Source of the DNA: Candidatus Levybacteria bacterium RIFCSPLOWO2_02_FULL_37_18
Lineage (GTDB): Bacteria > Patescibacteriota > Microgenomatia > Levybacterales > UBA12049
Assembly (NCBI GenBank): GCA_001784115.1
Contig: MFPD01000011.1
Span: 28,869-92,868 of the forward strand
Reading direction: 5' to 3'
Length of the DNA stretch: 64,000 nt
In this document: positions 1-64,000 of the stretch, piece by piece
Layout of the letters: each line of letters begins with the position of its first letter
Position numbering within the stretch: the first letter of the stretch is position 1
The notes under the pieces: model-generated
What the model saw: the letters and a program-made list of their open reading frames with translations, nothing else
Told to the model about the DNA's origin: nothing
The model's database searches: none
Position numbers and translations under genes: made by a program

Positions 1-2223
1 ATTTTCTTCAATGGCCGCAATTTTTTCTTCCGCCTTAGCAATGAGATTATTCTTTTCTTCAATCATTTCATTGTCAAACACAGAAACCGATATTCCTGAA
101 ATGGTGGATCCATAAAATCCAAATTCTTTAATACTGTCAATTAGTTTAGCTACTTCTTCATCGTCGCACGTTGCGATAGCTTCGGTTATTATCTTTTTAA
201 TTCCGGATGCTTTTATAGCTGTATTTACATACCCAAGTTTTTTGGGTAATCTTTCGTTAAACAGAAGTCTCCCAATAGTTGTTTCGAAAACTCCTCCGTC
301 GATTCTGACCATAATCGGTTCGCGAAGACCAATTTTCTCAAATGAATATGCAAGTATTGCTTCCTGTCTGTCTATAAAAGAAGACATATGTTCCTTACTC
401 AAACTTTCATCAATTGTCGTAAGGTAAAAAGTGCCCAAAGCCATTTCTTTATTTGGCAATGTAATAGGGCTTCCATCTGCGGGCTTTAATAGATTGTGGT
501 TTGGCATCATTAAAAGTATGGCTTCTTCTTGAGCTTTTTTAGAAAGAGGTATATGAACAGCCATTTGGTCTCCGTCAAAGTCTGCGTTGTACCCGGCACA
601 AACACAGGGATGAAGCTGAATTGCTGATCCCTCTGTAAGTACAGGATAAAATGCCTGAATTCCTAATTTATGGAGTGTTGGCGCCCGGTTAAGTAAAACC
701 GGGTGATTTTTTGTAATTTCTTCCAAAATATCAAATACTTGAGGCGGTTTTTTCTCGATAAACCGTTTGGCAGATTTGATATTTGGAGCAAAACCTCTGA
801 CAATTACTTCTCGCAACACAAAGGGTTTAAACATCTCAAGCGCCATTTCTTTTGGCAACCCACATTCGTTTAGCTTTAGATGTGGACCAACCACAATAAC
901 TGACCGTCCTGAATAATCTACACGTTTTCCCAAAAGATTTTGCCTAAATCTACCTTGTTTGCCTCGTAACATTTCAGAAAGAGAACGAAGCGGAGAAACC
1001 ACAACCTGAGTTGCACGAGGCGACACATCAATAAGTGAATCGACTGATTCCTGAAGCATTCGTTTTTCGTTTCTTAAAATAATTTCTGGAGCACCCAAAG
1101 CGATAAGATGTTTCAACCTGTTATTTCTATTTATGACCCGTCTGTACAAATCATTCAAATCAGATGTGGCAAATCGTCCTCCAGCAAGCTGTACCATGGG
1201 TCTTAAATCGGGAGGAAGAACCGGTAAAACGGTAAATACCATAGATGTAGACTTAATACCTGCTTTTCTCATGCCGTCTATGAGTCTAAGCCGTTTTACT
1301 ACTTTAAGATACTTCTGCCCGGTTGTTTTTTGTGCTTCTTCTCGAAGAGAGTTGGTCAAAGCAGTAAAATCAATTTTTTGCAAGAGTTCAAAAAGCGCTT
1401 CCGCACCAGTCTTGACGGTAAAAAACTGAGGAATGTCGTATTCTAAAATCTTAAAATATTCTTCTTCGGATAATACGCTTCCTACCTTAAGATTTCTGAC
1501 TATATGAACCAAAGCATCTGATATTTCTTCAAGTTTTTTTTCTTCCTCTTCAAAACGTTCTGTAATTGCAGCCATTTTTTGCCGTTTTAAGTATTCCAGT
1601 TCTTCACCTATGAGGTCTTTCTGCTCCTTGTTGATGCTGGTTAATTTTGCTTCAAGACGCTTTTGTAAAATTTCTTCAGTAACACGCTTCTCTTCCTCTG
1701 CTAAATCTTTTTTTTTGAGCTTTTTTCGCTCAACCAAAGAAGCAGAAAGAGTTTTAAATGCTTCTTTTTTCTTGTCTTCGTTAATATTAACTATAAGATA
1801 TGAGGCATAATAAATAACCGACTCCAAATCTTTTTGTGAAATATCTAAAAGTAAAGACGTGGGAGACGAAGCACCCTTAAAAAACCATACATGCGATACC
1901 GCAGATGCAAGGATAATATGTCCAACTCTCTCTCTTCTGACTCGGGAAAGCGTTACTTCTACACCGCATTTGTCACAAATAATTCCTCTATATCTAATTC
2001 TTTTATATTTACCACAGTAGCACTCCCAGTCTTTTGTGGGGCCAAAAATTCTCTCGTCAAACAAACCGTCTTTTTCCGGACGAAGCGTCCTGTAGTTAAT
2101 TGTTTCAGGCTTCGTGACCTCGCCATACGACCAATTAAGAATATCTTCTTTACTGGCAAGTAAAATTTTAAGCGATTTAAAATCTAATATTGTTGGATCT
2201 TTTATTTTTTTGCTGCTATTCAT
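1..2223 (-). CDS. rpoC: DNA-directed RNA polymerase subunit beta' (N-terminal part; gene continues beyond window start)
   Basis: Reverse-strand translation from ATG (complement of 2221-2223) gives MNSSKKIKDPTILDFKSLKI...NYRTLRPEKDGLFDERIFGP...CYCGKYKRIRYRGIICDKCGVEV...NRAPTLHKLGIQAF...ADFDGDQMAVH. These are canonical beta' zinc-finger and NADFDGD motifs. Gene lies 21 bp downstream of the rpoB stop. Not in the ORF track because the frame runs off the window edge. Confidence 0.9.
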   Translation of the reverse strand, partial: MNSSKKIKDPTILDFKSLKILLASKEDILNWSYGEVTKPETINYRTLRPEKDGLFDERIFGPTKDWECYCGKYKRIRYRGIICDKCGVEVTLSRVRRERVGHIILASAVSHVWFFKGASSPTSLLLDISQKDLESVIYYASYLIVNINEDKKKEAFKTLSASLVERKKLKKKDLAEEEKRVTEEILQKRLEAKLTSINKEQKDLIGEELEYLKRQKMAAITERFEEEEKKLEEISDALVHIVRNLKVGSVLSEEEYFKILEYDIPQFFTVKTGAEALFELLQKIDFTALTNSLREEAQKTTGQKYLKVVKRLRLIDGMRKAGIKSTSMVFTVLPVLPPDLRPMVQLAGGRFATSDLNDLYRRVINRNNRLKHLIALGAPEIILRNEKRMLQESVDSLIDVSPRATQVVVSPLRSLSEMLRGKQGRFRQNLLGKRVDYSGRSVIVVGPHLKLNECGLPKEMALEMFKPFVLREVIVRGFAPNIKSAKRFIEKKPPQVFDILEEITKNHPVLLNRAPTLHKLGIQAFYPVLTEGSAIQLHPCVCAGYNADFDGDQMAVHIPLSKKAQEEAILLMMPNHNLLKPADGSPITLPNKEMALGTFYLTTIDESLSKEHMSSFIDRQEAILAYSFEKIGLREPIMVRIDGGVFETTIGRLLFNERLPKKLGYVNTAIKASGIKKIITEAIATCDDEEVAKLIDSIKEFGFYGSTISGISVSVFDNEMIEEKNNLIAKAEEKIAAIEEN

Positions 2224-2244
2224 AGCTATTCATAGCATAGAATT

Positions 2245-5200
2245 TTATTCTCTTGCTTCTTTATCTACATTTGCCTCCGGAACTATACTTGTTTTCAAAT
2301 CCCCCGTTGCAACTTCACTTGCGCCTAATTGCCTTTGCATTTCATTTGCTTCTTGTTTGACTTTTTCTTCTTGACTTGCAGACATAATCCCTTCTGTTGG
2401 TTCCGCCTCAACTATTATGGCGGGTTTTATGGGTACGACATTGAGTCCCAAAGCCTGAAGTTCTTTAATCAAAACTTTAAACGATTCAGGAACTTTTGGT
2501 GTTGGGATATCAGTCCCTTTTACAATAGCCTCAAATGCTTTTGCTCTTCCAACGACATCATCTGATTTAATGGTTAACATTTCTTGTAGTGTATAGGCAG
2601 CTCTATGAGCTTCAAGTGCCCATACTTCCATTTCTCCCAGTCTTTGTCCTCCCATTTGTGCTTTTCCACCGAGCGGTTGCTGGGTAACTAAAGAATAAGG
2701 TCCTGTAGAACGGGCATGAGTTTTATCCTCAACCATATGAATAAGTTTCATCATATATTCGATGCCCACCATAACTGGGTTTTTATACGCTTCGCCTGTT
2801 CTTCCGTCATAAAGCGTAACCTTTCCGTTTACAGGAAGACCAGCTTTTTTAAGCACAGATACGATTTTATCTTCTTTTATGTCTTCGAATACAGGAACTG
2901 CAAGCTTTGTAGAGAGTTTTTTTGCTGCCCAACCCAAATGAGCTTCTAAAAGCTGACCTAAATTCATACGAGCCAAAACCGAAATCGGAGAAATTACGAT
3001 ATCAACCGGCGTACCGTCCTCTAAACACGGCATATCTGCAACGGGTAAAATCTTTGAAATAACTCCTTTGTTGCCGTGTCTTCCTGCCAGCTTATCTCCT
3101 ACAACTACGTGTCTAAATTGGGCTACCTCAACGATAATTTTTCGAATCGCCCCCGGCTCTAATTCGTCACCCTTTTTCCTGTCCAATATCGAAACACTGA
3201 TTACTGTCCCTCTTTCCCCATGAGGTATGCGCAACGATGTGTCTCTGACTTCTCTTGCTTGCTCTCCAAAGATTGCCCGAAGCAGTCTTTCTTCTGCGGT
3301 TAGTTCTGTTTCTCCTTTTGGAGCGATTTTACCCACTAGTATATCTCCCGGTCCCACTTCGCTTCCAATAACCACAATTCCATCTTCGTCTAAATTTGCC
3401 AAATCTTCATCAGAAACATTAGGAATATCCCTTGTGGTTTCTTCCGGACCAAGTTTTGTTTCTACAACAGAAGCTTCGTATTTCTCGATATGAATTGACG
3501 ACAACACATCTTCTTTAACGAGCCTGTCGGAAATAACAATTGCATCTTCATACCCCAAGCCGTCTAAAGAAGCATACGCTATTAAAAGATTCTGTCCCAA
3601 AGCCAACTCTCCATTTTCAGACGCGGGACCATCAATTAATACATCTCCTTTTCTAACTCTTTGCCCACGAAGTACGTATAGTTTTTGCGTATACGAGGTT
3701 GCTTGTGAAGTTCGTTTGAATGATTCAATGGTATAGGTCACTTTTTGACCTTTGTCACCTTGGAATACTAAGCTACTTGCGTCAGCATGAAGCACTCTTC
3801 CATCGAATGGGGCTCTGACAACCCGATTCATAACCCCTGAGACTTCCCTTTCCATATTTGTCCCAACCACAGGGCTCTCGGGTTTAACAAGCGGTACTGC
3901 CTGACACTGCATATGGGTTCCCATAAGCGCCCTGTTTGCTTCGTCGTGATTAATAAATGGAATTAAAGAAGCCGCTGTCCCAAATACCTGTCTTGGGATG
4001 ACGTCAATGTATTCTATTTTCTCTTTGTCAACTTCTATAAATTCTCCTCTAAATCGAACAGGCACTCTCTCCGCTTCGATGGTATCTTTATCAGACAAAA
4101 CCAACGCGGCAGTTATATAATGCTCTGCTTCATCATCAGCGTCTAGGTATACAATTTCATCGGTTGCTTTTATGGTTATTTTTCCTCCTCGTTTTTCTTT
4201 TACTACTTTTCTGTACGGCGCTTCTAAAAATCCACAATCATTGACTCGTGTGTATAACGCCATGTATGTAACAAGACCAATATTAGGTCCCTCAGGAGAC
4301 CTGATTGGGCAAATTCGGGAATACTGAGAACTGTTTATATCCCGAATTGAAAATGCTGCTCGTTCTCTTGAGATTCCACCGGTTCCCATAACTGTCAGTC
4401 TGTTTAAATTATCAATTTCAGAAAGCGGATTAGTCTGATCTAAAATAGTTGATAATTGTGATGTTCTAAAAAACTCATTAATAGAAGCCATAATTGGTCG
4501 GGCATTAATCAAACTAGCAACAGATACCGGAATATCCGGCTGGATAAGACTCATACGCTCTTTAATACTTCGCTCAAGTCGTAAAACTCCTACTCGAAAT
4601 GCCGTGGTTGCAACCAATTCTCCTACTCTTCTGACTCGTCTATTGGCCAAACTGTCGATATCATCAACCGTACCCTGTCCGCTCTTCAAAAGAATTAAAT
4701 ACCCAATGGTTGCAATAATATCTTCTATTGCAAGAACTCTTTCCTCTGTGGTTCTAAAGCCTGGTACATTTGATAACTTTTTGTTTATTTTGTATCTACC
4801 AACAGTTCCTAAGTCGTATCTCCTGTTATTAAAAAATAGGCTAATAAAGTTTTCTCTTACTTTATCTAACACAACAGGCTCACCTGGGTGCATTTTTTTA
4901 AAGATTTCGATTGTGGCTTCTGTTTCGTTTTGGGTTTCGTCTTTCTCAAGGGTATTTTCGATAAACGATTTTTCACCATTTTCTATACTTGAATCTTTAA
5001 GTGCTGCAAATTTATCCAAAATGTTTTGATTTGAAGAAAGACCTAATGCTCTTAAAAAGGTAGTTACGGGAAATTTCCTTCGCCTATCGATTTTTACGCT
5101 AATCGTATCGTGCCGGGTTGTAGAAAATTCTAACCACGAACCATGAATAGGCCTAATTTCTGCTATATATAAAGGTTTTCCTGTAACCGGATCTGGCACA

Positions 5201-5643
5201 GAAGTATAAAAAACGCCCGGAGAACGGACGAGTTGGTTAACAACAGCTCTTTCAATACCATTAATAATAAAAGTACCCCTATCGGTCATTTGCGGGATAT
5301 CTCCTAAAAACACTTCTGCTGTGTGATTTTTGCCTGTTTTTTTATTAGTTAGAATTGCTTTTACGTATAAAGGAGCATCAAAAGTCAAGCCTTTTGCTAA
5401 AGCTGTAACAGGATCATTTGTGGTTTTCCCCAAACGGTAATTAGTTAAAGACAATGTCCAATTTTTTTCTGTGAAATCGTCAATTGGAGAAATTTCATGT
5501 AAAATCTCTCCGATTGCTTTTTCTTCAAACCACTTATAAGACTGTTTTTGTGCGGCAAGTAAATCCAATTGAGGCTCAATAGAGTATTTTCTTCCCCAAT
5601 TCTCTCGTACTATGTTGTTTGTTTTTGTATCTTTTTTAGCCAT
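2245..5643 (-). CDS. rpoB: DNA-directed RNA polymerase subunit beta
   Basis: 1132-aa ORF with conserved beta-subunit blocks throughout (e.g. GTHMQCQAVPL, NMEREVSGV, GDKLAGRHGNKGVISKI, MVGIEYMMKL). Conserved rpoB-rpoC adjacency. Confidence 0.97.
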   Translation of the reverse strand: MAKKDTKTNNIVRENWGRKYSIEPQLDLLAAQKQSYKWFEEKAIGEILHEISPIDDFTEKNWTLSLTNYRLGKTTNDPVTALAKGLTFDAPLYVKAILTNKKTGKNHTAEVFLGDIPQMTDRGTFIINGIERAVVNQLVRSPGVFYTSVPDPVTGKPLYIAEIRPIHGSWLEFSTTRHDTISVKIDRRRKFPVTTFLRALGLSSNQNILDKFAALKDSSIENGEKSFIENTLEKDETQNETEATIEIFKKMHPGEPVVLDKVRENFISLFFNNRRYDLGTVGRYKINKKLSNVPGFRTTEERVLAIEDIIATIGYLILLKSGQGTVDDIDSLANRRVRRVGELVATTAFRVGVLRLERSIKERMSLIQPDIPVSVASLINARPIMASINEFFRTSQLSTILDQTNPLSEIDNLNRLTVMGTGGISRERAAFSIRDINSSQYSRICPIRSPEGPNIGLVTYMALYTRVNDCGFLEAPYRKVVKEKRGGKITIKATDEIVYLDADDEAEHYITAALVLSDKDTIEAERVPVRFRGEFIEVDKEKIEYIDVIPRQVFGTAASLIPFINHDEANRALMGTHMQCQAVPLVKPESPVVGTNMEREVSGVMNRVVRAPFDGRVLHADASSLVFQGDKGQKVTYTIESFKRTSQATSYTQKLYVLRGQRVRKGDVLIDGPASENGELALGQNLLIAYASLDGLGYEDAIVISDRLVKEDVLSSIHIEKYEASVVETKLGPEETTRDIPNVSDEDLANLDEDGIVVIGSEVGPGDILVGKIAPKGETELTAEERLLRAIFGEQAREVRDTSLRIPHGERGTVISVSILDRKKGDELEPGAIRKIIVEVAQFRHVVVGDKLAGRHGNKGVISKILPVADMPCLEDGTPVDIVISPISVLARMNLGQLLEAHLGWAAKKLSTKLAVPVFEDIKEDKIVSVLKKAGLPVNGKVTLYDGRTGEAYKNPVMVGIEYMMKLIHMVEDKTHARSTGPYSLVTQQPLGGKAQMGGQRLGEMEVWALEAHRAAYTLQEMLTIKSDDVVGRAKAFEAIVKGTDIPTPKVPESFKVLIKELQALGLNVVPIKPAIIVEAEPTEGIMSASQEEKVKQEANEMQRQLGASEVATGDLKTSIVPEANVDKEARE

Positions 5644-5673
5644 TTGCTTTCTTATATTGCGGGCCGTTTACAA

Positions 5674-5702
5674 CAAAAAAAATAAGCAGTCCCACAGGAC
5701 TG
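5674..5702 (-). terminator. Hairpin (CAGUCC-ugug-GGACUG) followed by a U8 tract in the rpoB 5' leader; candidate attenuator/intrinsic terminator
   Basis: Minus-strand RNA reads agaugaCAGUCCugugGGACUGcuuauuuuuuuu. It lies 30-60 nt upstream of the rpoB ATG (5643). Confidence 0.4.
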
Positions 5703-5803
5703 TCATCTTTTAGAAAAGATAGAGTAAACTACTTATAACACACCTTGAACAGCGGTGTCAAGGCCTGAAAATATTGGTAACTGTTTACACTTCTGACACG
5801 ATT

Positions 5804-5918
5804 TTGTCATTCTGGAGGCTGAAAGCCGACTTGCCTGCCGGCAGGTAGGTAGAATCTCTCCCAAAGTTAGATGCTATCGCTACGCCGAGTCAGACTCGGC
5901 TGCGCTCCAGCATGACAA
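5804..5918. mobile_element. MITE-like palindromic element copy A (TIR attttgtcattctgg / ccagcatgacaattt)
   Basis: Terminal inverted repeat ttgtcattctggag...ctccagcatgacaa (13/14). Internal palindromes cctgccggcagg and gccgagtcagactcggc; the latter 15-mer is shared with copy B. Flanked by imperfect direct repeats aactgtttacac (5779-5790) and aactgtgaatagttacaca (5927-5945). Confidence 0.55.
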
Positions 5919-6105
5919 TTTTATTAGAACTGTGAATAGTTACACATTTGAAACTAACAAGTTGACATACCTAAGGATTTTTAATTATTGAACATTCTTT
6001 TCAAAAGAGATACCAGACGCGGTTAAATAGTTCTTCTAAATGAGACCGTAGTGGAATGGGTATTTTCAAATGGGGTTTTGTCGGTCCAACAAATCTGGTA
6101 TTTAC

Positions 6106-6474
6106 TTATTTCTGACAAAGTATGTCGAGTAAATCCATTTGCTCATGAGGAAACTCATGACTATACCCATATTTTCCAGAATCAGTGACTATATATTCAA
6201 CCGAATCATCAAGCATTAAACGAGTAAAATGAGCCAGTCTTCCATTTCCCCCACCAACTTCTAAAACTCGAATCGGTTTACCTGCTGATGCTCCTAATCC
6301 TTTCGCACGCAAATGTAAATATCGAGAAAATGCGTCAATAAACTCAACGGTTAATAGTTCGTAAAAATTCTTTCTACTCTTAGAATCTATACCAAAACAA
6401 AATAAATCCCATTCATTTTTATCAGAGGGTACGCTATGGTCAAAAACAGACCATACTTCTACAAGAGTTGGCAA
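6106..6474 (-). pseudogene. Fragment of a class I SAM-dependent methyltransferase (N-terminal part incl. motif I; no ATG start, C-terminal half missing)
   Basis: Translation contains VLEVGGGNGRLAHF (motif I, GxGxG) and the post-I acidic residue (YIVTD). The frame ends ~25 aa later. The only ATG codons are near the 3' end, and a TAG lies 3 codons upstream of the TTG used by the ORF caller. Sits between MITE-like copies A and B. Confidence 0.5.
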
Positions 6475-6555
6475 ATGCTTCGGATCATTTAATCGCTATC
6501 TTATTGCTTCTTTACTATCTACTTCCTGCTTTTCTAAAACTTCTATCATATTAAG

Positions 6556-6675
6556 ACTGTGAGTGAGACATAATTCACATTGTCATGCTGGATTTATTTC
6601 ACCGAGTCAGACTCGGTTTCAGCATCTCCATTTTATAGATTCTGAATCAAGTTCAGAATGACATTTATGTCCCAG
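6556..6675. mobile_element. MITE-like palindromic element copy B with 10-bp flanking direct repeat (tcatattaag)
   Basis: Exact 10-bp direct repeat tcatattaag at 6546-6555 and 6676-6685. Terminal inverted repeat tgagacataa (6563-6572) / ttatgtccca (6664-6673) matches 9/10. Internal ttgtcatgctgg...cagaatgacat, ccgagtcagactcgg (identical to copy A) and attctgaatcaagttcagaat palindromes. Confidence 0.6.
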
Positions 6676-7208
6676 TCATATTAAGCGTATATCAAAAGTA
6701 AATTCTTGAAAGACGTTCTTCAGATTATTGGTAGTAGCTCAAATTGAAGTAGACATTATTTCACCTTAAACATTCTTATTTACGTATAATCTAGAAAAAA
6801 TACTTGCACTAATCTAAAAACAAAAAATAGGATTGACCATGCCAGAAAAAATAGAAAAATTAGTAATGGTATTGAGATTACTCATTTTACCATTTAGGCC
6901 ACTTCGCCCATTTCGGGGCTAAAATCAAACCTATTGGGTATACAAAGATCAGAAGTAAGACAGTAATAATAGATTTTGTATCCTCAGACATTCCATGATT
7001 TTTCTGCACCATAATTTCATTAAACTCTCTCTGTATTTGTCAAGAGTCAAAAAGATCAAAAAATTGTGATGTTTTTGTGATTAGAAATCCCGTGGAAAAT
7101 TAGAAAACAAATAGACGATTAAAATCTGAATTAGTTTCAATGTTTTGAAACATTTAAACTCATTCACCTTATCTATTTTACTCTTTTAGGAAAGCTTGTA
7201 AAGGGTGT

Positions 7209-7236
7209 TTGTCTGGAATTGTGTTCGTGCTATAAT
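7209..7236 (+). promoter_or_regulatory. Candidate sigma70-type promoter with extended -10 (TGcTATAAT) for alaS; start codon only ~7 nt downstream (possible leaderless mRNA)
   Basis: tgcTATAAT at 7228-7236, weak -35 ttgtct at 7209-7214 (16-bp spacer). alaS ATG at 7243. Confidence 0.4.
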
Positions 7237-7242
7237 CTTTCT

Positions 7243-8655
7243 ATGACGGCAAAAGATATTATTGATACCTACATTTCTTTTTTCGAAGAAAGAGGACACA
7301 AAAAAATTGAAAATTCTCCGCTTGTATTGCAAAATGATCCGACAACTCTTTTCACAAGTGCCGGCATGCAGCCCTTAGTGCCATATTTGCTGGGAAAAGA
7401 ACATCCAGAAGGAAAAAGATTGGTAAATGTACAAAACTGTTTTCGCGCTCAGGATATTGATGAAGTCGGAGACAACAGACATACTACGTTTTTTAGAATG
7501 CTTGGCAATTGGAGTCTTGGGGATTATTTTAAAAAAGAAGAAGTTTCCTGGTTTTGGGAATTCTTAACCCAAAAGCTTACTATTCCAAAAGAACGGTTAT
7601 ACATAACAGTATTTAAAGGAACAAATGAAATTCCAAAAGACGAAGAAGCAGAGCAAGTTTGGAAAGAAATAATTCTACAGGAAGGAATGAATCCGAAAGA
7701 ACGGATTCTTTATTACGGTACAAAAAAAAATTGGTGGTCGCGCTCCGGAGTTCCGGAAAATATGCCTGCCGGAGAACCGGGAGGACCGGACACTGAAGTT
7801 TTTTATCGATTTAATATAGAGCATAATCCTGCTTTTGGAGATGTGTGCCACCCAAATTGCGACTGTGGCCGATTTATGGAAATTGCAAACTCAGTATTTA
7901 TGCAGTATGTTAAGCAGGAAAATGGATCATTCAAAGAGCTTCCTAAAAAAAATGTAGATTTTGGCGGAGGACTCGAAAGACTTCTTGCAGCAGTTGAAAA
8001 TATGCAGGACGTATTCCAAACCTCTCTTTTTGCTCCCATAGTTGCCGGAATTTCCCATGCAATTAACAAACCGTATTCTGAAGAATCAAAAGAAATTCGA
8101 ATTATTGCCGACCATTTTATTTCTGCCTGTTTTATTGCAGCAAATGACGTAATACCTTCTAATAAAGAACAAGGATATATTTTAAGAAGATTAATCAGAA
8201 GAGGACTTGACAGTTTTTATCAGCTGCAGGGAGGAAATCTTTCAGAGATTATCGAAACTATTGTTGATCAATATAAGAATACCGATCAGATTCTTTTAAC
8301 TAAGTTTGAACATATTAAGAACACAATTCTTGCCGAAGAAAATAGCTACAGTCAAACACGAAGAAACGCAAGGAAACTTATTACCAGAAAATATCCTTCG
8401 GCAAGCCATTCGGCCCGAGTTCAGGCCGAGGGCTTGGGGCAAGCAAGAATTGGAGATGAATTAAAAGGACAGGTTGAAATCTCGACAGAAGACGCTTTTG
8501 TGTTGTATACAGCTCACGGTCTTTCTCCTGCTCAAATTAAAAGCCTCGGGTTTTTGTTTAATGAGGATGAATTTGTACAAAAAATGAAAGAACACCAGCA
8601 GCGCTCAAAAATGTCAGGTACAAAAAAATTCGACAGAGTCAAAGAAATTAGGTAA
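7243..8655 (+). CDS. alaS: Alanyl-tRNA synthetase, catalytic/tRNA-recognition fragment only (no editing or C-Ala domain)
   Basis: MTAKDIIDTYISFFEERGHKKIENSPLVLQNDPTTLFTSAGMQPL aligns with the E. coli AlaRS N-terminus ([22 protein letters not shown]...NDPTLLFTNAGM). The C-terminal end ...FVLYTAHGLSPAQIKSLGF...EHQQRS matches E. coli ~400-460 (FRLYDTYGFPVDL...EAAMEEQRRRA). The stop immediately follows. Confidence 0.85.
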   Translation: MTAKDIIDTYISFFEERGHKKIENSPLVLQNDPTTLFTSAGMQPLVPYLLGKEHPEGKRLVNVQNCFRAQDIDEVGDNRHTTFFRMLGNWSLGDYFKKEEVSWFWEFLTQKLTIPKERLYITVFKGTNEIPKDEEAEQVWKEIILQEGMNPKERILYYGTKKNWWSRSGVPENMPAGEPGGPDTEVFYRFNIEHNPAFGDVCHPNCDCGRFMEIANSVFMQYVKQENGSFKELPKKNVDFGGGLERLLAAVENMQDVFQTSLFAPIVAGISHAINKPYSEESKEIRIIADHFISACFIAANDVIPSNKEQGYILRRLIRRGLDSFYQLQGGNLSEIIETIVDQYKNTDQILLTKFEHIKNTILAEENSYSQTRRNARKLITRKYPSASHSARVQAEGLGQARIGDELKGQVEISTEDAFVLYTAHGLSPAQIKSLGFLFNEDEFVQKMKEHQQRSKMSGTKKFDRVKEIR

Positions 8656-8664
8656 TATATACCT

Positions 8665-11010
8665 ATGCCTATTTCCCTGCCTTTTTTCAAAAAAAAAGAA
8701 GAGCCTAAATACTTTTTAGTACTGCTTTTAAGAGGAGAAAAAGTCCACGCCGTACTCCTTGAGGAATTGGATGGGAAAATAAAAATACTCGAAAAATCCC
8801 AAGAGTTTTTTCAAAGTTCAATTGAAGACACAAGCGAAGAAGAATTATTAACAGTACTCGATAAAGCCATAACCAATGTAGAATCCACTCTTCCTCTTGA
8901 TTTCCCTACTCACCAAACTGTTTTTGGAGTAAAAGAAAACTGGGTGCTTGATGGGAAAATAAAAAAACAATACCTTAGCAAACTTAAAAGAATCTGCGAT
9001 GAATTAGGTCTTGCTCCAATTGGATTTTTAGTTATCCACGAAGCAATCGGACACTTGATGAAAAAAGAGGAAGGAGCACCTGTATCAACACTTCTAGTTG
9101 AAACCGGTAAGCGATCTTTAATTGTTTCTTTAATAAAAGCAGGAAGAATACTCGAAACAAAAAGCGCTCCGGTTAAAGGATCATATGCTTATACCGTAGA
9201 TACACTTTTAAAAGAATTTGCTACAAGCGAAATCTTGCCTTCTCGAATTACTATTTTTAACGACGACAAAAATGAAGATGTGCTAATGCAGGAATTTATC
9301 GGACACACATGGAGCAAAAGCCTTCCTTTCTTACATGTTCCTCAAATTACAACTCTTTCTAAAGATTTTGGCATATATGCAATTATAACTGCCTCTGCTC
9401 AGCAAATGGGCTTTGAGGTTTTAGAAACAGAAAATGAAGTTGAAATCCACCAACAACTAGAGACTGCAGAGGTTCGTAAACCAGCAATAGAATCAGAAAA
9501 AGAAACCGAAGGCTACCAACCACAAAATGAGGTTCAAAGTGTTAAGGAAAGCCAAAGTTTAGAACGAGAACAAGCAGAAGAGATAGAAAAAGGAGAACAA
9601 GCAGACAACAAAGAAGCTTTATATCCGAAAGAGGACGTATTCCAAAAATTCGGATTCTACAAAGACACAGACATCGCTAAAATTTCAAAAGAAGAAGTTA
9701 TTCCACCCGAACCAATGGCGTCTCAAGAAGAATCATCTGCGCATAAACAATCCTCAAATTCATTTTTATACACGGCCATTTTAATACTCTCAAAAGGAAA
9801 ACACGTTCTTTCTCATACATTTCATACGCATATTAAACATCGTATAAAAAAACCCCGTATTTCTTTTACCATGCCTAAGGGAAAATTTGTTTTGCCGGTA
9901 TTCATAACAATTCTTTTGTTACTAGGAGCAATCCTATTGTATATTTTTGGTATAAAAGCGATTGTCACCTTGACAATCGAACCAAAAGTTATTAAACAAA
10001 CCCAAGACGTCGTATTCGTAAATACGTCTTCTGACTTCTCTAAGAATACTATTGCTGCTGATTTTATTACCATATCAGAAGAAGGATCGGTATCCGAAAC
10101 TATTACAGGCAAAAGAGAAGTCGGAGAAAAAGCCAAAGGATCGGTTACGTTGTACAGCAGATTTACCCAAGATAAAACTCTTCCTTCTGACACAACAATT
10201 ACTTCTTCAAACGGATTGCAGTTTGTATTTGATGATGATACAAAGCTTGCTTCAGCTTCTGCTGGCGCAAGTGCCTCTCCATCAACTACAAAAGCAAATG
10301 TAACGGCAAAACAAATTGGCAAAGAATCTAATCTTCCTTCTGGAACTAAATTTTCTGTTTCATCGTTTGACATATCAGATATAGAGGCAAAAAACGACAG
10401 CGCATTCTCGGGCGGATCGAAAAAAGAAATAACCGCAGTATCAAAAAATGATTTACAAAAAGCTCTAGACGATTTACCAAAACAACTCGAACAAAAAGCC
10501 AAAGAGGACCTTTCTAAAAAGGTATCAAAAGACCAAGCTATTCTTCCTTCCTTTATCTCAACCACTGTGGGTAAAAAAGATTTTGATAAAAAAGAAGGAG
10601 AAGAAGCAAAATCTCTAATACTTAAAGGAACCGTAGACTATAAAGCAATCGCATACAAGAGAAGTGATTTTATTCTTTACGCAACACGTATTCTTTCAAA
10701 CAGCTTTCCCAGCAATTTTTCCATTTCTCAAAATAATCTAAAAGAAACCGTTAAAAGCATTAAGCAAAAAAATGGTTCGGAAGTTTTATCAACCCTGGAA
10801 ATCCAAGCGTTTTTAGTATCTAAATTAGATATGGAAAATATGAAAAAAAACATTACCGGAAAGACGTTTTTGCAAGCAGAGGATCTTTTATTAAAACTTC
10901 CGCAAGTTTCTGATGTAAGAATTATTCTTTCTCCCAATGTGTCATTTTTACCCAAGTTCCTGCCCCGAATTTCTAAGAATATAGAAATTCGGACGAAAGT
11001 AAATGACTAA
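8665..11010 (+). CDS. Actin-fold (FtsA/PilM-like ASKHA) N-terminal domain + E/Q-rich linker + single TM + large extracytoplasmic domain; hypothetical
   Basis: N-terminal ~270 aa show ASKHA-like blocks (KYFLVLLLRGEKVHAVL; CDELGLAPIGFLVIHEAIG; LLVETGKRSLIVSLIKAGRILE...GSYAYTVD) resembling FtsA phosphate-1/phosphate-2 (…VDIGGGTTDIAV…) but degenerate. TM segment FVLPVFITILLLLGAILLYIFGI at ~aa 415-440, followed by a ~340-aa Ser/Thr-rich domain. The next gene is a sortase. Confidence 0.45.
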   Translation: MPISLPFFKKKEEPKYFLVLLLRGEKVHAVLLEELDGKIKILEKSQEFFQSSIEDTSEEELLTVLDKAITNVESTLPLDFPTHQTVFGVKENWVLDGKIKKQYLSKLKRICDELGLAPIGFLVIHEAIGHLMKKEEGAPVSTLLVETGKRSLIVSLIKAGRILETKSAPVKGSYAYTVDTLLKEFATSEILPSRITIFNDDKNEDVLMQEFIGHTWSKSLPFLHVPQITTLSKDFGIYAIITASAQQMGFEVLETENEVEIHQQLETAEVRKPAIESEKETEGYQPQNEVQSVKESQSLEREQAEEIEKGEQADNKEALYPKEDVFQKFGFYKDTDIAKISKEEVIPPEPMASQEESSAHKQSSNSFLYTAILILSKGKHVLSHTFHTHIKHRIKKPRISFTMPKGKFVLPVFITILLLLGAILLYIFGIKAIVTLTIEPKVIKQTQDVVFVNTSSDFSKNTIAADFITISEEGSVSETITGKREVGEKAKGSVTLYSRFTQDKTLPSDTTITSSNGLQFVFDDDTKLASASAGASASPSTTKANVTAKQIGKESNLPSGTKFSVSSFDISDIEAKNDSAFSGGSKKEITAVSKNDLQKALDDLPKQLEQKAKEDLSKKVSKDQAILPSFISTTVGKKDFDKKEGEEAKSLILKGTVDYKAIAYKRSDFILYATRILSNSFPSNFSISQNNLKETVKSIKQKNGSEVLSTLEIQAFLVSKLDMENMKKNITGKTFLQAEDLLLKLPQVSDVRIILSPNVSFLPKFLPRISKNIEIRTKVND

Positions 11011-11704
11011 GCTTTACTATAAAAAATCTAACAAAAAAAATCTAAAGATTATAATCCGTATTGTTTCAATCGGAATATTTCTTGCCGGATTATATGTTCT
11101 TTCGTATGTATTCCTTCCTATATACTCATGGCATATATATTTTGCGCCAGTATTCGCTGCTCAAAATGTAAACTACCCAATTCCTAAATTATTACTTCTT
11201 ACTCCAACAAGTAATACGTCTATTGATACAAAATATCTTGACGCAAAAAATTGGTTTCCTACACTTTCCACGACAGATACTGCTCCAAAAATTTCATCCT
11301 ATACTCTCTCTATTCCAAAACTATCTATTAAAAATGCGCTTGTTTCTACAATTAACAATGATCTCTCAAAACACTTAGTCCATTACCAAGGAACCGCGCT
11401 TCCACCAGACAATGGAAACGCAGTTATTTTTGGTCATTCAACATTGCCGCAATTATTTAATCCAAAAGATTATACAACTATCTTTGCTAGAGCTTATACT
11501 CTTTCTAACTACGATAAAATTATTTTACAAATGCAAGGCATTACCTATACATATAGTATATATAACACGACTGTTGTTAATCCAACTGATACTTCTCCGT
11601 TTAACCAAGACTATGCTTTTAGTCACCTCACGCTTGTTACCTGTACACCTCCAGGAACAACATGGAAACGCTTAATCATAAAGGCAAAAATTGAGAATTT
11701 GTAA
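11003..11704 (+). CDS. Sortase family transpeptidase (membrane-anchored)
   Basis: N-terminal TM anchor. Conserved His (AVIFGHST), catalytic Cys in TLVTCTPPG and downstream Arg (WKRLII), in sortase order. Confidence 0.75.
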   Translation: MTKLYYKKSNKKNLKIIIRIVSIGIFLAGLYVLSYVFLPIYSWHIYFAPVFAAQNVNYPIPKLLLLTPTSNTSIDTKYLDAKNWFPTLSTTDTAPKISSYTLSIPKLSIKNALVSTINNDLSKHLVHYQGTALPPDNGNAVIFGHSTLPQLFNPKDYTTIFARAYTLSNYDKIILQMQGITYTYSIYNTTVVNPTDTSPFNQDYAFSHLTLVTCTPPGTTWKRLIIKAKIENL

Positions 11705-11735
11705 AAAATAACTGCTAAAAGCAAGGAAACGATAT

Positions 11736-11764
11736 TTGACATCAATGCGAAAATACTATTAAAT
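11736..11764 (+). promoter_or_regulatory. Candidate sigma70 promoter (TTGACA-17-TTAAAT) for the phosphorylase gene
   Basis: ttgaca at 11736-11741, 17-bp spacer, ttaaat at 11759-11764. ATG at 11782. Confidence 0.45.
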
Positions 11765-11781
11765 ATACAAATAATTTTTGT

Positions 11782-13104
11782 ATGACCACACAAAGTTCTT
11801 CTAAGAAGGTATGGCCAACACAAAAACCTACTCTTGAAGTCCAAATCGCATTAAACGCAATCAGAAAAAAACTAGTTGGAAAAAGTTTAAGCTACAAAGA
11901 AATCTATGCCATTATGGATTCTATTTCTCACAAACGCTTAGGGGATGTTTTAACAACATATTTTGCCGCCTCAGGTTACTCGACCGGATTTAATAACCAA
12001 GAATTATTTTATCTAACGAAAGCAATGGTTGAAACCGGAGAGCGTCTCCATTTTAAAGGAATCGTCGCAGACAAACATTCAATCGGAGGAATCCCCGGGA
12101 CACGAACAACACTTGTTGTTATCCCTATTATTGCCGCTGCTGGTTTTACAATTCCTAAAAGTTCTTCAAGAGCTATCACAACTCCAGGCGGAACCGCAGA
12201 TGATATGGAGGTTTTAGCACCCGTTGAATTTAGTAAATCCCAGATTTATGACATAGTTAAAAAAACAAACGGCTGTATTGTATGGGGTGGAAGTTTTCAT
12301 ATTGCTCCAGCTGATGATATTATTATCCGAGTTGAAGAGCCTCTTCTATTTGAAAGTTACGATAAAATATTAGTTTCCATTATGGCAAAAAAAATTGCTT
12401 TCGGGTCTAATCATGTCGTAATTGACATTCCATACGGACAATCCGTAAAAGTACACAGACTTAAAGATGCTCAACTTTTAAAAGAAAAATTTGAATTTTT
12501 AGCAGAAAAATTTCATATAAAAATTCGCTGTATTGTCCATAGAACAGACGAACCAACAGGTTGTGGTATTGGTCCAATTCTTGAAACACGCGAATCTTTA
12601 AGAGTCTTAGAACAAAAACCAAATCGACCATTGGATCTGGAAATTCGAAGTTTGAATTTGGCTGGAAACTTATTAGAAATTTGCCTAGAAGATTCTCCTC
12701 AAAAACTACGAAAGACCATAAAAACAGAATATGGAAACGGCATTGGCTGGGCAACGCATCTTTTAAAAATCGGGCTGGCTCTTTCTAAAATGCGAGAAAT
12801 TATAAAAGCCCAAGGAGGGAAAGAGAATATAACAAGCGATGACCTAAAACCAGGAAAACATACATACAAAGTTTACTCTCAAAAAAAGGGAATTGTAAAG
12901 AAAATAAACAGCCATAATGCAACTGTTATTACTAAAACCTTAGGGGCCCCTCATCAAAAAAGAGCTGGAATTTACTTAGAGAAAAAAATAAAAGAACATG
13001 TTGAAAAAGGAGAACTTCTCTATACGCTGTATAGTGATAATGAATTTACTATGGAAGAAGCAAAAAAAACGCTTTCTGAATTCGAAATATTTACAATAGA
13101 ATGA
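11782..13104 (+). CDS. Thymidine phosphorylase / AMP phosphorylase family protein (glycosyltransferase family 3)
   Basis: ADKHSIGGIPG (DKHSTGG motif), TTPGGTADDMEVL and overall TP-family layout. 440 aa. Confidence 0.8.
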   Translation: MTTQSSSKKVWPTQKPTLEVQIALNAIRKKLVGKSLSYKEIYAIMDSISHKRLGDVLTTYFAASGYSTGFNNQELFYLTKAMVETGERLHFKGIVADKHSIGGIPGTRTTLVVIPIIAAAGFTIPKSSSRAITTPGGTADDMEVLAPVEFSKSQIYDIVKKTNGCIVWGGSFHIAPADDIIIRVEEPLLFESYDKILVSIMAKKIAFGSNHVVIDIPYGQSVKVHRLKDAQLLKEKFEFLAEKFHIKIRCIVHRTDEPTGCGIGPILETRESLRVLEQKPNRPLDLEIRSLNLAGNLLEICLEDSPQKLRKTIKTEYGNGIGWATHLLKIGLALSKMREIIKAQGGKENITSDDLKPGKHTYKVYSQKKGIVKKINSHNATVITKTLGAPHQKRAGIYLEKKIKEHVEKGELLYTLYSDNEFTMEEAKKTLSEFEIFTIE

Positions 13105-14048
13105 GGAAACTGGTAATACTTCTTTTTATTTTTGGAACATTTGTTCTCGGCGGTATCGCTTGGTGGAACAATGCGCTTTCTGCCGTTGACAAAAACAACA
13201 CATCAAAAAAAATTTTTGTTATATATAAAGGACAGGGTGTCAAGACAATTGCAAATAATTTAAAACGCGAAAGTTTTATCAAAGACCCAATTGTTTTTTT
13301 TATATTAGTTAAAAAATTAGGAATCGAAGGAAAAATTCAAGCCGGAGATTTTCGTCTTTCTCCTTCTCAGTCGGCAACTGATATTGCCCAAACCTTAACC
13401 CATGGGACACTCGATGTATGGATAACAATCCCCGAAGGACAAAGAGCAGGTGAAATCGCAGATATTTTAAAAGACAATATTTCTACTTTTGAACCCTCTT
13501 GGAAAATTGAATTAAGTCAGCACGAAGGATACTTATTTCCGGATACCTATTTAATTCCGAAAGATGCTTCTATTTCATTTATTATTTCTCATTTAAAAAA
13601 TAATTTTAATAATCAATATGCAAAAGTTCAAACTTCTGAGAATCAAAAAAAAATTGTCACCATCGCATCTCTTATTGAGCGAGAAGCTAAATTTAAAGAA
13701 GATAGACCCCTTGTTTCTTCTGTTATTCATAATAGGCAAAACCTGAGTATGCCGCTTCAAATCGACGCAACTATTCAGTATATGCTGGGTTATCAATATA
13801 ATGAACATAGATGGTGGAAAAAGAATTTAACAAAAGAAGATTTACAAATTGACTCTCCCTATAATACCTACATTCATCCGGGTCTTCCTCCAACCCCTAT
13901 TGCAAACCCAGGGCTTTCTGCATTACAAGCAGCGGCCCAACCTATAAACACAGATTACTTGTATTATATTTCTGATAAACAAGAACACAATCATTATGCA
14001 AAAACACTTGAAGATCACAATGCAAATATTAAGAAGTATGGACTGTAA
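13101..14048 (+). CDS. mltG: Endolytic murein transglycosylase MltG (YceG family)
   Basis: N-terminal TM, conserved SPYNTYIHPGLPPTPIANPG block and LIEREA motif. Confidence 0.85.
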   Translation: MRKLVILLFIFGTFVLGGIAWWNNALSAVDKNNTSKKIFVIYKGQGVKTIANNLKRESFIKDPIVFFILVKKLGIEGKIQAGDFRLSPSQSATDIAQTLTHGTLDVWITIPEGQRAGEIADILKDNISTFEPSWKIELSQHEGYLFPDTYLIPKDASISFIISHLKNNFNNQYAKVQTSENQKKIVTIASLIEREAKFKEDRPLVSSVIHNRQNLSMPLQIDATIQYMLGYQYNEHRWWKKNLTKEDLQIDSPYNTYIHPGLPPTPIANPGLSALQAAAQPINTDYLYYISDKQEHNHYAKTLEDHNANIKKYGL

Positions 14049-14125
14049 AAAACTGTCATTGCGAGGAACTTATGTTCCGAAGCAATCTCTAATTGAGACT
14101 GCTTCGCTCCGCTCGCAGTGACAAG
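14047..14125. terminator. Compound hairpin element (TGTCAT...ATGACA-bounded) between convergent mltG and ytxH-like genes; likely bidirectional terminator
   Basis: aaaactgtcattgcgag...ctcgcagtgacaagtttt outer inverted repeat with nested ggaacttatgttcc and gaagcaatctc/gagactgcttc stems. Sits exactly between the stop codons of the convergent genes. Confidence 0.5.
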
Positions 14126-14134
14126 TTTTAAACA

Positions 14135-14560
14135 TTAATTGATCCGTCTTTTAGGCACTCCGCGGAAGAATCGTTTGGTTTTTTTCTCAAAATTTTCAGT
14201 TACTTTTGCTGCTGTCTCTGCGACATCAGCAGCGTTTGACGCGGCTTTTGCTGCTGTTTGGGCTAATCCACTTACTTTAGAAAGACTTGTTGTGGTAATT
14301 TTTTCAATCGCCGATTCAACCTGCGGTATTGTTTCTTTTACTTTCGAACGAATAACTTGTGATGGTTTAACTTCATCCTCAAGTAAAAAATCCTCCAAGT
14401 CAGAAATTCCTTCGATGCCTTCTTCTGTTAATGTTTTTAACAACCGTTTGCCTTTTTTTGTGCCGAATAAAAATACTCCCACTCCTCCTAAAATAGCTCC
14501 CAATAAAAATCCATTGCCAAATGCGTTTGAATTATGATTGTCGTGATTATTATTACTCAT
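14135..14560 (-). CDS. YtxH-like membrane protein (general stress/DUF948-neighbour family)
   Basis: GFLLGAILGGVGVFLFGTKKGKRL N-terminal helix, then an A/K/E-rich coiled region typical of YtxH. Confidence 0.55.
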   Translation of the reverse strand: MSNNNHDNHNSNAFGNGFLLGAILGGVGVFLFGTKKGKRLLKTLTEEGIEGISDLEDFLLEDEVKPSQVIRSKVKETIPQVESAIEKITTTSLSKVSGLAQTAAKAASNAADVAETAAKVTENFEKKTKRFFRGVPKRRIN

Positions 14561-14831
14561 GTTTTGATTTACCTGCCTTTCTTTTAAAAAAACGCGCTAG
14601 TAAATTTCCTACTTTTACTCCTTCAGAAAGAGCTGAAAATGAAAATAAAGAAGATAAAGGGGAAGAAACTGTCTGGGAAATTACTCCGGCATCGTCTAAT
14701 ATTTTATTTGCTTTTTTTACTGTTCTTCGTAATTCCCGAAGTATTAAAAATACCTGAACACCTAAAATAGCCAAAAGGATTGTGAGTACTGAAATAACTA
14801 TCAAAAGTATAATCTGAGCAGCATCCGCCAT
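14553..14831 (-). CDS. DUF948-like small membrane protein
   Basis: N-terminal TM (IILLIVISVLTILLAILGVQVFLIL) followed by RELRRTVKKANKILDDAGVIS, typical of DUF948/YtxG-like proteins. Confidence 0.5.
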   Translation of the reverse strand: MADAAQIILLIVISVLTILLAILGVQVFLILRELRRTVKKANKILDDAGVISQTVSSPLSSLFSFSALSEGVKVGNLLARFFKRKAGKSKHE

Positions 14832-14916
14832 AGCAGTATTACACTAGCAAAAAATCCACCCCTCGTCAATCCGATCTATCTATAATTTTCCAGTACATCT
14901 TTACAGCTTTTTCTAT

Positions 14917-15981
14917 CTATTCAAGAGGTATGTATTCATTGGCTGAATGAATTACCTCCTTTACACCTGGTCCTAAAACAACTGCTTCGATTCCATGTTG
15001 AGCAAAAAATACTTGATCTGTTGACCCAAGAGAAGTTGTAATAGATAGTTTTGGAAAAAACTTTTTCATTTTCTTTACGACTTCATTGTTACTAGAAATA
15101 TATATTGGTTCAATTGGATTTTTTAGAAATGAGGTGATAATTTCTTCTCCTACTGTTTTTTTAAGTAACTCTAATAATTTTCCGTGAAGCTTCGGGGTTG
15201 TTCTTATATCAAGAGTTACAAAACAAGCGCTTGGAATTTTGTTAATTGATTCACCAGATGTATAAATACCGGTAATATTAAGACTTGGTTCTCCTAATAT
15301 ATAATCCTCAAATTCTATCTGCCAATTCTTAAACTCTTTTTTTATTTTTCCTAGTGTGGCTAAAAATTTTTCAATAGCATTATCAGAAAAATCATGTTGT
15401 TTTGCTCCGTGACCAGCTTTTCCCAATGCTTGAATTTTGATAAACGCATTTCCTCTATGACCAATTTCTATAGAAGAAAGATTAGTCGGTTCTCCAACAA
15501 TCGCAAAAATTTTCTCATACTGTCATACTGTTTAAAGTATTTAGTTTTTTTAAACCACCTCAAAAAAATTTTGTGTTCCCAAACCATCAGTTTCTTCATT
15601 ACAAACAAATGTAAACCAAACATCAAGTGGAGAATTTTGTAAAGATTTTGCTAAAAGAAGCATTGCTGCGATTGCTCCTTTATTATCACTTGCTCCCAAT
15701 CCATACAGTTTTCCATCAAAAATTTTTCTTTCTAACGAACTACCTTCTATAGTATCCATGTGCGCATTAAAAATAATGCACTTGTTTTTATTTTTTCCTT
15801 TGAAACAAATTACTACATTTCCATGTAGAAGTTTTGCTGGAATATTATTTTGTTTACAAAAATTCAAAATAAAATTTGTGAGCTTTTTTTCCTGTCCAGA
15901 AGGAGAATAGATTTGAACCAGATTCTGTAAAAGTTTTTCAGGATTCATAGTGTTCTCCTTTTCCGCCAAAAAGTTTTTCAC
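14917..15981 (-). pseudogene. M20 family metallopeptidase (ArgE/DapE-like acetylornithine deacetylase-type) interrupted by four clustered in-frame stop codons
   Basis: N-part (15550-15981) has M20 catalytic motifs (NAHMDTIEG, GASDNKGAIAAM, CNEETDGLG). C-part resumes in the SAME frame with ...QYEKIFAIVGEPTNLSSIEIGHRGNAFIKIQALGKAGHGA. Between them lie TAA (15550-52), TAA (15541-43), TAA (15532-34), TGA (15523-25), with an exact 8-bp tandem duplication catactgt|catactgt at 15516-15531. Confidence 0.7.
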
Positions 15982-16191
15982 TTTCTTTTTTTGTTTTCAA
16001 TTTTGCATCAGTTATTCTTCTAATGTTAAAGTGCGTCCAATCGCTATATTTTTTTACGAGGATTTTTTTGAACGATTTCTTGTTTGAAAAGCATTAGTAT
16101 ATGAACCTTCGTTACCCATAAATCATACAAAACCAATTTCTGGTCTAATTCTTTTTGCTTTTCCGAAATAATAAAATGATCCGTGTTCATA

Positions 16192-16969
16192 CTATTTTTT
16201 TTGCATTAAATATAACAGTATTGCCATTTGTGCCCACATCCTATTTTCTGCCTGATCTAAGACAATTGAATTCTTACTATCCAAAACTTCATCAGTAACT
16301 TCAACATTTCTTCTTACTGGCAAACAGTGCATAAAATATGCATTATTCGTTAGTTTCATTTTTTTAGAATCAACAATCCAATTTTTTAATCCTTCTCTGA
16401 TTTTTTTCTCTCTTTCCCAATTTCCGTAATAAGACAAAGCTCCCCAACTTTTAGCACATACCACCTCTGCATCTTTAAAACTTTCTTCCATATTATTTGA
16501 AAATGACAATCTTCCTTCTGCTTCTTGTGATCTTTTTTTCATTGTTTTAACAGTTTCCTCATCTAATTCCCACCCTTTAGGATAAGTAACTGTTACGTCC
16601 ATCCCTAAATCACATGCAGATAAAATTTGAGAATTCGGTGTTGCAATCGGTAATGCTTTCGGATGATAAACCCATGTAAGCACACATTTTTTATTTTTTT
16701 GCATTACCAAGTTTTTCTTTAATTGTCATAGCATCACCCAATCCTTGACATGGATGAAACACGTTAGACTCCATATTAATTACTGGAACTGAGGAATATT
16801 TCATGAATGATTTTACAACAGTATCTTTTTTTAATTCTTCCCAAGCTTTAACATTCACACTCTCAGTTGAACTTGTAATTAATTCGCTTGATCTTATTGC
16901 CAATCCATCACAGTATCTAGATAAAACACCAGATGCTTCTTTTACATGCTCAATGGTATTCTTATTCAT
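16192..16969 (-). pseudogene. argF: Ornithine carbamoyltransferase remnant (N-terminal ~80 aa missing, internal frameshift near 16691-16710)
   Basis: Two overlapping ORFs: 16691-16969 (...SRYCDGLAIRS...VPVINMES...HPCQGLGD) and 16192-16710 (...HCLPVRRNVEVTDEV...). Upstream in-frame sequence (16970-17040) hits a TAA and is not OTC-like. The STRTR carbamoyl-phosphate-binding region is absent. Confidence 0.7.
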
Positions 16970-17009
16970 AGCTACGCCGTCATTAAATTCAAAAGTATAA
17001 CTACCATCC

Positions 17010-17371
17010 CAGGCATTGAGCCAATGATTGCATCTGCAATTTTAGGAGAGATTGGGGACATTAAAAGATTTCCCAATGTTCCATCTCTAATTGCTTATGC
17101 AGGACTGGACCCCACTACCTTTGAATCGGGAAGCAGCATCACAAAACACAGGAAGCTTTCTAAGAAAGGCTCTAAGTATTTAAGAACTGCACTATGGCAG
17201 GGTACTGTTTACTCTTTGGTACATAATCCCAACTTAAAAGCATTCTATGACAAGAAGCTCTCTGAGGGAAAACCAAAACAAGTAGCTTTAGGTGCTGTGA
17301 CCAACAAACTTACCAGGATTATTTATGGCATCCTAAGATCTGGTCAAGATTATCAACTAGATTTTAGTTAG
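17010..17371 (+). mobile_element. IS110-family transposase C-terminal fragment (Transposase_20 domain only)
   Basis: IPGIEPMIASAILGEIGDIKRFPNVPSLIAYAGLDPTTFESGSS...GSKYLRTALWQGTVYSLVHNPNLKAFYDKKLSEGKPKQVALGAVTNKLTRIIYGIL is the IS110-family C-terminal signature. No N-terminal DEDD domain upstream (that space is occupied by the argF remnant). Confidence 0.75.
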
Positions 17372-17542
17372 ATCCAATATCTTGTTAAAGTGCTAAATCT
17401 TTACTCCTTAAATTGGAGTAAATTGTTAGTGTCTTTTTTAGTACTCATACTGCTATCCATTTTTGATACTTGACATTTTATAGCTAGTCTTTGAACCACT
17501 ATTCTAGTTCAAGAGTGTAACCGATGTATCTCATCTTCTGCA

Positions 17543-17598
17543 TGTCATTCAAACTCGATTCAGAATTTCTAAGATCCTGAAATAAACTCAGGATGACA
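17543..17598. repeat. TGTCAT...ATGACA-bounded hairpin element (copy E)
   Basis: tgtcattcaaactcgattcagaatttctaagATCCTGAaataaacTCAGGATgaca. Same terminal motif and TTCAGAAT content as elements A-D. Confidence 0.4.
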
Positions 17599-17606
17599 AG
17601 AAGTAT

Positions 17607-18239
17607 TTACTTTACCTCCACGTGTCTCTCGATTTTTGTTTCTTTGCCGAATCGATTTACAGCCCGAATTACGATTATTGACTTACCTAAGAATACGTCA
17701 ACTGTTTTTTTAAACATTCCCTTTTCTTCCAAAAATACAGCATTATTATTAATATACACTGTTACATTGGAATCTGTTTTGCCAATAATTTGCACAGATG
17801 AACCGTTAAGCACTACTCCTTCTTTTGGACTTGTTACTTCAAGCGGTGGAGCTAAAAATGCGTACCGATTTTGATAAAAAATATAAGTTACCAACAATAG
17901 TAACAATATAACAATAGTAACAATTGTCCGACTTAACCTTGTTCTATGAATAGAAAAATCCTGTCTTCCTACAAGACCTTCAGGTAAAACTCTATATATT
18001 TTTTCTTCATCAAATTCCCTTCTAAAAAGAGCCATGGTTTCTTTTTCCGGAAGTCCAAGATATTCAATATAATTACGAACAAATCCCTGGGCGTATGCTC
18101 GTGACGGAAGTTTGTTATATTCCCCTTTTTCTATTGCGGAAAGAAATTGAGGTTTAATTTTTATTGCCTTTGATACATCTTCCAAGGTTAAACCTTTTTT
18201 ACTGCGTGCGTCAAAAAGAATCTGACCAACATGAATCAT
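17607..18239 (-). CDS. rodZ: RodZ-like protein (XRE-type HTH + TM + periplasmic domain)
   Basis: HTH (GQILFDARSKKGLTLEDVSKAIKIKPQFLSAIEKGEY), single TM (IVTIVILLLLLVTYIF) and C-terminal beta-rich domain. Start likely at MIHVG (complement of 18237-18239). Confidence 0.6.
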   Translation of the reverse strand: MIHVGQILFDARSKKGLTLEDVSKAIKIKPQFLSAIEKGEYNKLPSRAYAQGFVRNYIEYLGLPEKETMALFRREFDEEKIYRVLPEGLVGRQDFSIHRTRLSRTIVTIVILLLLLVTYIFYQNRYAFLAPPLEVTSPKEGVVLNGSSVQIIGKTDSNVTVYINNNAVFLEEKGMFKKTVDVFLGKSIIVIRAVNRFGKETKIERHVEVK

Positions 18240-18357
18240 AAATTCAAAAATCAAAAGGCAAAATTTCAATTCAAAATGCAAAAGTAAAGATTGTTTAGAA
18301 CTGGATTTTGACTTTTTACTTTCACTTCTGAATTTTGACCTTTGACTTTTGACTTAA

Positions 18358-20505
18358 TTATTGTTCTTGTCCGTGCAAGCTATTGAGGAACTCCTGTGCA
18401 TTTTGGACAAGTACGTCTCTTGGCTTGGCCCCTTCTCCAGGGCCGACAATTCCAATTTCTTCTAACTGATCAAGTATCCGAGCAGCCCGAGAATACCCGA
18501 CAGATAATCTTCTTTGTAAAAGCGAAGCCGACGCTCTATCGTGTTGGCATACTGTCCGAATTGCTTCTTCAAATAACGGATCTCTTCCGTCAGGTGAACC
18601 TCCACCTGTGTGTCCGTTGCCTTTTTTAAGAGGCAATTGTTGCGCTGTAACTTCTTCTGTATATTCAACCGGAATTCCTTTTGATTTTAAGAAATCAACT
18701 AATTTTTTAACTTCTTTTTCCGAAACATACGTACCTTGAATACGCGTTGGTTTGGCTTGATCTGGAGGGACATATAACATATCTCCTCTTCCTAATAATT
18801 TCTCAGCCCCAGGGCCGTCGATTATTACCCTGGAATCAATCATCGAGGAAACGTTAAATGCGATTCTGCAAGGTATATTTGCTTTAATAAGTCCTGTGAT
18901 AATATTAACAGACGGCCTTTGGGTTGCAATTACCAAATGAATTCCGGTTGCCCTGGCCATTTGAGCAAGACGGGCAATAGAATCTTCAACATCAACTGGA
19001 GCAAACATCATAAGATCCGCAAGTTCATCAATGACAATCACAATATAGGGAAGTGCCTGAAATCCGGATAATTCATTGTATCCGTCGATGTTTTTTACTC
19101 CTCTTTCTGCAAATAATTTATACCTTCTGTCCATTTCGCCCATCGCCCATTTTAATGCAGATAAGATTTTTTCCGGTTCTACAATTACCGGAGTAAGTAA
19201 ATGCGGAATACCATTGTATGCTGTAAACTCAACTCGCTTTGGATCAACAAGAATTAACTTTAACTCAGCAGGAGACGCACGAAATAAAAGCGTGCAGATA
19301 AAAGAATTAATTAAAACTGATTTTCCAGATCCTGTGGTACCGGCAACTAACACATGAGGCATTTTGGCAATGTCCGCAACAACTGAATTTCCCGACACGT
19401 CAAGACCTAATGCAGCCGTTAATTTTGATTTACTCCTCTGCATGGAAGAAGAAACAAGAATTGTCTTTAATGTGACAATTTCAAGCGATTTATTCGGAAT
19501 TTCTATACCAACTAAATTTCTTCCGGGAATCGGCGCTTCGATTCTGATTTGTCCGGTTGGAGCTTCCGTTGCCAAAGCCAAATCGTTTGATAATGCAGTA
19601 ATTTTAGAAACCTTTGTGCCCAAAGCAATTTCCAAAGCATACTGGGTAACAGCAGGACCTAGGTTTACTTCAGAAACCCGGGCGTCAACGCCAAAGCTCT
19701 GTAGAGTTTTCTCTATAACTGCAGCGACTTTTTTAATATCTCCCCTGTCTGCTTTTTGATTTGAAGCATCAGACAAAAGAGATAAAGCCGGATATTCCCA
19801 AATTCCTCCACTTGTTAATTCTCCAACAGTATTGGTTACTAATTTTTCGGACAAAAGCTCTGGTTCTTTTTTTACGTGCTGAATTTTTATATTGGCAGCC
19901 GGAATCACAGCTACATCTTTTATCCCTCCTCCTTTTATTGCGATTGGTTTATTTCTGACAATAAGTTGTTTTTTTGTTTTGAAAAGTGAGTTAATAAGAT
20001 TTTTTGGATAGAATCGTAAAATATTTTTAATTGTAAAAGAAACACCTTGCGTTAACTCATCTAGTGTTGTATCAAACAATACCACTAATCCCACAAATAC
20101 TCCTATCAAAAACACAAGCATGCTCCCTAATTTGGTAATCATTTCCGCAAATGTTCTAAATAACATTTCGCCGACTCTTCCACCCTGTGTAAGACCAACA
20201 AGAGAAGTAAAAAACAAGACAAACCCAAGCGCTACATTAGGTTTTGAAATAAATAGTTTTAGTCGTAAAAATAAAAAACCAAACAGAATTATTACAAAGG
20301 GAAATAATATTGCGGAAAACCCAAACATTTCTTGGAGTTTTGTATTTAATGTCGTAAACGAACCGCCGCTTTCTCCAGGTGGAGTAAAAAATGTAAGAAG
20401 AAGTAAACCACCTGCTAAGATAAACCCTAAAGCAAAAAGAGTATAAATTGTCTCTTTTCGAAGTTTTAATTTTGGACCTCTCCGCCTATATCTTCTCTTG
20501 GGCAT
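18358..20505 (-). CDS. ftsK: DNA translocase FtsK/SpoIIIE
   Basis: N-terminal TM helices, then motor domain with Walker A (VAGTTGSGKSVLINS) and Walker B (IVIVIDELADLMM). Confidence 0.9.
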   Translation of the reverse strand: MPKRRYRRRGPKLKLRKETIYTLFALGFILAGGLLLLTFFTPPGESGGSFTTLNTKLQEMFGFSAILFPFVIILFGFLFLRLKLFISKPNVALGFVLFFTSLVGLTQGGRVGEMLFRTFAEMITKLGSMLVFLIGVFVGLVVLFDTTLDELTQGVSFTIKNILRFYPKNLINSLFKTKKQLIVRNKPIAIKGGGIKDVAVIPAANIKIQHVKKEPELLSEKLVTNTVGELTSGGIWEYPALSLLSDASNQKADRGDIKKVAAVIEKTLQSFGVDARVSEVNLGPAVTQYALEIALGTKVSKITALSNDLALATEAPTGQIRIEAPIPGRNLVGIEIPNKSLEIVTLKTILVSSSMQRSKSKLTAALGLDVSGNSVVADIAKMPHVLVAGTTGSGKSVLINSFICTLLFRASPAELKLILVDPKRVEFTAYNGIPHLLTPVIVEPEKILSALKWAMGEMDRRYKLFAERGVKNIDGYNELSGFQALPYIVIVIDELADLMMFAPVDVEDSIARLAQMARATGIHLVIATQRPSVNIITGLIKANIPCRIAFNVSSMIDSRVIIDGPGAEKLLGRGDMLYVPPDQAKPTRIQGTYVSEKEVKKLVDFLKSKGIPVEYTEEVTAQQLPLKKGNGHTGGGSPDGRDPLFEEAIRTVCQHDRASASLLQRRLSVGYSRAARILDQLEEIGIVGPGEGAKPRDVLVQNAQEFLNSLHGQEQ

Positions 20506-20547
20506 ATATTCTATTATATAAGTAAAATTTCCTAATCACAAGCGTAT

Positions 20548-22245
20548 CTAAACTTCAATCACAACCGGAAGCACAAGGGGGCGTTTGCGGAGTTTTCTCA
20601 AAATAAACCGTTCGCAGACTTCTCCGACAAACTTTCTCATATATGTCCAATTACTTACTAAGCCATTTTTTTTCTTTAATGATTTACATAATTCCCTCTC
20701 TACTCCTGCTGTTAACCTTTCTATGTTAACCGCAAATCCGCGGGTAATAATATCAGGTTTACCAACAAGCTGACCATTCGATGAATCAATTTCTACCATG
20801 ATAATTACAATCCCTGATTCCGATAATTTTTGCCTGTCTCGTAAAACAAAACTTTCTAATTCCTCTCCTGTTATTTCATCCACAAACACGTTTCTGACAG
20901 GAATTTTTCTGCCTAATCTTCCCCCGTTTTGATTAAATACAACCTCCTGCCCGTCTTCGACTAAAAAAATAGTTCCCTCTGTGTAGCCGTTTTCTTTTGC
21001 TAATTGTTTGTATAAAGCCATGTGCCTAAAATTCCCGCCAATGGGCAATAGTGTTTTTGGCTTTGTCAGCTGAATAAGTTTTACTAATTCATCCCATGAC
21101 CCGTGTCCTGAAACGTGTAATCCAACGTGGATTTTTGGATACAAAACCCTGATTCCTTTTTTAGAAATCTCGTCAATCATAGAATTTACCAAGACTTCAT
21201 TCCCAGGAATCGTATCCGAAGAAAAGATGATAGTGTCCTGGGAGGTTAATTTAATTTCTTTATGTTCTCCATTTACAATTCGTGCCATGGAAGAATTCTC
21301 TTGTCCTTGGCTTCCTGCAACGAGGAGGACAATCGAACTATCAGAGCAGCGTTCTAATTCATCAATTTGAATTTCTGTGTTTCCATCAAGCTTTATGTAA
21401 CCCATTTTTATGGCAATCTCTTTTGCTTTTATTAAAGATCTGCCAATAAAACAAACTTTTTTACCTAGTGTTTCCGAAGCTTGTATAATTTGATTAAGAC
21501 GGGCGATATGAGAAGAATATGTTGTCACCAAACATTTTCCCTTGCTTTCCTGTATCGCTTTATAGAGCGAGTCATATAACGGAGTTTCCGACCCTGAGTT
21601 TCCTTTTTTTTCTGTCCCCAAACAATCAGATAATAAACAAAGCACTCCTTCATTTCCGGCTTGGGTAATTTTTTGATAATCACTCACTTTTTTATCCCAC
21701 GGCATATCATCAAATTTAAAATCACTGCCGTGATAAAAATTACCAATTGGAGTTTTAATAAACATATGCGAAGTGTCTGGAACCGAATGGGTAACATGAA
21801 TAAACGAAACAGAAAAATCTCCCAGTATTTTTTGATTACTCGTGAATGGAATAGATTGCACTCTATGATCAAGTCCGAATTCTTTTAATTTTTCATTGCA
21901 AAAAGAAGCGGTAAGCGGTGTGGCAAAAATAGGGAAATTTGGCAATTGCGGAAGAATAAATGGTAGTGCACCCAAATGATCCTCGTGTCCATGAGAAATA
22001 CACATACCTACAATTTTTTTTCCTGATTGAATTGCATTGAGAATATAGGTGATATCTGGAACGAGTAAATCAACACCAAACATTGTTTCATCCGGAAACC
22101 CAAGTCCGCAGTCAACAATAAGTATTTGATTATTATATTCATATATATACATGTTGCGGGTAACGTTTCCGGGACCACCGAGGGGAATAAGGGAAAGAGT
22201 ATCCATATTAATTCCTAATTTCAAATTTCCAATTAATAATTTCAA
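20548..22245 (-). CDS. rnj: Ribonuclease J (metallo-beta-lactamase/beta-CASP)
   Basis: IPLGGPGNVTRNMYIYEY..., HGHEDHLGALP motif, beta-CASP and C-terminal domain. True start may be the internal Met (MDTLSLIPLGG, ~22206). Confidence 0.88.
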   Translation of the reverse strand: MKLLIGNLKLGINMDTLSLIPLGGPGNVTRNMYIYEYNNQILIVDCGLGFPDETMFGVDLLVPDITYILNAIQSGKKIVGMCISHGHEDHLGALPFILPQLPNFPIFATPLTASFCNEKLKEFGLDHRVQSIPFTSNQKILGDFSVSFIHVTHSVPDTSHMFIKTPIGNFYHGSDFKFDDMPWDKKVSDYQKITQAGNEGVLCLLSDCLGTEKKGNSGSETPLYDSLYKAIQESKGKCLVTTYSSHIARLNQIIQASETLGKKVCFIGRSLIKAKEIAIKMGYIKLDGNTEIQIDELERCSDSSIVLLVAGSQGQENSSMARIVNGEHKEIKLTSQDTIIFSSDTIPGNEVLVNSMIDEISKKGIRVLYPKIHVGLHVSGHGSWDELVKLIQLTKPKTLLPIGGNFRHMALYKQLAKENGYTEGTIFLVEDGQEVVFNQNGGRLGRKIPVRNVFVDEITGEELESFVLRDRQKLSESGIVIIMVEIDSSNGQLVGKPDIITRGFAVNIERLTAGVERELCKSLKKKNGLVSNWTYMRKFVGEVCERFILRKLRKRPLVLPVVIEV

Positions 22246-22282
22246 ATAAGGTTCCTTATTTATTTGAAATTCTCTGTATATT

Positions 22283-23398
22283 CTACCACGTCAGGAGAAA
22301 TTCTTTAATATTTTGTGAATTTATGTGTACTGTTTGAGCTTTTCCCTCAACTATAATCCGCGCTGCTTTTCTTAACATCCCTTCTATTGTCCTATACAAA
22401 CTTCTAATTCCAGAATCATACCCTAAAGGTCTTATAACTGTTGGCCATAAGTTATCATCAATAAAAATTTTATTTTCTGTTAATCCTGTTTGGGCTCTAA
22501 TCCGAGGAAAAAAAAAGCTCTTGGCAATCACAATTTTTTCTTGATCTGTATACGAAGGCATTTGAATAATCTCAAGTCTATCCAAAACTGCAGCAGAAAT
22601 ATTTGTGGTGTTATTTGCAGTAGCGATAAATAGTACTTCTGACAAATCAAATGGATAATCAATATAATGATCGGTAAATGCTTTATTTTGCTCAGGATCC
22701 AAAAGCTCTACTAAAACTCCCATAATATCGGACATTCCGTGTTCTGATACCCTGTCCAATTCGTCAAGTAAAATAACACAATTTTTACTTCCGGCGCGAA
22801 CTAATTTTTTAATAATGTATCCTGGTTCTGCATCGGGCATTGCCTTGGATTGACCCCGTAAAGCCCTTGCATCTCCCATTCCTCCAAAAGGAATTCTTTC
22901 AAATTTTTTTCCTAAACTTTCTGCAATAGAATAAACCAATGTTGTTTTTCCGGTTCCGGCAAGTCCAACAAGACATAAAATAGGCGCTTTTGAAGGAATC
23001 AATTGTTTTTCTTGATTTTCTTTTAAAATTAAAACTGATAAATAATTTAGAATATATTCTTTTACACCGGAAAGCCCATAATGATTTTTATCCATTACAG
23101 ATTTTGCTGTCGTTAGATTTAATATATCCTGAGTTTTTTTATTCCAGGGAAGACTCACTACCCAATTAATGTAGGCAACCGAGCTTTCATATTCTGTAAT
23201 ATATGTTGAGCTTAAATACCCGGAAGATGCTCGTAAAAGAGCAAGACGCGAAACCCGCTCCGTAAGTAAATCTTTTAAGTCAGCAGGGATATCTGCTTTT
23301 TCTATTTTCTCTCCGAGTTTTCTTACTTGATCCGAAGCATCAGTAGGTTTCTGAATTACTGGCTGAACTGGTTGATCAGTTGGGACAGAAAGATCCAT
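22283..23398 (-). CDS. Lon-like AAA+ ATPase module without LAN N-domain or protease domain
   Basis: Collinear with the Lon ATPase region: HYGLSGVKEYILNYL / PILCLVGLAGTGKTTLVYSIAESLGKKFERIPFGGMGDARALRGQS / CVILLDELDRVS / LLDPEQNKAFTDHYIDYPFDLSEVLFIATANN / LDRLEIIQMPSYT. The protein ends ~80 aa after the AAA domain with no Ser-Lys protease domain. Confidence 0.7.
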   Translation of the reverse strand: MDLSVPTDQPVQPVIQKPTDASDQVRKLGEKIEKADIPADLKDLLTERVSRLALLRASSGYLSSTYITEYESSVAYINWVVSLPWNKKTQDILNLTTAKSVMDKNHYGLSGVKEYILNYLSVLILKENQEKQLIPSKAPILCLVGLAGTGKTTLVYSIAESLGKKFERIPFGGMGDARALRGQSKAMPDAEPGYIIKKLVRAGSKNCVILLDELDRVSEHGMSDIMGVLVELLDPEQNKAFTDHYIDYPFDLSEVLFIATANNTTNISAAVLDRLEIIQMPSYTDQEKIVIAKSFFFPRIRAQTGLTENKIFIDDNLWPTVIRPLGYDSGIRSLYRTIEGMLRKAARIIVEGKAQTVHINSQNIKEFLLTW

Positions 23399-23534
23399 AC
23401 CTATAGAATACTACAAATACTACCAATAAACAAAATAATTCAGAATCTAGAATTCATAATTCAGAATAAAATTAAGAATGTAGAATTATAAATTCTAGAT
23501 TCAATTCTGAATTCTAAGCTCTGAACTCTAAATT
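23399..23534. repeat. EcoRI/XbaI-like simple-repeat spacer (AATTCAGAAT / TCTAGAATTC units)
   Basis: aattcagaatctagaattcataattcagaataaaattaagaatgtagaattataaattctagattcaattctgaattctaagctctgaactctaaattc. Similar arrays at 18282-18357, 22246-22282, 34255-34304 (ttctgaa x4), 36228-36330, 36835-36873, 37630-37700, 49076-49172. Confidence 0.6.
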
Positions 23535-25886
23535 CTAATAGTGGGTTTTTCGAAAGCGTGGACGAGGAGAGGTAGATCGAAGGTTATTTCTCTCCGACCT
23601 TTCTCTTTGAAATTGCCTTGACAGCGGATGAGGCGAACGCCTCTCAGGTCTTTCATCTCGTCTTTCTGGTCTTCTTCCCGAAGTCTGTCCTCGCCTGTCA
23701 AGTCTTCGACCCCCAGGTTCAGACCCGAAGGTCCCGCGACCTCGGCTTTCGGCCTCCGGCCCAAACAACATTGACAAGTTTATCCTTCCTTGCTCATCAA
23801 TTTCTGCGACTCTGACTTTTACTGTTTGTCCAATTGACACTACATCCGATGGGTCTTTGACAAAATTTGTTGACATTTGAGACACATGGACCATTCCTTC
23901 TTTTCCAGGAAGAATTTCAACAAAGGCTCCAAAAGGAAGCATGCGCCTTACAACTCCTTCAAACTCCTCTCCAACAACTATTTCCCGGGTCAAATTCCTC
24001 ACCCAATCTGTTGCCTTTCTAACAGCTTCCTCAGAAGTCCCCGAAACCGTAACTGACCCGTCATCCTCAACATCAACCGTTGCCGAAGTTTCGGCAATAA
24101 TATTTCGAATAACTCGCCCGCCCGGCCCAATTACCTCACCGATTTTTTCAATCGGTATCTTAACAACTTCTATTTTGGGAGCAAATTCAGAAACTGCTGC
24201 TCGTGAAGCAGTAATAACTAACTTCATTTTTTCTAAAATAGAAAGCCTCCCCGCTTTTGCTCTTTGTAGTGTTTCCTTAATCTGATCAATGGTTAAACCC
24301 AGAATCTTTACGTCAAGTTGAACTGCCGTAATACCGCTGTCTGTACCACTAACTTTAAAATCCATATCACCGGAAAAATCTTCCAGCCCAATTATGTCGG
24401 AAAGAATGACATATTCATCTTTACCTGAATCTGCTAAACGGCTCATCATTCCCATAGCAATCCCTGCAACTGGTTTTTTGATCGGAACTCCGGCATCCAT
24501 TAAAGCCAGTGTTGATCCGCAGGTTGCTGCCATACTCGTGGAACCATTAGACGATAATATTTCAGAAACAACCCTAATGGTATAAGGAAATTTTTCTTGA
24601 CTTGGAATAACAGCTTCAAGTGCCCGTTCTGCCAAAGCTCCATGCCCAATTTCCCTTCTTGAAGGAGTACCCATTCTCCCTGTTTCCCCTACAGAATAAG
24701 GAGGCATGGAATAATGATGAATGTATCGCTTGGATTCTTCTCCTTCTGCGGATTCGATTAACTGCTCGAGTCTTGGAGATCCAAGAGTTACAACTGTCAA
24801 AGATTGAGTGTTTCCTCTTTGGAACAAGGCAGATCCGTGAGTTCTCGGCAAAAGTCCAACTTCTACGGTTATAGGACGAATCTCATCGATTTTTCTTCCA
24901 TCTACTCTTTGAGACTTGGTTAAAACAGCCTCTCTAATTCCTTCAAATAGAATCATTTCAACTGCTTTTGCTATAGTTTTTTTATCTACTGGGCTTTCCG
25001 GATTTGCTAATCCTGAGCTTGCCGAATGGACTTCTTCAAAAATTTTACTAAGTAGATCTTCTGATTCTGAGGAATCAGCTTCTTTTGTCGCTCTGGATTT
25101 TCCCAGTTCTATAATCTCTGATTTATATGATTTTTCAATCCGGGCAACAAGCTCATGTAAGACGCTACTTTCTGCTGCAACTTCTTTCTTTTGTCCAATT
25201 TCTTTCGCTAATTTCTTTATTGCCTCAATAATTTTTATATTTTCTTCGTAAGCTTTCTGAATTGCTTCAACAACAACGTCCTCGGAAACTTGTCTTGCAT
25301 CAGCTTCAAGCATGAGGGTTTTTTCTTTTGTTTGAGTCACTACCAAGTTAAGATCGGAAAGGGCTATTTCTGCGATATGAGGATTTATAATAAAATCATA
25401 CTTCCCATTTCCTTGTTCTTTTATAAGACCGATTCTAACGGCACCAACAGGACCTTTCCATGGAATTTTTGACAAAGACAATGCTGCCGAAACCGCAACA
25501 ATTGACAATACATCCGGTTCATTCTCTCCATCAACTGATAAAACAGTAACTACGACTTGGATTTCTTTTTTGTATTCTTTAGGAAATAAGGGTCGAATTG
25601 ACCTGTCTATTAAACGTGCTGTTAAAATTGCCTCGTCTGAAGGTCTGCCTTCCCGTTTTACCCACCTACTCCCTTTAATTCTTCCGCCTGCGTACAACCT
25701 TTCTACGTACTCAACTGTCAAAGGAAAATACCCTAATTCTGTTTCCTTTCCTTCCACAACAGTCACCAGTACCATTGTGTCTCCCAAACGAGCAAGTACG
25801 GAGGTTGTTGCTTGCCCAGCAAGCTGTCCTGTCTGTAGAATTATGGTTTTTCCGTTAATATCTAAGTTTACTGAGGTCTTTTGCAT
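23535..25886 (-). CDS. pnp: Polynucleotide phosphorylase with Arg/Gly-rich C-terminal tail
   Basis: Two RNase PH domains, KH and S1 domains (GEEFEGVVRRMLPFGAFVEI), followed by an ~80-aa R/G/E-rich extension encoded by a locally GC-rich stretch (23535-23770). Confidence 0.93.
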   Translation of the reverse strand: MQKTSVNLDINGKTIILQTGQLAGQATTSVLARLGDTMVLVTVVEGKETELGYFPLTVEYVERLYAGGRIKGSRWVKREGRPSDEAILTARLIDRSIRPLFPKEYKKEIQVVVTVLSVDGENEPDVLSIVAVSAALSLSKIPWKGPVGAVRIGLIKEQGNGKYDFIINPHIAEIALSDLNLVVTQTKEKTLMLEADARQVSEDVVVEAIQKAYEENIKIIEAIKKLAKEIGQKKEVAAESSVLHELVARIEKSYKSEIIELGKSRATKEADSSESEDLLSKIFEEVHSASSGLANPESPVDKKTIAKAVEMILFEGIREAVLTKSQRVDGRKIDEIRPITVEVGLLPRTHGSALFQRGNTQSLTVVTLGSPRLEQLIESAEGEESKRYIHHYSMPPYSVGETGRMGTPSRREIGHGALAERALEAVIPSQEKFPYTIRVVSEILSSNGSTSMAATCGSTLALMDAGVPIKKPVAGIAMGMMSRLADSGKDEYVILSDIIGLEDFSGDMDFKVSGTDSGITAVQLDVKILGLTIDQIKETLQRAKAGRLSILEKMKLVITASRAAVSEFAPKIEVVKIPIEKIGEVIGPGGRVIRNIIAETSATVDVEDDGSVTVSGTSEEAVRKATDWVRNLTREIVVGEEFEGVVRRMLPFGAFVEILPGKEGMVHVSQMSTNFVKDPSDVVSIGQTVKVRVAEIDEQGRINLSMLFGPEAESRGRGTFGSEPGGRRLDRRGQTSGRRPERRDERPERRSPHPLSRQFQRERSERNNLRSTSPRPRFRKTHY

Positions 25887-25960
25887 GTATTCTTTTTTCT
25901 TTCTTTAACGTAGCCTTAAGAAGCATCTCTCTTAGGTCACTTTTCTCATTATATCACACG

Positions 25961-26230
25961 TTAATCTTTTAGTCCAATCTTCTTAGCAATTGCTGCGGCT
26001 CGTTTTTTTTCAACTTTTCCCAAAAAATTTAAAAGTCTTCTGCGTTTGGCAATCATGGATAAAAGCCCACGCCTGCTATGTATGTCATGAGTATGATTTT
26101 TTAAATGCTCTGTTAATCTTTCAATTCTCCTTGTTAAAAGCGCAATTTGGACTTCCGGACTCCCTGTATCTCCACTAACCGTCTGAAATTCTTTAATAAT
26201 TTCTTGTTTAAGTGTCGAAGATAACGACAT
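25961..26230 (-). CDS. rpsO: 30S ribosomal protein S15
   Basis: MSLSSTLKQEIIKEF...DTGSPEVQIALLTRRI..L..HLK.H..D.HSRRGLL.M...RR.LL.YL matches S15 nearly residue-for-residue. Confidence 0.95.
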   Translation of the reverse strand: MSLSSTLKQEIIKEFQTVSGDTGSPEVQIALLTRRIERLTEHLKNHTHDIHSRRGLLSMIAKRRRLLNFLGKVEKKRAAAIAKKIGLKD

Positions 26231-26299
26231 ATAGGGATGTATTATAGCAGGAACAAAAGCTTACTACAAGCATTGAAAGTATCAAAAAGATACAAAACT

Positions 26300-27217
26300 T
26301 TATACTATGGTTGATCCTTTATAGATTTTAGGAGCAAGCCAATCTGGCGGAGCCTCCTTTTTCTTTTCCTGTTCTATCTCTTCTATGCTACTGGCTGGAA
26401 GTTTCTGTTGAGTTTGTTTATTCGGTTGAGCAGAAGGTCTGGGTCCAAAAAACGGATCATACGTTCCTCCAAAATCACCTTTTGGTAATACTTGTCTGAC
26501 AGCTCCTTTCTTCATAAGAAGTGCTGCCATTTCGAAGGCGACAGTGGAAGTTTTCGGATTGCCAAAATTATTTGTAGCGCTTGAAATTCCGGAGAGGAGA
26601 TTTTGAGCTTCGTCAATACCAAATTCTAAGGGTAAAGAAGACAAAAGTGTTGCAATCTGCTCAGAAACTGAAGAAAAATTAGGCGACACCAACACCACGT
26701 CGCCAAATCCTTGATTTTGAGTATTGTTGTCAATATTGACTACCGTTGTGTCTTTTAAGCTCTCCGTATCAAATAACTTACCTAAATCAGAAAGTCGTGG
26801 TGTACCGATAACAAATAAGATTTTTGCAGGAGATATACCTCGTTTATACCGTATTTCTTGCTCAGAAAAAGTAAGTCCGACTTCTCCAGCCTTAACAACT
26901 ATATTAAGGTATCCATCTTCAAGGGTATACGAAACTTTTTCTATTTCTCCTTCTTTATACGGAAAAGAAACAATCAGATCTCCCGTGCTACCGTTTAAAT
27001 CTGTTTTTACCCTATCAATTCCTACGAGTGTTGAAACTTCAACCAAGGGTGAAGTTGGAGAAGCAATGACAACCTGCTTTCCCATTTTTTCTAAAGATAA
27101 AGCTAAGGATAGAGCGGCAGCCATTGTGTCAAGTGTTGGATTTTGACCAACCGCAATAGCTATTTTGTCATTTTTGGACAGAAGATCACGAATTTTTGCA
27201 AACGTAGGGTTGTCCAT
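26300..27217 (-). CDS. DHH-phosphoesterase-family-like protein with degenerate catalytic motifs (at the rbfA/truB position of the nusA-infB-rpsO-pnp cluster)
   Basis: IAIAVGQNPTLDTMAAALSLALSLEKMGKQVVI resembles the NrnA-type motif (I.IxxHxNPDGDxxGSxLAL...GK.V), but His/Asp residues are replaced (Q, TLD). Confidence 0.4.
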   Translation of the reverse strand: MDNPTFAKIRDLLSKNDKIAIAVGQNPTLDTMAAALSLALSLEKMGKQVVIASPTSPLVEVSTLVGIDRVKTDLNGSTGDLIVSFPYKEGEIEKVSYTLEDGYLNIVVKAGEVGLTFSEQEIRYKRGISPAKILFVIGTPRLSDLGKLFDTESLKDTTVVNIDNNTQNQGFGDVVLVSPNFSSVSEQIATLLSSLPLEFGIDEAQNLLSGISSATNNFGNPKTSTVAFEMAALLMKKGAVRQVLPKGDFGGTYDPFFGPRPSAQPNKQTQQKLPASSIEEIEQEKKKEAPPDWLAPKIYKGSTIV

Positions 27218-27221
27218 ACTG

Positions 27222-28712
27222 TCAGTCGTGGCATAATAGCATATCTCCTATAGTAAAGTCAAGCACCGGAGCTATGATAATTCCGCATTCTTTTCCCTTC
27301 TCAACTTTAGAAGCTTGTTCTTTGCCAATTCTAACCGAAGTAATCGTGCTTTCGCCAATAACTTCTTCTCCTCTTATAAGCCGCACCTTGTCTCCCCTCG
27401 CAACTCGTCCCTCTGTAACTCGAATCCCCAAAACTTTTGTTTTTTCAAATGGAAAGCTTGCAAGCACGACAGCAGAACCAAAAATCTGTTCTTGCAATGA
27501 AAGCTGTTTTCCTTCCAAAGCATCTTTTACCTCGTCTAAAAGCTCGTAGATAACCGTGTAATTTTTCAGAAGTACTCTTTCTACTTGCGCTAGTCTTTGG
27601 ACTTCATTCCTTATTTTCGTATTAAAACTAACGAGTATTGCTCCTGTTGATTTTGCTAACAAGACATCTGCTTCTGTTACTTCTCCTGTTTTTTTCAAAA
27701 TTACTTTAATTTCTTTGGGAAGAGAGGCCGTAATTGCTTCCAATGCTCCTTCAGTCTCAGCGCATACTATAATAGAAAGTTCGCTCGCCTCGCTACTCAT
27801 AAAAAATAATGACTTTTTCCCTTCTGCTTTTTCTATTTTTTCTACTTTTCCTACTTGTTTTATCTGTGCATCTGATTTTTTATAGACCATTTCACCTACT
27901 ACAGGTGGATCTTCAAATCCTAAAATTTCCACTCCTTCTCCTTCTTCTGCTTTTTGAATCTTTTCTCTTTTATCCGTAATTAAAGCTTTGACACGGCCAT
28001 GTATTTTTCCTGAAGTAATTTCATCTTTTATCTTTAAATTCCCTTTTTTTATAATTACTGTTGCAAGCGAACCTCTTTTTATATCCCGCTTTGACTCAAT
28101 CACGATTGCCTCAAACCTTTCGACTCCACTTGGGACAAGTTTTTCCGCTCCTACTTTTAGATCAAATACTAATAAAATAAGCTCAAGCAACTCCTTAATA
28201 TTGTGACCTGTTTTTGCTGATACCTCTATTTGAGGTATGTCTCCGCCTCTTCCTTCTACGAGTACTTCTTCTTTTGCCAATTCTCCTATTACCTTTTCCG
28301 GGTTTTTATCAGGTAGGTCTGATTTTGTCAAAACAACAATAAAAGGGATTTTAGATACTCGTAAATGCTGAATTGATTCTTTTGTCTGAGGCTTAATCCC
28401 TTCACTTGAAGAAACTATTAACAATCCAATATTTGCAGCTGTTGCCCCCCGACTTCGCATCTTGCTAAACGCTTCATGTCCTGGCGTGTCAATAAAAGTA
28501 ATCTGTCTTTTTTTATCTTCATGAAAAACCTCAACGCTTGAGGCACCAATTCTTTGGGTAATTCCGCCGTGCTCCAGTACTGCTATAGATGTTTTTCGAA
28601 TTGCATCCAAAAGTGAAGTTTTTCCGTGATCTACATGACCCAAGACCGCAACTACCGGAATGCCTAAATTGCCTGAAGTTTGAACTAATTTTTGTGTATT
28701 TTTTTTTGGCAT
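27222..28712 (-). CDS. infB: Translation initiation factor IF-2 (short form)
   Basis: G-domain GHVDHGKTSLLDAIR, DTPGHEAF, NKSD-like TKSDL, plus C-terminal beta-barrel domains. Confidence 0.93.
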   Translation of the reverse strand: MPKKNTQKLVQTSGNLGIPVVAVLGHVDHGKTSLLDAIRKTSIAVLEHGGITQRIGASSVEVFHEDKKRQITFIDTPGHEAFSKMRSRGATAANIGLLIVSSSEGIKPQTKESIQHLRVSKIPFIVVLTKSDLPDKNPEKVIGELAKEEVLVEGRGGDIPQIEVSAKTGHNIKELLELILLVFDLKVGAEKLVPSGVERFEAIVIESKRDIKRGSLATVIIKKGNLKIKDEITSGKIHGRVKALITDKREKIQKAEEGEGVEILGFEDPPVVGEMVYKKSDAQIKQVGKVEKIEKAEGKKSLFFMSSEASELSIIVCAETEGALEAITASLPKEIKVILKKTGEVTEADVLLAKSTGAILVSFNTKIRNEVQRLAQVERVLLKNYTVIYELLDEVKDALEGKQLSLQEQIFGSAVVLASFPFEKTKVLGIRVTEGRVARGDKVRLIRGEEVIGESTITSVRIGKEQASKVEKGKECGIIIAPVLDFTIGDMLLCHD

Positions 28713-28815
28713 ACAATAGTAACTGTGACCGAAATTTTCAGAAGACTCGGAATGCTCGGAGATCCAGTATTTCAGGGGGTCTGATTATCAGATAGTCTGA
28801 TTTGCTGATATTCTG

Positions 28816-29976
28816 TCATACTGAGTTTTCTGAGTTTTCCGAATCATTTTTCTCTTTTTGAATTTTCTTTTTTGCTTTCTTTGCCTTTTTAGCTTTAGCT
28901 GCCGGCTGAGTACTTACATCATCCGTCTTAACCTCTTTTGCCTTCCCTTCTGTCCCTTTTGCGTCAGTCGCATTTGACGCAATCTCTTCTTGAACTTCTT
29001 CTTGCGTGTCCTCCAAAACTTCAGCGTCGGGGAATCCTTCTATCTCAATTCTATATCCAGTCAGTTTCGAAGCGAGTCTTACGTTTTGTCCTTCTTTTCC
29101 AATTGCCAATGACAATTCATCTTTTGCTACAAATACGCGGGCAATATTTTCTTTTTCGTTAATTTCAACTCTAATATTTTTTGCAGGAGACAACGAAGCT
29201 GCAATATATGCTTTACTGTCTAATTGCCATTGAATAATGTCAATTTTTTCAAGCCCGCCAAATTCCTGTATAATTGCCTGGACTCTTACTCCCTTTTGCC
29301 CTACACAGCTTCCTACCGGATCAATTCCAGGTTGATTAGTAGCAACCACAACCTTACACCTATTCCCAGGATCTCTGGCTATTGCTTTTATAACTACGCT
29401 TCCTTGAGCAACTTCCGGAACCTCCCGTTTAAAAAGCCCCTCTATTAACCCGTTACTTGCCCTGGATACAATTACCTCTTCTTCCCTGGCTCCTTCTCGA
29501 ATTTCTAAAAGGTTAACAGCCAAGCGCTGATTTAAATGATATTTCTCATTAGGAATTTGCTCGGAGGGAGGCATGACACCTTCTGCCTTGCCGATATCAA
29601 CAATGACATTTGGTCCGGCAAACCGAAGCACCATACCGTTGACAATAGTGCCAATTCTGACTTTATAGTCGGACAAAATTGCTTCTTTTTCTTTTTCTCT
29701 GATTTTTTGCAAAATGACTTGTTTTGCGGTTTGTGCTGCGATTCTGCCAAACCCGGGAGGGGTAACATCAGTATCTTTGTGGAAGATATGCGCTTCACCG
29801 GTATTTGCATCTAATGTTGCTGTATATTCTTCGATTTCTACTGTCGGGTGGTCTTTTCTATACGCAGCTACAATGGCATTTTTAACTGTTTCCAAAACAA
29901 CAGAGGGGTCAACCCCCCGCTCGTTTGCTACTTGATTTAATGCGAGCATAAACTCGCTTCTTTGCACAGCCGGCAT
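28816..29976 (-). CDS. nusA: Transcription termination/antitermination factor NusA with K/E-rich tail
   Basis: NusA N-domain, S1 and tandem KH domains (GSCVGQKGVRVQAI, LAIGKEGQNVRLASKLTG). nusA-infB adjacency. Confidence 0.92.
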   Translation of the reverse strand: MPAVQRSEFMLALNQVANERGVDPSVVLETVKNAIVAAYRKDHPTVEIEEYTATLDANTGEAHIFHKDTDVTPPGFGRIAAQTAKQVILQKIREKEKEAILSDYKVRIGTIVNGMVLRFAGPNVIVDIGKAEGVMPPSEQIPNEKYHLNQRLAVNLLEIREGAREEEVIVSRASNGLIEGLFKREVPEVAQGSVVIKAIARDPGNRCKVVVATNQPGIDPVGSCVGQKGVRVQAIIQEFGGLEKIDIIQWQLDSKAYIAASLSPAKNIRVEINEKENIARVFVAKDELSLAIGKEGQNVRLASKLTGYRIEIEGFPDAEVLEDTQEEVQEEIASNATDAKGTEGKAKEVKTDDVSTQPAAKAKKAKKAKKKIQKEKNDSENSENSV

Positions 29977-30123
29977 ATTCCTTAATCATTCGTGTTCATT
30001 TATGAACATTCGTGTATTCAAGTATACCAGATTCCGAGATTTGCTTCAACATGACGCTTTACCTGTAACAATTGTAACAAACCTTAAAACTCAAACGGCT
30101 GTTTTGGAAGCAAAAAGAAAACA

Positions 30124-32532
30124 TTAAGTATTAATTATCACGTGCGGGTTATTATCTTGATCTACGTTTAAAGTAACTCTGTTTCCCCTTTTTATTTCTT
30201 CTGTGAGCATTTTCTGCGCCAGTAGACCTTCTATTTTATCCTGAACAAACCGTCTTAAAGGCCTGGCACCAAACTCATCATTTGTTCCTTCTGTAACTAT
30301 TTTTTGCAGAACAGAATCATCAAAGGAAAGAGTTATATCTTTCTCCTGCATTTTTTTAATTAATGAGCTTAAAAGCAATTTTGTTATTTGACCCACTTCA
30401 TCTTTTCCAAGGGGTTTAAATGTAACTACTGCGTCAAATCTGTTTAAAAGTTCAGGCCTAAAAATATTTTTACTTTGCAATTCATCTAAAAGCCGTTTAT
30501 GGAACACCTCATCAATTTTTGTGCCTTTTTTAATTTCCTCCCGAATAAATTCAGCTCCCGCATTTGAAGTTGCTATGACAATTGCATTGACAAATGAAAC
30601 AGTCCGACCTTTGTTATCAGTTAATCTTCCGTCTTCAAGAACCTGAAGAAACAAATCTAAAATCCTGGTATTTGCTTTCTCGAATTCGTCTAATAGAACA
30701 AGTGAGAAAGGATTTTCATGGATTTTATCAGTTAATTCTCCCCGCTCACTGCCTTCTCCAGGGCCTGCTCCTAAAAGTCTTTTCAATCCTGTCTCATCGC
30801 TATACTCACTCATGTCAAGTCGTATCATATGATCTTCTCCATGAAAATATACATGTGCCAATGCCTTGGCAGTTTCGGTTTTTCCAACTCCGGTTGGCCC
30901 TAAGAATAAAAATGAAATTGGCTTTGTTGTACTTGCTAATCCTGTCCGAATTCTTCTCATTGCTTCAGAAATTGCCGTTACTGCTTCTGCCTGATCAATT
31001 ATACGCTCATGGAGTTTATCTTCTAGATGTAATAAAACGTATTTTTCTTCTCCAACAGGCTTTGCTACAGATATTTTTGTTTTTGCTTCTATTGTTTTTA
31101 CAATATCTAAATCCGTAACAGTTCCTCTATATTTTTTGCCATATGTGTCTTTTGTATACAAAGATACCTTATGAGCACTATCTTCCAATAAATACACCGC
31201 GCTTCCCGGCAGCACTGCATCAGTCATAAATCTATGAGAATACTCAACGCTTGCTTTAATTGCTTTATAGGTAACAGTCACATGCTCCTTTGCTTCTATT
31301 TCACCTGCTTTTTTAAATACCATTCCCACTGCTTGACTCTGATCTGCCCCGTCAAGTTTTACTACATCAAATACCTCCATAATCGGATGGTCTTCAAGTA
31401 ATTTTTTATATACTCCATTTGTTGCTGTTGCAACAACCGCAAGACTCCCATCTTTTAAATACGGCATGAGTATTGAAGACATATCTATATCTGTTGCACC
31501 TTCGCCTAACAGATTCGACAGGTCAGGAATAAATAACACAACATTTCCACCGTGAGAAACCTCATTAATGATTTCTTGGAGTCTCGTTTCTAAGTCACTT
31601 TTCTGCGAAACTCCGGATACAAACAAACCCGTAAGCAATTCCAAAACTCGCTTGTGACTTAGTTGTTCTTGCAGCTCTCCCATATAACTTTTGTATGCAA
31701 AACTTTCAACTAATGTATCTTTTCCGCTTCCTCTTTCCCCCACAATCAGGACGTTATTACTTTGCTGTTTTGATAATCCTTCCAAAAGCTCTTTGAATTC
31801 TTCTTCTCTGCCAAAAATATAAGGCTCATGCAACAAACTTTTATACGTAATATTTTTAGTAAATTGCATGGTATTTGGAGTCCAGCCGGTAACTAACCCC
31901 TCTCCAATTCCATCACCTTTATACTGAATTCCGGGTTTTTTTGGATACTCTATAAATGGAAACTCACCTCTTGATAATTTTAAAATTTGGGCAATATCTT
32001 CCTGCTTTAATTCTTTTGCAAATAATAATTTTGTGTGCGGTTCTAAAATAAAAAGATAAGATACTAAAACATCAACCGGAGTAACAAAATCTCCTTTTAC
32101 ATATCTTGTAATTTCTATGGAGTATGCCGTAAGTACATCAAGCGGAATATTAATGAGTGGAATTTCTTTAGGCGTAATGCCTGTTTTGGCAAGTAAAAAT
32201 TTGATCTCCCACTTCTTAAGCAAAGATTTTATAACGTCTGAGGAAGTATGGTGAGTTATAAAAGCTGTTGCGGTCTCTTTTGCGAATGAATCAAATATAT
32301 CTGATTTTGTTTTGTTTTTAACTGAGGTGTTTGGCGTTACCCGGCCTATTTTGTATTCCATAAACAATTCCCACGCAATAAATAAACCAAATAACCCCAA
32401 AGGAATTTTAGGCAAAGTATGCGAAAATATTTGCAAAACAATAAGTGCTGTTAAAAACGAAATAAAAAGAATTCGTATTACGACAATCGCAGGATTTGAA
32501 TAAAAATTATTCAACTGTAAATAAGCTTTCAT
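30124..32532 (-). CDS. ClpA/ClpB-family double-AAA+ ATPase with N-terminal transmembrane anchor and degenerate first nucleotide-binding domain
   Basis: Two predicted N-terminal TM helices, Clp N-domain repeats. NBD1 Walker A reads GERGSGKDT and Walker B LFIPDLSNL (non-canonical). NBD2 is canonical (LFLGPTGVGKTETAKALA; LLDEFEKA; sensor/arginine-finger region). No long M-domain. Confidence 0.75.
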   Translation of the reverse strand: MKAYLQLNNFYSNPAIVVIRILFISFLTALIVLQIFSHTLPKIPLGLFGLFIAWELFMEYKIGRVTPNTSVKNKTKSDIFDSFAKETATAFITHHTSSDVIKSLLKKWEIKFLLAKTGITPKEIPLINIPLDVLTAYSIEITRYVKGDFVTPVDVLVSYLFILEPHTKLLFAKELKQEDIAQILKLSRGEFPFIEYPKKPGIQYKGDGIGEGLVTGWTPNTMQFTKNITYKSLLHEPYIFGREEEFKELLEGLSKQQSNNVLIVGERGSGKDTLVESFAYKSYMGELQEQLSHKRVLELLTGLFVSGVSQKSDLETRLQEIINEVSHGGNVVLFIPDLSNLLGEGATDIDMSSILMPYLKDGSLAVVATATNGVYKKLLEDHPIMEVFDVVKLDGADQSQAVGMVFKKAGEIEAKEHVTVTYKAIKASVEYSHRFMTDAVLPGSAVYLLEDSAHKVSLYTKDTYGKKYRGTVTDLDIVKTIEAKTKISVAKPVGEEKYVLLHLEDKLHERIIDQAEAVTAISEAMRRIRTGLASTTKPISFLFLGPTGVGKTETAKALAHVYFHGEDHMIRLDMSEYSDETGLKRLLGAGPGEGSERGELTDKIHENPFSLVLLDEFEKANTRILDLFLQVLEDGRLTDNKGRTVSFVNAIVIATSNAGAEFIREEIKKGTKIDEVFHKRLLDELQSKNIFRPELLNRFDAVVTFKPLGKDEVGQITKLLLSSLIKKMQEKDITLSFDDSVLQKIVTEGTNDEFGARPLRRFVQDKIEGLLAQKMLTEEIKRGNRVTLNVDQDNNPHVIINT

Positions 32533-32861
32533 ATAAATAACATCCCAATACTTGCAATTGGAATGAGTAAAAACACCAATAAAATAAGCAGTTCAAACGT
32601 TAATACAATAAATAAAAACAGTAAATCAACCACAATCAAAACTGACTTTACTGCCATCCCCATGACAATAGAAAATCCAACTAAGCCTTCCCTGTATTCA
32701 TTTTTTATGGGTTTGAAAAACGTTTTGACTAAAAGCGGAAGAGAAAATAATTGAAGCAAAGAACTGTTAAGCGAAGCAAAATATGTGTATAACCTGTTTG
32801 GAGCTTCAAAAAACCAAAATTTTATACATAGCAACGGCAATTGCATCAATAGAGCAGTCAT
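32529..32861 (-). CDS. Hypothetical small membrane protein
   Basis: 110-aa ORF with 3 hydrophobic segments. Start overlaps the upstream Clp-like gene by 4 nt. Confidence 0.35.
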   Translation of the reverse strand: MTALLMQLPLLCIKFWFFEAPNRLYTYFASLNSSLLQLFSLPLLVKTFFKPIKNEYREGLVGFSIVMGMAVKSVLIVVDLLFLFIVLTFELLILLVFLLIPIASIGMLFI

Positions 32862-32954
32862 ACGTTAATGATTGTCATTCTAAACTAGTTTCAGAATCTA
32901 TTTTTAGTATAGGTTTTTTGTTAACAAATTACAACGAACTTGAACATGAAGAAT

Positions 32955-33347
32955 TTATTTTGCTTCTTTTGTATGTTTTAACGCTTTGGGGAAATGAATT
33001 AAAAACAATACCAATCCGACAATACTAAACGTAAGTGAAGATTTTAAATCATCGAGTTTTTGCTGTTTTCGCTCCTTTTCAAGCTGTATTTGACATTTCT
33101 TTTTTTGTCCGTCTAATTCCTTTTGTGTTGGAGTTGAAATTGGCAAACCATTAGCAGCAGGAACTGGTTTTGAATATGCGTACGGATACGTTTCGCAGTC
33201 TTTCCCTCTAAACCGAAGCGGATATGTGTCGTATTGAGTTGTATTAATAACAAAATTTACAGTCGCAAAAATTCCAACGACAATTAAAGCCAAAGCTGCT
33301 GCTGAGATTGCGTAAAAATAAATACTGGCTATGTGTCTGGTATTCAT
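32955..33347 (-). CDS. Hypothetical membrane protein (two TM helices flanking a soluble segment)
   Basis: 130-aa ORF in operon position upstream of dnaJ. TM at both ends. Confidence 0.4.
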   Translation of the reverse strand: MNTRHIASIYFYAISAAALALIVVGIFATVNFVINTTQYDTYPLRFRGKDCETYPYAYSKPVPAANGLPISTPTQKELDGQKKKCQIQLEKERKQQKLDDLKSSLTFSIVGLVLFLIHFPKALKHTKEAK

Positions 33348-33350
33348 GTT

Positions 33351-34226
33351 TTAAAACCAACCTTTGTTTCTTTTTGATTCCATTTCAAATTCTTCAAGCA
33401 GTTTTTTTTGCTCTGACGAGAGATGTTTTGGAACTGTTACTTTTATCCTAACATAATGATCACCGTGTCCGGAACTTCTTAAATGAGTAACACCTTTTCC
33501 CCGTAATCGAATAATCGTATCAGGCTGTGTACCTGCTGGAGTCTTAATTTTTACCACTCCTTGCACGGTTTCAATTTCTGCTTCTGTTCCAAGCACTGCT
33601 TGAGGAAAAGAAATTTCCTTTTCCGAGATAATATCGTATCCTTCTCTTTTAAATCGCTTGTTGGGCATTGCTTCAACTATCACATCATAGTCGCCAAAAC
33701 GGATTCGTGAACCATCATCTACACCTGCTGGAATTTTTATGGTTTGTGTTTTCCCATTAATGGTTACTCGTTTTTCCACACCTTTGACTGCTTCCATGAA
33801 ATCTATGGTAATTGAATACACAGGCCGTCTCTGCCGGGCACCAAATGGCGATGCACCACCAAAAAATTGTTCAAATATTTCAAATGGATCGGAAAAACCT
33901 CCAAAATCAAATCCGCCGCCGCCCCCACTGGAGGTGTATGTATAGGTAAACGGACCATAGCGGCCGGATTGGGTCCCCTCAAACGGCCCTTGCCCGCCGC
34001 CTTGCTCGAAAGCAGCATGTCCAAATTGATCGTATGTTTGCTTTTTCTGAGGATCTGACAATACTTCGTATGCTCTGCTTATTTCTTTAAATTTCTCAGC
34101 AGCGTCTTTTCCTTTATTTCTATCCGGATGATACTCTAAAGCAAGCTTACGATATGCTTTTTTTATTTCGTCAGCGCTCGCTGTCCTTGAAACTCCTAAA
34201 ACTTGATAACAATCTTTCTCTGCCAT
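33351..34226 (-). CDS. dnaJ: DnaJ-class co-chaperone (J domain + G/F region + C-terminal domains; no CxxCxGxG zinc finger)
   Basis: [33 protein letters not shown] (J domain, HPD), G/F-rich region, no Cys repeats. Confidence 0.88.
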
Positions 34227-34304
34227 ACTTTTATTTTACCAATTATTGAACAAAAAAGCGCGGTTTCCGCGCTCAATTCTGAATTCTGAATTCTGAATTC
34301 TGAA

Positions 34305-36227
34305 CTAGTCCACCACTTCTCCCTCTATCGGCTCATCCTTATCCGACTTTTTCTGTTCTTCTGTTTTTTCCGAACTCTGATCTTCTGTCTTTTGTTCTTT
34401 ATCCTCCGATTTCTGACCTCCGGCCTCTGAACTCTGTTGTTTGTAAAGTGCTTCTCCTACTTTTTGTAAAGAATCGGAAAGATCTTTTGTTTTAGCTTCT
34501 AAATCTTCTTTTGTGCCGCTATCCAAAACTGCTTTGAGTAATGACATTTTTTCTTCAACTTCTTTTTTTGTGTCAACACTTACTTTATCTCCTGCGTCTT
34601 TTAAGGATTTTTCTGCAGTAAATAGTAAAGAATCTGCTTGGTTTCTGGCTTCAACGTGTGCTTTCTTTTCTTCATCTTCTTTTGCATGCATTTCTGCTTC
34701 CTTAGTCATTTTCTCAACTTCTTCTTTTGTCAGTCCGGTTGAGCCGGTAATTTTAATACTTTGTTCTTTTCCTGTTGCCTTATCTTTTGCTTTTACCGAT
34801 AAAATTCCGCTGGCGTCAATATCAAAGGTAACCTCTACTTGAGGCATTCCACGAGGAGCAGGCGGAATTCCATCCAAAATAAACCTTCCAAGTGACTTAT
34901 TATCGATAGCCATGGGTCTTTCTCCTTGCAGTACATTAATTTCAACCTGTGTCTGATTATCAGCTGCTGTTGAAAATACCTGAGATTTAGAAGAAGGAAT
35001 AGTTGTATTTCTTGGAATTAAAGGTGTGGAAACTCCTCCAAGTGTTTCGATACCAAGTGTTAAAGGAGTAACATCTAAAAGCAATACGTCTTTCACTTCT
35101 CCTCCTAATACCCCACCCTGAACAGCAGATCCGACTGCAACTACTTCGTCCGGATTAACTGATTTATTAGGTTCCTTACCAAAGAATTTCGAGACAACCT
35201 CAACAATCTTTGGCATTCGAGTCATTCCTCCAACCATAACCACCTCATCCACATCACTTGCTTTCATTCCCGCGTCTTTAAGAGCCAGTTCAACAGGTTT
35301 TAAGGTACTTTGAACAAGGTTATCCACCAACTGTTCAAGTTTGGCTCGGGTCAGAGTCATGGTAAGATGAAGCGGTCCTTCTTTACCTTGAGTTATAAAG
35401 GGCTGATTAATTTCTGCTTGGGTAGAGCTGGATAGTTCTATTTTTGCTTTTTCTGCTGATTCCCTTAATCTCTGCAAAGCTTGTGGGTCTTTTTTTAAAT
35501 CAATACCGTGTTCTTTTTTAAATTCCTCTGCAATGTATTCAATAATTTTCTGGTCAAAATTATCTCCTCCCAAATGGGTATCTCCGTTGGTTGATTTAAC
35601 TTCGTATACTCCCTCACCAAGTTCAAGAATAGAAATATCAAAGGTTCCTCCTCCTAAGTCATACACGGCAATCGTATGTGCATTTTTTTTGTCAAGTCCG
35701 TAAGCTAAAGCTGCCGCAGTAGGTTCATTAATAATTCGAAGCACTTCAAGGCCTGCTATTTCTCCTGCTTGTTTAGTTGCTTGGCGCTGAGAATCGTCAA
35801 AATATGCAGGTACGGTAATAACAGCTTGCGTAACTTTTTCTCCCAAATAATTTTCCGCGTCTGTTTTGATTTTTTGTAAAATTTGAGCGGAAATTTCTTG
35901 AGGAGTAAATGTTTTTCCTTCTGCTTCAACAACAGCCATCCCGTCTCGGCCGGCTTTAACTGTATACGGAAGCCACTTTAAGTCGTACCGAACAGACTCG
36001 TCGTTGAATTTACGACCCATAAGTCTCTTGACTGAAAAAATTGTTCGTTTGGGCTTTAAAACAAGTTGCCGCTTTGCCACGTCTCCCACGACATGAGAAA
36101 CCGGATCAACAACCGATGGAATAACATTTCTTCCTTCTGCGCTATGAATTACTTTGGGACTTCCTCCCTCCATAACCGCAACGCATGAATTTGTTGTACC
36201 TAAATCTATGCCAATTATCTTTGCCAT
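34305..36227 (-). CDS. dnaK: Chaperone DnaK (Hsp70)
   Basis: [35 protein letters not shown] and the complete Hsp70 architecture. Confidence 0.97.
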
Positions 36228-36330
36228 ATGTTTCTTTCAGTCAAATCCAAAATTCAAAGTTCAAAATTGCAATTCAAAATTTTAAATTACTAACTTTCAA
36301 CTATAACTTTTAATTTTTAATTTTGAACTT

Positions 36331-36834
36331 TTAACTTTTTCCTACCTTTACCTGTGCAGGCCTTAAAACCTTATCTCCCATTTTATACCCTGCTTGTATT
36401 TCTGACAATACCTTTCCTTCTTCTCCTTTTTCAGTTACTACACATTCCATAAGCGTTGGGTCAAAATCTTTTCCGACTGTTTCAATTCTTTCAACGCTCT
36501 CATTTCTTAAAACATCTCCAAATTGCTTAATACTCAGTTGCAACCCTTGATTGTCTACATGCTGACTTGCCATGACTAATATATCTAAAACCGGAAGTAG
36601 CCGCAATATCAACTGTCTATTCGTACTCAGTATCCATCCTCTTTTTTCTTCTCGTACTCTTTTTTCTAAATTCTGATAGTCTGCTAAAGCCCGCTTGGCA
36701 ATACTTTCTAACTCTTCAACCCGTTTTTTACATTCAATAAGTTCCGAATTTTCTGGTTCTGAACTTTCTACTTTTTCTACATCCTCTACTTCATCTACTT
36801 TTTTTATATCGTTTTTATCTTTCTTCTTACTCAT
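36331..36834 (-). CDS. grpE: Nucleotide exchange factor GrpE
   Basis: Coiled-coil N-part plus C-terminal beta-domain, between hrcA and dnaK. Confidence 0.85.
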   Translation of the reverse strand: MSKKKDKNDIKKVDEVEDVEKVESSEPENSELIECKKRVEELESIAKRALADYQNLEKRVREEKRGWILSTNRQLILRLLPVLDILVMASQHVDNQGLQLSIKQFGDVLRNESVERIETVGKDFDPTLMECVVTEKGEEGKVLSEIQAGYKMGDKVLRPAQVKVGKS

Positions 36835-36873
36835 TTTAATTCTGAATTGTAAACTCTAAATTCTAAATTGGAA

Positions 36874-37605
36874 TTACCATCCTTTTGCTATCTCTTCGAT
36901 TAAACCTCCGAAATATCTCACGGTCGGTACTACATACATATAATTTAATCTCACAGGGCCTAATACACCAATATCTCCAGAAATATTTTCAGGTGTGGTG
37001 TATCTGGTAAATACAAACCCATATTGAGGTGGAAGTTTTGGCCCTAATTCTTCTCCCATCAGTATATGAATACCTTCGTTATCTTCTTCAGCTTTTTGAC
37101 ATAAGTCTTTAAAATAATCAAATTCATCAATTGCCGAAAGCAAACTTCTGGTAATATCAATGTCAAAAAATTCAGGCATGTCTAAAATATTTGCGTATCC
37201 AGAAGCATACACTGTCCCGTCGCTTGCGGTTGCCACGGCAAGCGTTTTTGTTTTTTCTGCTAAAGTCCTGGTGAGTTCTCGCATGAATTCATGAATTTTA
37301 TTTCGCAGGTCCCATAATCTCTCCTTAACCGCTACTTCTTCAACTACAGAAAGTTCCTTCTCCTTCATGAGCTGTCTGACATAAAATTTCATACCCATTG
37401 GTGTCGGAATTCTACCTGCTGAAGTATGCGGTTTTCTTAAGTACCCCAAATCTGTGAGCCTAACCATTTCGTTTCGAATAGTCGCGGGAGATACGCTTAA
37501 ATTGTGTTTTTTTTCAAGAGTTTCGGAGCCGACTGACTCGGCTGTATCAATATATTCTTCAATGAGGCTTTTAAGAATTTCTATTTGTCGTTGGGTAAGC
37601 TGCAT
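36874..37605 (-). CDS. hrcA: Heat-inducible transcription repressor HrcA (short form)
   Basis: MQLTQRQIEILKSLIEEYIDTAESVGSETL matches the HrcA N-terminal wHTH (LTERQ..IL..IV..Y...G.PVGS). Heads the hrcA-grpE-dnaK-dnaJ operon, with a CIRCE-like inverted repeat upstream. Confidence 0.8.
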   Translation of the reverse strand: MQLTQRQIEILKSLIEEYIDTAESVGSETLEKKHNLSVSPATIRNEMVRLTDLGYLRKPHTSAGRIPTPMGMKFYVRQLMKEKELSVVEEVAVKERLWDLRNKIHEFMRELTRTLAEKTKTLAVATASDGTVYASGYANILDMPEFFDIDITRSLLSAIDEFDYFKDLCQKAEEDNEGIHILMGEELGPKLPPQYGFVFTRYTTPENISGDIGVLGPVRLNYMYVVPTVRYFGGLIEEIAKGW

Positions 37606-37731
37606 ATGCGCTAAAATTCTAATGTTCAAATGTCTAAAACTGTTTTGAATTTTGTATTTTTATTCATTTGAATTTGTTTCGGATTTAGATATTAGAATTT
37701 CGGATTTCTTAATTTGCAACGCAAATTAAGA

Positions 37732-37758
37732 TTAGCAGTACTATACCACGACTGCTAA
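37732..37758. promoter_or_regulatory. CIRCE-like operator (TTAGCAGTA-N9-GACTGCTAA) upstream of hrcA
   Basis: 9-9-9 inverted repeat matching the CIRCE consensus TTAGCACTC-N9-GAGTGCTAA at 7/9 + 8/9 positions, ~100-125 bp upstream of the hrcA start. Adjacent 8-bp-arm palindrome taatttgcAACgcaaatta (37710-37728). Confidence 0.6.
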
Positions 37759-37796
37759 TCGATGTCAAGACCCAGTTTTTTTGTTACACTTACATC

Positions 37797-38132
37797 ATGC
37801 GACAGAGAAAAAAGCTTTTCCCATTTCTAGTTCTTAGCATTCTTTCATTCCTAGGCATTCTCTATGTATTCTTTTTTCTCCCTCCAGATTTTATATTTTT
37901 TACTGTAAACCATGAGCTATCAACTGTTTGGTTATTTTTCCTACTTCTTTTTATTTTTTTTTTATCTCTTACTTTTTATCTTCTTGTGAGCCTGAAACGG
38001 GCCACATTTGTTGGATTATTCGTAGTTGTGTTTCTCTGGCTTCGGCTCATCCATCTTACCCACTTCCTTTATCCAATTCTTTTACTTCTTCTTTTTATTC
38101 TCCTTGACCTGTCTTTCCAAAAAAGGAAATAA
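37797..38132 (+). CDS. Hypothetical low-complexity hydrophobic small protein
   Basis: 111-aa ORF, highly L/F-rich. Could be a spurious ORF in the hrcA/metG intergenic region. Confidence 0.25.
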   Translation: MRQRKKLFPFLVLSILSFLGILYVFFFLPPDFIFFTVNHELSTVWLFFLLLFIFFLSLTFYLLVSLKRATFVGLFVVVFLWLRLIHLTHFLYPILLLLLFILLDLSFQKRK

Positions 38133-38170
38133 TCATTGTTAGCAAGGCTATTTTTTGATAAAATGAAAAA

Positions 38171-39607
38171 GTGAGCAAATTTTTCATTACCAACGCAATA
38201 CCGTACGTGAATGCAAAACCGCATATTGGTCACGCGCTGGAATTCGTGCAATCCGACGTGATCCGTCGATTTCATCTTTTACAAGGCGATGAAACCGTTC
38301 TTTTATGTGGTGGAGACGAAAATGCAATTAAAAATGTCCAGGCAGCGGATCGAGCCGGAAAGCCGGTGCAAGAATTTATCGATGAGAATACAAAGTTATT
38401 TTCTCAACTTGCAGAAAAACTAAATGTCCATTTTGATTTTTGGCAGAAGGCAAGTAGTAAAAATCACCATATTTCCTCTCAAAAACTTTGGGAACTCTGC
38501 AATAAGAATGGCGACATTTATAAACAAACATACACCGGACTGTATTGCGTCGGATGTGAACTGTTTTACGAAAAAGAAGAGCTTGATGAAAATGGTGAAT
38601 GTCTTGAACATCCTGGAAAAAAGTTAGAGGAAGTTTCTGAAGAAAACTATTTCTTTAAATTATCGAAATACGAAAAAAAACTCTTAGAACTCATTGAATC
38701 AGATGACCTCAAAATTACTCCTATTGGACGCAAAAATGAAGTAGTTTCATTTATTAAGCAAGGGTTAAAAGACATTAGTATTTCACGCTCTAATAAACGT
38801 GCAAGAAATTGGGGAGTGCCGGTTCCCGACGATGACTCTCAACGCATGTATGTATGGTTTGACGCCTTAAATATTTATCAAAGCGGTATTGGATTTGGAT
38901 CGGAAGACGAATCATTGTATAAAAAGTGGTGGCCGGCAGATGTGCATGTTATTGGCAAAGGCATAACACGTTTTCATGCCGTGTACTGGCCGGCATTTCT
39001 TTTATCGGCAGGACTTAAAACTCCTAAATCTATTTTAGTCCATGAATACATTACTGTAAACGGACAAAAAATGTCAAAAACCTTAGGGAATGTTATCGAT
39101 CCAACAATACTCATTGATAGGTATGGAACAGACGCGCTCAGATATTATTGTCTTGCAAAAATTTCACCATTTGCCGACGGTGATTTCTCCGAGGAAAAAC
39201 TGAAAGATGTTTACAATGCCGACTTGGCAAACGGCCTTGGAAATCTAGTCGCACGCGTTGCAAAATTGTGTGAAACCAACGAGGTATCCATTTCAGACAT
39301 TCCTCATCGTGTTCCAAATGTAAGTCTAAAAGGAGGATATATCGAATATTTTGAACGATACGAGTTCAACTTAGCATTAGAAGAACTATGGAAAGATATT
39401 AAAGATCTAGATGTTGCAATAAATACTGAAAAACCCTGGACTCTCTCAAAAGAAAATGCTACACCCTTATTAAAAATTCTTGCTTATCAAATAAAAAATA
39501 TCGCGCATGGAATTAAACCATTCCTTCCCGATACAGCAGAGAAGATTTTAAAACAGTTTAAAGGGCCAGGAATTATGGCTCAATCTCCTCTTTTCCCACG
39601 GCTATAA
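38171..39607 (+). CDS. metG: Methionyl-tRNA synthetase (short form, no C-terminal tRNA-binding domain)
   Basis: HIGH motif (PYVNAKPHIGHALEF), zinc-knuckle region (CVGCELFY...CLEHPG), KMSKS (QKMSKTLGN). Confidence 0.93.
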   Translation: MSKFFITNAIPYVNAKPHIGHALEFVQSDVIRRFHLLQGDETVLLCGGDENAIKNVQAADRAGKPVQEFIDENTKLFSQLAEKLNVHFDFWQKASSKNHHISSQKLWELCNKNGDIYKQTYTGLYCVGCELFYEKEELDENGECLEHPGKKLEEVSEENYFFKLSKYEKKLLELIESDDLKITPIGRKNEVVSFIKQGLKDISISRSNKRARNWGVPVPDDDSQRMYVWFDALNIYQSGIGFGSEDESLYKKWWPADVHVIGKGITRFHAVYWPAFLLSAGLKTPKSILVHEYITVNGQKMSKTLGNVIDPTILIDRYGTDALRYYCLAKISPFADGDFSEEKLKDVYNADLANGLGNLVARVAKLCETNEVSISDIPHRVPNVSLKGGYIEYFERYEFNLALEELWKDIKDLDVAINTEKPWTLSKENATPLLKILAYQIKNIAHGIKPFLPDTAEKILKQFKGPGIMAQSPLFPRL

Positions 39608-39654
39608 GACTACTTGACAACCGGGAATATATTCTAAATACTTGATACAAATTA

Positions 39655-39678
39655 CTTCAATGATTCGAATCATTGAAG
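39655..39678. promoter_or_regulatory. 24-bp perfect palindrome cttcaatgattc|gaatcattgaag overlapping the start of the yerC-like gene; second near-identical copy at 40144-40163 just after its stop
   Basis: Exact reverse-complement symmetry over 24 nt. Core aatgattcgaatcatt is repeated 3' of the gene. Confidence 0.55.
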
Positions 39679-40137
39679 CATACTGTGTCGCAAGTTTCTA
39701 AATACCCTATTTCTAAAAAAATCGCTGATCGCATTTTTGAAATATTTCTCAAAACATTTGTAAAGATAAGAGATAAACAAGAGGCAAATCAATTTATATC
39801 AGATTTCCTGACGCCAACGGAAAAAATTATGCTAGCAAAACGTCTAGCCATTGCATTTTTGCTTGAAAAGAATTACGACTATCGAGCAATTCAAAAAATA
39901 ATAAGAGTAAGTTCTGGAACGATAAATTCTGTAAGCACAACACGGCAACTTGGAAGTGAAGGGTATAAGAAGCTTATTGCAAAAATTATCAAGGAAGAAA
40001 AATTAGTTGACCTCCTCGAAACAGCAGTAGTTAAAGTTCTATCTGCTCCAGCAGCAGTCGAACCAAAAAGAGGCACCTGGACATATCTTAAACGCCAACT
40101 TGAAGATACTAAAAAGAAAAATAGAAAAGCATTTTAA
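39673..40137 (+). CDS. YerC/YecD (TrpR-like) family DNA-binding protein with ~50-aa C-terminal extension
   Basis: ADRIFEIFLKTFVKIRDKQEANQFISDFLTPTEKIMLAKRLAIAFLLEKNYDYRAIQKIIRVSSGTINSVS...GSEGYKKL aligns with B. subtilis YerC (…CTVNEIQSLAQRLEVARMLREGHTYLEIAEKTGASTATISRVNRSL…GYKLV). Start codon uncertain (TTG 39673 or GTG 39685). Confidence 0.65.
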   Translation: MKHTVSQVSKYPISKKIADRIFEIFLKTFVKIRDKQEANQFISDFLTPTEKIMLAKRLAIAFLLEKNYDYRAIQKIIRVSSGTINSVSTTRQLGSEGYKKLIAKIIKEEKLVDLLETAVVKVLSAPAAVEPKRGTWTYLKRQLEDTKKKNRKAF

Positions 40138-40270
40138 TTTCTGCTTCAATGATTCGAATCATTAGATCAAAGACAGAATCACCCTTTTTTTCTTTTATCA
40201 GGAAGAGCTATTCTAGTCTGTTGTAAAAAATGAAAAGTCAATTAATATTCGCTTCTTGTATAATTAATTC

Positions 40271-41071
40271 ATGATCGATGTTCATTGTCATTTAAATTTC
40301 AAACGTTTTGCAGATGATTATGATGAGGTTATCAAACGAGCTTATAAGGCTGGTGTAACGACAATTATCAATGTAGGAACAAAAATTGATTCAAGTCAAA
40401 AAGCAGTTGAGTTGGCGCAAAAATACGATAATTTATTTGCAATTGTAGGTGCTCATCCCCATCATGCTGACAAACATGAACTTGAGTCTGATTGGCTAGA
40501 ACAGCTGGAAAAACTGGCAAAAAAACCTAAAGTAGTTGCAATCGGTGAAATCGGAATGGATTACTATAGATATCAATCAAACGGAATTGTTGATAAAAAG
40601 CTCCAAATGGAAGTTTTCCAACAACAAATTAAGCTTGCTCATAAACTTAAACTTCCGCTTCAAATCCATAACCGTCACGCTGGTGAAGATATAATCAATA
40701 TATTATTGAATCATAAATCATACTTATTAAATCCGCCCGGTATGTTCCATTGTTTCGCGGGGACTTTTGAAGTATTGAAATCTGCATTGCAGATGGGTTT
40801 TTGCATTGGTTTTGACGGAAATATTACGTATAAAGGCGTTTCTCCCGGAGAAACAGTAGCATTATCCGAGCTCGCAAAACGTATATCCCTTGATAGAATT
40901 GTCATTGAAACAGACAGCCCGTATCTTACCCCCCAACCCCACAGAGGTAGCAGAAATGAGCCTCAATATGCTATACTTACAGGTAAGTTTATCGCGCAAA
41001 TAAAGGATATTTCTTTCCAAGAACTAGACCGCCAAACTACCGAAAACACAAAAAGAATGTTTAGATTATGA
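40271..41071 (+). CDS. tatD: TatD-family metal-dependent deoxyribonuclease/hydrolase
   Basis: MIDVHCHLNF, GAHPHHA, AIGEIGMDY, LPLQIHNRHA, ETDSPYL motifs. Confidence 0.88.
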   Translation: MIDVHCHLNFKRFADDYDEVIKRAYKAGVTTIINVGTKIDSSQKAVELAQKYDNLFAIVGAHPHHADKHELESDWLEQLEKLAKKPKVVAIGEIGMDYYRYQSNGIVDKKLQMEVFQQQIKLAHKLKLPLQIHNRHAGEDIINILLNHKSYLLNPPGMFHCFAGTFEVLKSALQMGFCIGFDGNITYKGVSPGETVALSELAKRISLDRIVIETDSPYLTPQPHRGSRNEPQYAILTGKFIAQIKDISFQELDRQTTENTKRMFRL

Positions 41072-42561
41072 CAAATTTTTTCAATTTCATTTTTACCAGA
41101 TACCCTATTAAAACCAGAAGATCATTGGAAATGATGCCAGGTTTAATTTCTTGGAGTTTAATATTTTTTCCCGTTTGGGGATCGCTCTTAATTCCTTTTG
41201 CAGTTGCGTATTTTATTCTTCTTTTTGACGTTTTTTGGTTTTATAAGTCATTTTCTTTAGCCATTACTGCTTATATTGCCTCGAAAAAGATATCTCAGGC
41301 AGAAAAAGTAGATTGGCTTTCTGAAACGAAAAACTTCAAAAACTTCAAAAAAGTCACTCATGTTATTGTGATTCCAAATTACAAAGAAAGCTATACTAAG
41401 TTAAACGCTTCAATAGCTTCAATTGCTAACCAGACCTTCCCAACGAAGCACATTCACGTTGTTTTAGCTATGGAAGAAAGAGAGGCAAAAGCAAAAACAA
41501 AAGCAAATAAACTTATAAAAAAGTATAAACATATTTTTGGCAGTATATTTACTACGTTTCATCCAGACATAGAAGGAGAGATCAAAGGCAAATCCTCTAA
41601 TGAGAGCTACGGAGGAAAACAAGCTTATAAAAAACTTGTCGAAACAGGGCTTATTGATATTAAACACGCAACAATTTCTTCGGTTGACGCTGATTCAATT
41701 TTTGACAAACAGTATTTCTCCTACCTTACATTTAAATTCCTTAAAAATCCAAAACGGTTTGGCACATTTTGGCAGTCCGCAAATGTAAATTATAATAATT
41801 TTTGGAATGTACCAGCTCCTGTGAGAGTGCTATCATTCTTTTCCAGTTTGTATCGAACAGCTCTTTTGATTCAGCAGGATAGACTCGTTGCGAATTCAAC
41901 CTATTCTCTTTCATTTGTAATGCTTCATAAAATCGGCTACTGGGATGTCGATGTAATCCCTGAGGATTACAGAATTTTCTTTAAAGCATTTTACAAACTG
42001 CAAGGAAATGCCTGGGTTGATCCGATATTCTTAAAAACTTCAATGGATGCTCCACTTTCGTCAAGCTATATAAAAAGTCTTAAAAATAAATACAATCAAG
42101 AGCGCAGATGGTCGTGGGGGGTTTCCGACGATCCCCTTTTTATAAAATGGTGGCTGACAACTCCCAACGTGCCATTTTTAAGAAAAACCATTCTTCTTTA
42201 TAACGTCTTACTTGATCACTTTCTCTGGCCGGTTAATTGGTTTATTATTACCGTTGCTGCTAATATTATGCCATTTGTTAATCCAGTTTTTTCACGGACA
42301 ACCTTGGGTTATAACCTTCCCAGATTAGCAGGATTTATCCTTACATCATGTCTATTTGCACTTTTAGCAATGATTATTATTGACGTTAGAAATAGGCCTA
42401 AAAATACTCCACTTTCAAGAGTTAGGCAATTTCTTTTTCCGCTTGAATTTGTCTTGCTTCCTGTGGTCGGATTTTTTCTTTCTACCCTTCCTGCGTTAAT
42501 ATCCCATACCCAGCTTATGTTTGGTAAACGTCTCGAATATAAAGTCACCGAGAAATTATGA
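41068..42561 (+). CDS. Membrane-bound family 2 glycosyltransferase
   Basis: N-terminal TM pair, GT-A fold region (VIVIPNYKES...ANQTFP...HIHVV...SVDADSIF; DxD-like), then four C-terminal TM helices. ATGA-overlapped with the next gene. Confidence 0.65.
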   Translation: MTNFFNFIFTRYPIKTRRSLEMMPGLISWSLIFFPVWGSLLIPFAVAYFILLFDVFWFYKSFSLAITAYIASKKISQAEKVDWLSETKNFKNFKKVTHVIVIPNYKESYTKLNASIASIANQTFPTKHIHVVLAMEEREAKAKTKANKLIKKYKHIFGSIFTTFHPDIEGEIKGKSSNESYGGKQAYKKLVETGLIDIKHATISSVDADSIFDKQYFSYLTFKFLKNPKRFGTFWQSANVNYNNFWNVPAPVRVLSFFSSLYRTALLIQQDRLVANSTYSLSFVMLHKIGYWDVDVIPEDYRIFFKAFYKLQGNAWVDPIFLKTSMDAPLSSSYIKSLKNKYNQERRWSWGVSDDPLFIKWWLTTPNVPFLRKTILLYNVLLDHFLWPVNWFIITVAANIMPFVNPVFSRTTLGYNLPRLAGFILTSCLFALLAMIIIDVRNRPKNTPLSRVRQFLFPLEFVLLPVVGFFLSTLPALISHTQLMFGKRLEYKVTEKL

Positions 42562-44108
42562 AAATTTTCGCCAAGGCAGAAAAAAGCAAAATATGCTGGT
42601 TTTTACTTATCATCTCTGCATTTTTCTTTCTTCTTCGAATACCTTCATTTATAGAGCCATACTGGTACGGCGATGAAGGAATTTACCAAGTAATAGGCAT
42701 GGGGCTTAGGAATGGCAGGTTATTATACAGAGATATTTGGGATAATAAACCTCCGCTTTTGTATGTTTTATATGCTCTGTACAACTCCGATCAATTCACC
42801 ATTCGTCTTGTATCAGCACTCTTTGGCATAGGATCAATCATTGTCTTTTATTTTTTAGCCCAAAATTTATTTAAAAAACATATTGCATATAGTGTTACAA
42901 GTGTGTATGCGTTTCTTTTTTCTCTTCCACTTTTTGAAGGAAACATTGCCAATGCGGAAAACTTTATGCTTTTTCCCATTATTCTTTCTGCTCTCTTTAT
43001 CTATAAAGCTTCCGAACTTGAACCTCCAAAAACAACTATCAAATCATTCTCTCTTTCCTATATACTACATACCAAATACCATATACTCTTATTTTCTGCA
43101 GGTCTTATTCTTTCTTTTGCATTTCTTTTTAAAATTGTCGCCATATTCGATTTTATCGCATTTTTTCTTTTTCTGTTTTTTGTGCATCATCCCAAAAATT
43201 TCTCAAAAAAAAATATATCAAGAATTGTTGAATATAGTACATATTCTATAAAAACATTTCTGCAACTTTTATTAGGATTTTTTATTCCTATTTTTATTAC
43301 TGTTTTGTTTTTTTTCTTTCAGGGTGCCCTTCCTGATTTTTTACACGCCGCGTTTATTCAAAACGTTGGATATGTTGGATATGGTAATACATTATTTTTT
43401 ACTCAAGGATTATTGGTAATAAAGCTTATTCTTTTATCCGGCGTTTGTTTTTTTCTATTTTTAAAAAGAGCGCATATTCCAAAAATACTGCTTTTTATCC
43501 TTCTGTGGCTTTCTTTTTCTGTATTTAATGCTTTTTTTTCCGCCAGGCCCTATACTCATTATGCATTAGTTCTTCTTCCCAGTTTTTGCCTTTTTTTGGG
43601 AGCAACTTTTTCCAACCGATTAAAAACGTTAAGCAAGGCAGAACAAAAACGTCAAAAAATATTACTTACCTTACTTATTGTATTAATAATACTTGTGTAT
43701 AAAAACTTTTGGCTCTACGGAAAAAATATTTCGTATTATCAAAACTTTTTTTTATTCTTAACAAACAAAAAATCTGTAACCATGTATAGATCGTTTTTTG
43801 ATTCTAAAACTCCCCGGGACTATGAACTATCCGCTTTAATAAAACCAAAAAAAGATACGCTATTTATATGGGGAAATAACGCCCAAGTGTATACGCTTTT
43901 AGGCGCACTTCCGCCGGGTCGCTATACTGTCGCGTATCATATTAATTCTTCCCTGCAAACTTTAAAAGAAACCGAACTCGCTCTTTCCAAAATAAAACCA
44001 AAGTATATAATCATAATGCCGGATGTAGGAATATTCCCATATAGCTTATCGGGATATAATCAAATATATAAGATTCGAGATGTTTCAATATATGAAAGAA
44101 GTTTTTAA
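42558..44108 (+). CDS. GT-C fold membrane glycosyltransferase (GT39/ArnT/PMT-like, polyprenyl-phosphate-sugar dependent)
   Basis: Multi-TM protein with N-terminal loop EPYWYGDEGIYQVIGMGLRNGRLLYRDIWDNKPPLLY (DE/extracytoplasmic loop-1 signature of GT39/GT83). Confidence 0.65.
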   Translation: MKIFAKAEKSKICWFLLIISAFFFLLRIPSFIEPYWYGDEGIYQVIGMGLRNGRLLYRDIWDNKPPLLYVLYALYNSDQFTIRLVSALFGIGSIIVFYFLAQNLFKKHIAYSVTSVYAFLFSLPLFEGNIANAENFMLFPIILSALFIYKASELEPPKTTIKSFSLSYILHTKYHILLFSAGLILSFAFLFKIVAIFDFIAFFLFLFFVHHPKNFSKKNISRIVEYSTYSIKTFLQLLLGFFIPIFITVLFFFFQGALPDFLHAAFIQNVGYVGYGNTLFFTQGLLVIKLILLSGVCFFLFLKRAHIPKILLFILLWLSFSVFNAFFSARPYTHYALVLLPSFCLFLGATFSNRLKTLSKAEQKRQKILLTLLIVLIILVYKNFWLYGKNISYYQNFFLFLTNKKSVTMYRSFFDSKTPRDYELSALIKPKKDTLFIWGNNAQVYTLLGALPPGRYTVAYHINSSLQTLKETELALSKIKPKYIIIMPDVGIFPYSLSGYNQIYKIRDVSIYERSF

Positions 44109-44445
44109 TACGGTTAAAAAAGATAAAATTCTCTATGTAAGTTTTAGTATAGCTGGGGTACTTATGATTATAAATTGGACATACACAGCATTTTTATTTA
44201 ATCGTCTTCCTCCTTTTCTGCCTTTGTTCAACCAGCTGGCCTGGGGAGAAAAAAGAGTAGGAAATAAATCTGAAATTTTTATTCCTATTGCAATAGTTTT
44301 TGCTGTATTCATAAGTAATTTCCTTATTTCCTCTTTCCTTTATTCAAAAACTCCGCTTATCTCAAGAATACTTTGTATAACAACTCTTCTGATCTCTTTG
44401 TTTGCGCTTCTATTTACCATCCGAACCATAGGTCTTGTGTTATAA
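44080..44445 (+). CDS. Hypothetical small membrane protein
   Basis: 121-aa ORF with 3 predicted TM helices inside the envelope gene cluster. Confidence 0.35.
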   Translation: MFQYMKEVFNTVKKDKILYVSFSIAGVLMIINWTYTAFLFNRLPPFLPLFNQLAWGEKRVGNKSEIFIPIAIVFAVFISNFLISSFLYSKTPLISRILCITTLLISLFALLFTIRTIGLVL

Positions 44446-45511
44446 CATGACAACTTTTTATTTCATAATTCTTCTCCCGATAACTATATCCTTTTTAGCC
44501 GCAAGCATTCTTACTCCCATTTGTATACATATTTTGAAAAAAATTGGATTATTTGATGATCCTAAATTACGAAAACATCCAGGAGTTATTCATACCAAAC
44601 CAATCCCCCGAGGAGGAGGAATTCCTCTTTTTTTAGGAGTTTTTATTACAGCTTTGTATTTTCTTCCCATAAATGGAATAACTATTTCTCTTTTTATAGC
44701 TTCTTTTATTTCTCTTGTGGTTGGAGTTTTAGATGATAAATTTGATATTTCACCATATATTCGCTTTGTAATAAATATTCTTTCGGCTGCATTAGTTGTT
44801 TTTAATGGTGTTGGTGTTCCTTTTATTACCAATCCTTTTGCGCCTAGTGTTTTACATCTTGACACTATTGCGCTTTTTTCTTTTGGAACAATTACGATCT
44901 ACCTCTCGCATATTGTATCGCTTTTGTGGATTGCTTGGGTAATTAATATGCTTAACTGGAGTAAGGGGGTTGACGGACAAATGCCTGGAATCGTAGCAAT
45001 TTCAGCCACAGTAATAGGTCTTTTGTCCCTTCGATATACCCTCTTAGACCCTCTTTCTATTACTTCTGCAAAACTTTCGTTTATTATCGCTGGAAGCGCG
45101 TTGGGATTTTTGTTATTTAATTATTATCCGGCACGAATTTTTCCCGGTTACGGGGCAACATCAATATATTTATTGCTGGCTGTGGCCTCTCTACTGTCAA
45201 GTGCAAAACTTGCTACCGCAATATTAGTCATGGGAATTCCTATGGTAGACGGGTTATTTACCATTATCCGAAGAATCGTAAGCGGACGATCTCCTTTTTG
45301 GCACGATAAAAAACATCTTCATCACCTGCTGCTTGAATTAGGACTATCGCAAAAACACATTGCATTGTTTTATTGGAGTATTTCTGCTATATTAGGTGCG
45401 TTATCGCTTACGCTTTCAAGCAGTGGTAAATTTTTTGCTATAGTAATGCTTGGTGTACTCGTTGGAGGCACGTTGCTTTTCTTACACGTTGCATTAAGGA
45501 AAAACTCATGA
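44435..45511 (+). CDS. Polyprenyl-phosphate N-acetylhexosamine-1-phosphate transferase (MraY/WecA family, GT4)
   Basis: Cytoplasmic loop motifs DDPKLRKHPGVIHTKPIPRGGGI, VVGVLDDKFDISP, NMLNWSKGVDG. ~10 TM. Confidence 0.8.
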   Translation: MCYNMTTFYFIILLPITISFLAASILTPICIHILKKIGLFDDPKLRKHPGVIHTKPIPRGGGIPLFLGVFITALYFLPINGITISLFIASFISLVVGVLDDKFDISPYIRFVINILSAALVVFNGVGVPFITNPFAPSVLHLDTIALFSFGTITIYLSHIVSLLWIAWVINMLNWSKGVDGQMPGIVAISATVIGLLSLRYTLLDPLSITSAKLSFIIAGSALGFLLFNYYPARIFPGYGATSIYLLLAVASLLSSAKLATAILVMGIPMVDGLFTIIRRIVSGRSPFWHDKKHLHHLLLELGLSQKHIALFYWSISAILGALSLTLSSSGKFFAIVMLGVLVGGTLLFLHVALRKNS

Positions 45512-46452
45512 GCAGACTATTATATAACACGCTCAAGCTGCTTCGGCCGAGACAATGGATTAAAAACTTCGCCATTTTTGCCGCTATCACGTTTAAAGGA
45601 CAATTATTCGAACCATCGGTATTTTTAAGAGTAAGCATTGCGTTTATTATTTTTTGCATGCTTTCTTCCGCAATTTATATTATTAACGATATCTTTGATG
45701 TCAAAAGAGACCGGCTTCATCCATTCAAACGATTTAGACCTCTGGCCCATAAAGATCTTTCTGTCGAATACGCATTAGCGCTTGCTATGTGTTTGCTGTT
45801 TGTATCGTTTTGGGTAGGGTTTTTTGTAAATCCAACTTTTTTCTTACTTACTATTGCATATTTCCTTCTCCAGGTTTCTTATACTGTTTTCCTCAAACAC
45901 ATTGTTATTTTGGATATCTTAGCAATTGCCTCAGGGTACATCCTTAGAGTTTATGCCGGAGAATTTGCCTCAGGACTTCACATTTCTGTCTGGCTTTTAC
46001 TTACCACAATTTCTATTTCTCTTTTACTTGCTGCAGGAAAACGCAGGTCAGAATTAACGCTTCTTTTAGGAAATCCCAATACAAAAATAGAAATTACGCG
46101 AAAATCACTTTCAAGGTATTCCGAACGTCTCTTGGATGTATATGCTTCGATTTTTGCCACCTCTACATTTATTTCCTATTCGCTTTTTACTTTTTTGGAA
46201 AACGAGTCAGGATTTAAGCTATCAATTGGAGTCCTTATGCCGGATTTTCTGCCATCTTTTTTCCAAAAAAAATGGCTTATGATAACAATATTACCGGTGG
46301 TATATGGACTCATGCGTTATCTAGAAGATGTATACGAACGGCATGAAGGAGAAAGTCCGGAAAGAGTCTTACTTTCTGATAAACCACTCTTAACAAGCGT
46401 GCTTTTATGGATACTTTTGGTTATTGCCATCATCTATTACGTTGGCCCCTAA
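45508..46452 (+). CDS. UbiA-family polyprenyl-phosphate phosphoribosyltransferase (decaprenyl-phosphate 5-phosphoribosyltransferase/Rv3806c-like)
   Basis: RPRQWIKNFAIFAA, YIINDIFDVKRDRLHPFKRFRPLA, LKHIVILD, AGKRRSEL align block-for-block with M. tuberculosis UbiA/Rv3806c (RPRQWVKN..., YLVNDVRDVEADREHPTKRFRPIA, LKHQAVVE, AGKRYAEL). Confidence 0.8.
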   Translation: MSRLLYNTLKLLRPRQWIKNFAIFAAITFKGQLFEPSVFLRVSIAFIIFCMLSSAIYIINDIFDVKRDRLHPFKRFRPLAHKDLSVEYALALAMCLLFVSFWVGFFVNPTFFLLTIAYFLLQVSYTVFLKHIVILDILAIASGYILRVYAGEFASGLHISVWLLLTTISISLLLAAGKRRSELTLLLGNPNTKIEITRKSLSRYSERLLDVYASIFATSTFISYSLFTFLENESGFKLSIGVLMPDFLPSFFQKKWLMITILPVVYGLMRYLEDVYERHEGESPERVLLSDKPLLTSVLLWILLVIAIIYYVGP

Positions 46453-46454
46453 AT

Positions 46455-47312
46455 CTATTTCCTTTCTGCGTAGTCGCTTATTATCCAACCTGTTTTACCG
46501 TCTTCTAATTTTACTTCAAACCACCCGTCTTTTTCAGACACAAACTCAAACGTATTACCAGGATAAACCACAGTTATTTTTGATTCTGTAACTGAATTGC
46601 CGCTTCTGACGTTTAAGTATCCTGTAGGGGTTTCTAATATAGTAACCATCGAAGGCGTATTCGTTGGAGTTGCAGAAGGCGTAGCAAGAGGTGTAGCTTT
46701 AACTTGAGTTTCCCCGCTTACTCCTAAAAAAACAATTGCTTCGAGTTTGTATCCGGAAACGGTTTTAATCCGAAGCGTTTTTTGGTTATACTCGTCTTTT
46801 TTAAATTGCAATTCATGGTCTGAAGAAGTTATATTTTGCAAAAAAAGCGGAGTTGCTCCAACCGATTTACTATCCAACAGAGTTTCTGCTTTTTCAGGCA
46901 TGGAAAGCAATAAAATTTGGGATGATTTTTTTTCATTTGTTGGAGTAAGAGTAATAATACTTCCTTCGGAACTTGCTCCTTTTCCAAATGTCCTGTCAAC
47001 TACAGTCAAAACCGATTTATTGATTTTTATTTTTTGCTCAAAAGGAGAAAGTCCTGCTTCTTGGGTAACTTCATCCGAAACCAATGGAACAAGCCGAATG
47101 GTATACTCTCCTGACGGCAACATGTCACTGACATCACATTTACAAAACGGAGTCTGTCCTATTAATTTTCTGTCTATATACACAGCGCTTTTTGGCGTGC
47201 TGGTTATTTGAAGAGCTCCTTTTCCTTTATCTTTTAGAATAAAAAAATATAATCCTGATACAACTATTACAAGCATGAGAAATGGAACAAAAATTGGAAA
47301 TAGTTTTTGCAT
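46455..47312 (-). CDS. PEGA-domain + bacterial SH3-like domain membrane-anchored protein
   Basis: N-terminal TM, PEGA-like (ALQITSTPKSAVYIDRKLIGQTP...GEYTIRL) and C-terminal SH3b-like (GYLNVRSGNS...GWFEVKLEDGKTGWI). Confidence 0.6.
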   Translation of the reverse strand: MQKLFPIFVPFLMLVIVVSGLYFFILKDKGKGALQITSTPKSAVYIDRKLIGQTPFCKCDVSDMLPSGEYTIRLVPLVSDEVTQEAGLSPFEQKIKINKSVLTVVDRTFGKGASSEGSIITLTPTNEKKSSQILLLSMPEKAETLLDSKSVGATPLFLQNITSSDHELQFKKDEYNQKTLRIKTVSGYKLEAIVFLGVSGETQVKATPLATPSATPTNTPSMVTILETPTGYLNVRSGNSVTESKITVVYPGNTFEFVSEKDGWFEVKLEDGKTGWIISDYAERK

Positions 47313-47384
47313 ATTATGTATTATAAACGATGGTCGAGTTTTTTATTATACTCCATTCATGAATGAAGGTAAACTGTGATAAGC

Positions 47385-47411
47385 CAAACAAAAAACCCGC
47401 TTTCATGCGGG
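47385..47411 (-). terminator. Rho-independent terminator downstream of groEL (CCCGC-augaaa-GCGGG + U-rich)
   Basis: Minus-strand RNA reads ...gaagCCCGCaugaaaGCGGGuuuuuuguuugg, immediately 3' of the groEL stop (47438). Confidence 0.6.
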
Positions 47412-47437
47412 CTTCAATTTATTAATTTTGAACTTAT

Positions 47438-49481
<2,044 letters not shown>

Positions 49482-49539
49482 AGGTTAAATCTATTCAATT
49501 ATTGGGCAAGAAAATGTCACCTGAAGCTTTCGACTGCTA

Positions 49540-49569
49540 ATTTATACAATATAGAATTTTGTTTGTCAA
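49540..49569 (-). promoter_or_regulatory. Consensus-like sigma70 promoter (TTGACA-17-TATAAA) for groES-groEL
   Basis: Minus strand reads ttgacaAACAAAATTCTATATTGtataaa. A CIRCE-like left half-site ttagcagtc follows immediately downstream, but without a matching right arm. Confidence 0.55.
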
Positions 49570-49643
49570 TAACCTATAGTTAAAATAGCACTCAGGAAGC
49601 TTGACACTGTTTTATTTTGCCTATACTATGATATTAGTACCTA

Positions 49644-50812
49644 TGCAACGAAACAAATTTTTAATTGGGGGCATTATTGCTGTTTTGTTGATTACTATTC
49701 CCTTAACGGTCTTTTTACTTGGGCAACAGCAACAAACTCAAACCAAAGCAACACCTGCAACCACACTCTCTTTAGCGCTATCTAATCCCTCTCAAACAGT
49801 TACTGTAGGGCAAGACTTTGGTGTTGATATTAATATCAATCCAGGAAGCAATCAAGTTTCGTATGTAAAAGTGACAATTAATTTTGATGAAACAAAACTA
49901 GCAACCTCAGGAGCAGGATTTGAACCAAGTGCTTCTTTTCCTACCACACTTGAAGGCCCTATATTTACTTCAAACTCGTTTACTGTTGGTCTTTCAATTG
50001 GGGCTGATTACACAAAAGCAGTACAAACACCCGGAAAAGTAGGAAAACTAACATTCCGTGCCAAAGCACTAACCAATGGCACCCAACAACTTGCCAGCTT
50101 TGATACAGGGCAACAAAAAACACTGGTTCTTTCTATTGCAAGCAGCCAAGATAATTATAACGAAAATGTTTTATTGCCAAATCCCGCACCTCTTTCTTTA
50201 GCTATCTCAGCAGGACCAACCGGAACACCCGGGCCAACAGCACCAACCCAAGCACCAACCTGCAGCAACTTAAAAATCGATAGGGTAGCAAGCGGTAATA
50301 CGCCGTTTTCTATTACATTTACCGCTGATGGAAGCGATCCTGACGGGACAATTTTTAGGGTATCTTTTGACTTTGGAGATGGACCAAGTCAAGATGAAAC
50401 TGCCGGCGGTGGCATTGGAACCGGTACAGTAAGTGTCCCTAAATCTCATACGTATAACAATCCAGGAACGTACGAAGCCAGAGCAACCCTCTATGACAAT
50501 AATCAAAACGCAAGTTTGCCTAATACCAAGTGCACAAAAACAATAACTGTAACTCAGGGACCAACTCCCACTCCAGGATCCATTTCTGCGATTACCCCTA
50601 TTCCAACCCCGCCATTATCTGCACAACCAACTGCTATTATTCTTACCCCCACACCGCTTGCTTCTAATCCAACAACTATTGCGCAAAGACCAACTACAAC
50701 TCCACCAGGTCAACCACCGCCAAACTCTGGACCAGGAGATGCCATTCTTGTAGCCGGGGGTATTGGATTTGTCCTATCTGTAATTGGTGCGCTTTTGTTT
50801 TTTGGACTCTAG
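49644..50812 (+). CDS. PKD-domain surface protein with N-terminal signal anchor, Pro/Thr-rich stalk and C-terminal TM
   Basis: MQRNKFLIGGIIAVLLITIPLTVFLLG signal anchor. PKD-like block DGSDPDGTIFRVSFDFGDGPSQ...HTYNNPGTYEARATLYDNNQN. PT-rich stalk (TPTPGSISAITPIPTPP...TTTPPGQPPP). C-terminal hydrophobic helix. ORF-track start (49601) uses TTG; ATG at 49644 preferred. Confidence 0.6.
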
Positions 50813-52680
50813 GTATTTTCAATCATTGACAAAATCGCTTCTTGGGGAAGTACTATTTTTCCTGTTGTAATCATTTTTGCTTTTCCCCTCTTTTGCTTTT
50901 TAAGCAACTTATCTTTTCTGGTTCTATCACCGCCTGACATTTTTGCCAACACATTTTTTCTAAAGGGTGGGATTTCTTCCCTGGCAACAATCGTACCATT
51001 TACAACAGATTGAATAATCTGTCTAAACTGCTGTCTTTCCAGAAACTCTTTTAATTTTTCAGCTTTTTGCCTGGCAATCTGTATTGCCTCATCTCTATAT
51101 ACAAGTTCTGACAATACATCAATGGAAACGTCGTTAATTCTTACTTCAAGCGAAACTAAATCAGCTTTTCTATACTCTATTAATTCATAATCAATACTCC
51201 CAAAACCCGAAGAAACGGATTTTAATTCAGCTGACAACCCTCTCATAAACATGCTGTATGGCGCCTCAAAGGTTAAAACTGCATACATTTCGAAGTAGGA
51301 GAGGTCAATTAAATTCCCTTTTCTTTTTTGACAAAGCGTTATAATGGATCCTACAAAACCAGATGGCGTATAGATAATCAGTTTCATGTATGGCTCAAGA
51401 TATTCACCCATTGAATCTTTGTCATACAACACATGTGGCATGGTAAAAAGTAAATCAAGTAAAAATTCTTGCTTAAGCCGTTCTTTTACTATTTCTGCAT
51501 GGAGTAATCCTAAAAATCCAACCCGAAACCCGCTTCCTAAATACGCTGAATATTCTTCTGTATACGTTAAGGCTGTATCATTTAAAGCAAGTTTTCCTAA
51601 TGATTCTTTTAAACGAATTAAATCATCTGTGGTTTTCGGATACACCCCAAAAAAAACCATTGGCTTTGGCACTTTATATCCCGAAAGCGCATGAATTTCG
51701 ACTCCCTTGTCATCTACAGCTAATTTTGAATTTTTAATTTTTAATTTTGAATTTATTATCGTGTCTCCTACTCGGCAAAGACGTATGTCTTTAATTCCTG
51801 TAATAATATAGCCAATTTCACCTGTTAAAAGTTGGCCGCTTGATTTTAAAAATGGCGTAAAATGTCCAATATCGGTAATTTCTGTTTGCGTACCATTTTG
51901 AAAGAATTGAATTCTTTCTCCTTTTGCAACGATTCCGTCCATAATTCTGACATACGCAACCACACCTTTATATTCGTCATATACTGCGTCAAAAATAAGT
52001 GCGCGAAAAAGATCTGCTTGGCTTCCGTGGGGAGTTGGAATTCTCCCAACAACAGCATCTAACAAATTGCCAACGTTTTCTCCGGTTTTTGCGGAGATAA
52101 AAAGCATTTCTTCTTTTGTAAATCCAAATGTATCAACAAGTTCTTTTTCTGTTGTTTCAATTTGCGCATTAGGAAGATCTATTTTATTAATTACAGGAAT
52201 GAGTTTTAAATTAAGCTTTTTGGCGCTTTGGAAATGAGCTACTGTTTGAGCCTGAATCCCTTGGGTTGCGTCAACAAGCAAAATCGCACCATCGCACGCT
52301 GCAAGCGTTCGGGAGACCTCATACGAAAAATCTACGTGTCCGGGAGTATCAATTAAGTTCAAAATGTATCTTGAACTTGCAAACTCGAAATTCGAATCTC
52401 GAAATTCGAAATTATTTTGTTCATTTGAATTTTGAATTTGAGGATTGTTTCGGATTTCGGATTTCTGATTTCGGATTTCCGGATGGTATATCATCCGTAC
52501 TGGTGCTAATTTGATCGTGATTCCACGTTCCCTGCTTATCGGATTTTGATCCAAGAACTGCTCTTTCAGATCATTTTTGGGAACAGTTTCTGTTATTTCC
52601 AAAAATCGATCCGCAAGCGTTGACTTCCCATGATCCACATGAGCGATAATGGCAAAATTTCTAATCTGCGATTGATTCAT
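50809..52680 (-). CDS. lepA: Elongation factor 4 (LepA) with two low-complexity insertions
   Basis: IIAHVDHGKSTLADR, DTPGHVDFSYEVSR, NKIDLP, and the LepA-specific C-terminal domain (…RKNVLAKMSGGDRTRKDKLLKKQKRGKAKM). A ~32-aa insertion (EIRNQKSEIRNNPQIQNSNEQNNFEFRDSNFEF) before DTPGH and a ~11-aa KLKIKNSKLAV insertion relative to E. coli LepA. Confidence 0.93.
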   Translation of the reverse strand: MNQSQIRNFAIIAHVDHGKSTLADRFLEITETVPKNDLKEQFLDQNPISRERGITIKLAPVRMIYHPEIRNQKSEIRNNPQIQNSNEQNNFEFRDSNFEFASSRYILNLIDTPGHVDFSYEVSRTLAACDGAILLVDATQGIQAQTVAHFQSAKKLNLKLIPVINKIDLPNAQIETTEKELVDTFGFTKEEMLFISAKTGENVGNLLDAVVGRIPTPHGSQADLFRALIFDAVYDEYKGVVAYVRIMDGIVAKGERIQFFQNGTQTEITDIGHFTPFLKSSGQLLTGEIGYIITGIKDIRLCRVGDTIINSKLKIKNSKLAVDDKGVEIHALSGYKVPKPMVFFGVYPKTTDDLIRLKESLGKLALNDTALTYTEEYSAYLGSGFRVGFLGLLHAEIVKERLKQEFLLDLLFTMPHVLYDKDSMGEYLEPYMKLIIYTPSGFVGSIITLCQKRKGNLIDLSYFEMYAVLTFEAPYSMFMRGLSAELKSVSSGFGSIDYELIEYRKADLVSLEVRINDVSIDVLSELVYRDEAIQIARQKAEKLKEFLERQQFRQIIQSVVNGTIVAREEIPPFRKNVLAKMSGGDRTRKDKLLKKQKRGKAKMITTGKIVLPQEAILSMIENT

Positions 52681-52714
52681 GTAGAAAGTAGTATAGAGTC
52701 GATGGATATTAAAA

Positions 52715-54625
52715 TCAACTTACTGTTCCATTTACCCAAGGAGAATAACCATGACCATTTGTGCTAAAAACAGTCTCTTCTACATCTTGAGAGACACGGC
52801 TTTCTTGAGATTCTTCGGGAAATCCTTTAAGGATATAATCTCTCATCATCCGCGCTCCGGAAATAACCGGAAGATACGCCTTTAGTTGTCCTTTCGTAAA
52901 AGAAGTCCAAGTACTATCTTCATCTTTATCATCTACGATTCGGGCTGCTCTTACCAGTTGGCTATAAATAAAATGTTGTTGTTCGCTATCAAAATCTCCT
53001 CCAATCTCTAAGTATGCGGGAGGGGTAATGTCCGCAACTCCTCCGTCTTCGGTAGAGATAAGAATTGTTAGGTTTCCTATTGCTTTCATCCATGAAGTTC
53101 CACATGCCTCTTTCCCTACAACAGGCGTATTAAGCCATACATCAGAACCTGTAACCATCTTCTGAGCAACGTCAACATCATATCCCTGTACAAAATGTAC
53201 TCTTTTCTTTAGAACTGGATTTTTATCTACAAGGCCAAAAATATGTGAAAAATTATCACCACCATATTTCCCTGACATAAGAATGTGCATGTTTTCTGAT
53301 TCAAGCAGGTAAGCAAGTCTTCTTACATCGTTAAAAAGAAGATGAGGTCTTTTATAGTCGACAAATCGTTTTGCCCATGATGCAATCTTTGCTCCTTCTT
53401 CAATTTTTATTGGCTCTCCGTATTGATCTTTTCTTGTCGTAAGAAATTCTCTTAGTTCTCTTCTTGCGATCTCCTTAATTTCTCTGAGTTTTTTACCGTC
53501 TAACCTATCTATTCTCTCCTGGTAATCTGGAGTGGGCAAATCAAAGACATCTATAGCTTTTTCTTTTTTGTAAAGATTCATAAACCCCTCTTGAACCCAA
53601 GTTTCCATAAAAATTCCATTTGTGTCATGTTCAAACTTTATTTTATTACCCTCATGATCTTTAAAATAAACTAATATCCCCTCTGCAGTTTCTCTTTCTC
53701 CGTTTGCAATTTGGGTATGTAGCTTACTAACTCCCAGGCGTGTCCCTGATAATGCTAAGGCAAGCGTGTTTAATCGAATTATTCCATTGTTGCCGTCAAT
53801 TAATCCGCGAAGCCAATTTGCGGCATCTAAACTTGTCATATTCCCAATTGCATATTCCTCAAGAATATCTCTTGAGACTTCTGCTTCTGCAGCTTGTTCC
53901 AGCGTATGATTTATATACATTGTTTCGCCTCGTACCGACTCAAGGGCTTGTTCAAAAGGAACACCGTTGTTGCATGTATCATCAAGGTTTGCCAAGGCGA
54001 CAAAAACAGATGCAGATTCATTAATAAGATAGACAGATGGTTTTATACCTTTTGCCTGTAAAGATCTAAATCCACCAAATCCTAAAACCACCTGCTGATA
54101 CATTCGATGAGAAGAATCCTGAGCAGCTTGATATAAAGAACCAATCCCTGGTTCAAAAAGACCAAATACTTTTGCACTACCTGCTTCTTGAGTAAATAAT
54201 CCAAACCGTGTTGTATGACCATTGGTGCGCACTAATACATCTTGGTTCCATTCGGATGTTCCCCATGCACTACCCTCCGGATCAAAAGGATATTCTCTAT
54301 GATACGAACGAAACCTGTTTTCTTCAGTTCCGTATATCCCTATCTCAACTGCACCTTCTTGTCTCCCACGGGTTGCATATACAGGAGTTACTAACACATA
54401 AGGAATTCCGTCCTTTCCTGCTTGAAAATACTTGCAGCGTTCTAAAATCCCTAATCCTCCAGCATAAGACCCATCTGGAATAGCTGCTTCCATGGAGAAG
54501 GAGACAATCGGAGATTGAGGGGTAATTTTTTCTTTAAGATCCGGCCTTCCTATTGCGTCGAAGAAGCTACGGGAAGATTCTCTCTCTTGTAATCCATCTG
54601 TGCATCTTTCAAGAACTTGTACCAT
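52715..54625 (-). CDS. glgP: Alpha-glucan (glycogen/maltodextrin) phosphorylase family protein, short type (GT35)
   Basis: EACGTSWMKA matches the pyridoxal-phosphate lysine motif EASGT(S/G)NMK of GT35 phosphorylases. 636 aa. Confidence 0.6.
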   Translation of the reverse strand: MVQVLERCTDGLQERESSRSFFDAIGRPDLKEKITPQSPIVSFSMEAAIPDGSYAGGLGILERCKYFQAGKDGIPYVLVTPVYATRGRQEGAVEIGIYGTEENRFRSYHREYPFDPEGSAWGTSEWNQDVLVRTNGHTTRFGLFTQEAGSAKVFGLFEPGIGSLYQAAQDSSHRMYQQVVLGFGGFRSLQAKGIKPSVYLINESASVFVALANLDDTCNNGVPFEQALESVRGETMYINHTLEQAAEAEVSRDILEEYAIGNMTSLDAANWLRGLIDGNNGIIRLNTLALALSGTRLGVSKLHTQIANGERETAEGILVYFKDHEGNKIKFEHDTNGIFMETWVQEGFMNLYKKEKAIDVFDLPTPDYQERIDRLDGKKLREIKEIARRELREFLTTRKDQYGEPIKIEEGAKIASWAKRFVDYKRPHLLFNDVRRLAYLLESENMHILMSGKYGGDNFSHIFGLVDKNPVLKKRVHFVQGYDVDVAQKMVTGSDVWLNTPVVGKEACGTSWMKAIGNLTILISTEDGGVADITPPAYLEIGGDFDSEQQHFIYSQLVRAARIVDDKDEDSTWTSFTKGQLKAYLPVISGARMMRDYILKGFPEESQESRVSQDVEETVFSTNGHGYSPWVNGTVS

Positions 54626-54694
54626 ATTTCTCTAGGACAGAAGAATAATAAATAGCGTACTGCGAGAAAAACAAGTTGTCAAGAGGTTATAAGG

Positions 54695-56359
54695 TTAAGG
54701 ATTGGGACGGTTGGGGTCGAGAGTTTCTCCTCGCTCCTGTAATATCTCCCTCCAGTTTCCGATTTTTTTAAACAATAGTAAAAATGTTGTTGCTTCTTTT
54801 ACATTGAAAAGCCAAGTTAAGAATAGATACAATGATAATCCGGCAAAACTTGAAATACCGGTTAAGAAAATAAGATTTATAGTATGTGTTGTATCAAATA
54901 CTAATTGATCGAGCAACTTTATTGGAATATATAATGCAAAACCTGTAAAAAGAGATGCAAAAAAGATTTTTAAAGAGGAAAAAAACATATCTATCTTTTT
55001 AAATCCGCCAATTTTTTTATCCAAAAGAAAAAGCAATACGACTAAATTCAAAATACTTGCAACTGAATACGCAAACGCAATATTTTCTATACCCATTTTA
55101 TATCTCAATATAAATAATACACTCATACCAATCATGCAAAGCGTTGTTATTCCTCCTACGACAAGCGGAGTCTTCGCGTCATGGAGTGCATAAAATCCCC
55201 GGGAAATCAAATAAATTAAAGCATTAGCAAAAACAGATAGCGCAAAATATGCTAAGGTCTTTCCTGTTAAAACAGTAGCCTCCCAATCAAATAAACCAGC
55301 TCCAAATACAAGTCTCACAACGGGAATTCGCAAGACTAAAAAAAGTACAGATACAGGCAGTACCAAATAAAGCATTTGATTAAAACTTGTTAAAAAAGTT
55401 AGCTTAAAGTGCTCAATTCTTTCCCGCTCGCGGGAAAGAACGGGAAAAGCAGCTTGAGCAATCGTTTGCCCAAAAAGCGCAATAGGAGCAAACGCAAGTG
55501 TCTGAGCATAGTCAAAAATTACATAATTTCTCCCAGAGTTAGGAATATATGAAATAAGCGCAATAGTTATCAAAGAACCTACTTGAAAGATTCCGATAGA
55601 AAAAGTTCTGGGCCACATAAGTGAAACAACTTCCTTAATTCCCGGTGTCTCAAACGATATGGATGAAGTAAAAGAAAAACCCACTTTCTTAACGAGGGGG
55701 ATCTGTGCTGCTGCAAAAAAAATGCCTCCCAAAATGATTCCGTATACCGGCCCATATATCCCTAGTATAGGCGATAAAAAAAGAATTCCAAGTATGATCC
55801 CTAAGTTATATGAAGCCGCGGCTATTCCGGGAATAAAAAAATGATTATATGATTGTAGTAATGCGGAAAAAAAAGTAGCAATTAAAAAAAATAATTGTCC
55901 GACAATAACCAGTCTCATCAAATTTGCCATCAATTCCATTTCAGATGCAGAAAATCCAGAACCTGGATTTAATATTTGCAAAAAAAAGGAAGCAAAAATA
56001 AAAAGAATTATCGATAAAATCGAAAAAACCACAACAAAAATTGTCAAAAGTGTGGAGGCCATCTTTCGTGCCTCCGCCTCTTTATTTTTGACAATAAAAT
56101 CTGAAAAAACAGGAATAAACGCAGATGACAAAACTCCCGCTATAATTATCTGAAACAGAAAATCCGGTAATTTAATAGATGCAAGATATACTCCTAAGGT
56201 ATTGGAAGCGCCAAATATTGCCACAAGAAGTCGTTGCCTTATAAGACCTAAGAATTGGGAAAGTATTACGGTTGACATAATAACAAATGCCGCAGATAAA
56301 ATATTCGTTTGTCGCATCGAAATAATATCAATGCTTTTTTGTAAGAATTTTTTCATCAT
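54695..56359 (-). CDS. murJ: Lipid II flippase MurJ (MviN)
   Basis: 14-TM MOP-superfamily topology. N-terminal SAAFVIMSTVILSQFLGLIRQRLLVAIFGASNTLGVYLASIKLPDFL is the MurJ signature region. Confidence 0.85.
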   Translation of the reverse strand: MMKKFLQKSIDIISMRQTNILSAAFVIMSTVILSQFLGLIRQRLLVAIFGASNTLGVYLASIKLPDFLFQIIIAGVLSSAFIPVFSDFIVKNKEAEARKMASTLLTIFVVVFSILSIILFIFASFFLQILNPGSGFSASEMELMANLMRLVIVGQLFFLIATFFSALLQSYNHFFIPGIAAASYNLGIILGILFLSPILGIYGPVYGIILGGIFFAAAQIPLVKKVGFSFTSSISFETPGIKEVVSLMWPRTFSIGIFQVGSLITIALISYIPNSGRNYVIFDYAQTLAFAPIALFGQTIAQAAFPVLSRERERIEHFKLTFLTSFNQMLYLVLPVSVLFLVLRIPVVRLVFGAGLFDWEATVLTGKTLAYFALSVFANALIYLISRGFYALHDAKTPLVVGGITTLCMIGMSVLFILRYKMGIENIAFAYSVASILNLVVLLFLLDKKIGGFKKIDMFFSSLKIFFASLFTGFALYIPIKLLDQLVFDTTHTINLIFLTGISSFAGLSLYLFLTWLFNVKEATTFLLLFKKIGNWREILQERGETLDPNRPNP

Positions 56360-56405
56360 AATAATAGAGGTTGCAGATTACAGTATACCATGGTACAATA
56401 AGCCC

Positions 56406-56690
56406 ATGCCAGTAATAAAATCAGCAAAAAAGAAATTAAGAAAAGACAGAAAAAGGGAAAAAGAGAATAATAAATTTGAAAATATTCTCAAAACACTCAT
56501 TAAAAAAGCAAAAAAAATCAAAACAGAAAAAGCAATAATTCAAGCGGTAAGAACCGCAGATAAGGCTGCGAAAAAAAGAATTATTCATAAAAATAAAGCA
56601 TCGCGTTTAAAATCTCAGCTGTACAAACTAATCGCTAAAACACCAAAAGCAGCTGTAAAAACAACCTCTAAAAAAACTCCAAAAAAATAA
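56406..56690 (+). CDS. rpsT: 30S ribosomal protein S20
   Basis: MPVIKSAKKKLRKDRKREKEN...IHKNKASRLKSQLYKLIAK matches S20 (MANIKSAKKR...GLIHKNKAARHKANL). The ORF-track ORF (56202) starts too far upstream; ATG at 56406 fits. Confidence 0.88.
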   Translation: MPVIKSAKKKLRKDRKREKENNKFENILKTLIKKAKKIKTEKAIIQAVRTADKAAKKRIIHKNKASRLKSQLYKLIAKTPKAAVKTTSKKTPKK

Positions 56691-56706
56691 TAAATCCTCC
56701 TCCAGT

Positions 56707-56811
56707 CCTGACATTACCCCAGCTTTGCTTCAAATCGTCATTCTGGAAAGCAACGACTTTTCCAGAATCAGATTCTGGACAAGCCAGAATGACAAAGTGG
56801 GATAATATCAG
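56707..56811. mobile_element. MITE-like palindromic element copy C (TIR tgacattacccc/gggataatatca; flanking imperfect direct repeat cctccagtcc/cctccaatcc)
   Basis: Terminal IR 10/12, nested hairpins gtcattctggaaa/tttccagaat and attctgg/ccagaat ending ccagaatgacaa (same terminal motif as copy A). Direct repeats at 56697-56706 and 56812-56821. Confidence 0.55.
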
Positions 56812-56887
56812 CCTCCAATCCCTTTGACAAAAGATATAAAACCTCCTAGACTAATTAAAGGCGTTATGTGTAAACGTCTTGTTTTGT

Positions 56888-57427
56888 ATGATTAAAAAAA
56901 CTCCAACAATAAACTTATTTACAGGAAGAAGTAAAAGCTTTATTGATAGATTTCTAAAATGGGCATTAAGCGTTGGAAGACTTATCATCATTCTAACCGA
57001 AATAATAGCCCTTTCAGCTTTTTTATATAGATTCTCTCTAGACAGACAACTTATTGATCTTAGGGACAAAATAAAATCACAACAAAAAATACTTGACTTG
57101 TATAAAAATAACGAAAAAAAATACAGAAGTCTTCAAGAAAGAATTGCATTATCTTCTCAACTTTCTACTCTAGCTGAAAAAAATACTGACACGCTCAACA
57201 AAATCAATCAAAGTATTCCAATTAATATGTCTGTAAGTAGTCTTACCTTGCAAAAAAAGAGCATGAATATAAATGCAAGTGTACCGTCAATTTCTACACT
57301 CACTTCCTTTATGAAAAAAATAAAAAGTTTTCCAGAAGTAAAAGGAACAACGCTTGAAAGAATTGATAATAGGATATCAAGCTCTACACTCGTATTTAGT
57401 TTAAATGTCTTTCTAAAAGATGAATAA
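56888..57427 (+). CDS. pilN: PilN-like type IV pilus assembly protein
   Basis: N-terminal MIKKTPTINLFTGRSK (INLLP-type motif), single TM, coiled-coil and C-terminal beta domain. ~180 aa. Confidence 0.5.
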   Translation: MIKKTPTINLFTGRSKSFIDRFLKWALSVGRLIIILTEIIALSAFLYRFSLDRQLIDLRDKIKSQQKILDLYKNNEKKYRSLQERIALSSQLSTLAEKNTDTLNKINQSIPINMSVSSLTLQKKSMNINASVPSISTLTSFMKKIKSFPEVKGTTLERIDNRISSSTLVFSLNVFLKDE

Positions 57428-58040
57428 TACAAAAATCAAAAAAAATAATTCTCTATTTCCTGTTAAGAACAAATATCTTGAGTTTCTTCCAAAAATTAAA
57501 GAAGAAAAAATACAAGTAGCAACAACTGTGGGCTTAACATTCCTTGGTATTATTTTGTTTGGTTTGTTTGCAATCAGCCCAACTCTGACAACCATTGCTC
57601 ATCTAAGAAAAAGTTTGGCTGATAATCAAGATTTATTTGCCAAATTGCAAGAGAAAAACAAAAATTTAAGTATTCTCCAGCAAAAATATTCAACCGTGGA
57701 AAAAGATATTCCTACCATTCTGTCTGCACTGCCCCAAAAACCATCGGCACCTGTCTTTCTTGGACAAATACAAACTCTTCTTGTTAGTAATCATCTTAAT
57801 TTAATAAACATTGGATCTCTTGAGGTCGAGCTTACCAAATCTGAAGAAGGCGAAAATCAGTATTCATCGTTTATTTTTAATCTGAGCGCCGATGGATCGA
57901 ATGAGAATGTGCTCACGTTTATAAATTCCTTAATACATGTCAGCAGGATCGCATCTATAGATAACATCTCTCTTGTAGAAAACTCAAAAAAAGGAAATAC
58001 ACAAGTTACAATTACTGGAAAAACGTATTTTAAAAAATAA
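57420..58040 (+). CDS. pilO: PilO-like type IV pilus assembly protein
   Basis: Short cytoplasmic N-terminus, TM, long coiled-coil (LRKSLADNQDLFAKLQEKNKNLSILQQKY) and C-terminal domain. Overlaps the pilN stop, immediately downstream of the PilN-like gene. Confidence 0.45.
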   Translation: MNNTKIKKNNSLFPVKNKYLEFLPKIKEEKIQVATTVGLTFLGIILFGLFAISPTLTTIAHLRKSLADNQDLFAKLQEKNKNLSILQQKYSTVEKDIPTILSALPQKPSAPVFLGQIQTLLVSNHLNLINIGSLEVELTKSEEGENQYSSFIFNLSADGSNENVLTFINSLIHVSRIASIDNISLVENSKKGNTQVTITGKTYFKK

Positions 58041-58042
58041 TT

Positions 58043-58339
58043 ATGAAACAAAAAGACATCTTACTTATCTTAGGCTCTCTTTGTGTAGTTACTATTGCGT
58101 GGATTATTTTTAATATTTATCATACTACTGTCACATCAACAATTCCCGAAACCATAACTACGCAAGTTAAACCAATCACACCGGATTTTGATATAAAAAG
58201 TATTGATGCGCTTAAAAAAAGACAAAAAATAACTCCAAATTTTGGTTTTCCTTCCTCTGGTACTCCTACTCCGACACCTACCCCTTTTCTCTTGCCAAAA
58301 AAGAATCAACCTGCATCTGAAAGCTCATTCCTTAGATGA
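58043..58339 (+). CDS. Small membrane-anchored protein with Thr/Pro-rich tail (pilus-cluster associated)
   Basis: 98 aa, N-terminal TM, ...GTPTPTPTPF. ATGA-overlapped with the downstream gene. Confidence 0.4.
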   Translation: MKQKDILLILGSLCVVTIAWIIFNIYHTTVTSTIPETITTQVKPITPDFDIKSIDALKKRQKITPNFGFPSSGTPTPTPTPFLLPKKNQPASESSFLR

Positions 58340-59685
58340 AAAAAAATATTTTGAGTATTCGTATTCCAACCTTGTTGGGAATTTTTTTAATACTGGTTAC
58401 TCTTGCATCAACATCGTATCTTGCAAATCAGGGTGTAATTACGATTGGAAGAGCAAGTTTAACACAAGCCCCACAAAGAGTGCGCATAACGAATGTCTCA
58501 GATACTTCATTTACGGTTTCTTATAAAACCGAGACTCCAACACTAGGATCTCTTAACACTGGAAAAGATAAAAGCTTAGGCCTTGTAATCAATGACGACA
58601 GAGATAGTCAAACCGCAAAGCCTCATGTACTTCATTACTTTACTGTAAAAAATCTTGCCCCTAACACACTATATTATTTTTCAATTGTATCCGGTGACAC
58701 TATATACACAAACAATAATACTCCTTTTACAGTGACAACGCGTGAATTAGGCGATACTACTTCTTCACCTAATTCAATGAGCGGAAAAATAATTACACAA
58801 GAAGCAACAGCCCCTCAGGAAGCAATCGTATATGTAAAAAAATCATCCGATCCCAAATCTATATCTACATTAGTAAATAATGACGGGACGTATTCTTTGG
58901 ATGTATCAAAAATTGGAATTAAAAATAATTCTTCAGACAGTCACATTCTCCAAATGCTTGTTCTTGGAGATCAAAAAGAATCAAATATTACTATTAGATC
59001 TTCTGCTATCCATCCTGTCCCAATAATTACTCTTGCCAAAGATTACGATTTTATTCAAAACGTTTTAGAACCGTCTGCGTCAACAAGCGCAAATTTTCAA
59101 TCTTTTCCCTCATTTAATTTTACCAGTAACTCTACAATACCTCAAATTATTACACCAAAAAATGAAGAAATCTTCAAAGATGCCAAACCTCAATTCTTTG
59201 GAACTGCATCTGCATCAGCCTTGGTAAAAATTACTATCCATTCTCAAGATATAATACAAGATCAAGTAAAAACAGACCCTAACGGCAGATGGTCATATCG
59301 TCCAATTCAACCTCTTTCTCCCGGAAATCATACTATTTCTATAACAACCCAGGATCAGACAGGAATTACAAAAAGTATCGAAAAAACATTTATTGTTTTT
59401 GCATCCGGAAGCCAATTTATCGAGCCTTCTGTTTCTCCTATTCCGCCTACTCCCACCTCATCACCTACAATAACCCCCACGCCTTCCATTCCCACAGCAA
59501 CACCTTTGCCTCCAACTCCTACTTCATTACTTTTGCCATCTCCAACCATAATCCCTCCTGCAAGCTCAACTACTCTTCCTCCGCCCGGAAGTTCAACTGC
59601 CTTGCTTACAGGACTTAAGGGAATTGGAATAACTCTTGCTGGCTTACTTCTTCTAATTCTCTCCCGAGGCGTTTTACATATATGA
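58336..59685 (+). CDS. Surface protein: signal anchor + Fn3-like and Ig-like domains + Pro/Thr-rich stalk + C-terminal TM
   Basis: Fn3-like RVRITNVSDTSFTVSYKTETPT...NTLYYFSIVSGD. PT-rich PTPTSSPTITPTPSIPTATPLPPTPTS. C-terminal ALLTGLKGIGITLAGLLLLILSRGVLHI is a possible non-canonical sorting signal. Confidence 0.55.
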   Translation: MKKNILSIRIPTLLGIFLILVTLASTSYLANQGVITIGRASLTQAPQRVRITNVSDTSFTVSYKTETPTLGSLNTGKDKSLGLVINDDRDSQTAKPHVLHYFTVKNLAPNTLYYFSIVSGDTIYTNNNTPFTVTTRELGDTTSSPNSMSGKIITQEATAPQEAIVYVKKSSDPKSISTLVNNDGTYSLDVSKIGIKNNSSDSHILQMLVLGDQKESNITIRSSAIHPVPIITLAKDYDFIQNVLEPSASTSANFQSFPSFNFTSNSTIPQIITPKNEEIFKDAKPQFFGTASASALVKITIHSQDIIQDQVKTDPNGRWSYRPIQPLSPGNHTISITTQDQTGITKSIEKTFIVFASGSQFIEPSVSPIPPTPTSSPTITPTPSIPTATPLPPTPTSLLLPSPTIIPPASSTTLPPPGSSTALLTGLKGIGITLAGLLLLILSRGVLHI

Positions 59686-60953
59686 AAATAGGAATAATAG
59701 GTGCAGGATTTACTGGCCTTTCTGCAGGAATTCAATTATTAAAAAAAGGTCACAGCGTTACAATTTTTGAAAAAGATAAAAATCCAGGCGGCCTTGCCTT
59801 AGGATACAAAGAAAACAAGTGGCAATGGAGTCTTGAGGAACATTATCATCATTGGTTTACGAATGATTCTTATATAGTAGCTCTTGCTAAAGAAATTAAA
59901 CACGAAGTAATAATACAAGAACCAAAAACATCTGTATATGTAGACAATACGTCTTATCAACTTGATTCTCCTATCCGCGTTCTTAGTTTTCCCAAATTAT
60001 CTTTTTTTGAAAGAGTGCAAATGGGAATTGCTTTGGGAATATTTCGTTTTAATCCTTTCTGGAAACCTCTAGAACAATTTCGTGCATCCGACGTCTTATC
60101 TAAACTAATGGGAGAAGTCCCTTATAAACTTCTTTGGGAACCATTATTGAAAAATAAATTTGGTAATTATGCCGACGATGTTTCACTTGCGTGGTTTTGG
60201 GCGCGAATTTATAAAAGGACAAAAAAGCTCGCTTATCCTAAAGGAGGTTTTCTAGAATTCGCGAATAAACTTGTTGAATATATTAACAATTTGGGCGGAA
60301 CGGTAATTTACAATTCACCAGTAGAAAATATTAAATCCAACAATGATTCCGTAAGCATAAAAACAAATAACAAATCTCAGTCTTTTGACAAAATAATTGT
60401 GACGCTGCCTTCTCAATTATTTACTAAAACTGCTTCCATTCCTTTTGAATACAAGCAAAGTTTAGAACAATTAAAAAGTTTAGGAGCGGTAAATCTTGTA
60501 TTAAGACTTAAAGAAGAGTTTTTAAAAGACGGAACGTATTGGCTGAGTATGTGCGATGCCAACATTCCGTTTTTAGCTATTATTGAACATACTCACTTCA
60601 TGGATAAAAAATCTTATAACAACGAATATATAGTATATATTGGAAAATATCTCCCTAGTAGTGATCCTTTTTTTTCAAAATCTAAAGAAGAAATATTTAA
60701 TATATATGACCCGTTTCTTGCCAAGATTACCAAAAATTATAAAAAATCTATTATCGACTATCGAGTATTTAAAGCTCCGTTTGCCCAACCAATCATCCCT
60801 ATACATTATTCAAAAGTTATGCCATCATTTAAAACTCCTTTACAGGGCGTGTACCTTGCAAACATACAACAAGTATATCCCTGGGATCGAGGAACAAATT
60901 ATGCAGTTGGATTAGGTCAAAAAATAGCCACGTTTATTGAAAACGATAGATGA
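59682..60953 (+). CDS. FAD/NAD(P)-binding oxidoreductase (amine-oxidase/phytoene-desaturase-like Rossmann)
   Basis: MKIGIIGAGFTGLSAGIQLLKKGHSVTIFEKDKNPGG (GxGxxG + acidic residue + NPGG). ATGA overlaps on both sides link it to the upstream surface-protein gene and the downstream GT-C gene. Confidence 0.65.
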   Translation: MKIGIIGAGFTGLSAGIQLLKKGHSVTIFEKDKNPGGLALGYKENKWQWSLEEHYHHWFTNDSYIVALAKEIKHEVIIQEPKTSVYVDNTSYQLDSPIRVLSFPKLSFFERVQMGIALGIFRFNPFWKPLEQFRASDVLSKLMGEVPYKLLWEPLLKNKFGNYADDVSLAWFWARIYKRTKKLAYPKGGFLEFANKLVEYINNLGGTVIYNSPVENIKSNNDSVSIKTNNKSQSFDKIIVTLPSQLFTKTASIPFEYKQSLEQLKSLGAVNLVLRLKEEFLKDGTYWLSMCDANIPFLAIIEHTHFMDKKSYNNEYIVYIGKYLPSSDPFFSKSKEEIFNIYDPFLAKITKNYKKSIIDYRVFKAPFAQPIIPIHYSKVMPSFKTPLQGVYLANIQQVYPWDRGTNYAVGLGQKIATFIENDR

Positions 60954-62614
60954 AGAAAAAAATATCCATCTTGATAGTTTTTGTATTTGCAATTGCTTTT
61001 TTATTTCGCTTTTATAATATTCTATGGGGATCACCATACTTCTTCCACCCGGATGAAAGAAATATAGCTTATGCAACTGAGAGAATCCGTTTTCCAAATC
61101 AATTAAATCCCCAGTTTTTTGCGTATGGCAGTTTTCCGATATATGTCATTTATTTTACTGGTGTTTGCTTCAATTTCTTTTCTCACTTTTTGAACATAGA
61201 AAAAAATATTAGTGATATATTTTCTGTTTCATTCGAAAATGCGATATTTTTTGGAAGATTCTACAGTGCTGTTTTTTCGTTTATTTCTATTTTTCTGACA
61301 GTAAAGATCTACAAAAAAATAAGTAATAAAACACCAGGAACAATTCTTCTCATGTGGTTACTGACAACAAGTGCGGGATTTATTCAATTTGCCCACTTTG
61401 CTACATTCGAAATGTGGCTAACATTTTTCACCCTATTGCAGTTTTATTATTTATTAAAATTTTTTGAACAAAAAAAAGTTGTTTATTTTTCTATTTCATC
61501 TGTAATTTTTGGACTGCTTCTTAGCATTAAAATTTCCTCATTAACTCTTTTTCCTATTTCTCTTTTTATAATAAAAAAAACAAAATTGAACTGGAAAAAA
61601 AATCTTGTTATTTTTTTAGTAACTGCCTTTGTAACAGGTATTCTTACCTCGCCATTTTATGTTTTGGATTTTTCTACTTTTAAATCAAACATAACATATG
61701 AATCAAATGTTGCAACCGAAACGCTTCCTGTTTTTTATTCCGGACAATTTTTTTATACAATTCCTATTCTATTCCAGCTTACAAAAGTATATCCATTTCT
61801 CATAAACCCAATGCTAACTATATTATTCATCCCTTCTCTTTTGTATGTTACCATTATTGGTTTTAAAAAAACAAAAAATTCTTATCTCTTATTGCTTTTC
61901 ACTTATCTCTTACTTTTCCTTCCGCAATCATTTTTATTTGTAAAATGGACACGTTATATGGTTCCAACTCTTCCTTTTATCTATCTTATAATTACGATTT
62001 TTCTTTCTGAACTTTTGCAAGGACTACAAAAGAAAGTTCATTACTATTATATTAGTATAATAGTAATAATAACGATAACCATAAGTATAGGTTTTGCATT
62101 TTCATATTTTCTTACAGTTTATCTTAATCCAGATACACGGATTCAAGCAAGTAGTTGGGCGAGTGAACACATACCAAAGAATGCAAAAATTCTAAGCGAG
62201 GTTTATGATTTAGGAATCATTCCTTTTAATCAATATTTCCAAAATATCCAACTCTTTAATTTTTATTATCTCGACAATACAGACACCTCGGATGGTGGCA
62301 GACTGAGCTTGCGAAGCCATGACTCCTCCGAGGTAAATGACCTAGAACAAAAACTCAGAGATTCAGATTATCTAATTCTTCCAAGCCAACGAATACTAAA
62401 AAATAGAATTACAAATAAACAAAAGTTTCCGGTTGGATTTAAATTTTATTATAAACTTCTTTCCGGAAAGCTTGGATATAAAAAAATCTACGAAACACCA
62501 TGTGATATTTTTTGTAAAATAATATACATGGGAGATCCTGTTTTTAATATCGAAGAAACAGCAAATGTTTTTGACAGACCGATGGTATTTATTTTCAAAC
62601 ATGAAAAATTATAA
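60950..62614 (+). CDS. GT-C fold membrane glycosyltransferase (GT39/PMT-like), paralog 1
   Basis: FFHPDERNIAYATERIRFPNQLNPQFFAYGSFPIY loop-1 motif, >10 TM. Confidence 0.65.
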   Translation: MKKKISILIVFVFAIAFLFRFYNILWGSPYFFHPDERNIAYATERIRFPNQLNPQFFAYGSFPIYVIYFTGVCFNFFSHFLNIEKNISDIFSVSFENAIFFGRFYSAVFSFISIFLTVKIYKKISNKTPGTILLMWLLTTSAGFIQFAHFATFEMWLTFFTLLQFYYLLKFFEQKKVVYFSISSVIFGLLLSIKISSLTLFPISLFIIKKTKLNWKKNLVIFLVTAFVTGILTSPFYVLDFSTFKSNITYESNVATETLPVFYSGQFFYTIPILFQLTKVYPFLINPMLTILFIPSLLYVTIIGFKKTKNSYLLLLFTYLLLFLPQSFLFVKWTRYMVPTLPFIYLIITIFLSELLQGLQKKVHYYYISIIVIITITISIGFAFSYFLTVYLNPDTRIQASSWASEHIPKNAKILSEVYDLGIIPFNQYFQNIQLFNFYYLDNTDTSDGGRLSLRSHDSSEVNDLEQKLRDSDYLILPSQRILKNRITNKQKFPVGFKFYYKLLSGKLGYKKIYETPCDIFCKIIYMGDPVFNIEETANVFDRPMVFIFKHEKL

Positions 62615-64000
62615 AAATCACATTCTATTTTTAGTAATTCTTTTGATTGGATCATTATTTAGATTTTGGAACATGAACTGGGACGAAGGGTTTCATCTTC
62701 ACCCAGACGAAAGGTTTCTGACTATGGTTGGCAATTCCATGAGAATTCCAAATAACCTTTTAAGCTACCTAGACCCAAAAGTTTCAACTTTTAATCCTCA
62801 GAATATCAACTATCCCTTCTTTGTTTATGGAACTTTTCCCTTAGTGCTCAATAAAATAATAGTGTCGTTATTAAATAGCGATACTTATTTTCAATTTACT
62901 TTGTTTGGAAGAATAGTATCCGCATTTTTCGATCTTTGTATTATTGCACTTATTTACAAAACAGTTGAACTACTAGAGAAAAAATATAGACTATCAAGAT
63001 CGATTAAATTCCTCGCTAGTTTTTTTTATTCAATCACCGTATTTCCCATTCAGTTGTCTCATTTTTTTGCTGTTGATACTTTTCTTAATTTCTTCATGTT
63101 CGCATCTTTTTACTTTATTCTTAAGTATTCTTTTGAAAAAAAAATATCTTTTCTTGTGTTTAGTGCCATCCTAATGGGCCTTGCATTTGCATGTAAAATA
63201 ACTGCCGCCTTTATTTTCCCTTTAAATATGTTTTTCTTGTTTATAGGGAATAACAAGAATCATATTAGTAAAATATTTACTCGTAAGTTGTTCCAAACAT
63301 CTTATTCAGGATTCATATTATTCTTATTTTATGCCACTATAGTATATTTTACTCTTAGGATTGCTGATCCGTATATGTTTGAAAACAGCTCTATCTTACA
63401 CCCCGAAATAAACAAACTGTTTATCCAAAACTTGAAAACTCTTTCGACTTTAACAGGGAAAGGAGCAACCTATCCCCCAACAATTCAATGGATTAACAAG
63501 ACTCCCATACTTTTTAGTTTGACAAATATTATTGTTTTTGGAGTTGGAGTTATATACTTTTTATTTATACTCATAGGATTTTATACGTCTCTAAAGGTTT
63601 ATAAAAATATTTTTCGGACAATTCTTGTTTGGACAATCGGATTTTTTCTTTACCAAGCATCTCAATTTGCCCAAAGCATGCGGTATTTTATTCCTATTTA
63701 TCCGTTTCTCGCGATTTTTGCAGGAGTTGGTTTTTTCTACCTTACAAAAAAATGGAAAAAAATATTTGTTATACTTTTACTTATTGTTCCCCTTTTGTAT
63801 CCTCTTGCATTTATCTCTATATATAGAAACGAGACAACGCGGGTAACGGCATCAAAATGGATTTATAAAAATATACCCGACGGGAGTCTGTTACTTGGAG
63901 AACATTGGGATGATCCGCTCCCGTTATTAGTTACCAATACCAAACAAAAACAATTTATATCAGAAGCATTACCTGTTTTTGACATGGATACAAATGAAAA
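62601..64000 (+). CDS. GT-C fold membrane glycosyltransferase (GT39/PMT-like), paralog 2; runs off window end
   Basis: MKNYKNHILFLVILLIGSLFRFWNMNWDEGFHLHPDERFLTMVG..., same HPDER loop-1 motif as paralog 1. Frame open to the window end; start overlaps the upstream stop. Confidence 0.6.
   Translation, partial: MKNYKNHILFLVILLIGSLFRFWNMNWDEGFHLHPDERFLTMVGNSMRIPNNLLSYLDPKVSTFNPQNINYPFFVYGTFPLVLNKIIVSLLNSDTYFQFTLFGRIVSAFFDLCIIALIYKTVELLEKKYRLSRSIKFLASFFYSITVFPIQLSHFFAVDTFLNFFMFASFYFILKYSFEKKISFLVFSAILMGLAFACKITAAFIFPLNMFFLFIGNNKNHISKIFTRKLFQTSYSGFILFLFYATIVYFTLRIADPYMFENSSILHPEINKLFIQNLKTLSTLTGKGATYPPTIQWINKTPILFSLTNIIVFGVGVIYFLFILIGFYTSLKVYKNIFRTILVWTIGFFLYQASQFAQSMRYFIPIYPFLAIFAGVGFFYLTKKWKKIFVILLLIVPLLYPLAFISIYRNETTRVTASKWIYKNIPDGSLLLGEHWDDPLPLLVTNTKQKQFISEALPVFDMDTNE

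Follow-up and report, generated by a model that had tools for sequence, protein, structure and literature searches.

Three-component pentofuranose systems have been described as widespread by Kelly et al. 2024 (PMC11127046), a report that does not mention a CPR example. Two known systems can be viewed as precedents that share the logic of the locus described here. Lactococcus pF27D carries a polyprenyl-phosphate 5-phosphoribosyltransferase (PPPRS) with HAD-IB, GtrA, and LCP proteins, and Chondrinema combines a PPPRS with DprE1-like, DprE2-like, and GT39 proteins. Herein, we analyze a window of 64,000 nucleotides from Candidatus Levybacteria, groundwater bacteria of the CPR/Microgenomates with a tiny genome. 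An earlier note on this DNA had proposed a lipid-linked pentose pathway and considered it unexpected for such an organism, a judgment that in principle no longer holds given how widespread these systems are.

The candidate operon comprises five genes on the plus strand at positions 41068-46452, with the shared orientation and overlapping stops and starts that the earlier note had reported. In order, they encode a GT2 enzyme (41068-42561, 497 aa), a GT-C protein (42558-44108, 516 aa; GT-C1 of the three GT-C genes, GT-C1 to GT-C3), a small membrane protein with three transmembrane segments (3-TM protein; 44092-44445, 117 aa, or 121 aa from the ATG at 44080), an MraY/WecA-family protein termed GT4 after Pfam Glycos_transf_4 (44447-45511, 354 aa, or 358 aa if the start is at 44435), and the UbiA-family PPPRS (45508-46452, 314 aa). 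ATGA overlaps join an upstream TatD gene to GT2, GT2 to GT-C1, and GT4 to PPPRS. The GT-C1 and 3-TM genes overlap by 17-29 nt, and the 3-TM and GT4 genes are separated by 1 nt with ATG 44447 or overlap by 11 nt with TTG 44435. Because 59 of the 60 Levybacteria species loci with sufficient flank share the block in collinear order, at protein identities of 40-71%, we regard the five ORFs as real genes rather than chance ORFs. The term “island” used previously does not fit these data: the GC content of the block (0.34-0.36) is like that of its flanks (~0.36), and the block sits inside conserved housekeeping synteny. Rather, Levybacteria have inherited these five genes vertically, as a core operon.

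The gene directly upstream of GT2 in Levybacteria loci encodes a TatD-family metal-dependent hydrolase (40271-41071, plus strand; Pfam TatD_DNase, 274 bits; TIGR00010, 271 bits). It overlaps GT2 by 4 nt in 38 of 65 cases and is probably co-transcribed with it; in locus L100, no TatD gene lies between MetRS and GT2. On the other side, 2 nt beyond PPPRS, a convergent gene (46455-47312, minus strand; Pfam PEGA and SH3_3) encodes a surface protein with a Pro/Thr/Ser-rich linker. Such a gene is convergent to PPPRS within 900 nt in all 74 loci having the flank, and it accompanies the block in L096 and L097. We speculate that its product could be an acceptor or a wall-binding protein. The only recognisable lipid-linked-glycan flippase within the window is a MurJ-family protein (54695-56359, minus strand; Pfam MurJ, 226.6 bits), which is most likely the lipid II flippase.

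The UbiA-family translation contains the motifs RPRQWIKN, NDIFDVKRDRLHPFKRFRP, and AGKRRSEL, as had been noted before, and matches Pfam UbiA (PF01040) with 83 bits. The NCBIfam DPPR-synthase models score 235, 228, and 180 bits, including the equivalog NF008978 (234.6 bits, above its curated cut-off of 207) and NF008977 (227.7 bits), and the generic “UbiA family prenyltransferase” model NF006088 scores 167 bits. The sole PDB match at E<0.01 is Rv3806c (8j8j; E=6.5e-40, residues 4-309), the enzyme with which tuberculosis bacteria begin making lipid-linked ribose/arabinose donors. All 11 PRPP-binding residues reported for that enzyme (PMC10994848) are present, as R13, K19, Y57, N60, D64, K74, R77, Q122, Y125, K130, and Y144, and these are invariant among 30 orthologues. 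Furthermore, the N-D-x-x-D-x-x-x-D and R-x-x-E spacing is that of the residues mutated in Citrobacter ORF15. Thus, assignment of the protein to the DPPR-synthase family, as a PPPRS, is well supported by its sequence. The previous designation “mycobacterial-type” was correct as to family, but it is a historical label that misleads because the family is widespread, with ~1,730 clusters (50% identity) at E<=1e-30 and representatives in Proteobacteria, Bacteroidota, Cyanobacteria, Lactococcus, and haloarchaea.

GT2 scores 25.2 bits against Pfam Glyco_trans_2_3, just under the gathering score, although its orthologues do have the precomputed domain, and it matches PgaC/NodC models weakly. Hydrophobic segments lie on both sides of the GT domain, and the residues D207xD209, E299-D300, and Q344-E-R-R-W348 are invariant across 38 orthologues. 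The best Foldseek matches, obtained with a poor model (pLDDT 60.8), are hyaluronan synthases followed by BcsA and chitin synthases. GT2 identity is ~71% across Levybacteria, 46% in L100, and 29% in L097. We therefore consider GT2 a candidate backbone polymer synthase of the integral-membrane, processive type (hyaluronan/chitin/cellulose-synthase-like).

GT-C1 scores 23.5 bits against Pfam PMT_2, just below the gathering score, with the precomputed domain present in orthologues. Its predicted structure is confident and the top fold-search matches are all GT-C fold proteins, which at the level of structure prediction confirms the GT-C transferase previously proposed for the operon. The fold search does not separate pentosyl from mannosyl, Ara4N, or oligosaccharyl transferases, and GT-C1 is a candidate user of a polyprenyl-P-pentose donor. 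It may not use this donor, or may be one user among others, because the gene is missing from L044 and L097, which both retain GT2-small-GT4-PPPRS, and because PPPRS elsewhere in Microgenomates pairs with enzymes of the GT-C2/3 type.

The 3-TM protein has no Pfam or NCBIfam match. It carries a conserved loop, LPPxxPxFNQxPWGxxR, whose PP..P..N..PW motif is about invariant in 66 aligned orthologues. The start of its gene overlaps the GT-C1 stop in most species, and in L097 the protein is fused onto the N-terminus of the GT4 homologue. These characteristics suggest that it acts as a partner of GT4. GT4 itself matches Pfam PF00953 (Glycos_transf_4) with 80 bits and TIGR02380 (wecA) with 101 bits, far under the cut-off of 326. 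When aligned with E. coli WecA and solved MraY, it retains LDDKFD and HLHH, and it reads NWSKGVDG for NxxNxxDGxDG and FPGYGAT for FMGDxGS. The altered motifs show no variation among orthologues or in L095, L096, and L097, and they leave the protein without two canonical Asp residues that serve in catalysis or metal binding. By these motifs, GT4 is a divergent subfamily of the MraY/WecA superfamily (PNPT). The superfamily named in the earlier note is therefore retained, but the HexNAc-1-P transferase reaction is uncertain, and a priming step is doubtful, because the two Asp residues are missing. GT4 might serve as a primer enzyme or as a non-canonical partner of PPPRS.

Although the earlier note had confined the system to 41068-46452, which holds for the five genes, it reaches past them to a second locus that starts 13 kb downstream of the operon. 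This locus begins with an amine-oxidase/phytoene-desaturase-type FAD flavoprotein (59682-60953, plus strand; Amino_oxidase, 82 bits), which scores 390 bits against NF005560 (cut-off 252), an NCBIfam model titled “hypothetical protein,” and belongs to the LAAO/PDS/PPOX family by PDB profile. ATGA-coupled to it is GT-C2 (60950-62614, plus strand; PMT_2, 28.5 bits, above the gathering score), followed by GT-C3 (62673-64000, plus strand), whose open frame is cut by the window end. The full GT-C3 gene, seen in L087 (11724-13343), encodes 539 aa and scores 29.7 bits against PMT_2. The downstream locus also includes an LCP ligase gene. In addition, a gene ~20 kb downstream, just beyond the window end, encodes a ~181-aa DxDG protein with no Pfam or NCBIfam match and a weak PDB profile match to Pnkp1 (E=0.069); in a related lineage, this gene immediately follows PPPRS.

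Elsewhere in Microgenomates, an amine-oxidase-type flavoprotein gene flanks PPPRS on one side and two GT-C genes flank it on the other. Flavoprotein orthologues (37-42% identity) adjoin PPPRS in L093, L098, and L100, and likewise in L112 and L116, whereas one gene separates the two in L099. GT-C2 orthologues come after PPPRS in L098, L100, L112, and L116, and GT-C3 orthologues lie beside it in L093 (33%) and in L098 and L100 (42%). In all five loci where the flavoprotein adjoins it, PPPRS lies beside second-locus orthologues drawn from GT-C2 and/or GT-C3, a methyltransferase, GT1, the DxDG protein, and DUF2298, with a set that differs from locus to locus. L100 shares the S20-PilN/O-Big_13-FADox string of the window, but with PPPRS inserted. 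The flavoprotein is thus a recurrent genomic partner of PPPRS, and its homologues on Agrobacterium and Burkholderia plasmids lie within HAD::PPPRS-DprE1-DprE2-SDR-FADox-GtrA operons.

Given the identity of PPPRS and the presence of a GT-C fold enzyme in the same operon, a lipid-linked pentose pathway is the best reading, and this part of the earlier proposal stands. We estimate a probability of roughly 60% that the operon is part of an assembly line for cell-envelope glycans whose lipid-linked pentofuranose donor derives from PRPP. As is well supported by sequence, PPPRS would move ribose-5-phosphate from PRPP onto polyprenyl phosphate at the cytoplasmic face. The 5-phosphate would then be removed, for which the best candidate is the DxDG protein, which weakly resembles a phosphatase domain of the Pnkp type, and the flavoprotein may modify the lipid-linked pentose, with polyprenyl-P-ribofuranose as the default product. 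Once this lipid is flipped, GT-C1, GT-C2, and GT-C3 would transfer the pentose to an extracytoplasmic acceptor, most likely a wall polysaccharide that is made by GT2 and/or primed by GT4 with its 3-TM partner, and that may be joined to peptidoglycan by the LCP ligase.

A search for DprE1 and DprE2, as proposed in the earlier note, yielded no homologues within ~10 kb in 80 species, and the same is true for HAD-IB and GtrA, with one reference sequence used for each of the four proteins. Likewise, neither the operon nor the DNA within that distance in these species encodes a phosphatase, a flippase, or an epimerase from any recognised family. Because no DprE1 or DprE2 was found nearby, ribofuranose is the default pentose, and the arabinofuranose option raised previously is not indicated.

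It is possible, but rather unlikely, that two pathways merely lie side by side. In that case, PPPRS would act solely for the downstream locus with the flavoprotein, GT-C2, GT-C3, DUF2298, and LCP, and a polymer unrelated to it would be built by GT2, GT-C1, the 3-TM protein, and GT4. One example would be a glycan, either polyprenyl-PP-primed or synthase-made, for which GT-C1 would function as a hexosyl transferase, a ligase, or a polymerase. Consistent with such a separation, PPPRS is flanked by flavoprotein and GT-C2/GT-C3 orthologues in the five Microgenomates loci described above, none of whose GT-C proteins matches GT-C1, and the relationship of GT-C1 to GT-C2/3 is remote (E about 1e-4). 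Moreover, MetRS-GT2 is kept in L100 without GT-C1-small-GT4-PPPRS beside it, and a GT2 with a GtrA_DPMS_TM domain (polyprenyl-P-hexose synthase type) lies beside more GT-Cs in L095, indicating that these lineages have alternative donors. However, translation of GT4 and PPPRS is coupled, and the two genes remain neighbours in more than 75 species as well as in L095, L096, and L097, where PPPRS identity falls to as little as 49% (49-51% in L095 and L097). In L096, the whole block, PPPRS included, relocates as a unit while its neighbours change. Operon membership conserved in bacteria over such evolutionary depth usually reflects a common function, which argues for a single assembly line.

An improbable alternative is that GT-C1 and/or GT-C2/3 are PMT- or TfpW-like enzymes that place pentofuranose or another sugar on surface proteins or pilins, at linkers rich in Ser and Thr, rather than on a polysaccharide. 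The processive GT2 synthase, the PNPT-family protein, and the LCP ligase found in the two loci instead indicate a wall polysaccharide. In addition, GT-C1 is no closer in fold to PMT than to ALG3 or PIG-M, and it lacks the PMT MIR domain, its C-terminus being predicted to form a small extracytoplasmic alpha/beta domain. One might also suspect an aromatic or quinone/heme prenyltransferase (MenA/UbiA/CtaB-like) in a cluster unrelated to pentose, since close homologues are entered in some JGI records as “4-hydroxybenzoate polyprenyltransferase” and the Pfam match is to the generic UbiA family. This identity is effectively refuted by the NCBIfam models for heme O synthase, UbiA, DGGGP synthase, and ChlG, which reach at most 43 bits compared to 180-235 bits for the DPPR-synthase models, as well as by the Rv3806c match and the PRPP-binding residues. 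Specifically, equivalents of the phosphoribose-binding residues K28, Y70, Q135, and Y157 of Rv3806c, stated to be non-conserved in the UbiA superfamily (PMC10994848), are all in place. The protein therefore groups with DPPR synthases rather than with MenA, UbiA, CtaB, or ChlG, as the earlier note had anticipated.

Because PPPRS and membrane sugar-transferases are conserved together in a core operon, Levybacteria probably decorate their cell envelope with pentose sugars by using a variant of a known pathway. This variant is of the same kind as mycobacterial arabinan synthesis and the three-component systems of Citrobacter, in that pentofuranose glycosylation would be PRPP-dependent and GT-C-mediated, but its accessory parts are different.

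The operon under study consists of five open reading frames on the forward strand (41068-46452), which lie exactly where the earlier note had placed them. In order, they encode a membrane glycosyltransferase of family GT2 (41068-42561), a GT-C glycosyltransferase called GT-C1 (42558-44108), a small membrane protein (starting at 44080 or 44092 and ending at 44445), a protein of the MraY/WecA superfamily called GT4 (starting at 44435 or 44447 and ending at 45511), and a UbiA-family protein (45508-46452). ATGA overlaps occur at the junctions between GT2 and the preceding TatD gene, between GT2 and GT-C1, and between GT4 and the UbiA-family gene, and the genes for GT-C1 and the small protein overlap by 17-29 nt. 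These overlapping stops and starts are consistent with a single translationally coupled operon. A promoter scan of the window performed at chance (23 hits compared to 27.9 expected), and transcription units were not defined; terminator-like hits (19 compared to 5.9 expected from shuffled sequence) are likewise uninformative on this point. The window contains no match to any Rfam family and no tRNA, and thus no riboswitch of the PRPP type.

Based on its sequence, the UbiA-family protein is predicted to be a polyprenyl-phosphate 5-phosphoribosyltransferase (PPPRS) with an intact PRPP site. Its translation carries the motifs quoted in the earlier note, and it scores 234.6 bits on the NF008978 model (“decaprenyl-phosphate phosphoribosyltransferase”), which exceeds the cut-off of 207. 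Scores of 227.7 bits on NF008977 (slightly under the cut-off of 234), 180 bits on a further sister model, and 167 bits on the generic “UbiA family prenyltransferase” model NF006088 were also obtained. Clustering with quinone prenyltransferases, the outcome that had been named as evidence against the assignment, is not observed, given that the models for heme O synthase, 4-hydroxybenzoate prenyltransferase, DGGGP synthase, and chlorophyll synthase reach at most 43 bits (best named model, 42.7). When the protein was compared to all solved structures, the sole matches at E<0.01 were two entries for Mycobacterium tuberculosis Rv3806c, and alignment to one of these (8j8j; E=6.5e-40) pairs residues 4-309 with residues 13-299, indicating full-length homology.

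Eleven residues of Rv3806c bind PRPP or Mg (R22, K28, Y70, N73, D77, K87, R90, Q135, Y138, K143, and Y157), and other UbiA enzymes do not share the phosphoribose-binding positions (PMC10994848). In our alignment, all eleven are retained as R13, K19, Y57, N60, D64, K74, R77, Q122, Y125, K130, and Y144, and each is invariant among 30 orthologues. The spacings N-D-x-x-D-x-x-x-D and R-x-x-E are also the same as those mutated in Citrobacter ORF15. The description of this enzyme as “mycobacterial-type” is too narrow, because a HMMER search of 1.84 billion representative proteins yielded 1,730 clusters at E<=1e-30. Homologues are present on plasmids of Alphaproteobacteria, Bacteroidota, Cyanobacteria, Actinobacteria, Lactococcus, and haloarchaea, and most have already been named by the NCBI pipeline. 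A literature search found no paper that ties bacteria of the candidate phyla radiation (CPR) to DPPR synthase.

Relatives were collected by a scan that used one genome per GTDB species. This recovered 329 of them, and the best 80 of the 329 all belong to Levybacteria. Among loci with at least 5.6 kb of upstream flank, the series TatD-GT2-GT-C-small-GT4-PPPRS is whole and collinear in 59 of 60. The sole exception, from Levybacteria RIFCSPHIGHO2_01_FULL_37_17 (L044, 7097-10942), lacks only GT-C1 and runs from GT2 through the small protein and GT4 to PPPRS. A convergent gene for a PEGA-SH3 protein directly follows PPPRS in every locus with downstream flank (74/74). Median identities to the window proteins are 71% for GT2, 67% for PPPRS, 63% for GT4, 48% for GT-C1, and 40% for the small protein, compared to 61% for MetRS and 75% for GroEL. 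The operon is surrounded by housekeeping genes (HrcA-GrpE-DnaK, MetRS, GroES/EL, and LepA), and in L096, a less closely related genome whose PPPRS is 59% identical, the block lies among rearranged neighbours, TatD and PEGA-SH3 included. Therefore, this region is not an “island” as had been proposed: its GC content (0.34-0.36) equals that of the flanks, and the block is a core operon of Levybacteria.

Several other features of the window were observed. The PEGA-SH3 protein (46455-47312, reverse strand) and a PKD-domain protein (49601-50812, forward strand) are conserved operon neighbours with Pro/Thr/Ser-rich linkers, and it is possible that they are O-glycosylation substrates or wall-binding proteins. 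Farther upstream, apparent gene decay is evident at 14917-17371, where an M20 peptidase gene (ArgE/DapE-like) is broken into 14917-15426 and 15550-15981. An ornithine/aspartate carbamoyltransferase gene is split there into reading frames at 16192-16710 and 16691-16969, and abuts a fragment of an IS110-family transposase (16946-17371, Transposase_20). At 8665-11704, Pfam results from the matching contig place a sortase gene after that of a 781-aa protein carrying a Baseplate_J-like domain, which is an odd pair for a housekeeping region.

The GT2 protein is predicted to be a synthase-type membrane enzyme. It carries an invariant processive-synthase signature (D207xD209, E299-D300, and Q344ERRW348), with hydrophobic segments on either side of the GT-A domain (residues 26-59 and 417-480). 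Neither sequence nor profile searches with GT2 retrieved anything from the PDB. A Foldseek search placed hyaluronan synthases at the top, followed by cellulose (BcsA) and chitin synthases, at a TM-score of about 0.37 for an AF2 model whose pLDDT is 60.8. The model is poor because the sequences in the input alignment are 81% identical, and these fold matches are thus indicative only.

The predicted structure of GT-C1 resembles solved GT-C enzymes, with a multi-TM core and a first extracytoplasmic loop bearing an acidic motif in which D39-E40 is invariant. By sequence it is of the PMT_2 type, as are two GT-C proteins encoded downstream in the window (GT-C2 and GT-C3), and GT-C1 had no match in the PDB by either sequence or profile. 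A PPPRS and a GT-C fold transferase are therefore encoded in one operon. It is uncertain that GT-C1 is the enzyme that uses the lipid-linked donor, since it is dispensable, being absent from L044 and from a more distant relative (L097), and since other lineages couple PPPRS with GT-C2 or GT-C3.

The earlier assignment of GT4 to the WecA/MraY family holds, as the protein scores 80.2 bits on the Pfam Glycos_transf_4 model (gathering score 27). Its designation as a HexNAc-1-P transferase is unproven, given that two canonical aspartates are missing and that its scores fall below the equivalog cut-offs for WecA (100.9 compared to 326), MraY (28.3 compared to 192), and archaeal MraY (67 compared to 450). 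Alignment with Escherichia coli WecA and solved MraY reveals that GT4 retains the DD motif (LDDKFD), the HxHH motif, and the second Asp of DGxDG. The motif NxxNxxDGxDG reads NWSKGVDG, such that Lys replaces the first Asp, and FMGDxGS reads FPGYGAT, such that the Asp of FMGD is gone. According to the mutagenesis literature, the latter residue is essential in MraY and WecA. Both losses are invariant in the orthologues and in the more distant loci L095-L097, and are found in all PPPRS-linked homologues examined. GT4 may represent a functionally distinct subfamily of the PNPT (MraY/WecA) superfamily.

The small protein is made up of three helices; its N-terminus is positively charged, and one loop (LPPxxPxFNQxPWGxxR) is nearly invariant. 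No Pfam or NCBIfam model matches it, even when hits up to E=10 are allowed. In L097 (8026-9540), where PPPRS is 49% identical and GT2 is kept but GT-C1 is not, this protein is naturally fused to the N-terminus of GT4, forming a product of 504 aa. The fusion makes it more likely that the 3-TM protein is a partner or subunit of GT4 than a flippase. A role as a GtrA- or SMR-type flippase was considered and rejected, based on this fusion, the presence of three rather than four helices, and the absence of similarity to GtrA.

The genomic contexts of more distant PPPRS genes link the operon to a second region of the same genome. One distant locus (L095, 51%) has the order GT-C1-like, small, GT4, PPPRS, and L097 carries MetRS, TatD, GT2, the small-GT4 fusion, a regulator, and PPPRS. 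In a Shapirobacteria locus (L098, 46%) and in the loci L100, L093, L112, and L116, PPPRS is flanked by genes for an amine-oxidase-type FAD protein and GT-C proteins; in L099, the flavoprotein gene is one gene away from PPPRS, which is followed by a 195-aa ORF. These neighbours in other Microgenomates are orthologues of genes that lie downstream of the operon within the window. They correspond to the flavoprotein gene (59682-60953; 37-42% identity, E<=1e-100) and to the genes for GT-C2 (60950-62614) and GT-C3 (starting at 62673). None of the GT-C proteins adjacent to PPPRS in these genomes matches GT-C1. L100 has the same string of S20, PilN/O, Big_13, and flavoprotein genes that occupies 56.4-61 kb of the window, with PPPRS inserted ahead of the GT-C genes.

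A matching contig that reaches past the window end carries this second envelope-glycan locus (L087, 8733-20790). It encodes the flavoprotein (ATGA-coupled to GT-C2), GT-C2, GT-C3, an 80-aa ORF, a methyltransferase, a GT1, a 181-aa protein that we call the DxDG protein, a DUF2298 protein, and an LCP ligase, after which the contig carries a TIM gene. When 80 metagenome loci were gathered with a flavoprotein profile, the usual order was Big_13, flavoprotein, GT-C2, GT-C3, and, after further genes, the 181-aa protein, DUF2298, and LCP. Orthologues of the methyltransferase, GT1, 181-aa protein, GT-C3, and DUF2298 directly follow PPPRS in L093. Because orthologues of this locus surround PPPRS in other Microgenomates, the system appears to be split in Levybacteria between the core operon (locus A) and the flavoprotein region (locus B). 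Just upstream of the flavoprotein, at 56879-59685, is a pilus-assembly-like string that includes PilO, a 98-aa ORF, and a 449-aa Big_13/fn3 surface protein, along with a weak PilN-like match (PF05137, E=0.006, under the gathering score). The Big_13 gene adjoins the flavoprotein gene in 55 of the 80 metagenome loci.

The enzymes that complete known pathways of this type are not evident nearby. Using one reference each, tblastn searches with HAD-IB and GtrA from Lactococcus and with DprE1-like and DprE2-like proteins from Chondrinema found no match in the window, in the adjoining ~10 kb on either side, or in the 80 Levybacteria loci. No phosphoribose 5-phosphatase of a recognised type (HAD, or PAP2 as in Rv3807c) is encoded in the operon or in ~10 kb around it among 80 species. 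One protein of locus B is a candidate for this step. Members of the DxDG protein family have an invariant N-terminal DxDG followed by (S/T)xR, K, and DDxL(D/E), as in DxDxT phosphatases, and an orthologue adjoins PPPRS in L093. Neither Pfam nor NCBIfam yields a match to the protein at E<=10, and PDB searches by sequence and by profile gave only a weak profile hit to the Pnkp1 phosphatase domain (E=0.069).

The product of the TatD gene was also considered as the missing phosphatase. The idea arose from the overlap between TatD and GT2 and from the presence of a PHP-domain protein after PPPRS on a haloarchaeal plasmid. We set this candidate aside because L100 carries no TatD between MetRS and GT2, and MetRS-TatD is a widespread housekeeping pair. 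On the plasmid in question, from Halostagnicola larsenii (L102, 5944-8532), the PPPRS gene precedes those for a PHP-domain phosphoesterase and an LPG-synthase-TM-domain protein, and a gene for a DolP-mannose mannosyltransferase (GT-C) lies upstream of it. In Marivivens, PPPRS is followed by a PAP2 protein. With PAP2, HAD, and PHP proteins each following PPPRS in different lineages, the phosphatase role is seemingly filled by non-homologous enzymes.

The flavoprotein scores 390 bits on NF005560 (“hypothetical protein”) and belongs to the family of L-amino-acid oxidases, phytoene desaturases, and protoporphyrinogen oxidases, whose fold differs from that of DprE1. Homologues are present in Agrobacterium (26% identity, E 3e-42) and Burkholderia (23%, E 6e-45). 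The notion that this protein is a plain substitute for DprE1 is weakened by its co-occurrence with DprE1/DprE2-like genes in both of these organisms. It is an uncharacterised protein that recurs alongside PPPRS in different phyla. Among the operon and selected neighbouring genes, Pfam searches for a dedicated flippase detected no MATE, GtrA, or SMR domain, and a MurJ-family protein is the only member of a candidate flippase family present.

Comparison of sequences and structures reveals a PPPRS, three GT-C proteins, a GT2 of the synthase type, an LCP ligase, and an atypical PNPT that has a 3-TM partner; the operon is conserved, and the genes are linked across lineages. We propose that PPPRS produces polyprenyl-P-ribose-5-P, from which a phosphatase, perhaps the DxDG protein, would generate polyprenyl-P-ribofuranose, and that the flavoprotein may modify this intermediate. 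After a flip across the membrane, the GT-C proteins would add the pentose to an extracytoplasmic glycan made by GT2, primed by GT4, or both, and the LCP ligase would finally join this glycan to peptidoglycan. The acceptor might be a polysaccharide, or alternatively Ser/Thr/Pro-rich surface proteins and pilins.

Taken together, one reading is that Microgenomates, including all Levybacteria, make an arabinogalactan-like pentofuranose wall polymer by means of new accessory enzymology. We regard this reading as tentative, with a probability of somewhat less than one in five. The polymer would be conserved, possibly essential, and in function comparable to an arabinogalactan layer, though found outside the Actinobacteria. 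As parts of the same reading, the flavoprotein would act on the polyprenyl-P-pentose or on its lipid, the DxDG protein would remove the 5-phosphate as a miniature Pnkp-like phosphatase, and the PNPT lacking the canonical catalytic aspartates would act together with the 3-TM protein in a non-canonical role, such as handling or flipping the lipid-linked pentose. Given that its family also occurs in PPPRS-DprE1-DprE2 operons of Agrobacterium and Burkholderia, the flavoprotein would on this reading be a general part of bacterial pentofuranose glycosylation that has so far escaped notice. The type of pathway is already known, and the protein names have already been given by NCBI. What is new is the status of the genes as a core operon across Levybacteria, their broader occurrence among Microgenomates, the division of the system between two loci, and three accessory protein families that have no described function in pentofuranose chemistry.

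Members of the CPR/Patescibacteria are ultrasmall, mostly uncultured, and probably epibiotic, and to our knowledge almost nothing has been established experimentally about their envelope. The retention of a PRPP-dependent, lipid-linked pentose pathway as a core operon beside chaperone and translation genes, in organisms that have lost the greater part of their biosynthesis, suggests that a surface pentofuranose glycan matters for their lifestyle. The pathway offers targets for glycan analysis, for lectin or antibody probes, and for heterologous biochemistry, and the comparative data flag three protein families as candidate components of pentofuranose glycosylation: the NF005560 flavoprotein (shared with Proteobacteria), the small DxDG protein, and the PNPT that lacks two aspartates, taken together with the 3-TM protein. 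If the pentose proves to be arabinofuranose or a new derivative, then a hallmark of the mycobacterial wall, and a drug-target chemistry, would extend to a distant bacterial branch.

Elements of this system can be recognised in several characterised or predicted pathways. In Salmonella enterica serovar Borreze, synthesis of the WecA-primed O:54 antigen (WbbE/WbbF) depends on a membrane-bound GT2 synthase, which elongates a polyprenyl-PP-HexNAc primer supplied by a PNPT. Unlike the Levybacteria system, this pathway has no pentose or GT-C step, and its PNPT is a canonical WecA. The D-arabinofuranosylation of group IV pilins in Pseudomonas aeruginosa involves a PPPRS, DprE1/E2 homologues, and the GT-C TfpW, and modifies a protein acceptor (PMC11127046). 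This is a further pairing of PPPRS and GT-C outside Actinobacteria, although it requires the DprE1/E2 homologues that were not found in the Levybacteria loci searched.

Closer parallels in gene content are found on plasmids. In Agrobacterium salinitolerans pDG3-1a and Burkholderia stagnalis plas2, a homologue of the window flavoprotein (L183, 6932-8215, and L184, 6974-8269, respectively), a PPPRS, and a SAM methyltransferase are encoded in one operon, in the order methyltransferase, HAD-PPPRS fusion, DprE1-like, DprE2-like, SDR epimerase, flavoprotein, and GtrA. These uncharacterised operons differ from those of Levybacteria in having DprE1/DprE2-like proteins, an extra SDR, a GtrA flippase, and a HAD-fused PPPRS of the ORF15 type. 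A Chondrinema locus likewise combines PPPRS with DprE1-like, DprE2-like, and GT39 proteins. In the monoderm Lactococcus cremoris, plasmid pF27D carries a PPPRS (33% identical) in a wall-polysaccharide cluster that, as in Levybacteria, includes an LCP ligase and no epimerase. In contrast to Levybacteria, HAD-IB and GtrA genes immediately follow PPPRS, and the cluster is plasmid-borne and strain-variable.

The three-component system for extracytoplasmic pentofuranose glycosylation in Citrobacter youngae O1/O2 (ORF15-ORF14-ORF12; Kelly et al. 2024, PMC11127046) would share with Levybacteria a UbiA-family PPPRS that forms polyprenyl-P-ribofuranose(-5-P) from PRPP, and both systems have a GT-C encoded with PPPRS and a tie to a surface glycan cluster. 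In such systems, optional epimerases determine which pentose is used, and ribofuranose results when they are absent (PMC11127046). In neither locus of Levybacteria was a MATE or GtrA flippase found, and the Levybacteria PPPRS lacks the fused HAD phosphatase domain of the Citrobacter protein. The Levybacteria loci add further conserved parts, namely a GT2 of the synthase type, an amine-oxidase-type flavoprotein, and a divergent PNPT that is partnered by a 3-TM protein. No CPR example appears in the Citrobacter paper or its supplement (PMC11127046). In addition, the Citrobacter genes are a serotype-variable add-on, whereas the Levybacteria system is a core operon across a whole CPR lineage.

The mycobacterial pathway for decaprenyl-phospho-arabinose (DPA) and arabinogalactan (Rv3806c, Rv3807c, DprE1/DprE2, Rv3789, Aft/Emb GT-C enzymes, WecA, GlfT2, and Lcp1) provides the other principal comparison. 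The pair formed by DprE1 (FAD_binding_4-type) and DprE2 (an SDR reductase) is a point of difference, as it was not found in the Levybacteria loci searched. The Levybacteria PPPRS is a full-length homologue of Rv3806c that keeps all of the PRPP-site residues, and both systems follow a common logic in which a PNPT-family gene, a GT2 polymerase, a PPPRS, a GT-C, and an LCP ligase are combined. The scheme we propose for Levybacteria follows the same logic as the three-component pentofuranose systems (PMC11127046) and mycobacterial arabinan synthesis.

Follow-up and report, generated by a model that had tools for sequence, protein, structure and literature searches.

A palindromic heptamer element, probably captured from operon spacers, lies in frame in a G-domain loop of LepA from a Levybacteria genome

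Results

The lepA Gene and Its Two Inserts

The window analyzed here, a stretch of 64,000 nucleotides from a Candidatus Levybacteria genome, contains on the minus strand (positions 50809–52680) an intact open reading frame of 623 amino acids that hosts both inserts described below. Judged from its sequence, the product is LepA (elongation factor 4), a translational GTPase with G1–G4 motifs in its G domain and a LepA-specific C-terminal domain. The Pfam domains GTP_EFTU, GTP_EFTU_D2, EFG_C, and LepA_C are found on the identical 623-aa protein, the motifs AHVDHGKST, DTPGH, NKID, and SAK are all readable in the translation, and residues 1–67 and 103–620 align with the solved EF4/LepA chains 2ywe, 3cb4, and 5imq (phmmer; E = 7e-154 for Aquifex LepA 2ywe).

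Insert 1 comprises residues 68–102 (EIRNQKSEIRNNPQIQNSNEQNNFEFRDSNFEFAS; positions 52375–52479, minus strand). Aquifex LepA 2ywe has only 3 residues here, which gives a net gain of about 32 residues directly before the DTPGH motif; overall, the insert amounts to about 32–35 extra residues. The placement is based on the phmmer search against solved LepA structures. In the AlphaFold model, residues 70–101 have pLDDT < 50 and no secondary structure and lie between the confident strands 61–65 and 105–111. The alignment with solved LepA and the model place the insert in the β2–β3 turn of the G domain, in accordance with the initial annotation, which had located about 32 extra residues in a G-domain loop just before DTPGH. 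Most likely, as the model suggests, insert 1 is a disordered surface loop at a fold-compatible site, with the GTPase motifs intact. An intein, an intron, and translational bypass were rejected as readings because insert 1, which is short, has no splicing motifs, and keeps an open frame without a stop, does not call for them.

Insert 2 (NSKLKIKNSKL; positions 51721–51753, minus strand) lies in the domain II loop after GDTI and is modeled with a pLDDT of about 88. It is encoded by an array of 4.7 heptamer units AATTTTG/AATTTTT (TRF, 51722–51754).

Repeats can yield chimeric joins in metagenome assemblies, and an assembly or binning artefact would mean that a repeat-induced misassembly fused spacer DNA into lepA. 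The exact LepA protein is found, however, on at least 24 contigs, and the six places shown come from six different samples (NCBI genome assemblies in two cases, ENA assemblies in four) with unchanged neighboring genes. The second member of the 90% LepA cluster, also of 623 aa, carries a single substitution, located outside the insert, and orthologous lepA inserts are present in many further assemblies. Because the identical protein recurs on at least 24 contigs and in the six samples shown, the insert is not an artefact; this explanation is refuted, and the probability that we leave to it is negligible. No LepA length polymorphism was found among at least 25 contigs of the population, i.e., the lepA insert does not show the strain-level length variation by which contingency loci and microsatellites are recognized.

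Architecture of the Element in Insert 1

The self-match of the element covers positions 52380–52481 (nhmmer), and all its parts are on the minus strand. In the mRNA sense, the 5′ arm consists of about five GAAATCC/GAAATCA units (52447–52484; TRF array 52448–52484, TTTCGGA, period 7, 5.1 copies), followed by a central loop (...CAATCCTCAAATTCAAAATTCAAATGAACAAAAT...; 52414–52446) and by a 3′ arm of ATTTCGA/ATTTCGAG units (52381–52413; TRF arrays 52381–52413 and 52384–52410), which is roughly the reverse complement of the 5′ arm. TRF reads 52381–52413 as 4.7 copies of AAATTCG or, alternatively, as 1.9 copies of a 14-mer, and it also detects TTTGAAT ×2.3 at 52424–52439. In the alignment of 11 lepA inserts (alignment A3), the AAAT cores at 7-nt spacing are invariant, and the nucleotides of the central loop are among the best conserved of the element across species. 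The insert had been described in the initial annotation as tandem repeats of spacer units, which is right as far as the heptamers are concerned; the units form two inverted arms (CGAAAT-type and ATTTCG-type), so that the insert is palindromic and not only tandem.

In the predicted fold, the two arms pair with each other (−20.5 kcal/mol, z = −2.05). Across the 11 lepA inserts, the z-score per sequence ranges from +1.9 to −3.7, and RNAalifold finds 0 consensus pairs in their alignment, which indicates that the lepA palindrome is decaying or shifting its register. There were no Rfam matches in the window at gathering thresholds, and insert 1 gave only generic hairpin (miRNA-precursor) matches far below threshold. 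Inspection of the ends by eye identified no target-site duplication; the flanking TAC (Tyr) codons do not represent one because they are also found in insert-free LepA proteins.

Heptamer Arrays and Palindromes across the Window

The window contains 15 period-7 arrays, whereas local shuffling predicts 2.5, which amounts to a six-fold excess. For periods 4, 5, 8, and 10, the counts do not exceed the shuffle background, and periods 11 and 13 gave 4 arrays against 1.6 (about 2.5 times). The period-7 arrays are located mainly in spacers, and the only clear arrays deep within a gene are the three in lepA. EcoRI-like palindromic units had been proposed as the building blocks of the spacers; period-7 spacer arrays are indeed present, with GAATTC being just one of several unit types. 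When insert 1 was compared with the rest of the window (blastn), 18 matches of at least 24 bits were obtained, as against 0.97 for shuffled inserts.

Three further spacers contain heptamer palindromes, none of them assigned to a strand. The first (18228–18362) is related to the element, with a more diverged unit type (fold z = −3.6, weak nhmmer matches); the second (23435–23540) is built of AATTCAG/AATTCTA units (fold z = −5.5, TRF); and the third (36240–36344; fold z = −3.8, TRF) is the spacer between the open reading frames at 36331–36834 and 34305–36227, which we take from gene order to be grpE and dnaK. Six spacers were folded: three had z-scores of −3.6 to −5.5 and the other three −1.5, −2.0, and +0.8, with insert 1 at about −2. 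By this measure, three of the six spacers are predicted to form long imperfect hairpins, and insert 1 to a lesser degree.

Copies of the Element outside lepA

Besides the lepA copy, nhmmer finds two intergenic copies in the window. The full-length one is the groES–groEL spacer (49085–49174, minus strand; E = 3e-7, profile positions 5–102); this spacer (49076–49172) aligns with insert 1 end to end, with about 80% identity and in the same transcriptional orientation. The other copy lies in the hrcA leader (37621–37708, minus strand; E = 3.3e-7, profile positions 4–89) and lacks only the end of the 3′ arm. The likeness to the hrcA upstream spacer, which had been noticed earlier, is therefore real (nhmmer E = 3e-7; 17/18 and 28/35 blastn matches between 37658–37708 and insert 1); the groES–groEL match is stronger and of full length. 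The claim that a spacer-type repeat is present in frame inside lepA is borne out by this full-length, same-orientation copy.

For searches across genomes, we used a DNA profile built solely from the lepA inserts of 11 Levybacteria. In other genomes, it detected full-length in-frame copies in uvrC (E = 9e-21) and tsaD (E = 2e-17) and a partial in-frame copy in uvrA. It also found the element at the groES–groEL spacer position in another Levybacteria genome (L032). Two further genomes (L100 and L101) have a full-length copy downstream of lepA, at an offset that matches the groES–groEL spacer. All five full-length intergenic copies beyond this window's lepA are in the sense orientation relative to the operon. 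Within the 1.3 Mb of loci covered, no in-frame copies were seen in further genes. The inserted peptide might have been expected in unrelated lineages if it were an ancestral domain; the DNA profile had 0 matches in 348 kb of non-CPR lepA loci.

An exhaustive HMM search of 1.84 billion representative proteins with a peptide profile of insert 1 gave 179 matches, the majority of which are orphan open reading frames of 40–150 aa; in our reading, these are probably intergenic copies of the element called as genes. The remaining in-frame matches are TsaD (three representatives), UvrC, an RluA-type pseudouridine synthase, large surface proteins, and LepA. Together with the DNA matches, conserved genes of other genomes with the element in frame thus include tsaD, uvrC, uvrA, and a pseudouridine-synthase gene, as the initial annotation had proposed to check. 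A word-indexed protein search with the insert profile returned small orphan ORFs only and missed the LepA proteins. Insert 1 is homologous to the spacer copies and to the in-frame copies in other genes, and the element is possibly widespread in the Candidate Phyla Radiation.

When the groES–groEL spacer of each species was compared with its own lepA insert, a copy was seen only in this window; the spacers of L169, L170, and L172 are unrelated or different. Shared 9-mers between lepA inserts and the flanks of the same or other species showed no diagonal enrichment; this matrix is uninformative because the A+T-rich background dominates.

Distribution among LepA Relatives

Among the 120 nearest LepA proteins, 34 have at least three extra residues at the codon position of insert 1. 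In about 20 of the 34 this is the same element, and in the others it belongs to different palindromic spacer families; one of the latter inserts has 19 identical nucleotides in common with the window spacer 56771–56789. Insert 1 is patchily distributed: some of the Levybacteria LepA proteins (63–76% identity) have it at the identical codon position, and it is missing in the closest LepA relative (76% identity) as well as in about 70% of Levybacteria LepA. An alignment of orthologs, suggested earlier as a check, thus agrees with a variable length, including 21-nt steps, and not with a lineage-specific insertion.

Insert 1 is 21 nt shorter in L088 and in P0003, the closest relative with the insert, and P0017 has about 14 extra residues (probably 42 nt); P0003 and P0017 are absent from the DNA comparisons. 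Smaller length differences of 6 nt among the insert-1 copies also occur.

The insert peptide aligns across species almost without gaps, with a mean column identity of 59%, and the motif xIxNxKxQIxNKSQIQNSNxQNxLEFRxSDLEF, its position, frame, and orientation are kept in about 20 diverged LepA proteins. Insert identity and backbone identity gave a Mantel r of 0.12, which was reached by 1001 of 5000 permutations (15 sequences). This non-significant correlation therefore speaks against strictly vertical descent, within the limits of 15 sequences and a neighbor-joining tree only. For several LepA pairs, the nearest neighbor by insert is the same as by backbone. L167 shares its gene order with the window.

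The site of insert 2 carries heptamer-coded self-repeats in many Levybacteria LepA proteins, the units varying by species and the period being kept. Nine extra residues, KLKIKNSKL, had been assigned to this stretch; extra residues there are, but exactly 7 of them (KIKNSKL, 21 nt) are missing from P0002, the nearest relative. Insert 2 is best explained as an array of heptamers of the loop type that changes by slippage of three units, and slippage in place fits insert 2 only.

Conservation by Codon Position

Identities at the first, second, and third codon positions are 0.68, 0.76, and 0.68 in the insert and 0.80, 0.90, and 0.42 in the flanks. For the closest pair, the corresponding values are 0.83, 0.87, and 0.83 in the insert against 0.96, 1.0, and 0.52 in the flanks. 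At the amino-acid level, identity is 0.48 in the insert and 0.81 in the flanks. The values of 0.68–0.83 are well above the chance identity in A-rich low-complexity sequence, which we estimate from base composition as about 0.33. Because the three codon positions are about equally conserved, the constraint acts on the nucleotides, beyond the peptide alone. Insert 1 is more than tolerated junk, given that the conservation of its third positions by far exceeds that in the rest of the gene. This conservation would most likely have its source either in re-insertion or gene conversion, which keep the lepA copy similar to a conserved family of elements, or in a role that the copy has as DNA or RNA.

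Discussion

Our results argue for the view that a dispersed palindromic element of about 100 nt has an in-frame copy at 52375–52484, captured from a spacer family into the LepA G-domain loop, and we consider this probable. In the element, an A-rich loop of CAAAATT-type units would separate two arms, each with four or five units of 7 nt (GAAATCC-type in one arm, the approximate complement TTTCGGA/TTTCGAA in the other). Its normal home in Levybacteria would be spacers within operons, here groES–groEL and a section of the hrcA leader. One copy would have entered the β2–β3 turn of the G domain and would be read through as 32–35 residues of a disordered surface loop. Genic copies would survive solely in an open frame; it should be noted that sampling was confined to full-length ORFs and is thus biased toward open frames. 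Subsequent length changes of insert 1 would include 21-nt steps (three units, seven codons). The mobility of the element is suggested by its distribution. The earlier idea of a spacer family that expands into an essential gene and is tolerated there holds for in-frame presence and tolerance; ‘expansion’ is probably the wrong word for insert 1, where a whole two-armed element appears to have been captured.

A competing origin is a microsatellite expanding in place, in which the heptamers grew in lepA by replication slippage and the likeness to spacers reflects a genome-wide mutational bias. The 21-nt (probably 42-nt) differences in L088, P0003, and P0017 would fit this, as would insert 2, which is exactly 21 nt apart from its nearest relative and whose units differ by species at a constant period. 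Insert 1, however, is co-linear (arm, loop, arm) with the groES–groEL spacer over its whole length and with the uvrC and tsaD copies of other genomes (E = 1e-17 to 1e-21), and independent slippage would not recreate such a three-part sequence. Moreover, unrelated palindromic spacer elements occupy the identical lepA site in other lineages, and the contigs of the population (at least 25) show no length polymorphism. As judged from the sequences, full-length homology contradicts a slippage origin of insert 1, which we regard as unlikely. It is very unlikely, in our estimate, that the insert is an old, lineage-specific LepA extension with a protein role, such as contact with the ribosome or a partner, and that its resemblance to spacers is secondary. 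Position, frame, orientation, and motif are kept with few gaps in about 20 diverged LepA proteins, neighbors by insert and by backbone coincide in several pairs, and a near-gapless peptide with 59% mean column identity is also the pattern of a vertically inherited functional segment. Yet amino-acid identity below that of the flanks (0.48 vs. 0.81) combined with third positions above them is the opposite of purifying selection on a protein; the loop is predicted to be disordered; the closest relative and about 70% of Levybacteria LepA do without it; insert and backbone similarity are uncorrelated (r = 0.12); and the same sequence is present in spacers and unrelated proteins.

The capture from spacers is compatible with another possibility, which adds to it rather than excluding it and which we hold to be somewhat doubtful: the coding sequence may contain a functional nucleic-acid element, for example an array of protein-binding AAAT sites spaced by 7 nt, a hairpin for RNA processing or stability, or a translational pause site. 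Codon positions that are equally conserved and change more slowly than the synonymous sites of the flanks, the invariant AAAT cores at 7-nt spacing (alignment A3), and the uniform sense orientation of the five full-length intergenic copies are in favor of such a function. The pairing, on the other hand, is not conserved in register (0 RNAalifold pairs), hairpin stability is gone in some species, no Rfam family matches, and conversion or re-insertion from a conserved family predicts the same pattern without any function. As a tentative extension, which is possible but which we would not bet on, the heptamer family may be under purifying selection at the nucleotide level and may colonize both operon spacers and loops of LepA, TsaD, UvrA, UvrC, and a pseudouridine synthase in Levybacteria and other genomes. 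It would then be an independent analogue of the Rickettsia palindromic elements (RPEs) that retains its DNA or RNA function when translated, e.g., by binding protein along a phased array or as a site of RNA processing, and the LepA β2–β3 turn would be a place where several such families have landed repeatedly.

By analogy, the lepA element may be regarded as an RPE-like family in a new phylum; the likeness is one of kind, and descent from RPE families 1–10 is not claimed. RPEs (Ogata et al. 2000, Science 290:347; summarized in PMC10969869 and PMC1779305) and the Levybacteria element are alike in being dispersed, about 100–150 bp long, and potentially palindromic, in occurring both between genes and in frame within unrelated housekeeping genes, where they encode a conserved peptide, and in sites predicted to be compatible with the fold of the host protein. 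In both, some inserts are old and common to diverged species, as is the RPE-7 insert in pheT (PMC1779305), and no associated transposase is known. They differ in that the host belongs to the Candidate Phyla Radiation and not to the Rickettsiales, the arms are tandem 7-nt units with some length changes in 21-nt steps, and one lepA codon position has been taken by several unrelated palindromic families, depending on the lineage. For the Levybacteria element, nucleotide-level conservation over codon positions was measured here.

With the MITEs and similar short repeats that occur within bacterial genes (ERIC, BOX, Correia, Nezha; reviewed in PMC10969869), the element has in common its small size, non-autonomy, inverted symmetry, and mostly intergenic location with occasional in-frame ORF fusions. 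It differs from them in its arms, which are internally repetitive heptamer arrays; inspection of its ends by eye identified neither classical terminal inverted repeats nor a target-site duplication, and it has no known parent insertion sequence. Like the enterobacterial REP/BIME sequences, it forms imperfect palindromes between co-transcribed genes, here in the spacers around hrcA, groES–groEL, and neighboring heat-shock-type ORFs, and by this analogy it may plausibly contribute to mRNA stability or punctuation. REPs are 20–40 nt long and G+C-rich, are associated with RAYT transposases, and by definition lie outside genes, whereas the element is about 100 nt long, A+T-rich, and also genic. In A+T-rich genomes of the Plasmodium type, conserved proteins carry low-complexity Asn/Lys-rich loop insertions whose length changes are aided by slippage. 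The lepA insert resembles these as an N/K/S/Q-rich, disordered, loop-located segment of an otherwise conserved protein; unlike such anonymous sequence, it can be aligned as a discrete element, of which further copies exist at other places of the genome and in additional genes.

For 25 years, palindromic repeats lying in frame within essential genes have been regarded as a peculiarity of Rickettsia. Another such family, in a lineage that is unrelated but likewise has a reduced genome, suggests that in small, spacer-poor genomes these elements are driven into the loops of proteins. A natural experiment on gain, loss, and gene conversion is provided by relatives that carry or lack the insert in a conserved gene order (the window vs. 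L167, lepA vs. groES–groEL copies). If the conservation of third positions is functional, the translated loop would be an example of a coding segment that also bears a signal at the nucleic-acid level.

For annotation, the element yields many spurious small ORFs and inflated protein lengths, and pipelines for orthology, indel signatures, or structure prediction can be misled by it in bacteria of the Levybacteria type. Insert 1 itself is presumably translated by read-through; an example of a tryptic peptide that spans it is NNPQIQNSNEQNNFEFR.

Position of the insert in LepA

The lepA gene (50809–52680, minus strand, a 623-aa ORF) carries an insert at 52375–52479 that encodes residues 68–102. 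The identical protein is recorded as elongation factor 4 of Candidatus Levybacteria bacterium RIFCSPHIGHO2_12_FULL_38_12 (Candidate Phyla Radiation) and is encoded on at least 24 contigs; the six displayed occurrences, in two NCBI genome assemblies and four ENA assemblies, have an unchanged gene neighbourhood, so that independent assemblies agree on LepA with its insert. The other member of its 90% cluster has equal length and one substitution, outside the insert. On these grounds the insert is neither an assembly artefact nor a length polymorphism in the population.

In a phmmer search against all solved structures, residues 1–67 and 103–620 align to the LepA chains 2ywe, 3cb4, 5imq and 4w2e, and residues 68–102 stand opposite three residues of Aquifex LepA; the insert thus takes the place of the turn between the post-switch I strand and the strand leading to DTPGH. 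The AlphaFold model (66 homologues, mean pLDDT 78.9) leaves residues 70–101 below pLDDT 50 and without secondary structure, between confident strands at 61–65 and 105–111. Both results confirm the loop location proposed in the initial annotation.

Heptamer palindromes in spacers and in lepA

Tandem Repeats Finder reported period-7 arrays in lepA at 52381–52413, 52424–52439, 52448–52484 and 51722–51754. When 15 matches in 21 are required, the window holds 15 such arrays and its locally shuffled versions 2.5; periods 4, 5, 8 and 10 give no more arrays than their own shuffled backgrounds, and periods 11 and 13 about 2.5 times theirs (4 arrays versus 1.6). Heptamer arrays are a property of the whole window. 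Nearly all lie within or at the edges of spacers separating co-directional genes, and the three lepA arrays are the only clear ones deep in a gene.

In the spacers, consecutive units give way to consecutive reverse complements of those units. Long imperfect hairpins were found in three of the six spacers folded (z = −3.6 to −5.5), the others giving z = −1.5, −2.0 and +0.8. The lepA insert shares this anatomy, reading in the mRNA sense (GAAATCC/GAAATCA) x ~5, an A-rich loop and ATTTCGA-type units, with a fold at z ~ −2. The repeat arrays first noticed within lepA are thus real, but those of the main insert are inverted runs around a loop and not only tandem repeats.

Copies of the element elsewhere

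The groES–groEL spacer (49076–49172) aligns with the insert from end to end at ~80% identity with a few short gaps, both copies being sense relative to their own transcripts, and the hrcA leader matches the loop and 3' arm. Against the rest of the window the insert gives 18 local matches of at least 24 bits, and its shuffled versions 0.97. A DNA profile built from the lepA inserts of 11 Levybacteria, containing lepA sequence only, matched the window at 49085–49174 and 37621–37708 (E = 3e-7), which bears out the earlier remark on the hrcA upstream spacer.

Other conserved genes, which it had been advised to check for the same repeat units in frame, also carry the element in other genomes. The profile found a full-length copy in uvrC of another genome (E = 9e-21; L173, 4383–4483) and, in uvrA of the same genome (1212–1276), a partial copy comprising the left arm and loop only; both are in frame, and the insert-bearing UvrC protein occurs on at least 24 contigs. 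A tsaD gene carries a full-length copy (E = 2e-17) and a second, partial one; the two matched stretches of L174 are 2733–2789 and 3000–3099. In locus L032 a full-length copy directly follows groES, in the groES–groEL spacer position, and in L100 and L101 copies lie downstream of lepA at a matching offset; LepA of all three lacks the insert. The profile had no match in the lepA loci of Planctomycetota and further non-CPR bacteria, 348 kb in all.

An exhaustive search of 1.84 billion representative proteins with an insert-peptide profile gave 179 matches. The bulk are orphan ORFs of 40–150 aa, which we read as intergenic element copies annotated as genes. Others lie within TsaD, UvrC, an RluA-type pseudouridine synthase, large surface proteins, intein-containing proteins and LepA; the TsaD matches (three representatives) fall in the NH(M/I)EGHIY...LLVSGGHT loop and at other sites.

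Two TsaD proteins, P0171 and P0210, have repeat-derived inserts at three separate sites in one protein, with matches to the lepA element family at two or more of them; at 455 and 465 aa they are longer than expected for TsaD. In the intein-containing proteins P0151 (1423 aa) and P0158 (1015 aa), the element peptide adjoins the intein and lies at the C-terminal end, respectively.

Distribution at the lepA site

Among the 120 nearest LepA proteins (63–76% identity), the TIK-to-DTPG stretch mostly has 27 residues; that of E. coli LepA we take to be 28. At least three extra residues at the codon position of the insert were found in 34 of the 120. The same element occurs in ~20, with the peptide xIxNxKxQIxNKSQIQNSNxQNxLEFRxSDLEF, a mean column identity of 59% and almost no gaps.

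Other LepA proteins carry GTCATTCTGA...TCAGAATGAC-type and GTCATCCTGAGCGAA-type palindromic elements at this codon position. Further sequences inserted there include a G+C-rich perfect hairpin, AGCCTCGCCTAGGC...GCCTAGGCGGG (L016, 3190–3252), a GTCATCCTGAGCGAA-type element (L021, 3187–3273), a composite in which heptamer repeats surround a G+C-rich hairpin (L027, 3190–3315) and, in further genes, short hairpins. The insert in L093 shares 19 identical bases (4213–4231) with the window spacer element at 56771–56789. The variety of palindromic inserts, together with this identity, indicates that this position in lepA is permissive and has recurrently received inserts from several spacer-repeat families.

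The spacer palindromes at 5797–5915, 6590–6670 and 56735–56800 of the window form a second family, with the pattern GTCATTCTGG...CCAGAATGAC; the match to L093, a Levybacteria-like genome, falls in the last of these. Peptides of the VILNEVKDL...ILRVAQNDK kind, present in other LepA proteins, look as if they were translated from members of this family.

P0002, the closest relative at 76% identity, shares the gene order, lacks the insert and has 1 nt between groES and groEL. In a neighbour-joining tree, insert-bearing LepA proteins are scattered among insert-free ones. P0011 and P0019, which read YNPKIPNSK and then YILNL at the site, look like deletion remnants, suggesting loss by internal deletion. 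Some orthologous inserts differ in length by 21 nt, others by 6 nt, and that of P0017 probably by 42 nt. On the question whether the insert is lineage-specific and length-variable, orthologous inserts do vary in length, and the element is shared, patchily, among relatives.

Constraint on the insert

Across 11 lepA genes aligned by codon, pairwise nucleotide identity averaged 0.80, 0.90 and 0.42 at the first, second and third codon positions of flanking lepA (amino-acid identity 0.81) and 0.68, 0.76 and 0.68 in the insert (0.48). In the closest pair, L088/L091, flank amino-acid identity is 0.98 and flank third positions 0.52, with 0.83–0.87 at all three positions of the insert. These values indicate that the insert peptide is less constrained than the rest of LepA, and the insert nucleotides more constrained than synonymous sites.

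Insert similarity did not follow backbone similarity significantly (Mantel r = 0.12), and P0018 and P0026, with backbones 86% identical, have different insert subtypes. Two readings fit: the lepA copy may have been renewed again and again from a conserved element family through conversion or re-insertion, or the nucleic acid itself may be under selection. There is no support for a register-conserved RNA hairpin: RNAalifold found no consensus pairs across the lepA inserts, individual z-scores range from +1.9 to −3.7, and Rfam gave no match.

Comparison with known repeat families

Rickettsia palindromic elements (RPEs) are 100–150 bp repeats, plentiful in intergenic and coding regions, that lie in frame in unrelated genes and encode conserved peptides, some inserts being older than species divergence (PMC10969869; PMC1779305). 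By analogy, they are the closest known system: the Levybacteria element shares their defining features as a kind, with conserved hairpin pairing a possible exception in view of its variable folding, and no descent from an RPE family is claimed. Neither hallmark of MITEs, a target-site duplication or a parent insertion sequence, was identified, the ends having been inspected by eye, and REP/BIME elements are of another size and composition and are confined to extragenic DNA. Full-text literature searches found no such elements described for the Candidate Phyla Radiation, Patescibacteria or Levybacteria.

The full-length homology to a spacer and the in-frame copies in other genes support, and extend, the initial interpretation of a spacer-repeat family within lepA. 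The element adds a new family to the RPE-like in-frame palindromic repeats and takes this kind of repeat into a new phylum; that the insert is translated, and how the element spreads, are inferred. Two features deserve attention, namely nucleotide-level conservation in a translated loop and a landing site common to several element families.

The second stretch and minor observations

At 51721–51753, the array (AATTTTG/AATTTTT) x4.7 supplies the residues NSKLKIKNSKL of a domain II loop that follows GDTI; AlphaFold models short strands here (pLDDT ~88). The stretch had been described as adding KLKIKNSKL at 51720–51753; it is indeed repeat-coded, but the nearest relative lacks exactly KIKNSKL (21 nt). 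Many Levybacteria LepA proteins have heptamer-coded self-repeating peptides here (NSEFRIQNSEF, SKFKVQSSKF, ENGKWKIEDGKF, NNLQLTSNNF), the period being constant across species and the unit sequence variable; self-match at shift 7 is 0.37 versus 0.26 in control segments. Slippage within an old array, in blocks of three units, is the best explanation for this site.

An 18-nt exact match to the insert loop (TGAATTTGAGGATTGTTT) at 9745–9762, reverse strand, lies inside the plus-strand ORF 8665–11010, the gene of a large hypothetical membrane protein; the match supplies the residues KQSSNS of a low-complexity linker and could be a fragment of the element or a coincidence. Nearly all 2-kb bins have negative GC skew, and the cumulative fall is near-monotonic, with no replication origin or terminus visible in the window.

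Heptamer palindromes compose each spacer of the hrcA-side ORF run and the groES–groEL spacer (34246–34311, 36240–36344, 36836–36877, 37621–37708, 49076–49172); the ORFs after hrcA are presumably grpE and dnaK, judging from gene order. An (AATTCTG) x4.3 array 3' of the ORF ending at 34305 is directly followed by a classical G+C-rich intrinsic terminator (~34252–34272, minus strand; GCGCGGAAACCGCGC, then T6). Upstream of hrcA, a CIRCE-like inverted repeat, TTAGCAGT-N10-GACTGCTAA (37732–37758), adjoins a perfect palindrome, TTAATTTGC-AAC-GCAAATTAA (37709–37729); the two are probably heat-shock operator sites beside the heptamer element.

What the first reader, a model, noticed from the sequence alone, without database searches (positions are those of the whole stretch)
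58336..64000. Surface protein with Pro/Thr-rich stalk translationally coupled to an FAD oxidoreductase and two tandem GT39-like (protein-O-glycosyltransferase-type) paralogs
Genes 58336-59685 (Fn3/Ig surface protein with PTPTSSPTITPTPSIPTATPLPPTPTS stalk), 59682-60953 (FAD oxidoreductase), 60950-62614 and 62601->64000 (two GT-C paralogs sharing the HPDER loop-1 motif) are linked by ATGA-type overlaps. This implies one operon. GT39 enzymes in actinobacteria O-mannosylate secreted proteins on Thr/Pro-rich segments using polyprenyl-P-mannose. Here the putative substrate, with a PT-rich linker, is encoded in the same operon. The PKD protein (49644-50812) and the small 58043-58339 protein carry similar PT-rich stretches, and the third GT-C at 42558-44108 has the same motif. 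This looks like a dedicated surface-protein O-glycosylation module.
Basis: inference. Interest (0 to 1): 0.6.

Follow-up and report, generated by a model that had tools for sequence, protein, structure and literature searches.

The report
Wall-anchored protein beside envelope-glycan genes
In this uncultured Levybacteria (CPR) genome one operon joins pilus-assembly genes and a cell-wall-anchored protein to a conserved flavoenzyme and two membrane glycosyltransferases. These enzymes more likely build a cell-envelope sugar polymer than specifically glycosylate the neighbouring protein.

Summary
The genes are real and tightly coupled, with ATGA overlaps at 58336, 59682 and 60950. The operon starts further upstream, at pilN-like 56888 and pilO 57420.

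The "surface protein" is a sortase substrate. Its orthologues end in LPPTG, a membrane helix and a basic tail, so the Pro/Thr stalk is most simply a wall-spanning spacer.

In 80 related loci, pilN–pilO–small protein–LPXTG protein–flavoenzyme is invariant within Levybacteria. The gene after the flavoenzyme varies: an HPDER GT-C in 42 loci, a DUF2298-type membrane protein in 19, none in 6.

In Daviesbacteria, Woesebacteria and two other loci about 49% identical to the window enzyme, the flavoenzyme lies within or beside GT-C, GT2 or Wzx genes, with no surface protein nearby. Relatives are fused to GtrA, to an MprF-type lipid-flippase domain, to methyltransferases and once to an HPDER GT-C.

The two GT-Cs are true paralogues of GT-C_A fold. 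They are about equally similar to ALG12, PMT, OST and ArnT, so the acceptor cannot be read from the fold. The third GT-C carries YGDE, not HPDER, and is not detectably related to GT-C1.

A decaprenyl-phosphate phosphoribosyltransferase homologue lies 14 kb upstream, and an LCP ligase lies just downstream of the window.

Best reading: an envelope-glycan module placed next to a pilus and wall-protein module. Dedicated O-glycosylation of the stalk is not excluded but has little support.

The parts
56824..56852 (+). Promoter-like site (TTGACA-17-TAGACT) upstream of pilN. It is a candidate start of the operon.
   Evidence: Best-scoring + strand match of the region (10/12), at L004 5875-5903, which is window +50949. 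This is a consensus match only. The total number of matches is no higher than in shuffled sequence.
56888..57427 (+). PilN-like bitopic protein (179 aa from the ATG; the mechanical ORF starts at TTG 56879).
   Evidence: Pfam PilN 17.1 bits, below the 22.8 cut-off. The N-terminal 'INLF' resembles the PilM-binding INLLP motif (my own knowledge). It sits before pilO in 71 loci.
57420..58040 (+). PilO, a type IV pilus alignment-complex protein.
   Evidence: Pfam PilO 2.2e-11, 44.5 bits against a cut-off of 22. Conserved position.
58043..58339 (+). 98-aa membrane-anchored protein with a short TPTPTPTP stretch. It occupies the 'pilP position' of the operon.
   Evidence: No family match. Conserved in 69 loci at a median 43% identity.
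58336..59685 (+). Wall-anchored surface protein. Order of parts: N-terminal hydrophobic segment (signal peptide or helix, my reading), fn3-like domain, Big_13 Ig-like domain, PT-rich stalk, LPXTG-type sorting signal (LPPPG here), membrane helix, RG tail.
   Evidence: Pfam. Orthologues end in [LI]P[PK]TG-type motifs followed by a hydrophobic helix and an R/K tail.
59682..60953 (+). FAD oxidoreductase of the uncharacterised PRK07233 family, with a protoporphyrinogen-oxidase / phytoene-desaturase fold.
   Evidence: NCBIfam 390 bits. AF2 pLDDT 87. Foldseek: PPO 1e-24, and PDS 5mog has the best TM of 0.84. Median 57% identity across loci. A GT-C-type gene follows directly in 61 of 67 loci. Fusions to GtrA, LPG_synthase_TM and methyltransferases and to an HPDER GT-C.
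60950..62614 (+). GT-C1, a polyprenyl-phosphate-sugar-dependent glycosyltransferase of GT-C_A fold. HPDER lies in the first outer loop and a C-terminal extracytoplasmic domain carries two conserved Cys.
62601..64000 (+). GT-C2, a paralogue of GT-C1, cut by the window end. In the source contig it is 563 aa and ends at about 64292.
   Evidence: BLASTP 26% identity, E 3e-25. Profile-profile E 2e-104. Full length from L004.
45508..46452 (+). Polyprenyl-phosphate phosphoribosyltransferase homologue (Rv3806c/UbiA type). It is the only identifiable polyprenyl-P-monosaccharide synthase in the window.
   Evidence: NCBIfam NF008978 234.6 bits against a cut-off of 207. PDB 8j8j E 6.5e-40 over the full length.
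41068..45511 (+). Second envelope-glycan cluster: membrane GT2, GT-C3 (YGDE motif), a 121-aa ORF and a WecA/MraY-family phosphosugar transferase.
   Evidence: Pfam and NCBIfam. BLAST finds no significant similarity between GT-C3 and GT-C1.
49601..50812 (+). PKD-domain surface protein with a PT-rich stalk and a degenerate LPXTG-type C-terminus.
   Evidence: Pfam PKD 2.5e-8. Most orthologues end in LP[PAV]TGP followed by a helix.
11003..11704 (+). Sortase, the enzyme expected to anchor the two LPXTG-type proteins.
   Evidence: Pfam Sortase 4.2e-20, 72.2 bits.

Best explanation
The operon 56888->64292 is a composite of two envelope modules that Levybacteria transcribe together.

Module A is pilN-like, pilO, a small membrane protein and an LPXTG-type beta-sandwich protein.
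- The last protein is exported and cut at its LPXTG-like signal by the sortase encoded at 11003. It is then linked to peptidoglycan.
- Its Pro/Thr stalk is the spacer that crosses the wall.

Module B is the PRK07233-family flavoenzyme plus two GT-C_A paralogues. It continues beyond the window with a small ORF (HAD-like DxD motif by eye only), a DUF2298 (Chlor_Arch_YYY) membrane protein and a convergent LCP ligase.
- The flavoenzyme works at the cytoplasmic face of the membrane. Its substrate is a polyprenyl-phosphate-linked sugar, or the carrier lipid itself.
- The donor is flipped, and the GT-Cs transfer the sugar outside the membrane onto a growing envelope glycan.
- The LCP enzyme then attaches that glycan to peptidoglycan.
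- The donor may be a polyprenyl-P-pentofuranose made by the Rv3806c-like phosphoribosyltransferase at 45508.

Shown: gene identities, folds, synteny and fusions. Inferred: substrate, donor, acceptor and the order of steps.
For: - In Levybacteria the order pilN-pilO-small-LPXTG protein-flavoenzyme has no intervening gene between the surface-protein gene and the flavoenzyme gene in 56 of 59 loci.
- The next gene after the flavoenzyme varies among GT-C-type families.
- The alternative ~545-aa gene is a DUF2298-type paralogue (hhalign 97%, E 8e-11).
- When the block is broken, the LPXTG protein stays with pilN/pilO (pilO only in L084). In L084 the flavoenzyme stays with GT-C, DUF2298 and LCP genes. 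In L075 no GT-C follows it.
- Outside Levybacteria the flavoenzyme is flanked by:
  - three PMT_2 genes, GT1 and GT2 in Daviesbacteria (L087);
  - an AftD-like GT-C, a PMT_2 GT-C, GT2 and GT1 in Woesebacteria (L086);
  - at least six large membrane genes (three with weak or faint PMT/PMT_2 hits) and a 298-aa GT2 in L089;
  - four PMT_2 genes, a PTPS_related/YfhO gene, GT2, GT1 and a flippase in a JGI contig;
  - an unannotated 870-aa protein, a Wzx-type flippase and GT2s, with no recognisable GT-C, in L090.
  None of these has a pilO gene or the surface protein.
- Fusions of family members: GtrA_DPMS_TM (4.8e-16), LPG_synthase_TM (5.9e-40), class I methyltransferases and an HPDER GT-C (L054).
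- The flavoenzyme is as conserved as MurJ and S20 (57% against 62% and 56%). Its best structural superposition is on a polyisoprenoid desaturase.
- An LCP ligase and MurJ flank the locus.
- A DPPR-synthase homologue scores above its equivalog cut-off.
- Sorting signals and PT stalks coincide in both LPXTG-type proteins of the window.
Against: - No acceptor, donor or product is known.
- The fold does not separate glycan, lipid and protein acceptors.
- The flavoenzyme is not homologous to DprE1. No DprE2-like reductase is consistently adjacent.
- The DPPR synthase lies 14 kb away and is absent from the non-Levybacteria loci examined.
- The tight, often overlapping junction between the LPXTG gene and the flavoenzyme gene (23 of 59 loci with ATGA) is what a functional link would also produce.
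- In Blackburnbacteria the genes inserted between the two modules encode other surface proteins. That fits glycosylation of surface proteins equally well.
- The L054 fusion is a single case and could be an assembly frameshift.
- Only about 20 kb per genome was examined.
Confidence: 0.5

Rival explanations
1. GT-C1 and GT-C2 are PMT-like protein O-glycosyltransferases. They decorate Thr/Ser in the PT-rich stalks of the co-encoded LPXTG protein, and of the PKD protein and the 98-aa protein, during or after export. The flavoenzyme prepares the lipid-linked donor.
For: - Conserved adjacency and frequent ATGA coupling of the LPXTG gene and the flavoenzyme gene in Levybacteria.
- Pfam PMT_2 hits above cut-off.
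- Loci with HPDER GT-Cs have slightly richer P/T/S stalks (median 0.675 against 0.625, p 0.015, not corrected for phylogeny).
- In L084 other surface-protein genes sit between the two modules.
Against: - The stalk persists in loci that have no HPDER GT-C within about 7 kb downstream (18 loci by the motif test; 12 loci with DUF2298-type genes only).
- The stalk position before LPXTG is explained by wall spanning.
- In other Microgenomates lineages the flavoenzyme and glycan clusters lack the surface protein.
- Several GT-C genes cluster beside the flavoenzyme in other lineages, up to four or five PMT_2-type genes in the JGI contig. I read this as pointing to glycan assembly, where different linkages need different enzymes, rather than to a single PMT.
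- Pfam PMT is below its cut-off, and no sequence match to a solved PMT was found.
- No Ppm1/DPM1-like GT2 is present in the window.
Confidence: 0.2
2. The GT-Cs glycosylate type IV pilins, as TfpW does in Pseudomonas aeruginosa. They would use a polyprenyl-P-pentofuranose donor made by the Rv3806c-like enzyme and processed by the flavoenzyme. This would explain the linkage to pilN/pilO.
For: - pilN/pilO lie in the same operon.
- A DPPR-synthase homologue lies in the neighbourhood.
- The TfpW system in P. aeruginosa uses homologues of Rv3806c, DprE1 and DprE2 plus a GT-C (my own knowledge, not checked in a paper here).
Against: - No pilin gene, pilM, pilB, pilC or pilT was found in the window.
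- The flavoenzyme and GT-C clusters of other lineages have no pil genes.
- There are no DprE1 or DprE2 homologues.
Confidence: 0.07
3. The GT-Cs act like ArnT or YfhO. They would decorate a membrane lipid or lipoglycan, such as a lipoteichoic-acid-like polymer or glycolipid, rather than a wall-linked polymer or a protein.
For: - JGI names many homologues 'Ara4N transferase-like'.
- GtrA and MprF-type flippase fusions of the flavoenzyme resemble three-component lipid-carrier glycosylation systems.
Against: - An LCP ligase is conserved next to the module and points to a peptidoglycan-linked product.
- No sequence similarity to ArnT was found.
- In the loci examined I saw no match to an LTA-synthase family.
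Confidence: 0.13

Closest known systems
Arabinogalactan / lipoarabinomannan pathway of Mycobacterium and Corynebacterium (WecA, Rv3806c, DprE1/DprE2, GtrA-family Rv3789, AftA-D/Emb GT-Cs, Lcp1)
   Same: - A phosphoribosyltransferase homologue scoring above its equivalog cut-off.
- A WecA-family transferase.
- Several GT-C paralogues, including an AftD-like one next to the flavoenzyme in Woesebacteria.
- A flavoenzyme encoded beside the GT-Cs, and fused to GtrA in a relative.
- An LCP ligase.
   Different: - The flavoenzyme has a PPO/phytoene-desaturase fold, not the VAO fold of DprE1.
- No DprE2, Glf or GlfT was seen.
- The organism is a CPR bacterium. No chemistry is known.
Protein O-mannosyltransferases, GT39 (yeast Pmt1/2/4; actinobacterial Pmt with Ppm1)
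   Same: - GT-C_A fold with an acidic Asp-Glu pair at the start of the first outer loop.
- A Pfam PMT_2 match.
- PT-rich secreted proteins are encoded nearby.
   Different: - Pfam PMT is below its cut-off.
- No sequence match to solved PMTs.
- No Pfam MIR match.
- No Ppm1-like GT2 in the window.
- The GT-Cs come as paralogue arrays linked to LCP and DUF2298 genes.
Three-component lipid-carrier glycosylation systems (GtrA/GtrB/Gtr-type GT-C; CsbB/GtcA/YfhO; ArnC/ArnD/ArnEF/ArnT)
   Same: - Logic of a polyprenyl-P-sugar synthase, optional modification on the lipid, a flippase and a GT-C.
- A ~298-aa GT2 follows the flavoenzyme in two lineages.
- Fusions to GtrA and to an MprF-type flippase domain.
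   Different: I know of no described system of this kind that uses a PRK07233-type flavoenzyme. Five of the seven library searches run bore on this and found nothing. The modification step is therefore of unknown chemistry.
Sortase-anchored LPXTG surface proteins of Gram-positive bacteria
   Same: An N-terminal export signal, Ig/fn3-like domains, a Pro/Thr-rich wall-spanning segment, an LPXTG-type motif, a hydrophobic helix and a basic tail. A sortase gene is present in the window.
   Different: - The window copy has LPPPG rather than LPXTG.
- The gene is fixed behind pilN/pilO in a whole phylum. I do not know of this arrangement in Firmicutes or Actinobacteria.

Membership tests
GT39 protein O-mannosyltransferase (PMT) | Match to Pfam PMT (PF02366) above the gathering score | tested here: not met
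   GT-C1 scores 18.3 bits against a cut-off of 22.7. GT-C2 has no hit.
GT39 protein O-mannosyltransferase (PMT) | Detectable sequence similarity to characterised or solved PMTs | tested here: not met
   phmmer and a 30-sequence profile against all PDB chains gave no GT-C hit at E<=10 and E<=1 respectively.
GT39 protein O-mannosyltransferase (PMT) | GT-C_A fold with an acidic DE pair in the first extracytoplasmic loop | tested here: met
GT39 protein O-mannosyltransferase (PMT) | Partner polyprenyl-phosphate mannose synthase (Ppm1/DPM1-type GT2) | tested here: not met
   No such GT2 appears among the annotated ORFs of the 64-kb window or the 10 kb downstream. The rest of the genome was not examined.
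GT39 protein O-mannosyltransferase (PMT) | Transfer of mannose to Ser/Thr of secreted proteins | not testable with these tools
   Needs biochemistry or glycoproteomics.
Pfam PMT_2 (PF13231; generic ArnT/PMT-like GT-C) | Score above the gathering threshold | tested here: met
   GT-C1 28.5 bits and GT-C2 31.9 bits against 26.1. GT-C3 scores 23.5, below threshold.
LPXTG sortase substrate | N-terminal export signal; C-terminal LPXTG-type motif, hydrophobic helix and basic tail; a sortase in the genome | tested here: met
   The window copy has LPPPG + helix + SRG. Orthologues mostly have [LI]P[PK]TG. Sortase at 11003-11704. Cleavage itself was not tested.
Type IV pilus alignment subcomplex (PilM/N/O) | PilO and PilN domains, with PilM, pilins and ATPases present | tested here: inconclusive
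   PilO scores above its cut-off and PilN below it. No pilM, pilin, pilB, pilC or pilT was found in the window. The rest of the genome was not seen.
NCBIfam NF005560 / PRK07233 (uncharacterised FAD oxidoreductase) | Full-length score above the curated cut-off | tested here: met
   390.3 bits against 252, residues 1-422 on profile positions 1-431 of 435.
DprE1 (decaprenylphosphoryl-ribose 2'-oxidase) | VAO-type FAD_binding_4 fold | tested here: not met
   The flavoenzyme has an amine-oxidase / PPO / phytoene-desaturase fold. A DprE1-like role would be by analogy only.
Decaprenyl-phosphate phosphoribosyltransferase (Rv3806c/UbiA type) | Equivalog model above its cut-off and full-length similarity to the solved enzyme | tested here: met
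   NF008978 scores 234.6 bits against 207 (NF008977 scores 227.7 against 234, just below). PDB 8j8j E 6.5e-40, residues 4-309. Applies to window 45508-46452.
DUF2298 / Chlor_Arch_YYY membrane proteins | Match to TIGR03662 / PF10060 | tested here: met
   The downstream 721-aa gene (outside the window) scores 471 bits against 300. The ~545-aa gene that replaces the HPDER GT-Cs in other loci is related (hhalign 97%). Its relation to the GT-C superfamily is only weakly supported (GT-C2 against DUF2298: 59%, E 9e-5).

The most novel reading that the evidence does not exclude
The PRK07233-family flavoenzyme is a previously unrecognised enzyme, conserved across many Patescibacteria. It would act on polyprenyl-phosphate-linked sugars as a non-homologous counterpart of DprE1, or as a carrier-lipid saturase or desaturase. 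It would supply donors to arrays of GT-C enzymes that build a peptidoglycan-linked, possibly pentofuranose-containing, wall glycan in these ultrasmall bacteria. A second, smaller possibility is that the LPXTG protein fixed at the 'pilQ position' after pilN-pilO-small protein is a wall-anchored component of the monoderm type IV pilus machine.
Probability: 0.2. Interest if true: 0.75.

Novelty: new variant of a known kind. Interest (0 to 1): 0.42.

Why it matters
The cell envelope of CPR/Patescibacteria is almost unstudied. These organisms live attached to other cells, so their surface chemistry is central to their biology.

The work points to a testable enzyme family. It has 714 clusters at 50% identity and is as conserved as MurJ in Levybacteria. 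Gene order and domain fusions tie it to lipid-carrier glycosylation.

It also corrects a tempting but weakly founded reading of PT-rich stalks as glycosylation substrates. The stalks belong to sortase-anchored wall proteins.

If the flavoenzyme proves to make a new lipid-linked donor, it would add a step to the known repertoire of GT-C pathways.

Tried and rejected
- Sequence classification of the GT-Cs against solved structures, with a single sequence and with a profile, gave nothing.
- NCBIfam gave no hit for any of the three GT-Cs.
- I considered UDP-galactopyranose mutase for the flavoenzyme. The sequence hits are weak and confined to the N-terminus, and no mutase appears among the top 50 structural matches. 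Rejected.
- I considered protoporphyrinogen oxidase, which is the JGI name. It rests on the COG/fold only. I judged it implausible, on my own knowledge that CPR genomes generally lack haem synthesis and because the gene sits among GT-C genes.
- The ~545-aa gene after the flavoenzyme has no Pfam or PDB match and no relation to the HPDER family. Profile comparison with DUF2298 resolved it.
- Five of the seven literature searches bore on the question (PRK07233, DUF2298, GT-C or GT39 in Patescibacteria, DPPR synthase in CPR). They found nothing relevant.
- The 2026 Pam-pilus preprint concerns a different operon.
- Rfam and tRNA scans of the window were empty.
- The small ORFs (121 aa, 181 aa, 80 aa, 98 aa, 387 aa) have no significant family match even at E<=1. 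The HAD-like DxD motif of the 181-aa ORF is my reading of the sequence only.

Full report
**Source and setting.** The window is part of contig MFOP01000024.1 of a Candidatus Levybacteria genome (CPR/Microgenomates; GCA_001782445.1). It is about 36% G+C. Apart from the envelope genes it carries housekeeping genes: rpoB, alaS, metG, dnaK/dnaJ/grpE/hrcA, clpB, nusA, infB, pnp, ftsK, rnj, groEL/ES, lepA and murJ. No tRNA or Rfam family was found.

**Observation.** All four ORFs of the finding exist as described.
- The junctions at 58336, 59682 and 60950 are ATGA overlaps. GT-C1 and GT-C2 overlap by 14 nt.
- The 449-aa protein has a Big_13 Ig-like domain above the Pfam cut-off, weak fn3-type matches and the quoted PT stretch.
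- The 423-aa protein is an FAD enzyme of the amine-oxidase fold. It is a full-length member of the uncharacterised NCBIfam family PRK07233 (390 bits, cut-off 252).
- The two GT-Cs reach Pfam PMT_2 just above threshold. They are real paralogues (26% identity, E 3e-25; family profiles E 2e-104) and share HPDER, which is invariant in 30 homologues.

Two points of the observation fail or are incomplete.
- The third GT-C at 42558 has YWYGDE, and BLAST finds no significant similarity between it and GT-C1.
- The operon does not start at 58336. A pilN-like gene (56888), pilO (57420; Pfam 2e-11) and the 98-aa gene precede it with an 8-nt overlap and a 2-nt gap. The best promoter-like site of the region lies just upstream of pilN.
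- GT-C2 continues to about 64292 in the source contig. Downstream lie an 80-aa ORF, a convergent methyltransferase and GT1, a 181-aa ORF, a 721-aa DUF2298/Chlor_Arch_YYY membrane protein, a 387-aa ORF and a convergent LCP (LytR-CpsA-Psr) ligase.

**The surface protein is a sortase substrate.**
- Among 78 orthologues recovered from related genomes, the C-terminus is a sorting signal of the LPXTG type. It is most often LPPTG, also IPKTG, LPKTG and IPASG, and is followed by a hydrophobic helix and an R/K tail. The window copy reads LPPPG.
- A sortase gene lies at 11003-11704.
- The PKD protein at 49601-50812 is the only other PT-rich ORF in the window. Most of its orthologues end in LP[PAV]TGP followed by a helix.
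- From established knowledge of Gram-positive surface proteins, a Pro/Thr-rich segment just before LPXTG is the wall-spanning spacer. The stalk is therefore expected whether or not it is glycosylated.

**Synteny.**
I kept 80 loci. Nearly all are Levybacteria, plus one Blackburnbacteria and one Woesebacteria.
- pilN-pilO-98 aa-LPXTG protein-flavoenzyme is invariant in Levybacteria. No gene intervenes between the surface-protein gene and the flavoenzyme gene in 56 of 59 scorable loci, and 23 have the ATGA overlap.
- The gene after the flavoenzyme is not fixed. Of 67 loci with enough downstream DNA:
  - 42 have an HPDER GT-C, one of them fused in frame to the flavoenzyme;
  - 19 have a DUF2298-type protein;
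  - 6 have neither.
- The unannotated ~545-aa alternative is a DUF2298-type paralogue (hhalign 97%, E 8e-11 over the full length).
- Orthologues of the surface protein keep a PT/S-rich stalk in loci without HPDER GT-Cs (median 0.625 against 0.675).
- Where the block is interrupted, the surface protein stays with pilN/pilO (pilO only in L084). In L084 the flavoenzyme stays with DUF2298-type and LCP genes. In L075 no GT-C-type gene follows it. In L084 the inserted genes encode other surface proteins: a subtilase with FG-GAP repeats and cohesin/dockerin-like proteins.

**Outside Levybacteria.** In the five loci outside Levybacteria (about 49-50% identical to the window enzyme, for those with sequence) the flavoenzyme lies in glycan clusters, and in four of them GT-C genes are next to it.
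- Woesebacteria: methyltransferase, PMT_2 GT-C, GT2, AftD-like GT-C, flavoenzyme, GT1.
- Daviesbacteria: three PMT_2 genes around the flavoenzyme, with GT1, several GT2s, epimerases, methyltransferases and an LPG_synthase_TM protein.
- A JGI contig: a PTPS_related/YfhO gene, four PMT_2 genes, the flavoenzyme, a 298-aa GT2, GT1 and a Polysacc_synt flippase.
- L089: at least six large membrane proteins in a row (three with weak or faint PMT/PMT_2 hits), the flavoenzyme and a 298-aa GT2.
- L090: an unannotated 870-aa protein upstream, then the flavoenzyme, a flippase and GT2s. No GT-C is recognisable there.

None of these has pilO or the surface protein. The flavoenzyme's constant setting is glycan-assembly genes, usually GT-C glycosyltransferases, and not the PT-stalk protein.

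**The flavoenzyme.**
- It is as conserved across the loci as MurJ and ribosomal protein S20 (median 57% against 62% and 56%). This is well above the surface protein (37%) and PilN/PilO (35%).
- The family has 714 clusters at 50% identity with E<=1e-30.
- The AF2 model (pLDDT 87) matches protoporphyrinogen oxidases, monoamine oxidases and carotene desaturases. The best superposition is on plant phytoene desaturase (TM 0.84). UDP-galactopyranose mutase is not among the top 50.
- Family members occur fused to four kinds of partner:
  - a GtrA_DPMS_TM domain, in a cluster that includes a Vogelbacteria member (E 4.8e-16);
  - an LPG_synthase_TM (MprF-type flippase) domain;
  - class I methyltransferases, twice;
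  - an HPDER GT-C, once.
- By my own knowledge, GtrA-family proteins belong to lipid-carrier glycosylation systems. In M. tuberculosis the GtrA homologue Rv3789 is encoded beside dprE1.
- These fusions and the gene order place the enzyme at the membrane, on the cytoplasmic side, because it is fused N-terminal to the first helix of the GT-C. They place it in the supply of polyprenyl-phosphate-linked donors.
- Its reaction is unknown. Two readings remain open. One is a DprE1-like oxidation of a lipid-linked sugar. The other is a change of saturation in the carrier lipid, as the desaturase-like fold might suggest.

**The GT-Cs.**
- The AF2 model of GT-C1 (pLDDT 83) is a GT-C_A enzyme.
- There is no sequence-level match to any solved GT-C. 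Pfam PMT is below its cut-off.
- The fold therefore fits a protein, glycan or lipid acceptor equally well.
- I read the paralogue arrays in other lineages, and the conserved DUF2298 and LCP neighbours, as favouring assembly or decoration of a wall-linked glycan.

**Donor.** The UbiA-family gene at 45508-46452 passes the NCBIfam equivalog cut-off for decaprenyl-phosphate phosphoribosyltransferase (234.6 against 207). It matches the solved M. tuberculosis Rv3806c over its full length (E 6.5e-40).
- It sits in a second cluster with a membrane GT2, GT-C3, a 121-aa ORF and a WecA-family transferase.
- It is the only recognisable polyprenyl-P-monosaccharide synthase in the window. This raises the possibility of pentofuranose donors, as in the mycobacterial arabinan pathway.
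- The link is weak. The gene is 14 kb away and is absent from the non-Levybacteria loci. No DprE1 or DprE2 homologue was seen.

**Verdict.**
- The locus is best read as two envelope modules in one Levybacteria operon. One is a pilN/pilO unit with a sortase-anchored wall protein. The other is a lipid-carrier glycan-assembly unit made of a conserved uncharacterised flavoenzyme and GT-C paralogues.
The proposed substrate-enzyme relationship is not supported by comparative evidence but cannot be excluded.
- GT-C and LCP wall-glycan clusters and LPXTG proteins are known kinds. The PRK07233 flavoenzyme as a fixed partner of GT-C enzymes is, as far as I could find, undescribed.

Noticed in passing
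window 8665-11704: A 781-aa protein with a weak Baseplate_J-like match (1.4e-8) overlaps the start of the sortase gene (11003-11704). A phage-baseplate-like protein translationally coupled to a sortase is an unusual pair.
   Followed up: no
window 14917-17371: Signs of gene decay. An M20 peptidase is split into two ORFs (14917-15426 and 15550-15981). An ornithine/aspartate carbamoyltransferase is reduced to its C-terminal domain (16192-16710). An IS110-family transposase fragment lies at 16946-17371.
   Followed up: no
window 45508-46452: A decaprenyl-phosphate phosphoribosyltransferase (Rv3806c) homologue scores above the NCBIfam equivalog cut-off in a CPR genome. It sits next to a WecA-family gene, with no DprE1 or DprE2 in the window.
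   Followed up: partly
L054 10001-12925: A single 974-aa ORF fuses the flavoenzyme in frame to an HPDER GT-C. It is either a real fusion or a one-base assembly error at the usual ATGA junction.
   Followed up: partly
P0486/P0509 (cluster includes a Candidatus Vogelbacteria member), P0501, P0374, P0449, P0443: Relatives of the flavoenzyme are fused to GtrA_DPMS_TM, to LPG_synthase_TM, to class I methyltransferases and to an unannotated 400-aa N-terminal region.
   Followed up: partly
window 52715-54625 (- strand): A 636-aa protein matches the glycogen-phosphorylase Pfam family over about 70 residues only (466-533). The rest has no match.
   Followed up: no
window 49601-50812 and orthologues in L007-L083: Orthologues of the PKD-domain protein end in LP[PAV]TGP followed by a helix, but without the basic tail seen in the other LPXTG-type protein. 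The window copy has a degenerate motif (PPNSGPG).
   Followed up: partly
L004 13340-13582 (just beyond the window end): An 80-aa ORF overlaps the end of GT-C2 and has no homologue in the other loci. In some loci (L023, L033, L064) a methyltransferase sits after the flavoenzyme, so the ORF may be a gene remnant.
   Followed up: no
window 1-64000: GC skew is negative on the + strand in almost every 2-kb bin, and the cumulative skew falls steadily. No replication origin or terminus seems to lie in the window.
   Followed up: no
window 26300-27217 (- strand): A 305-aa ORF between infB and pnp has no Pfam match.
   Followed up: no
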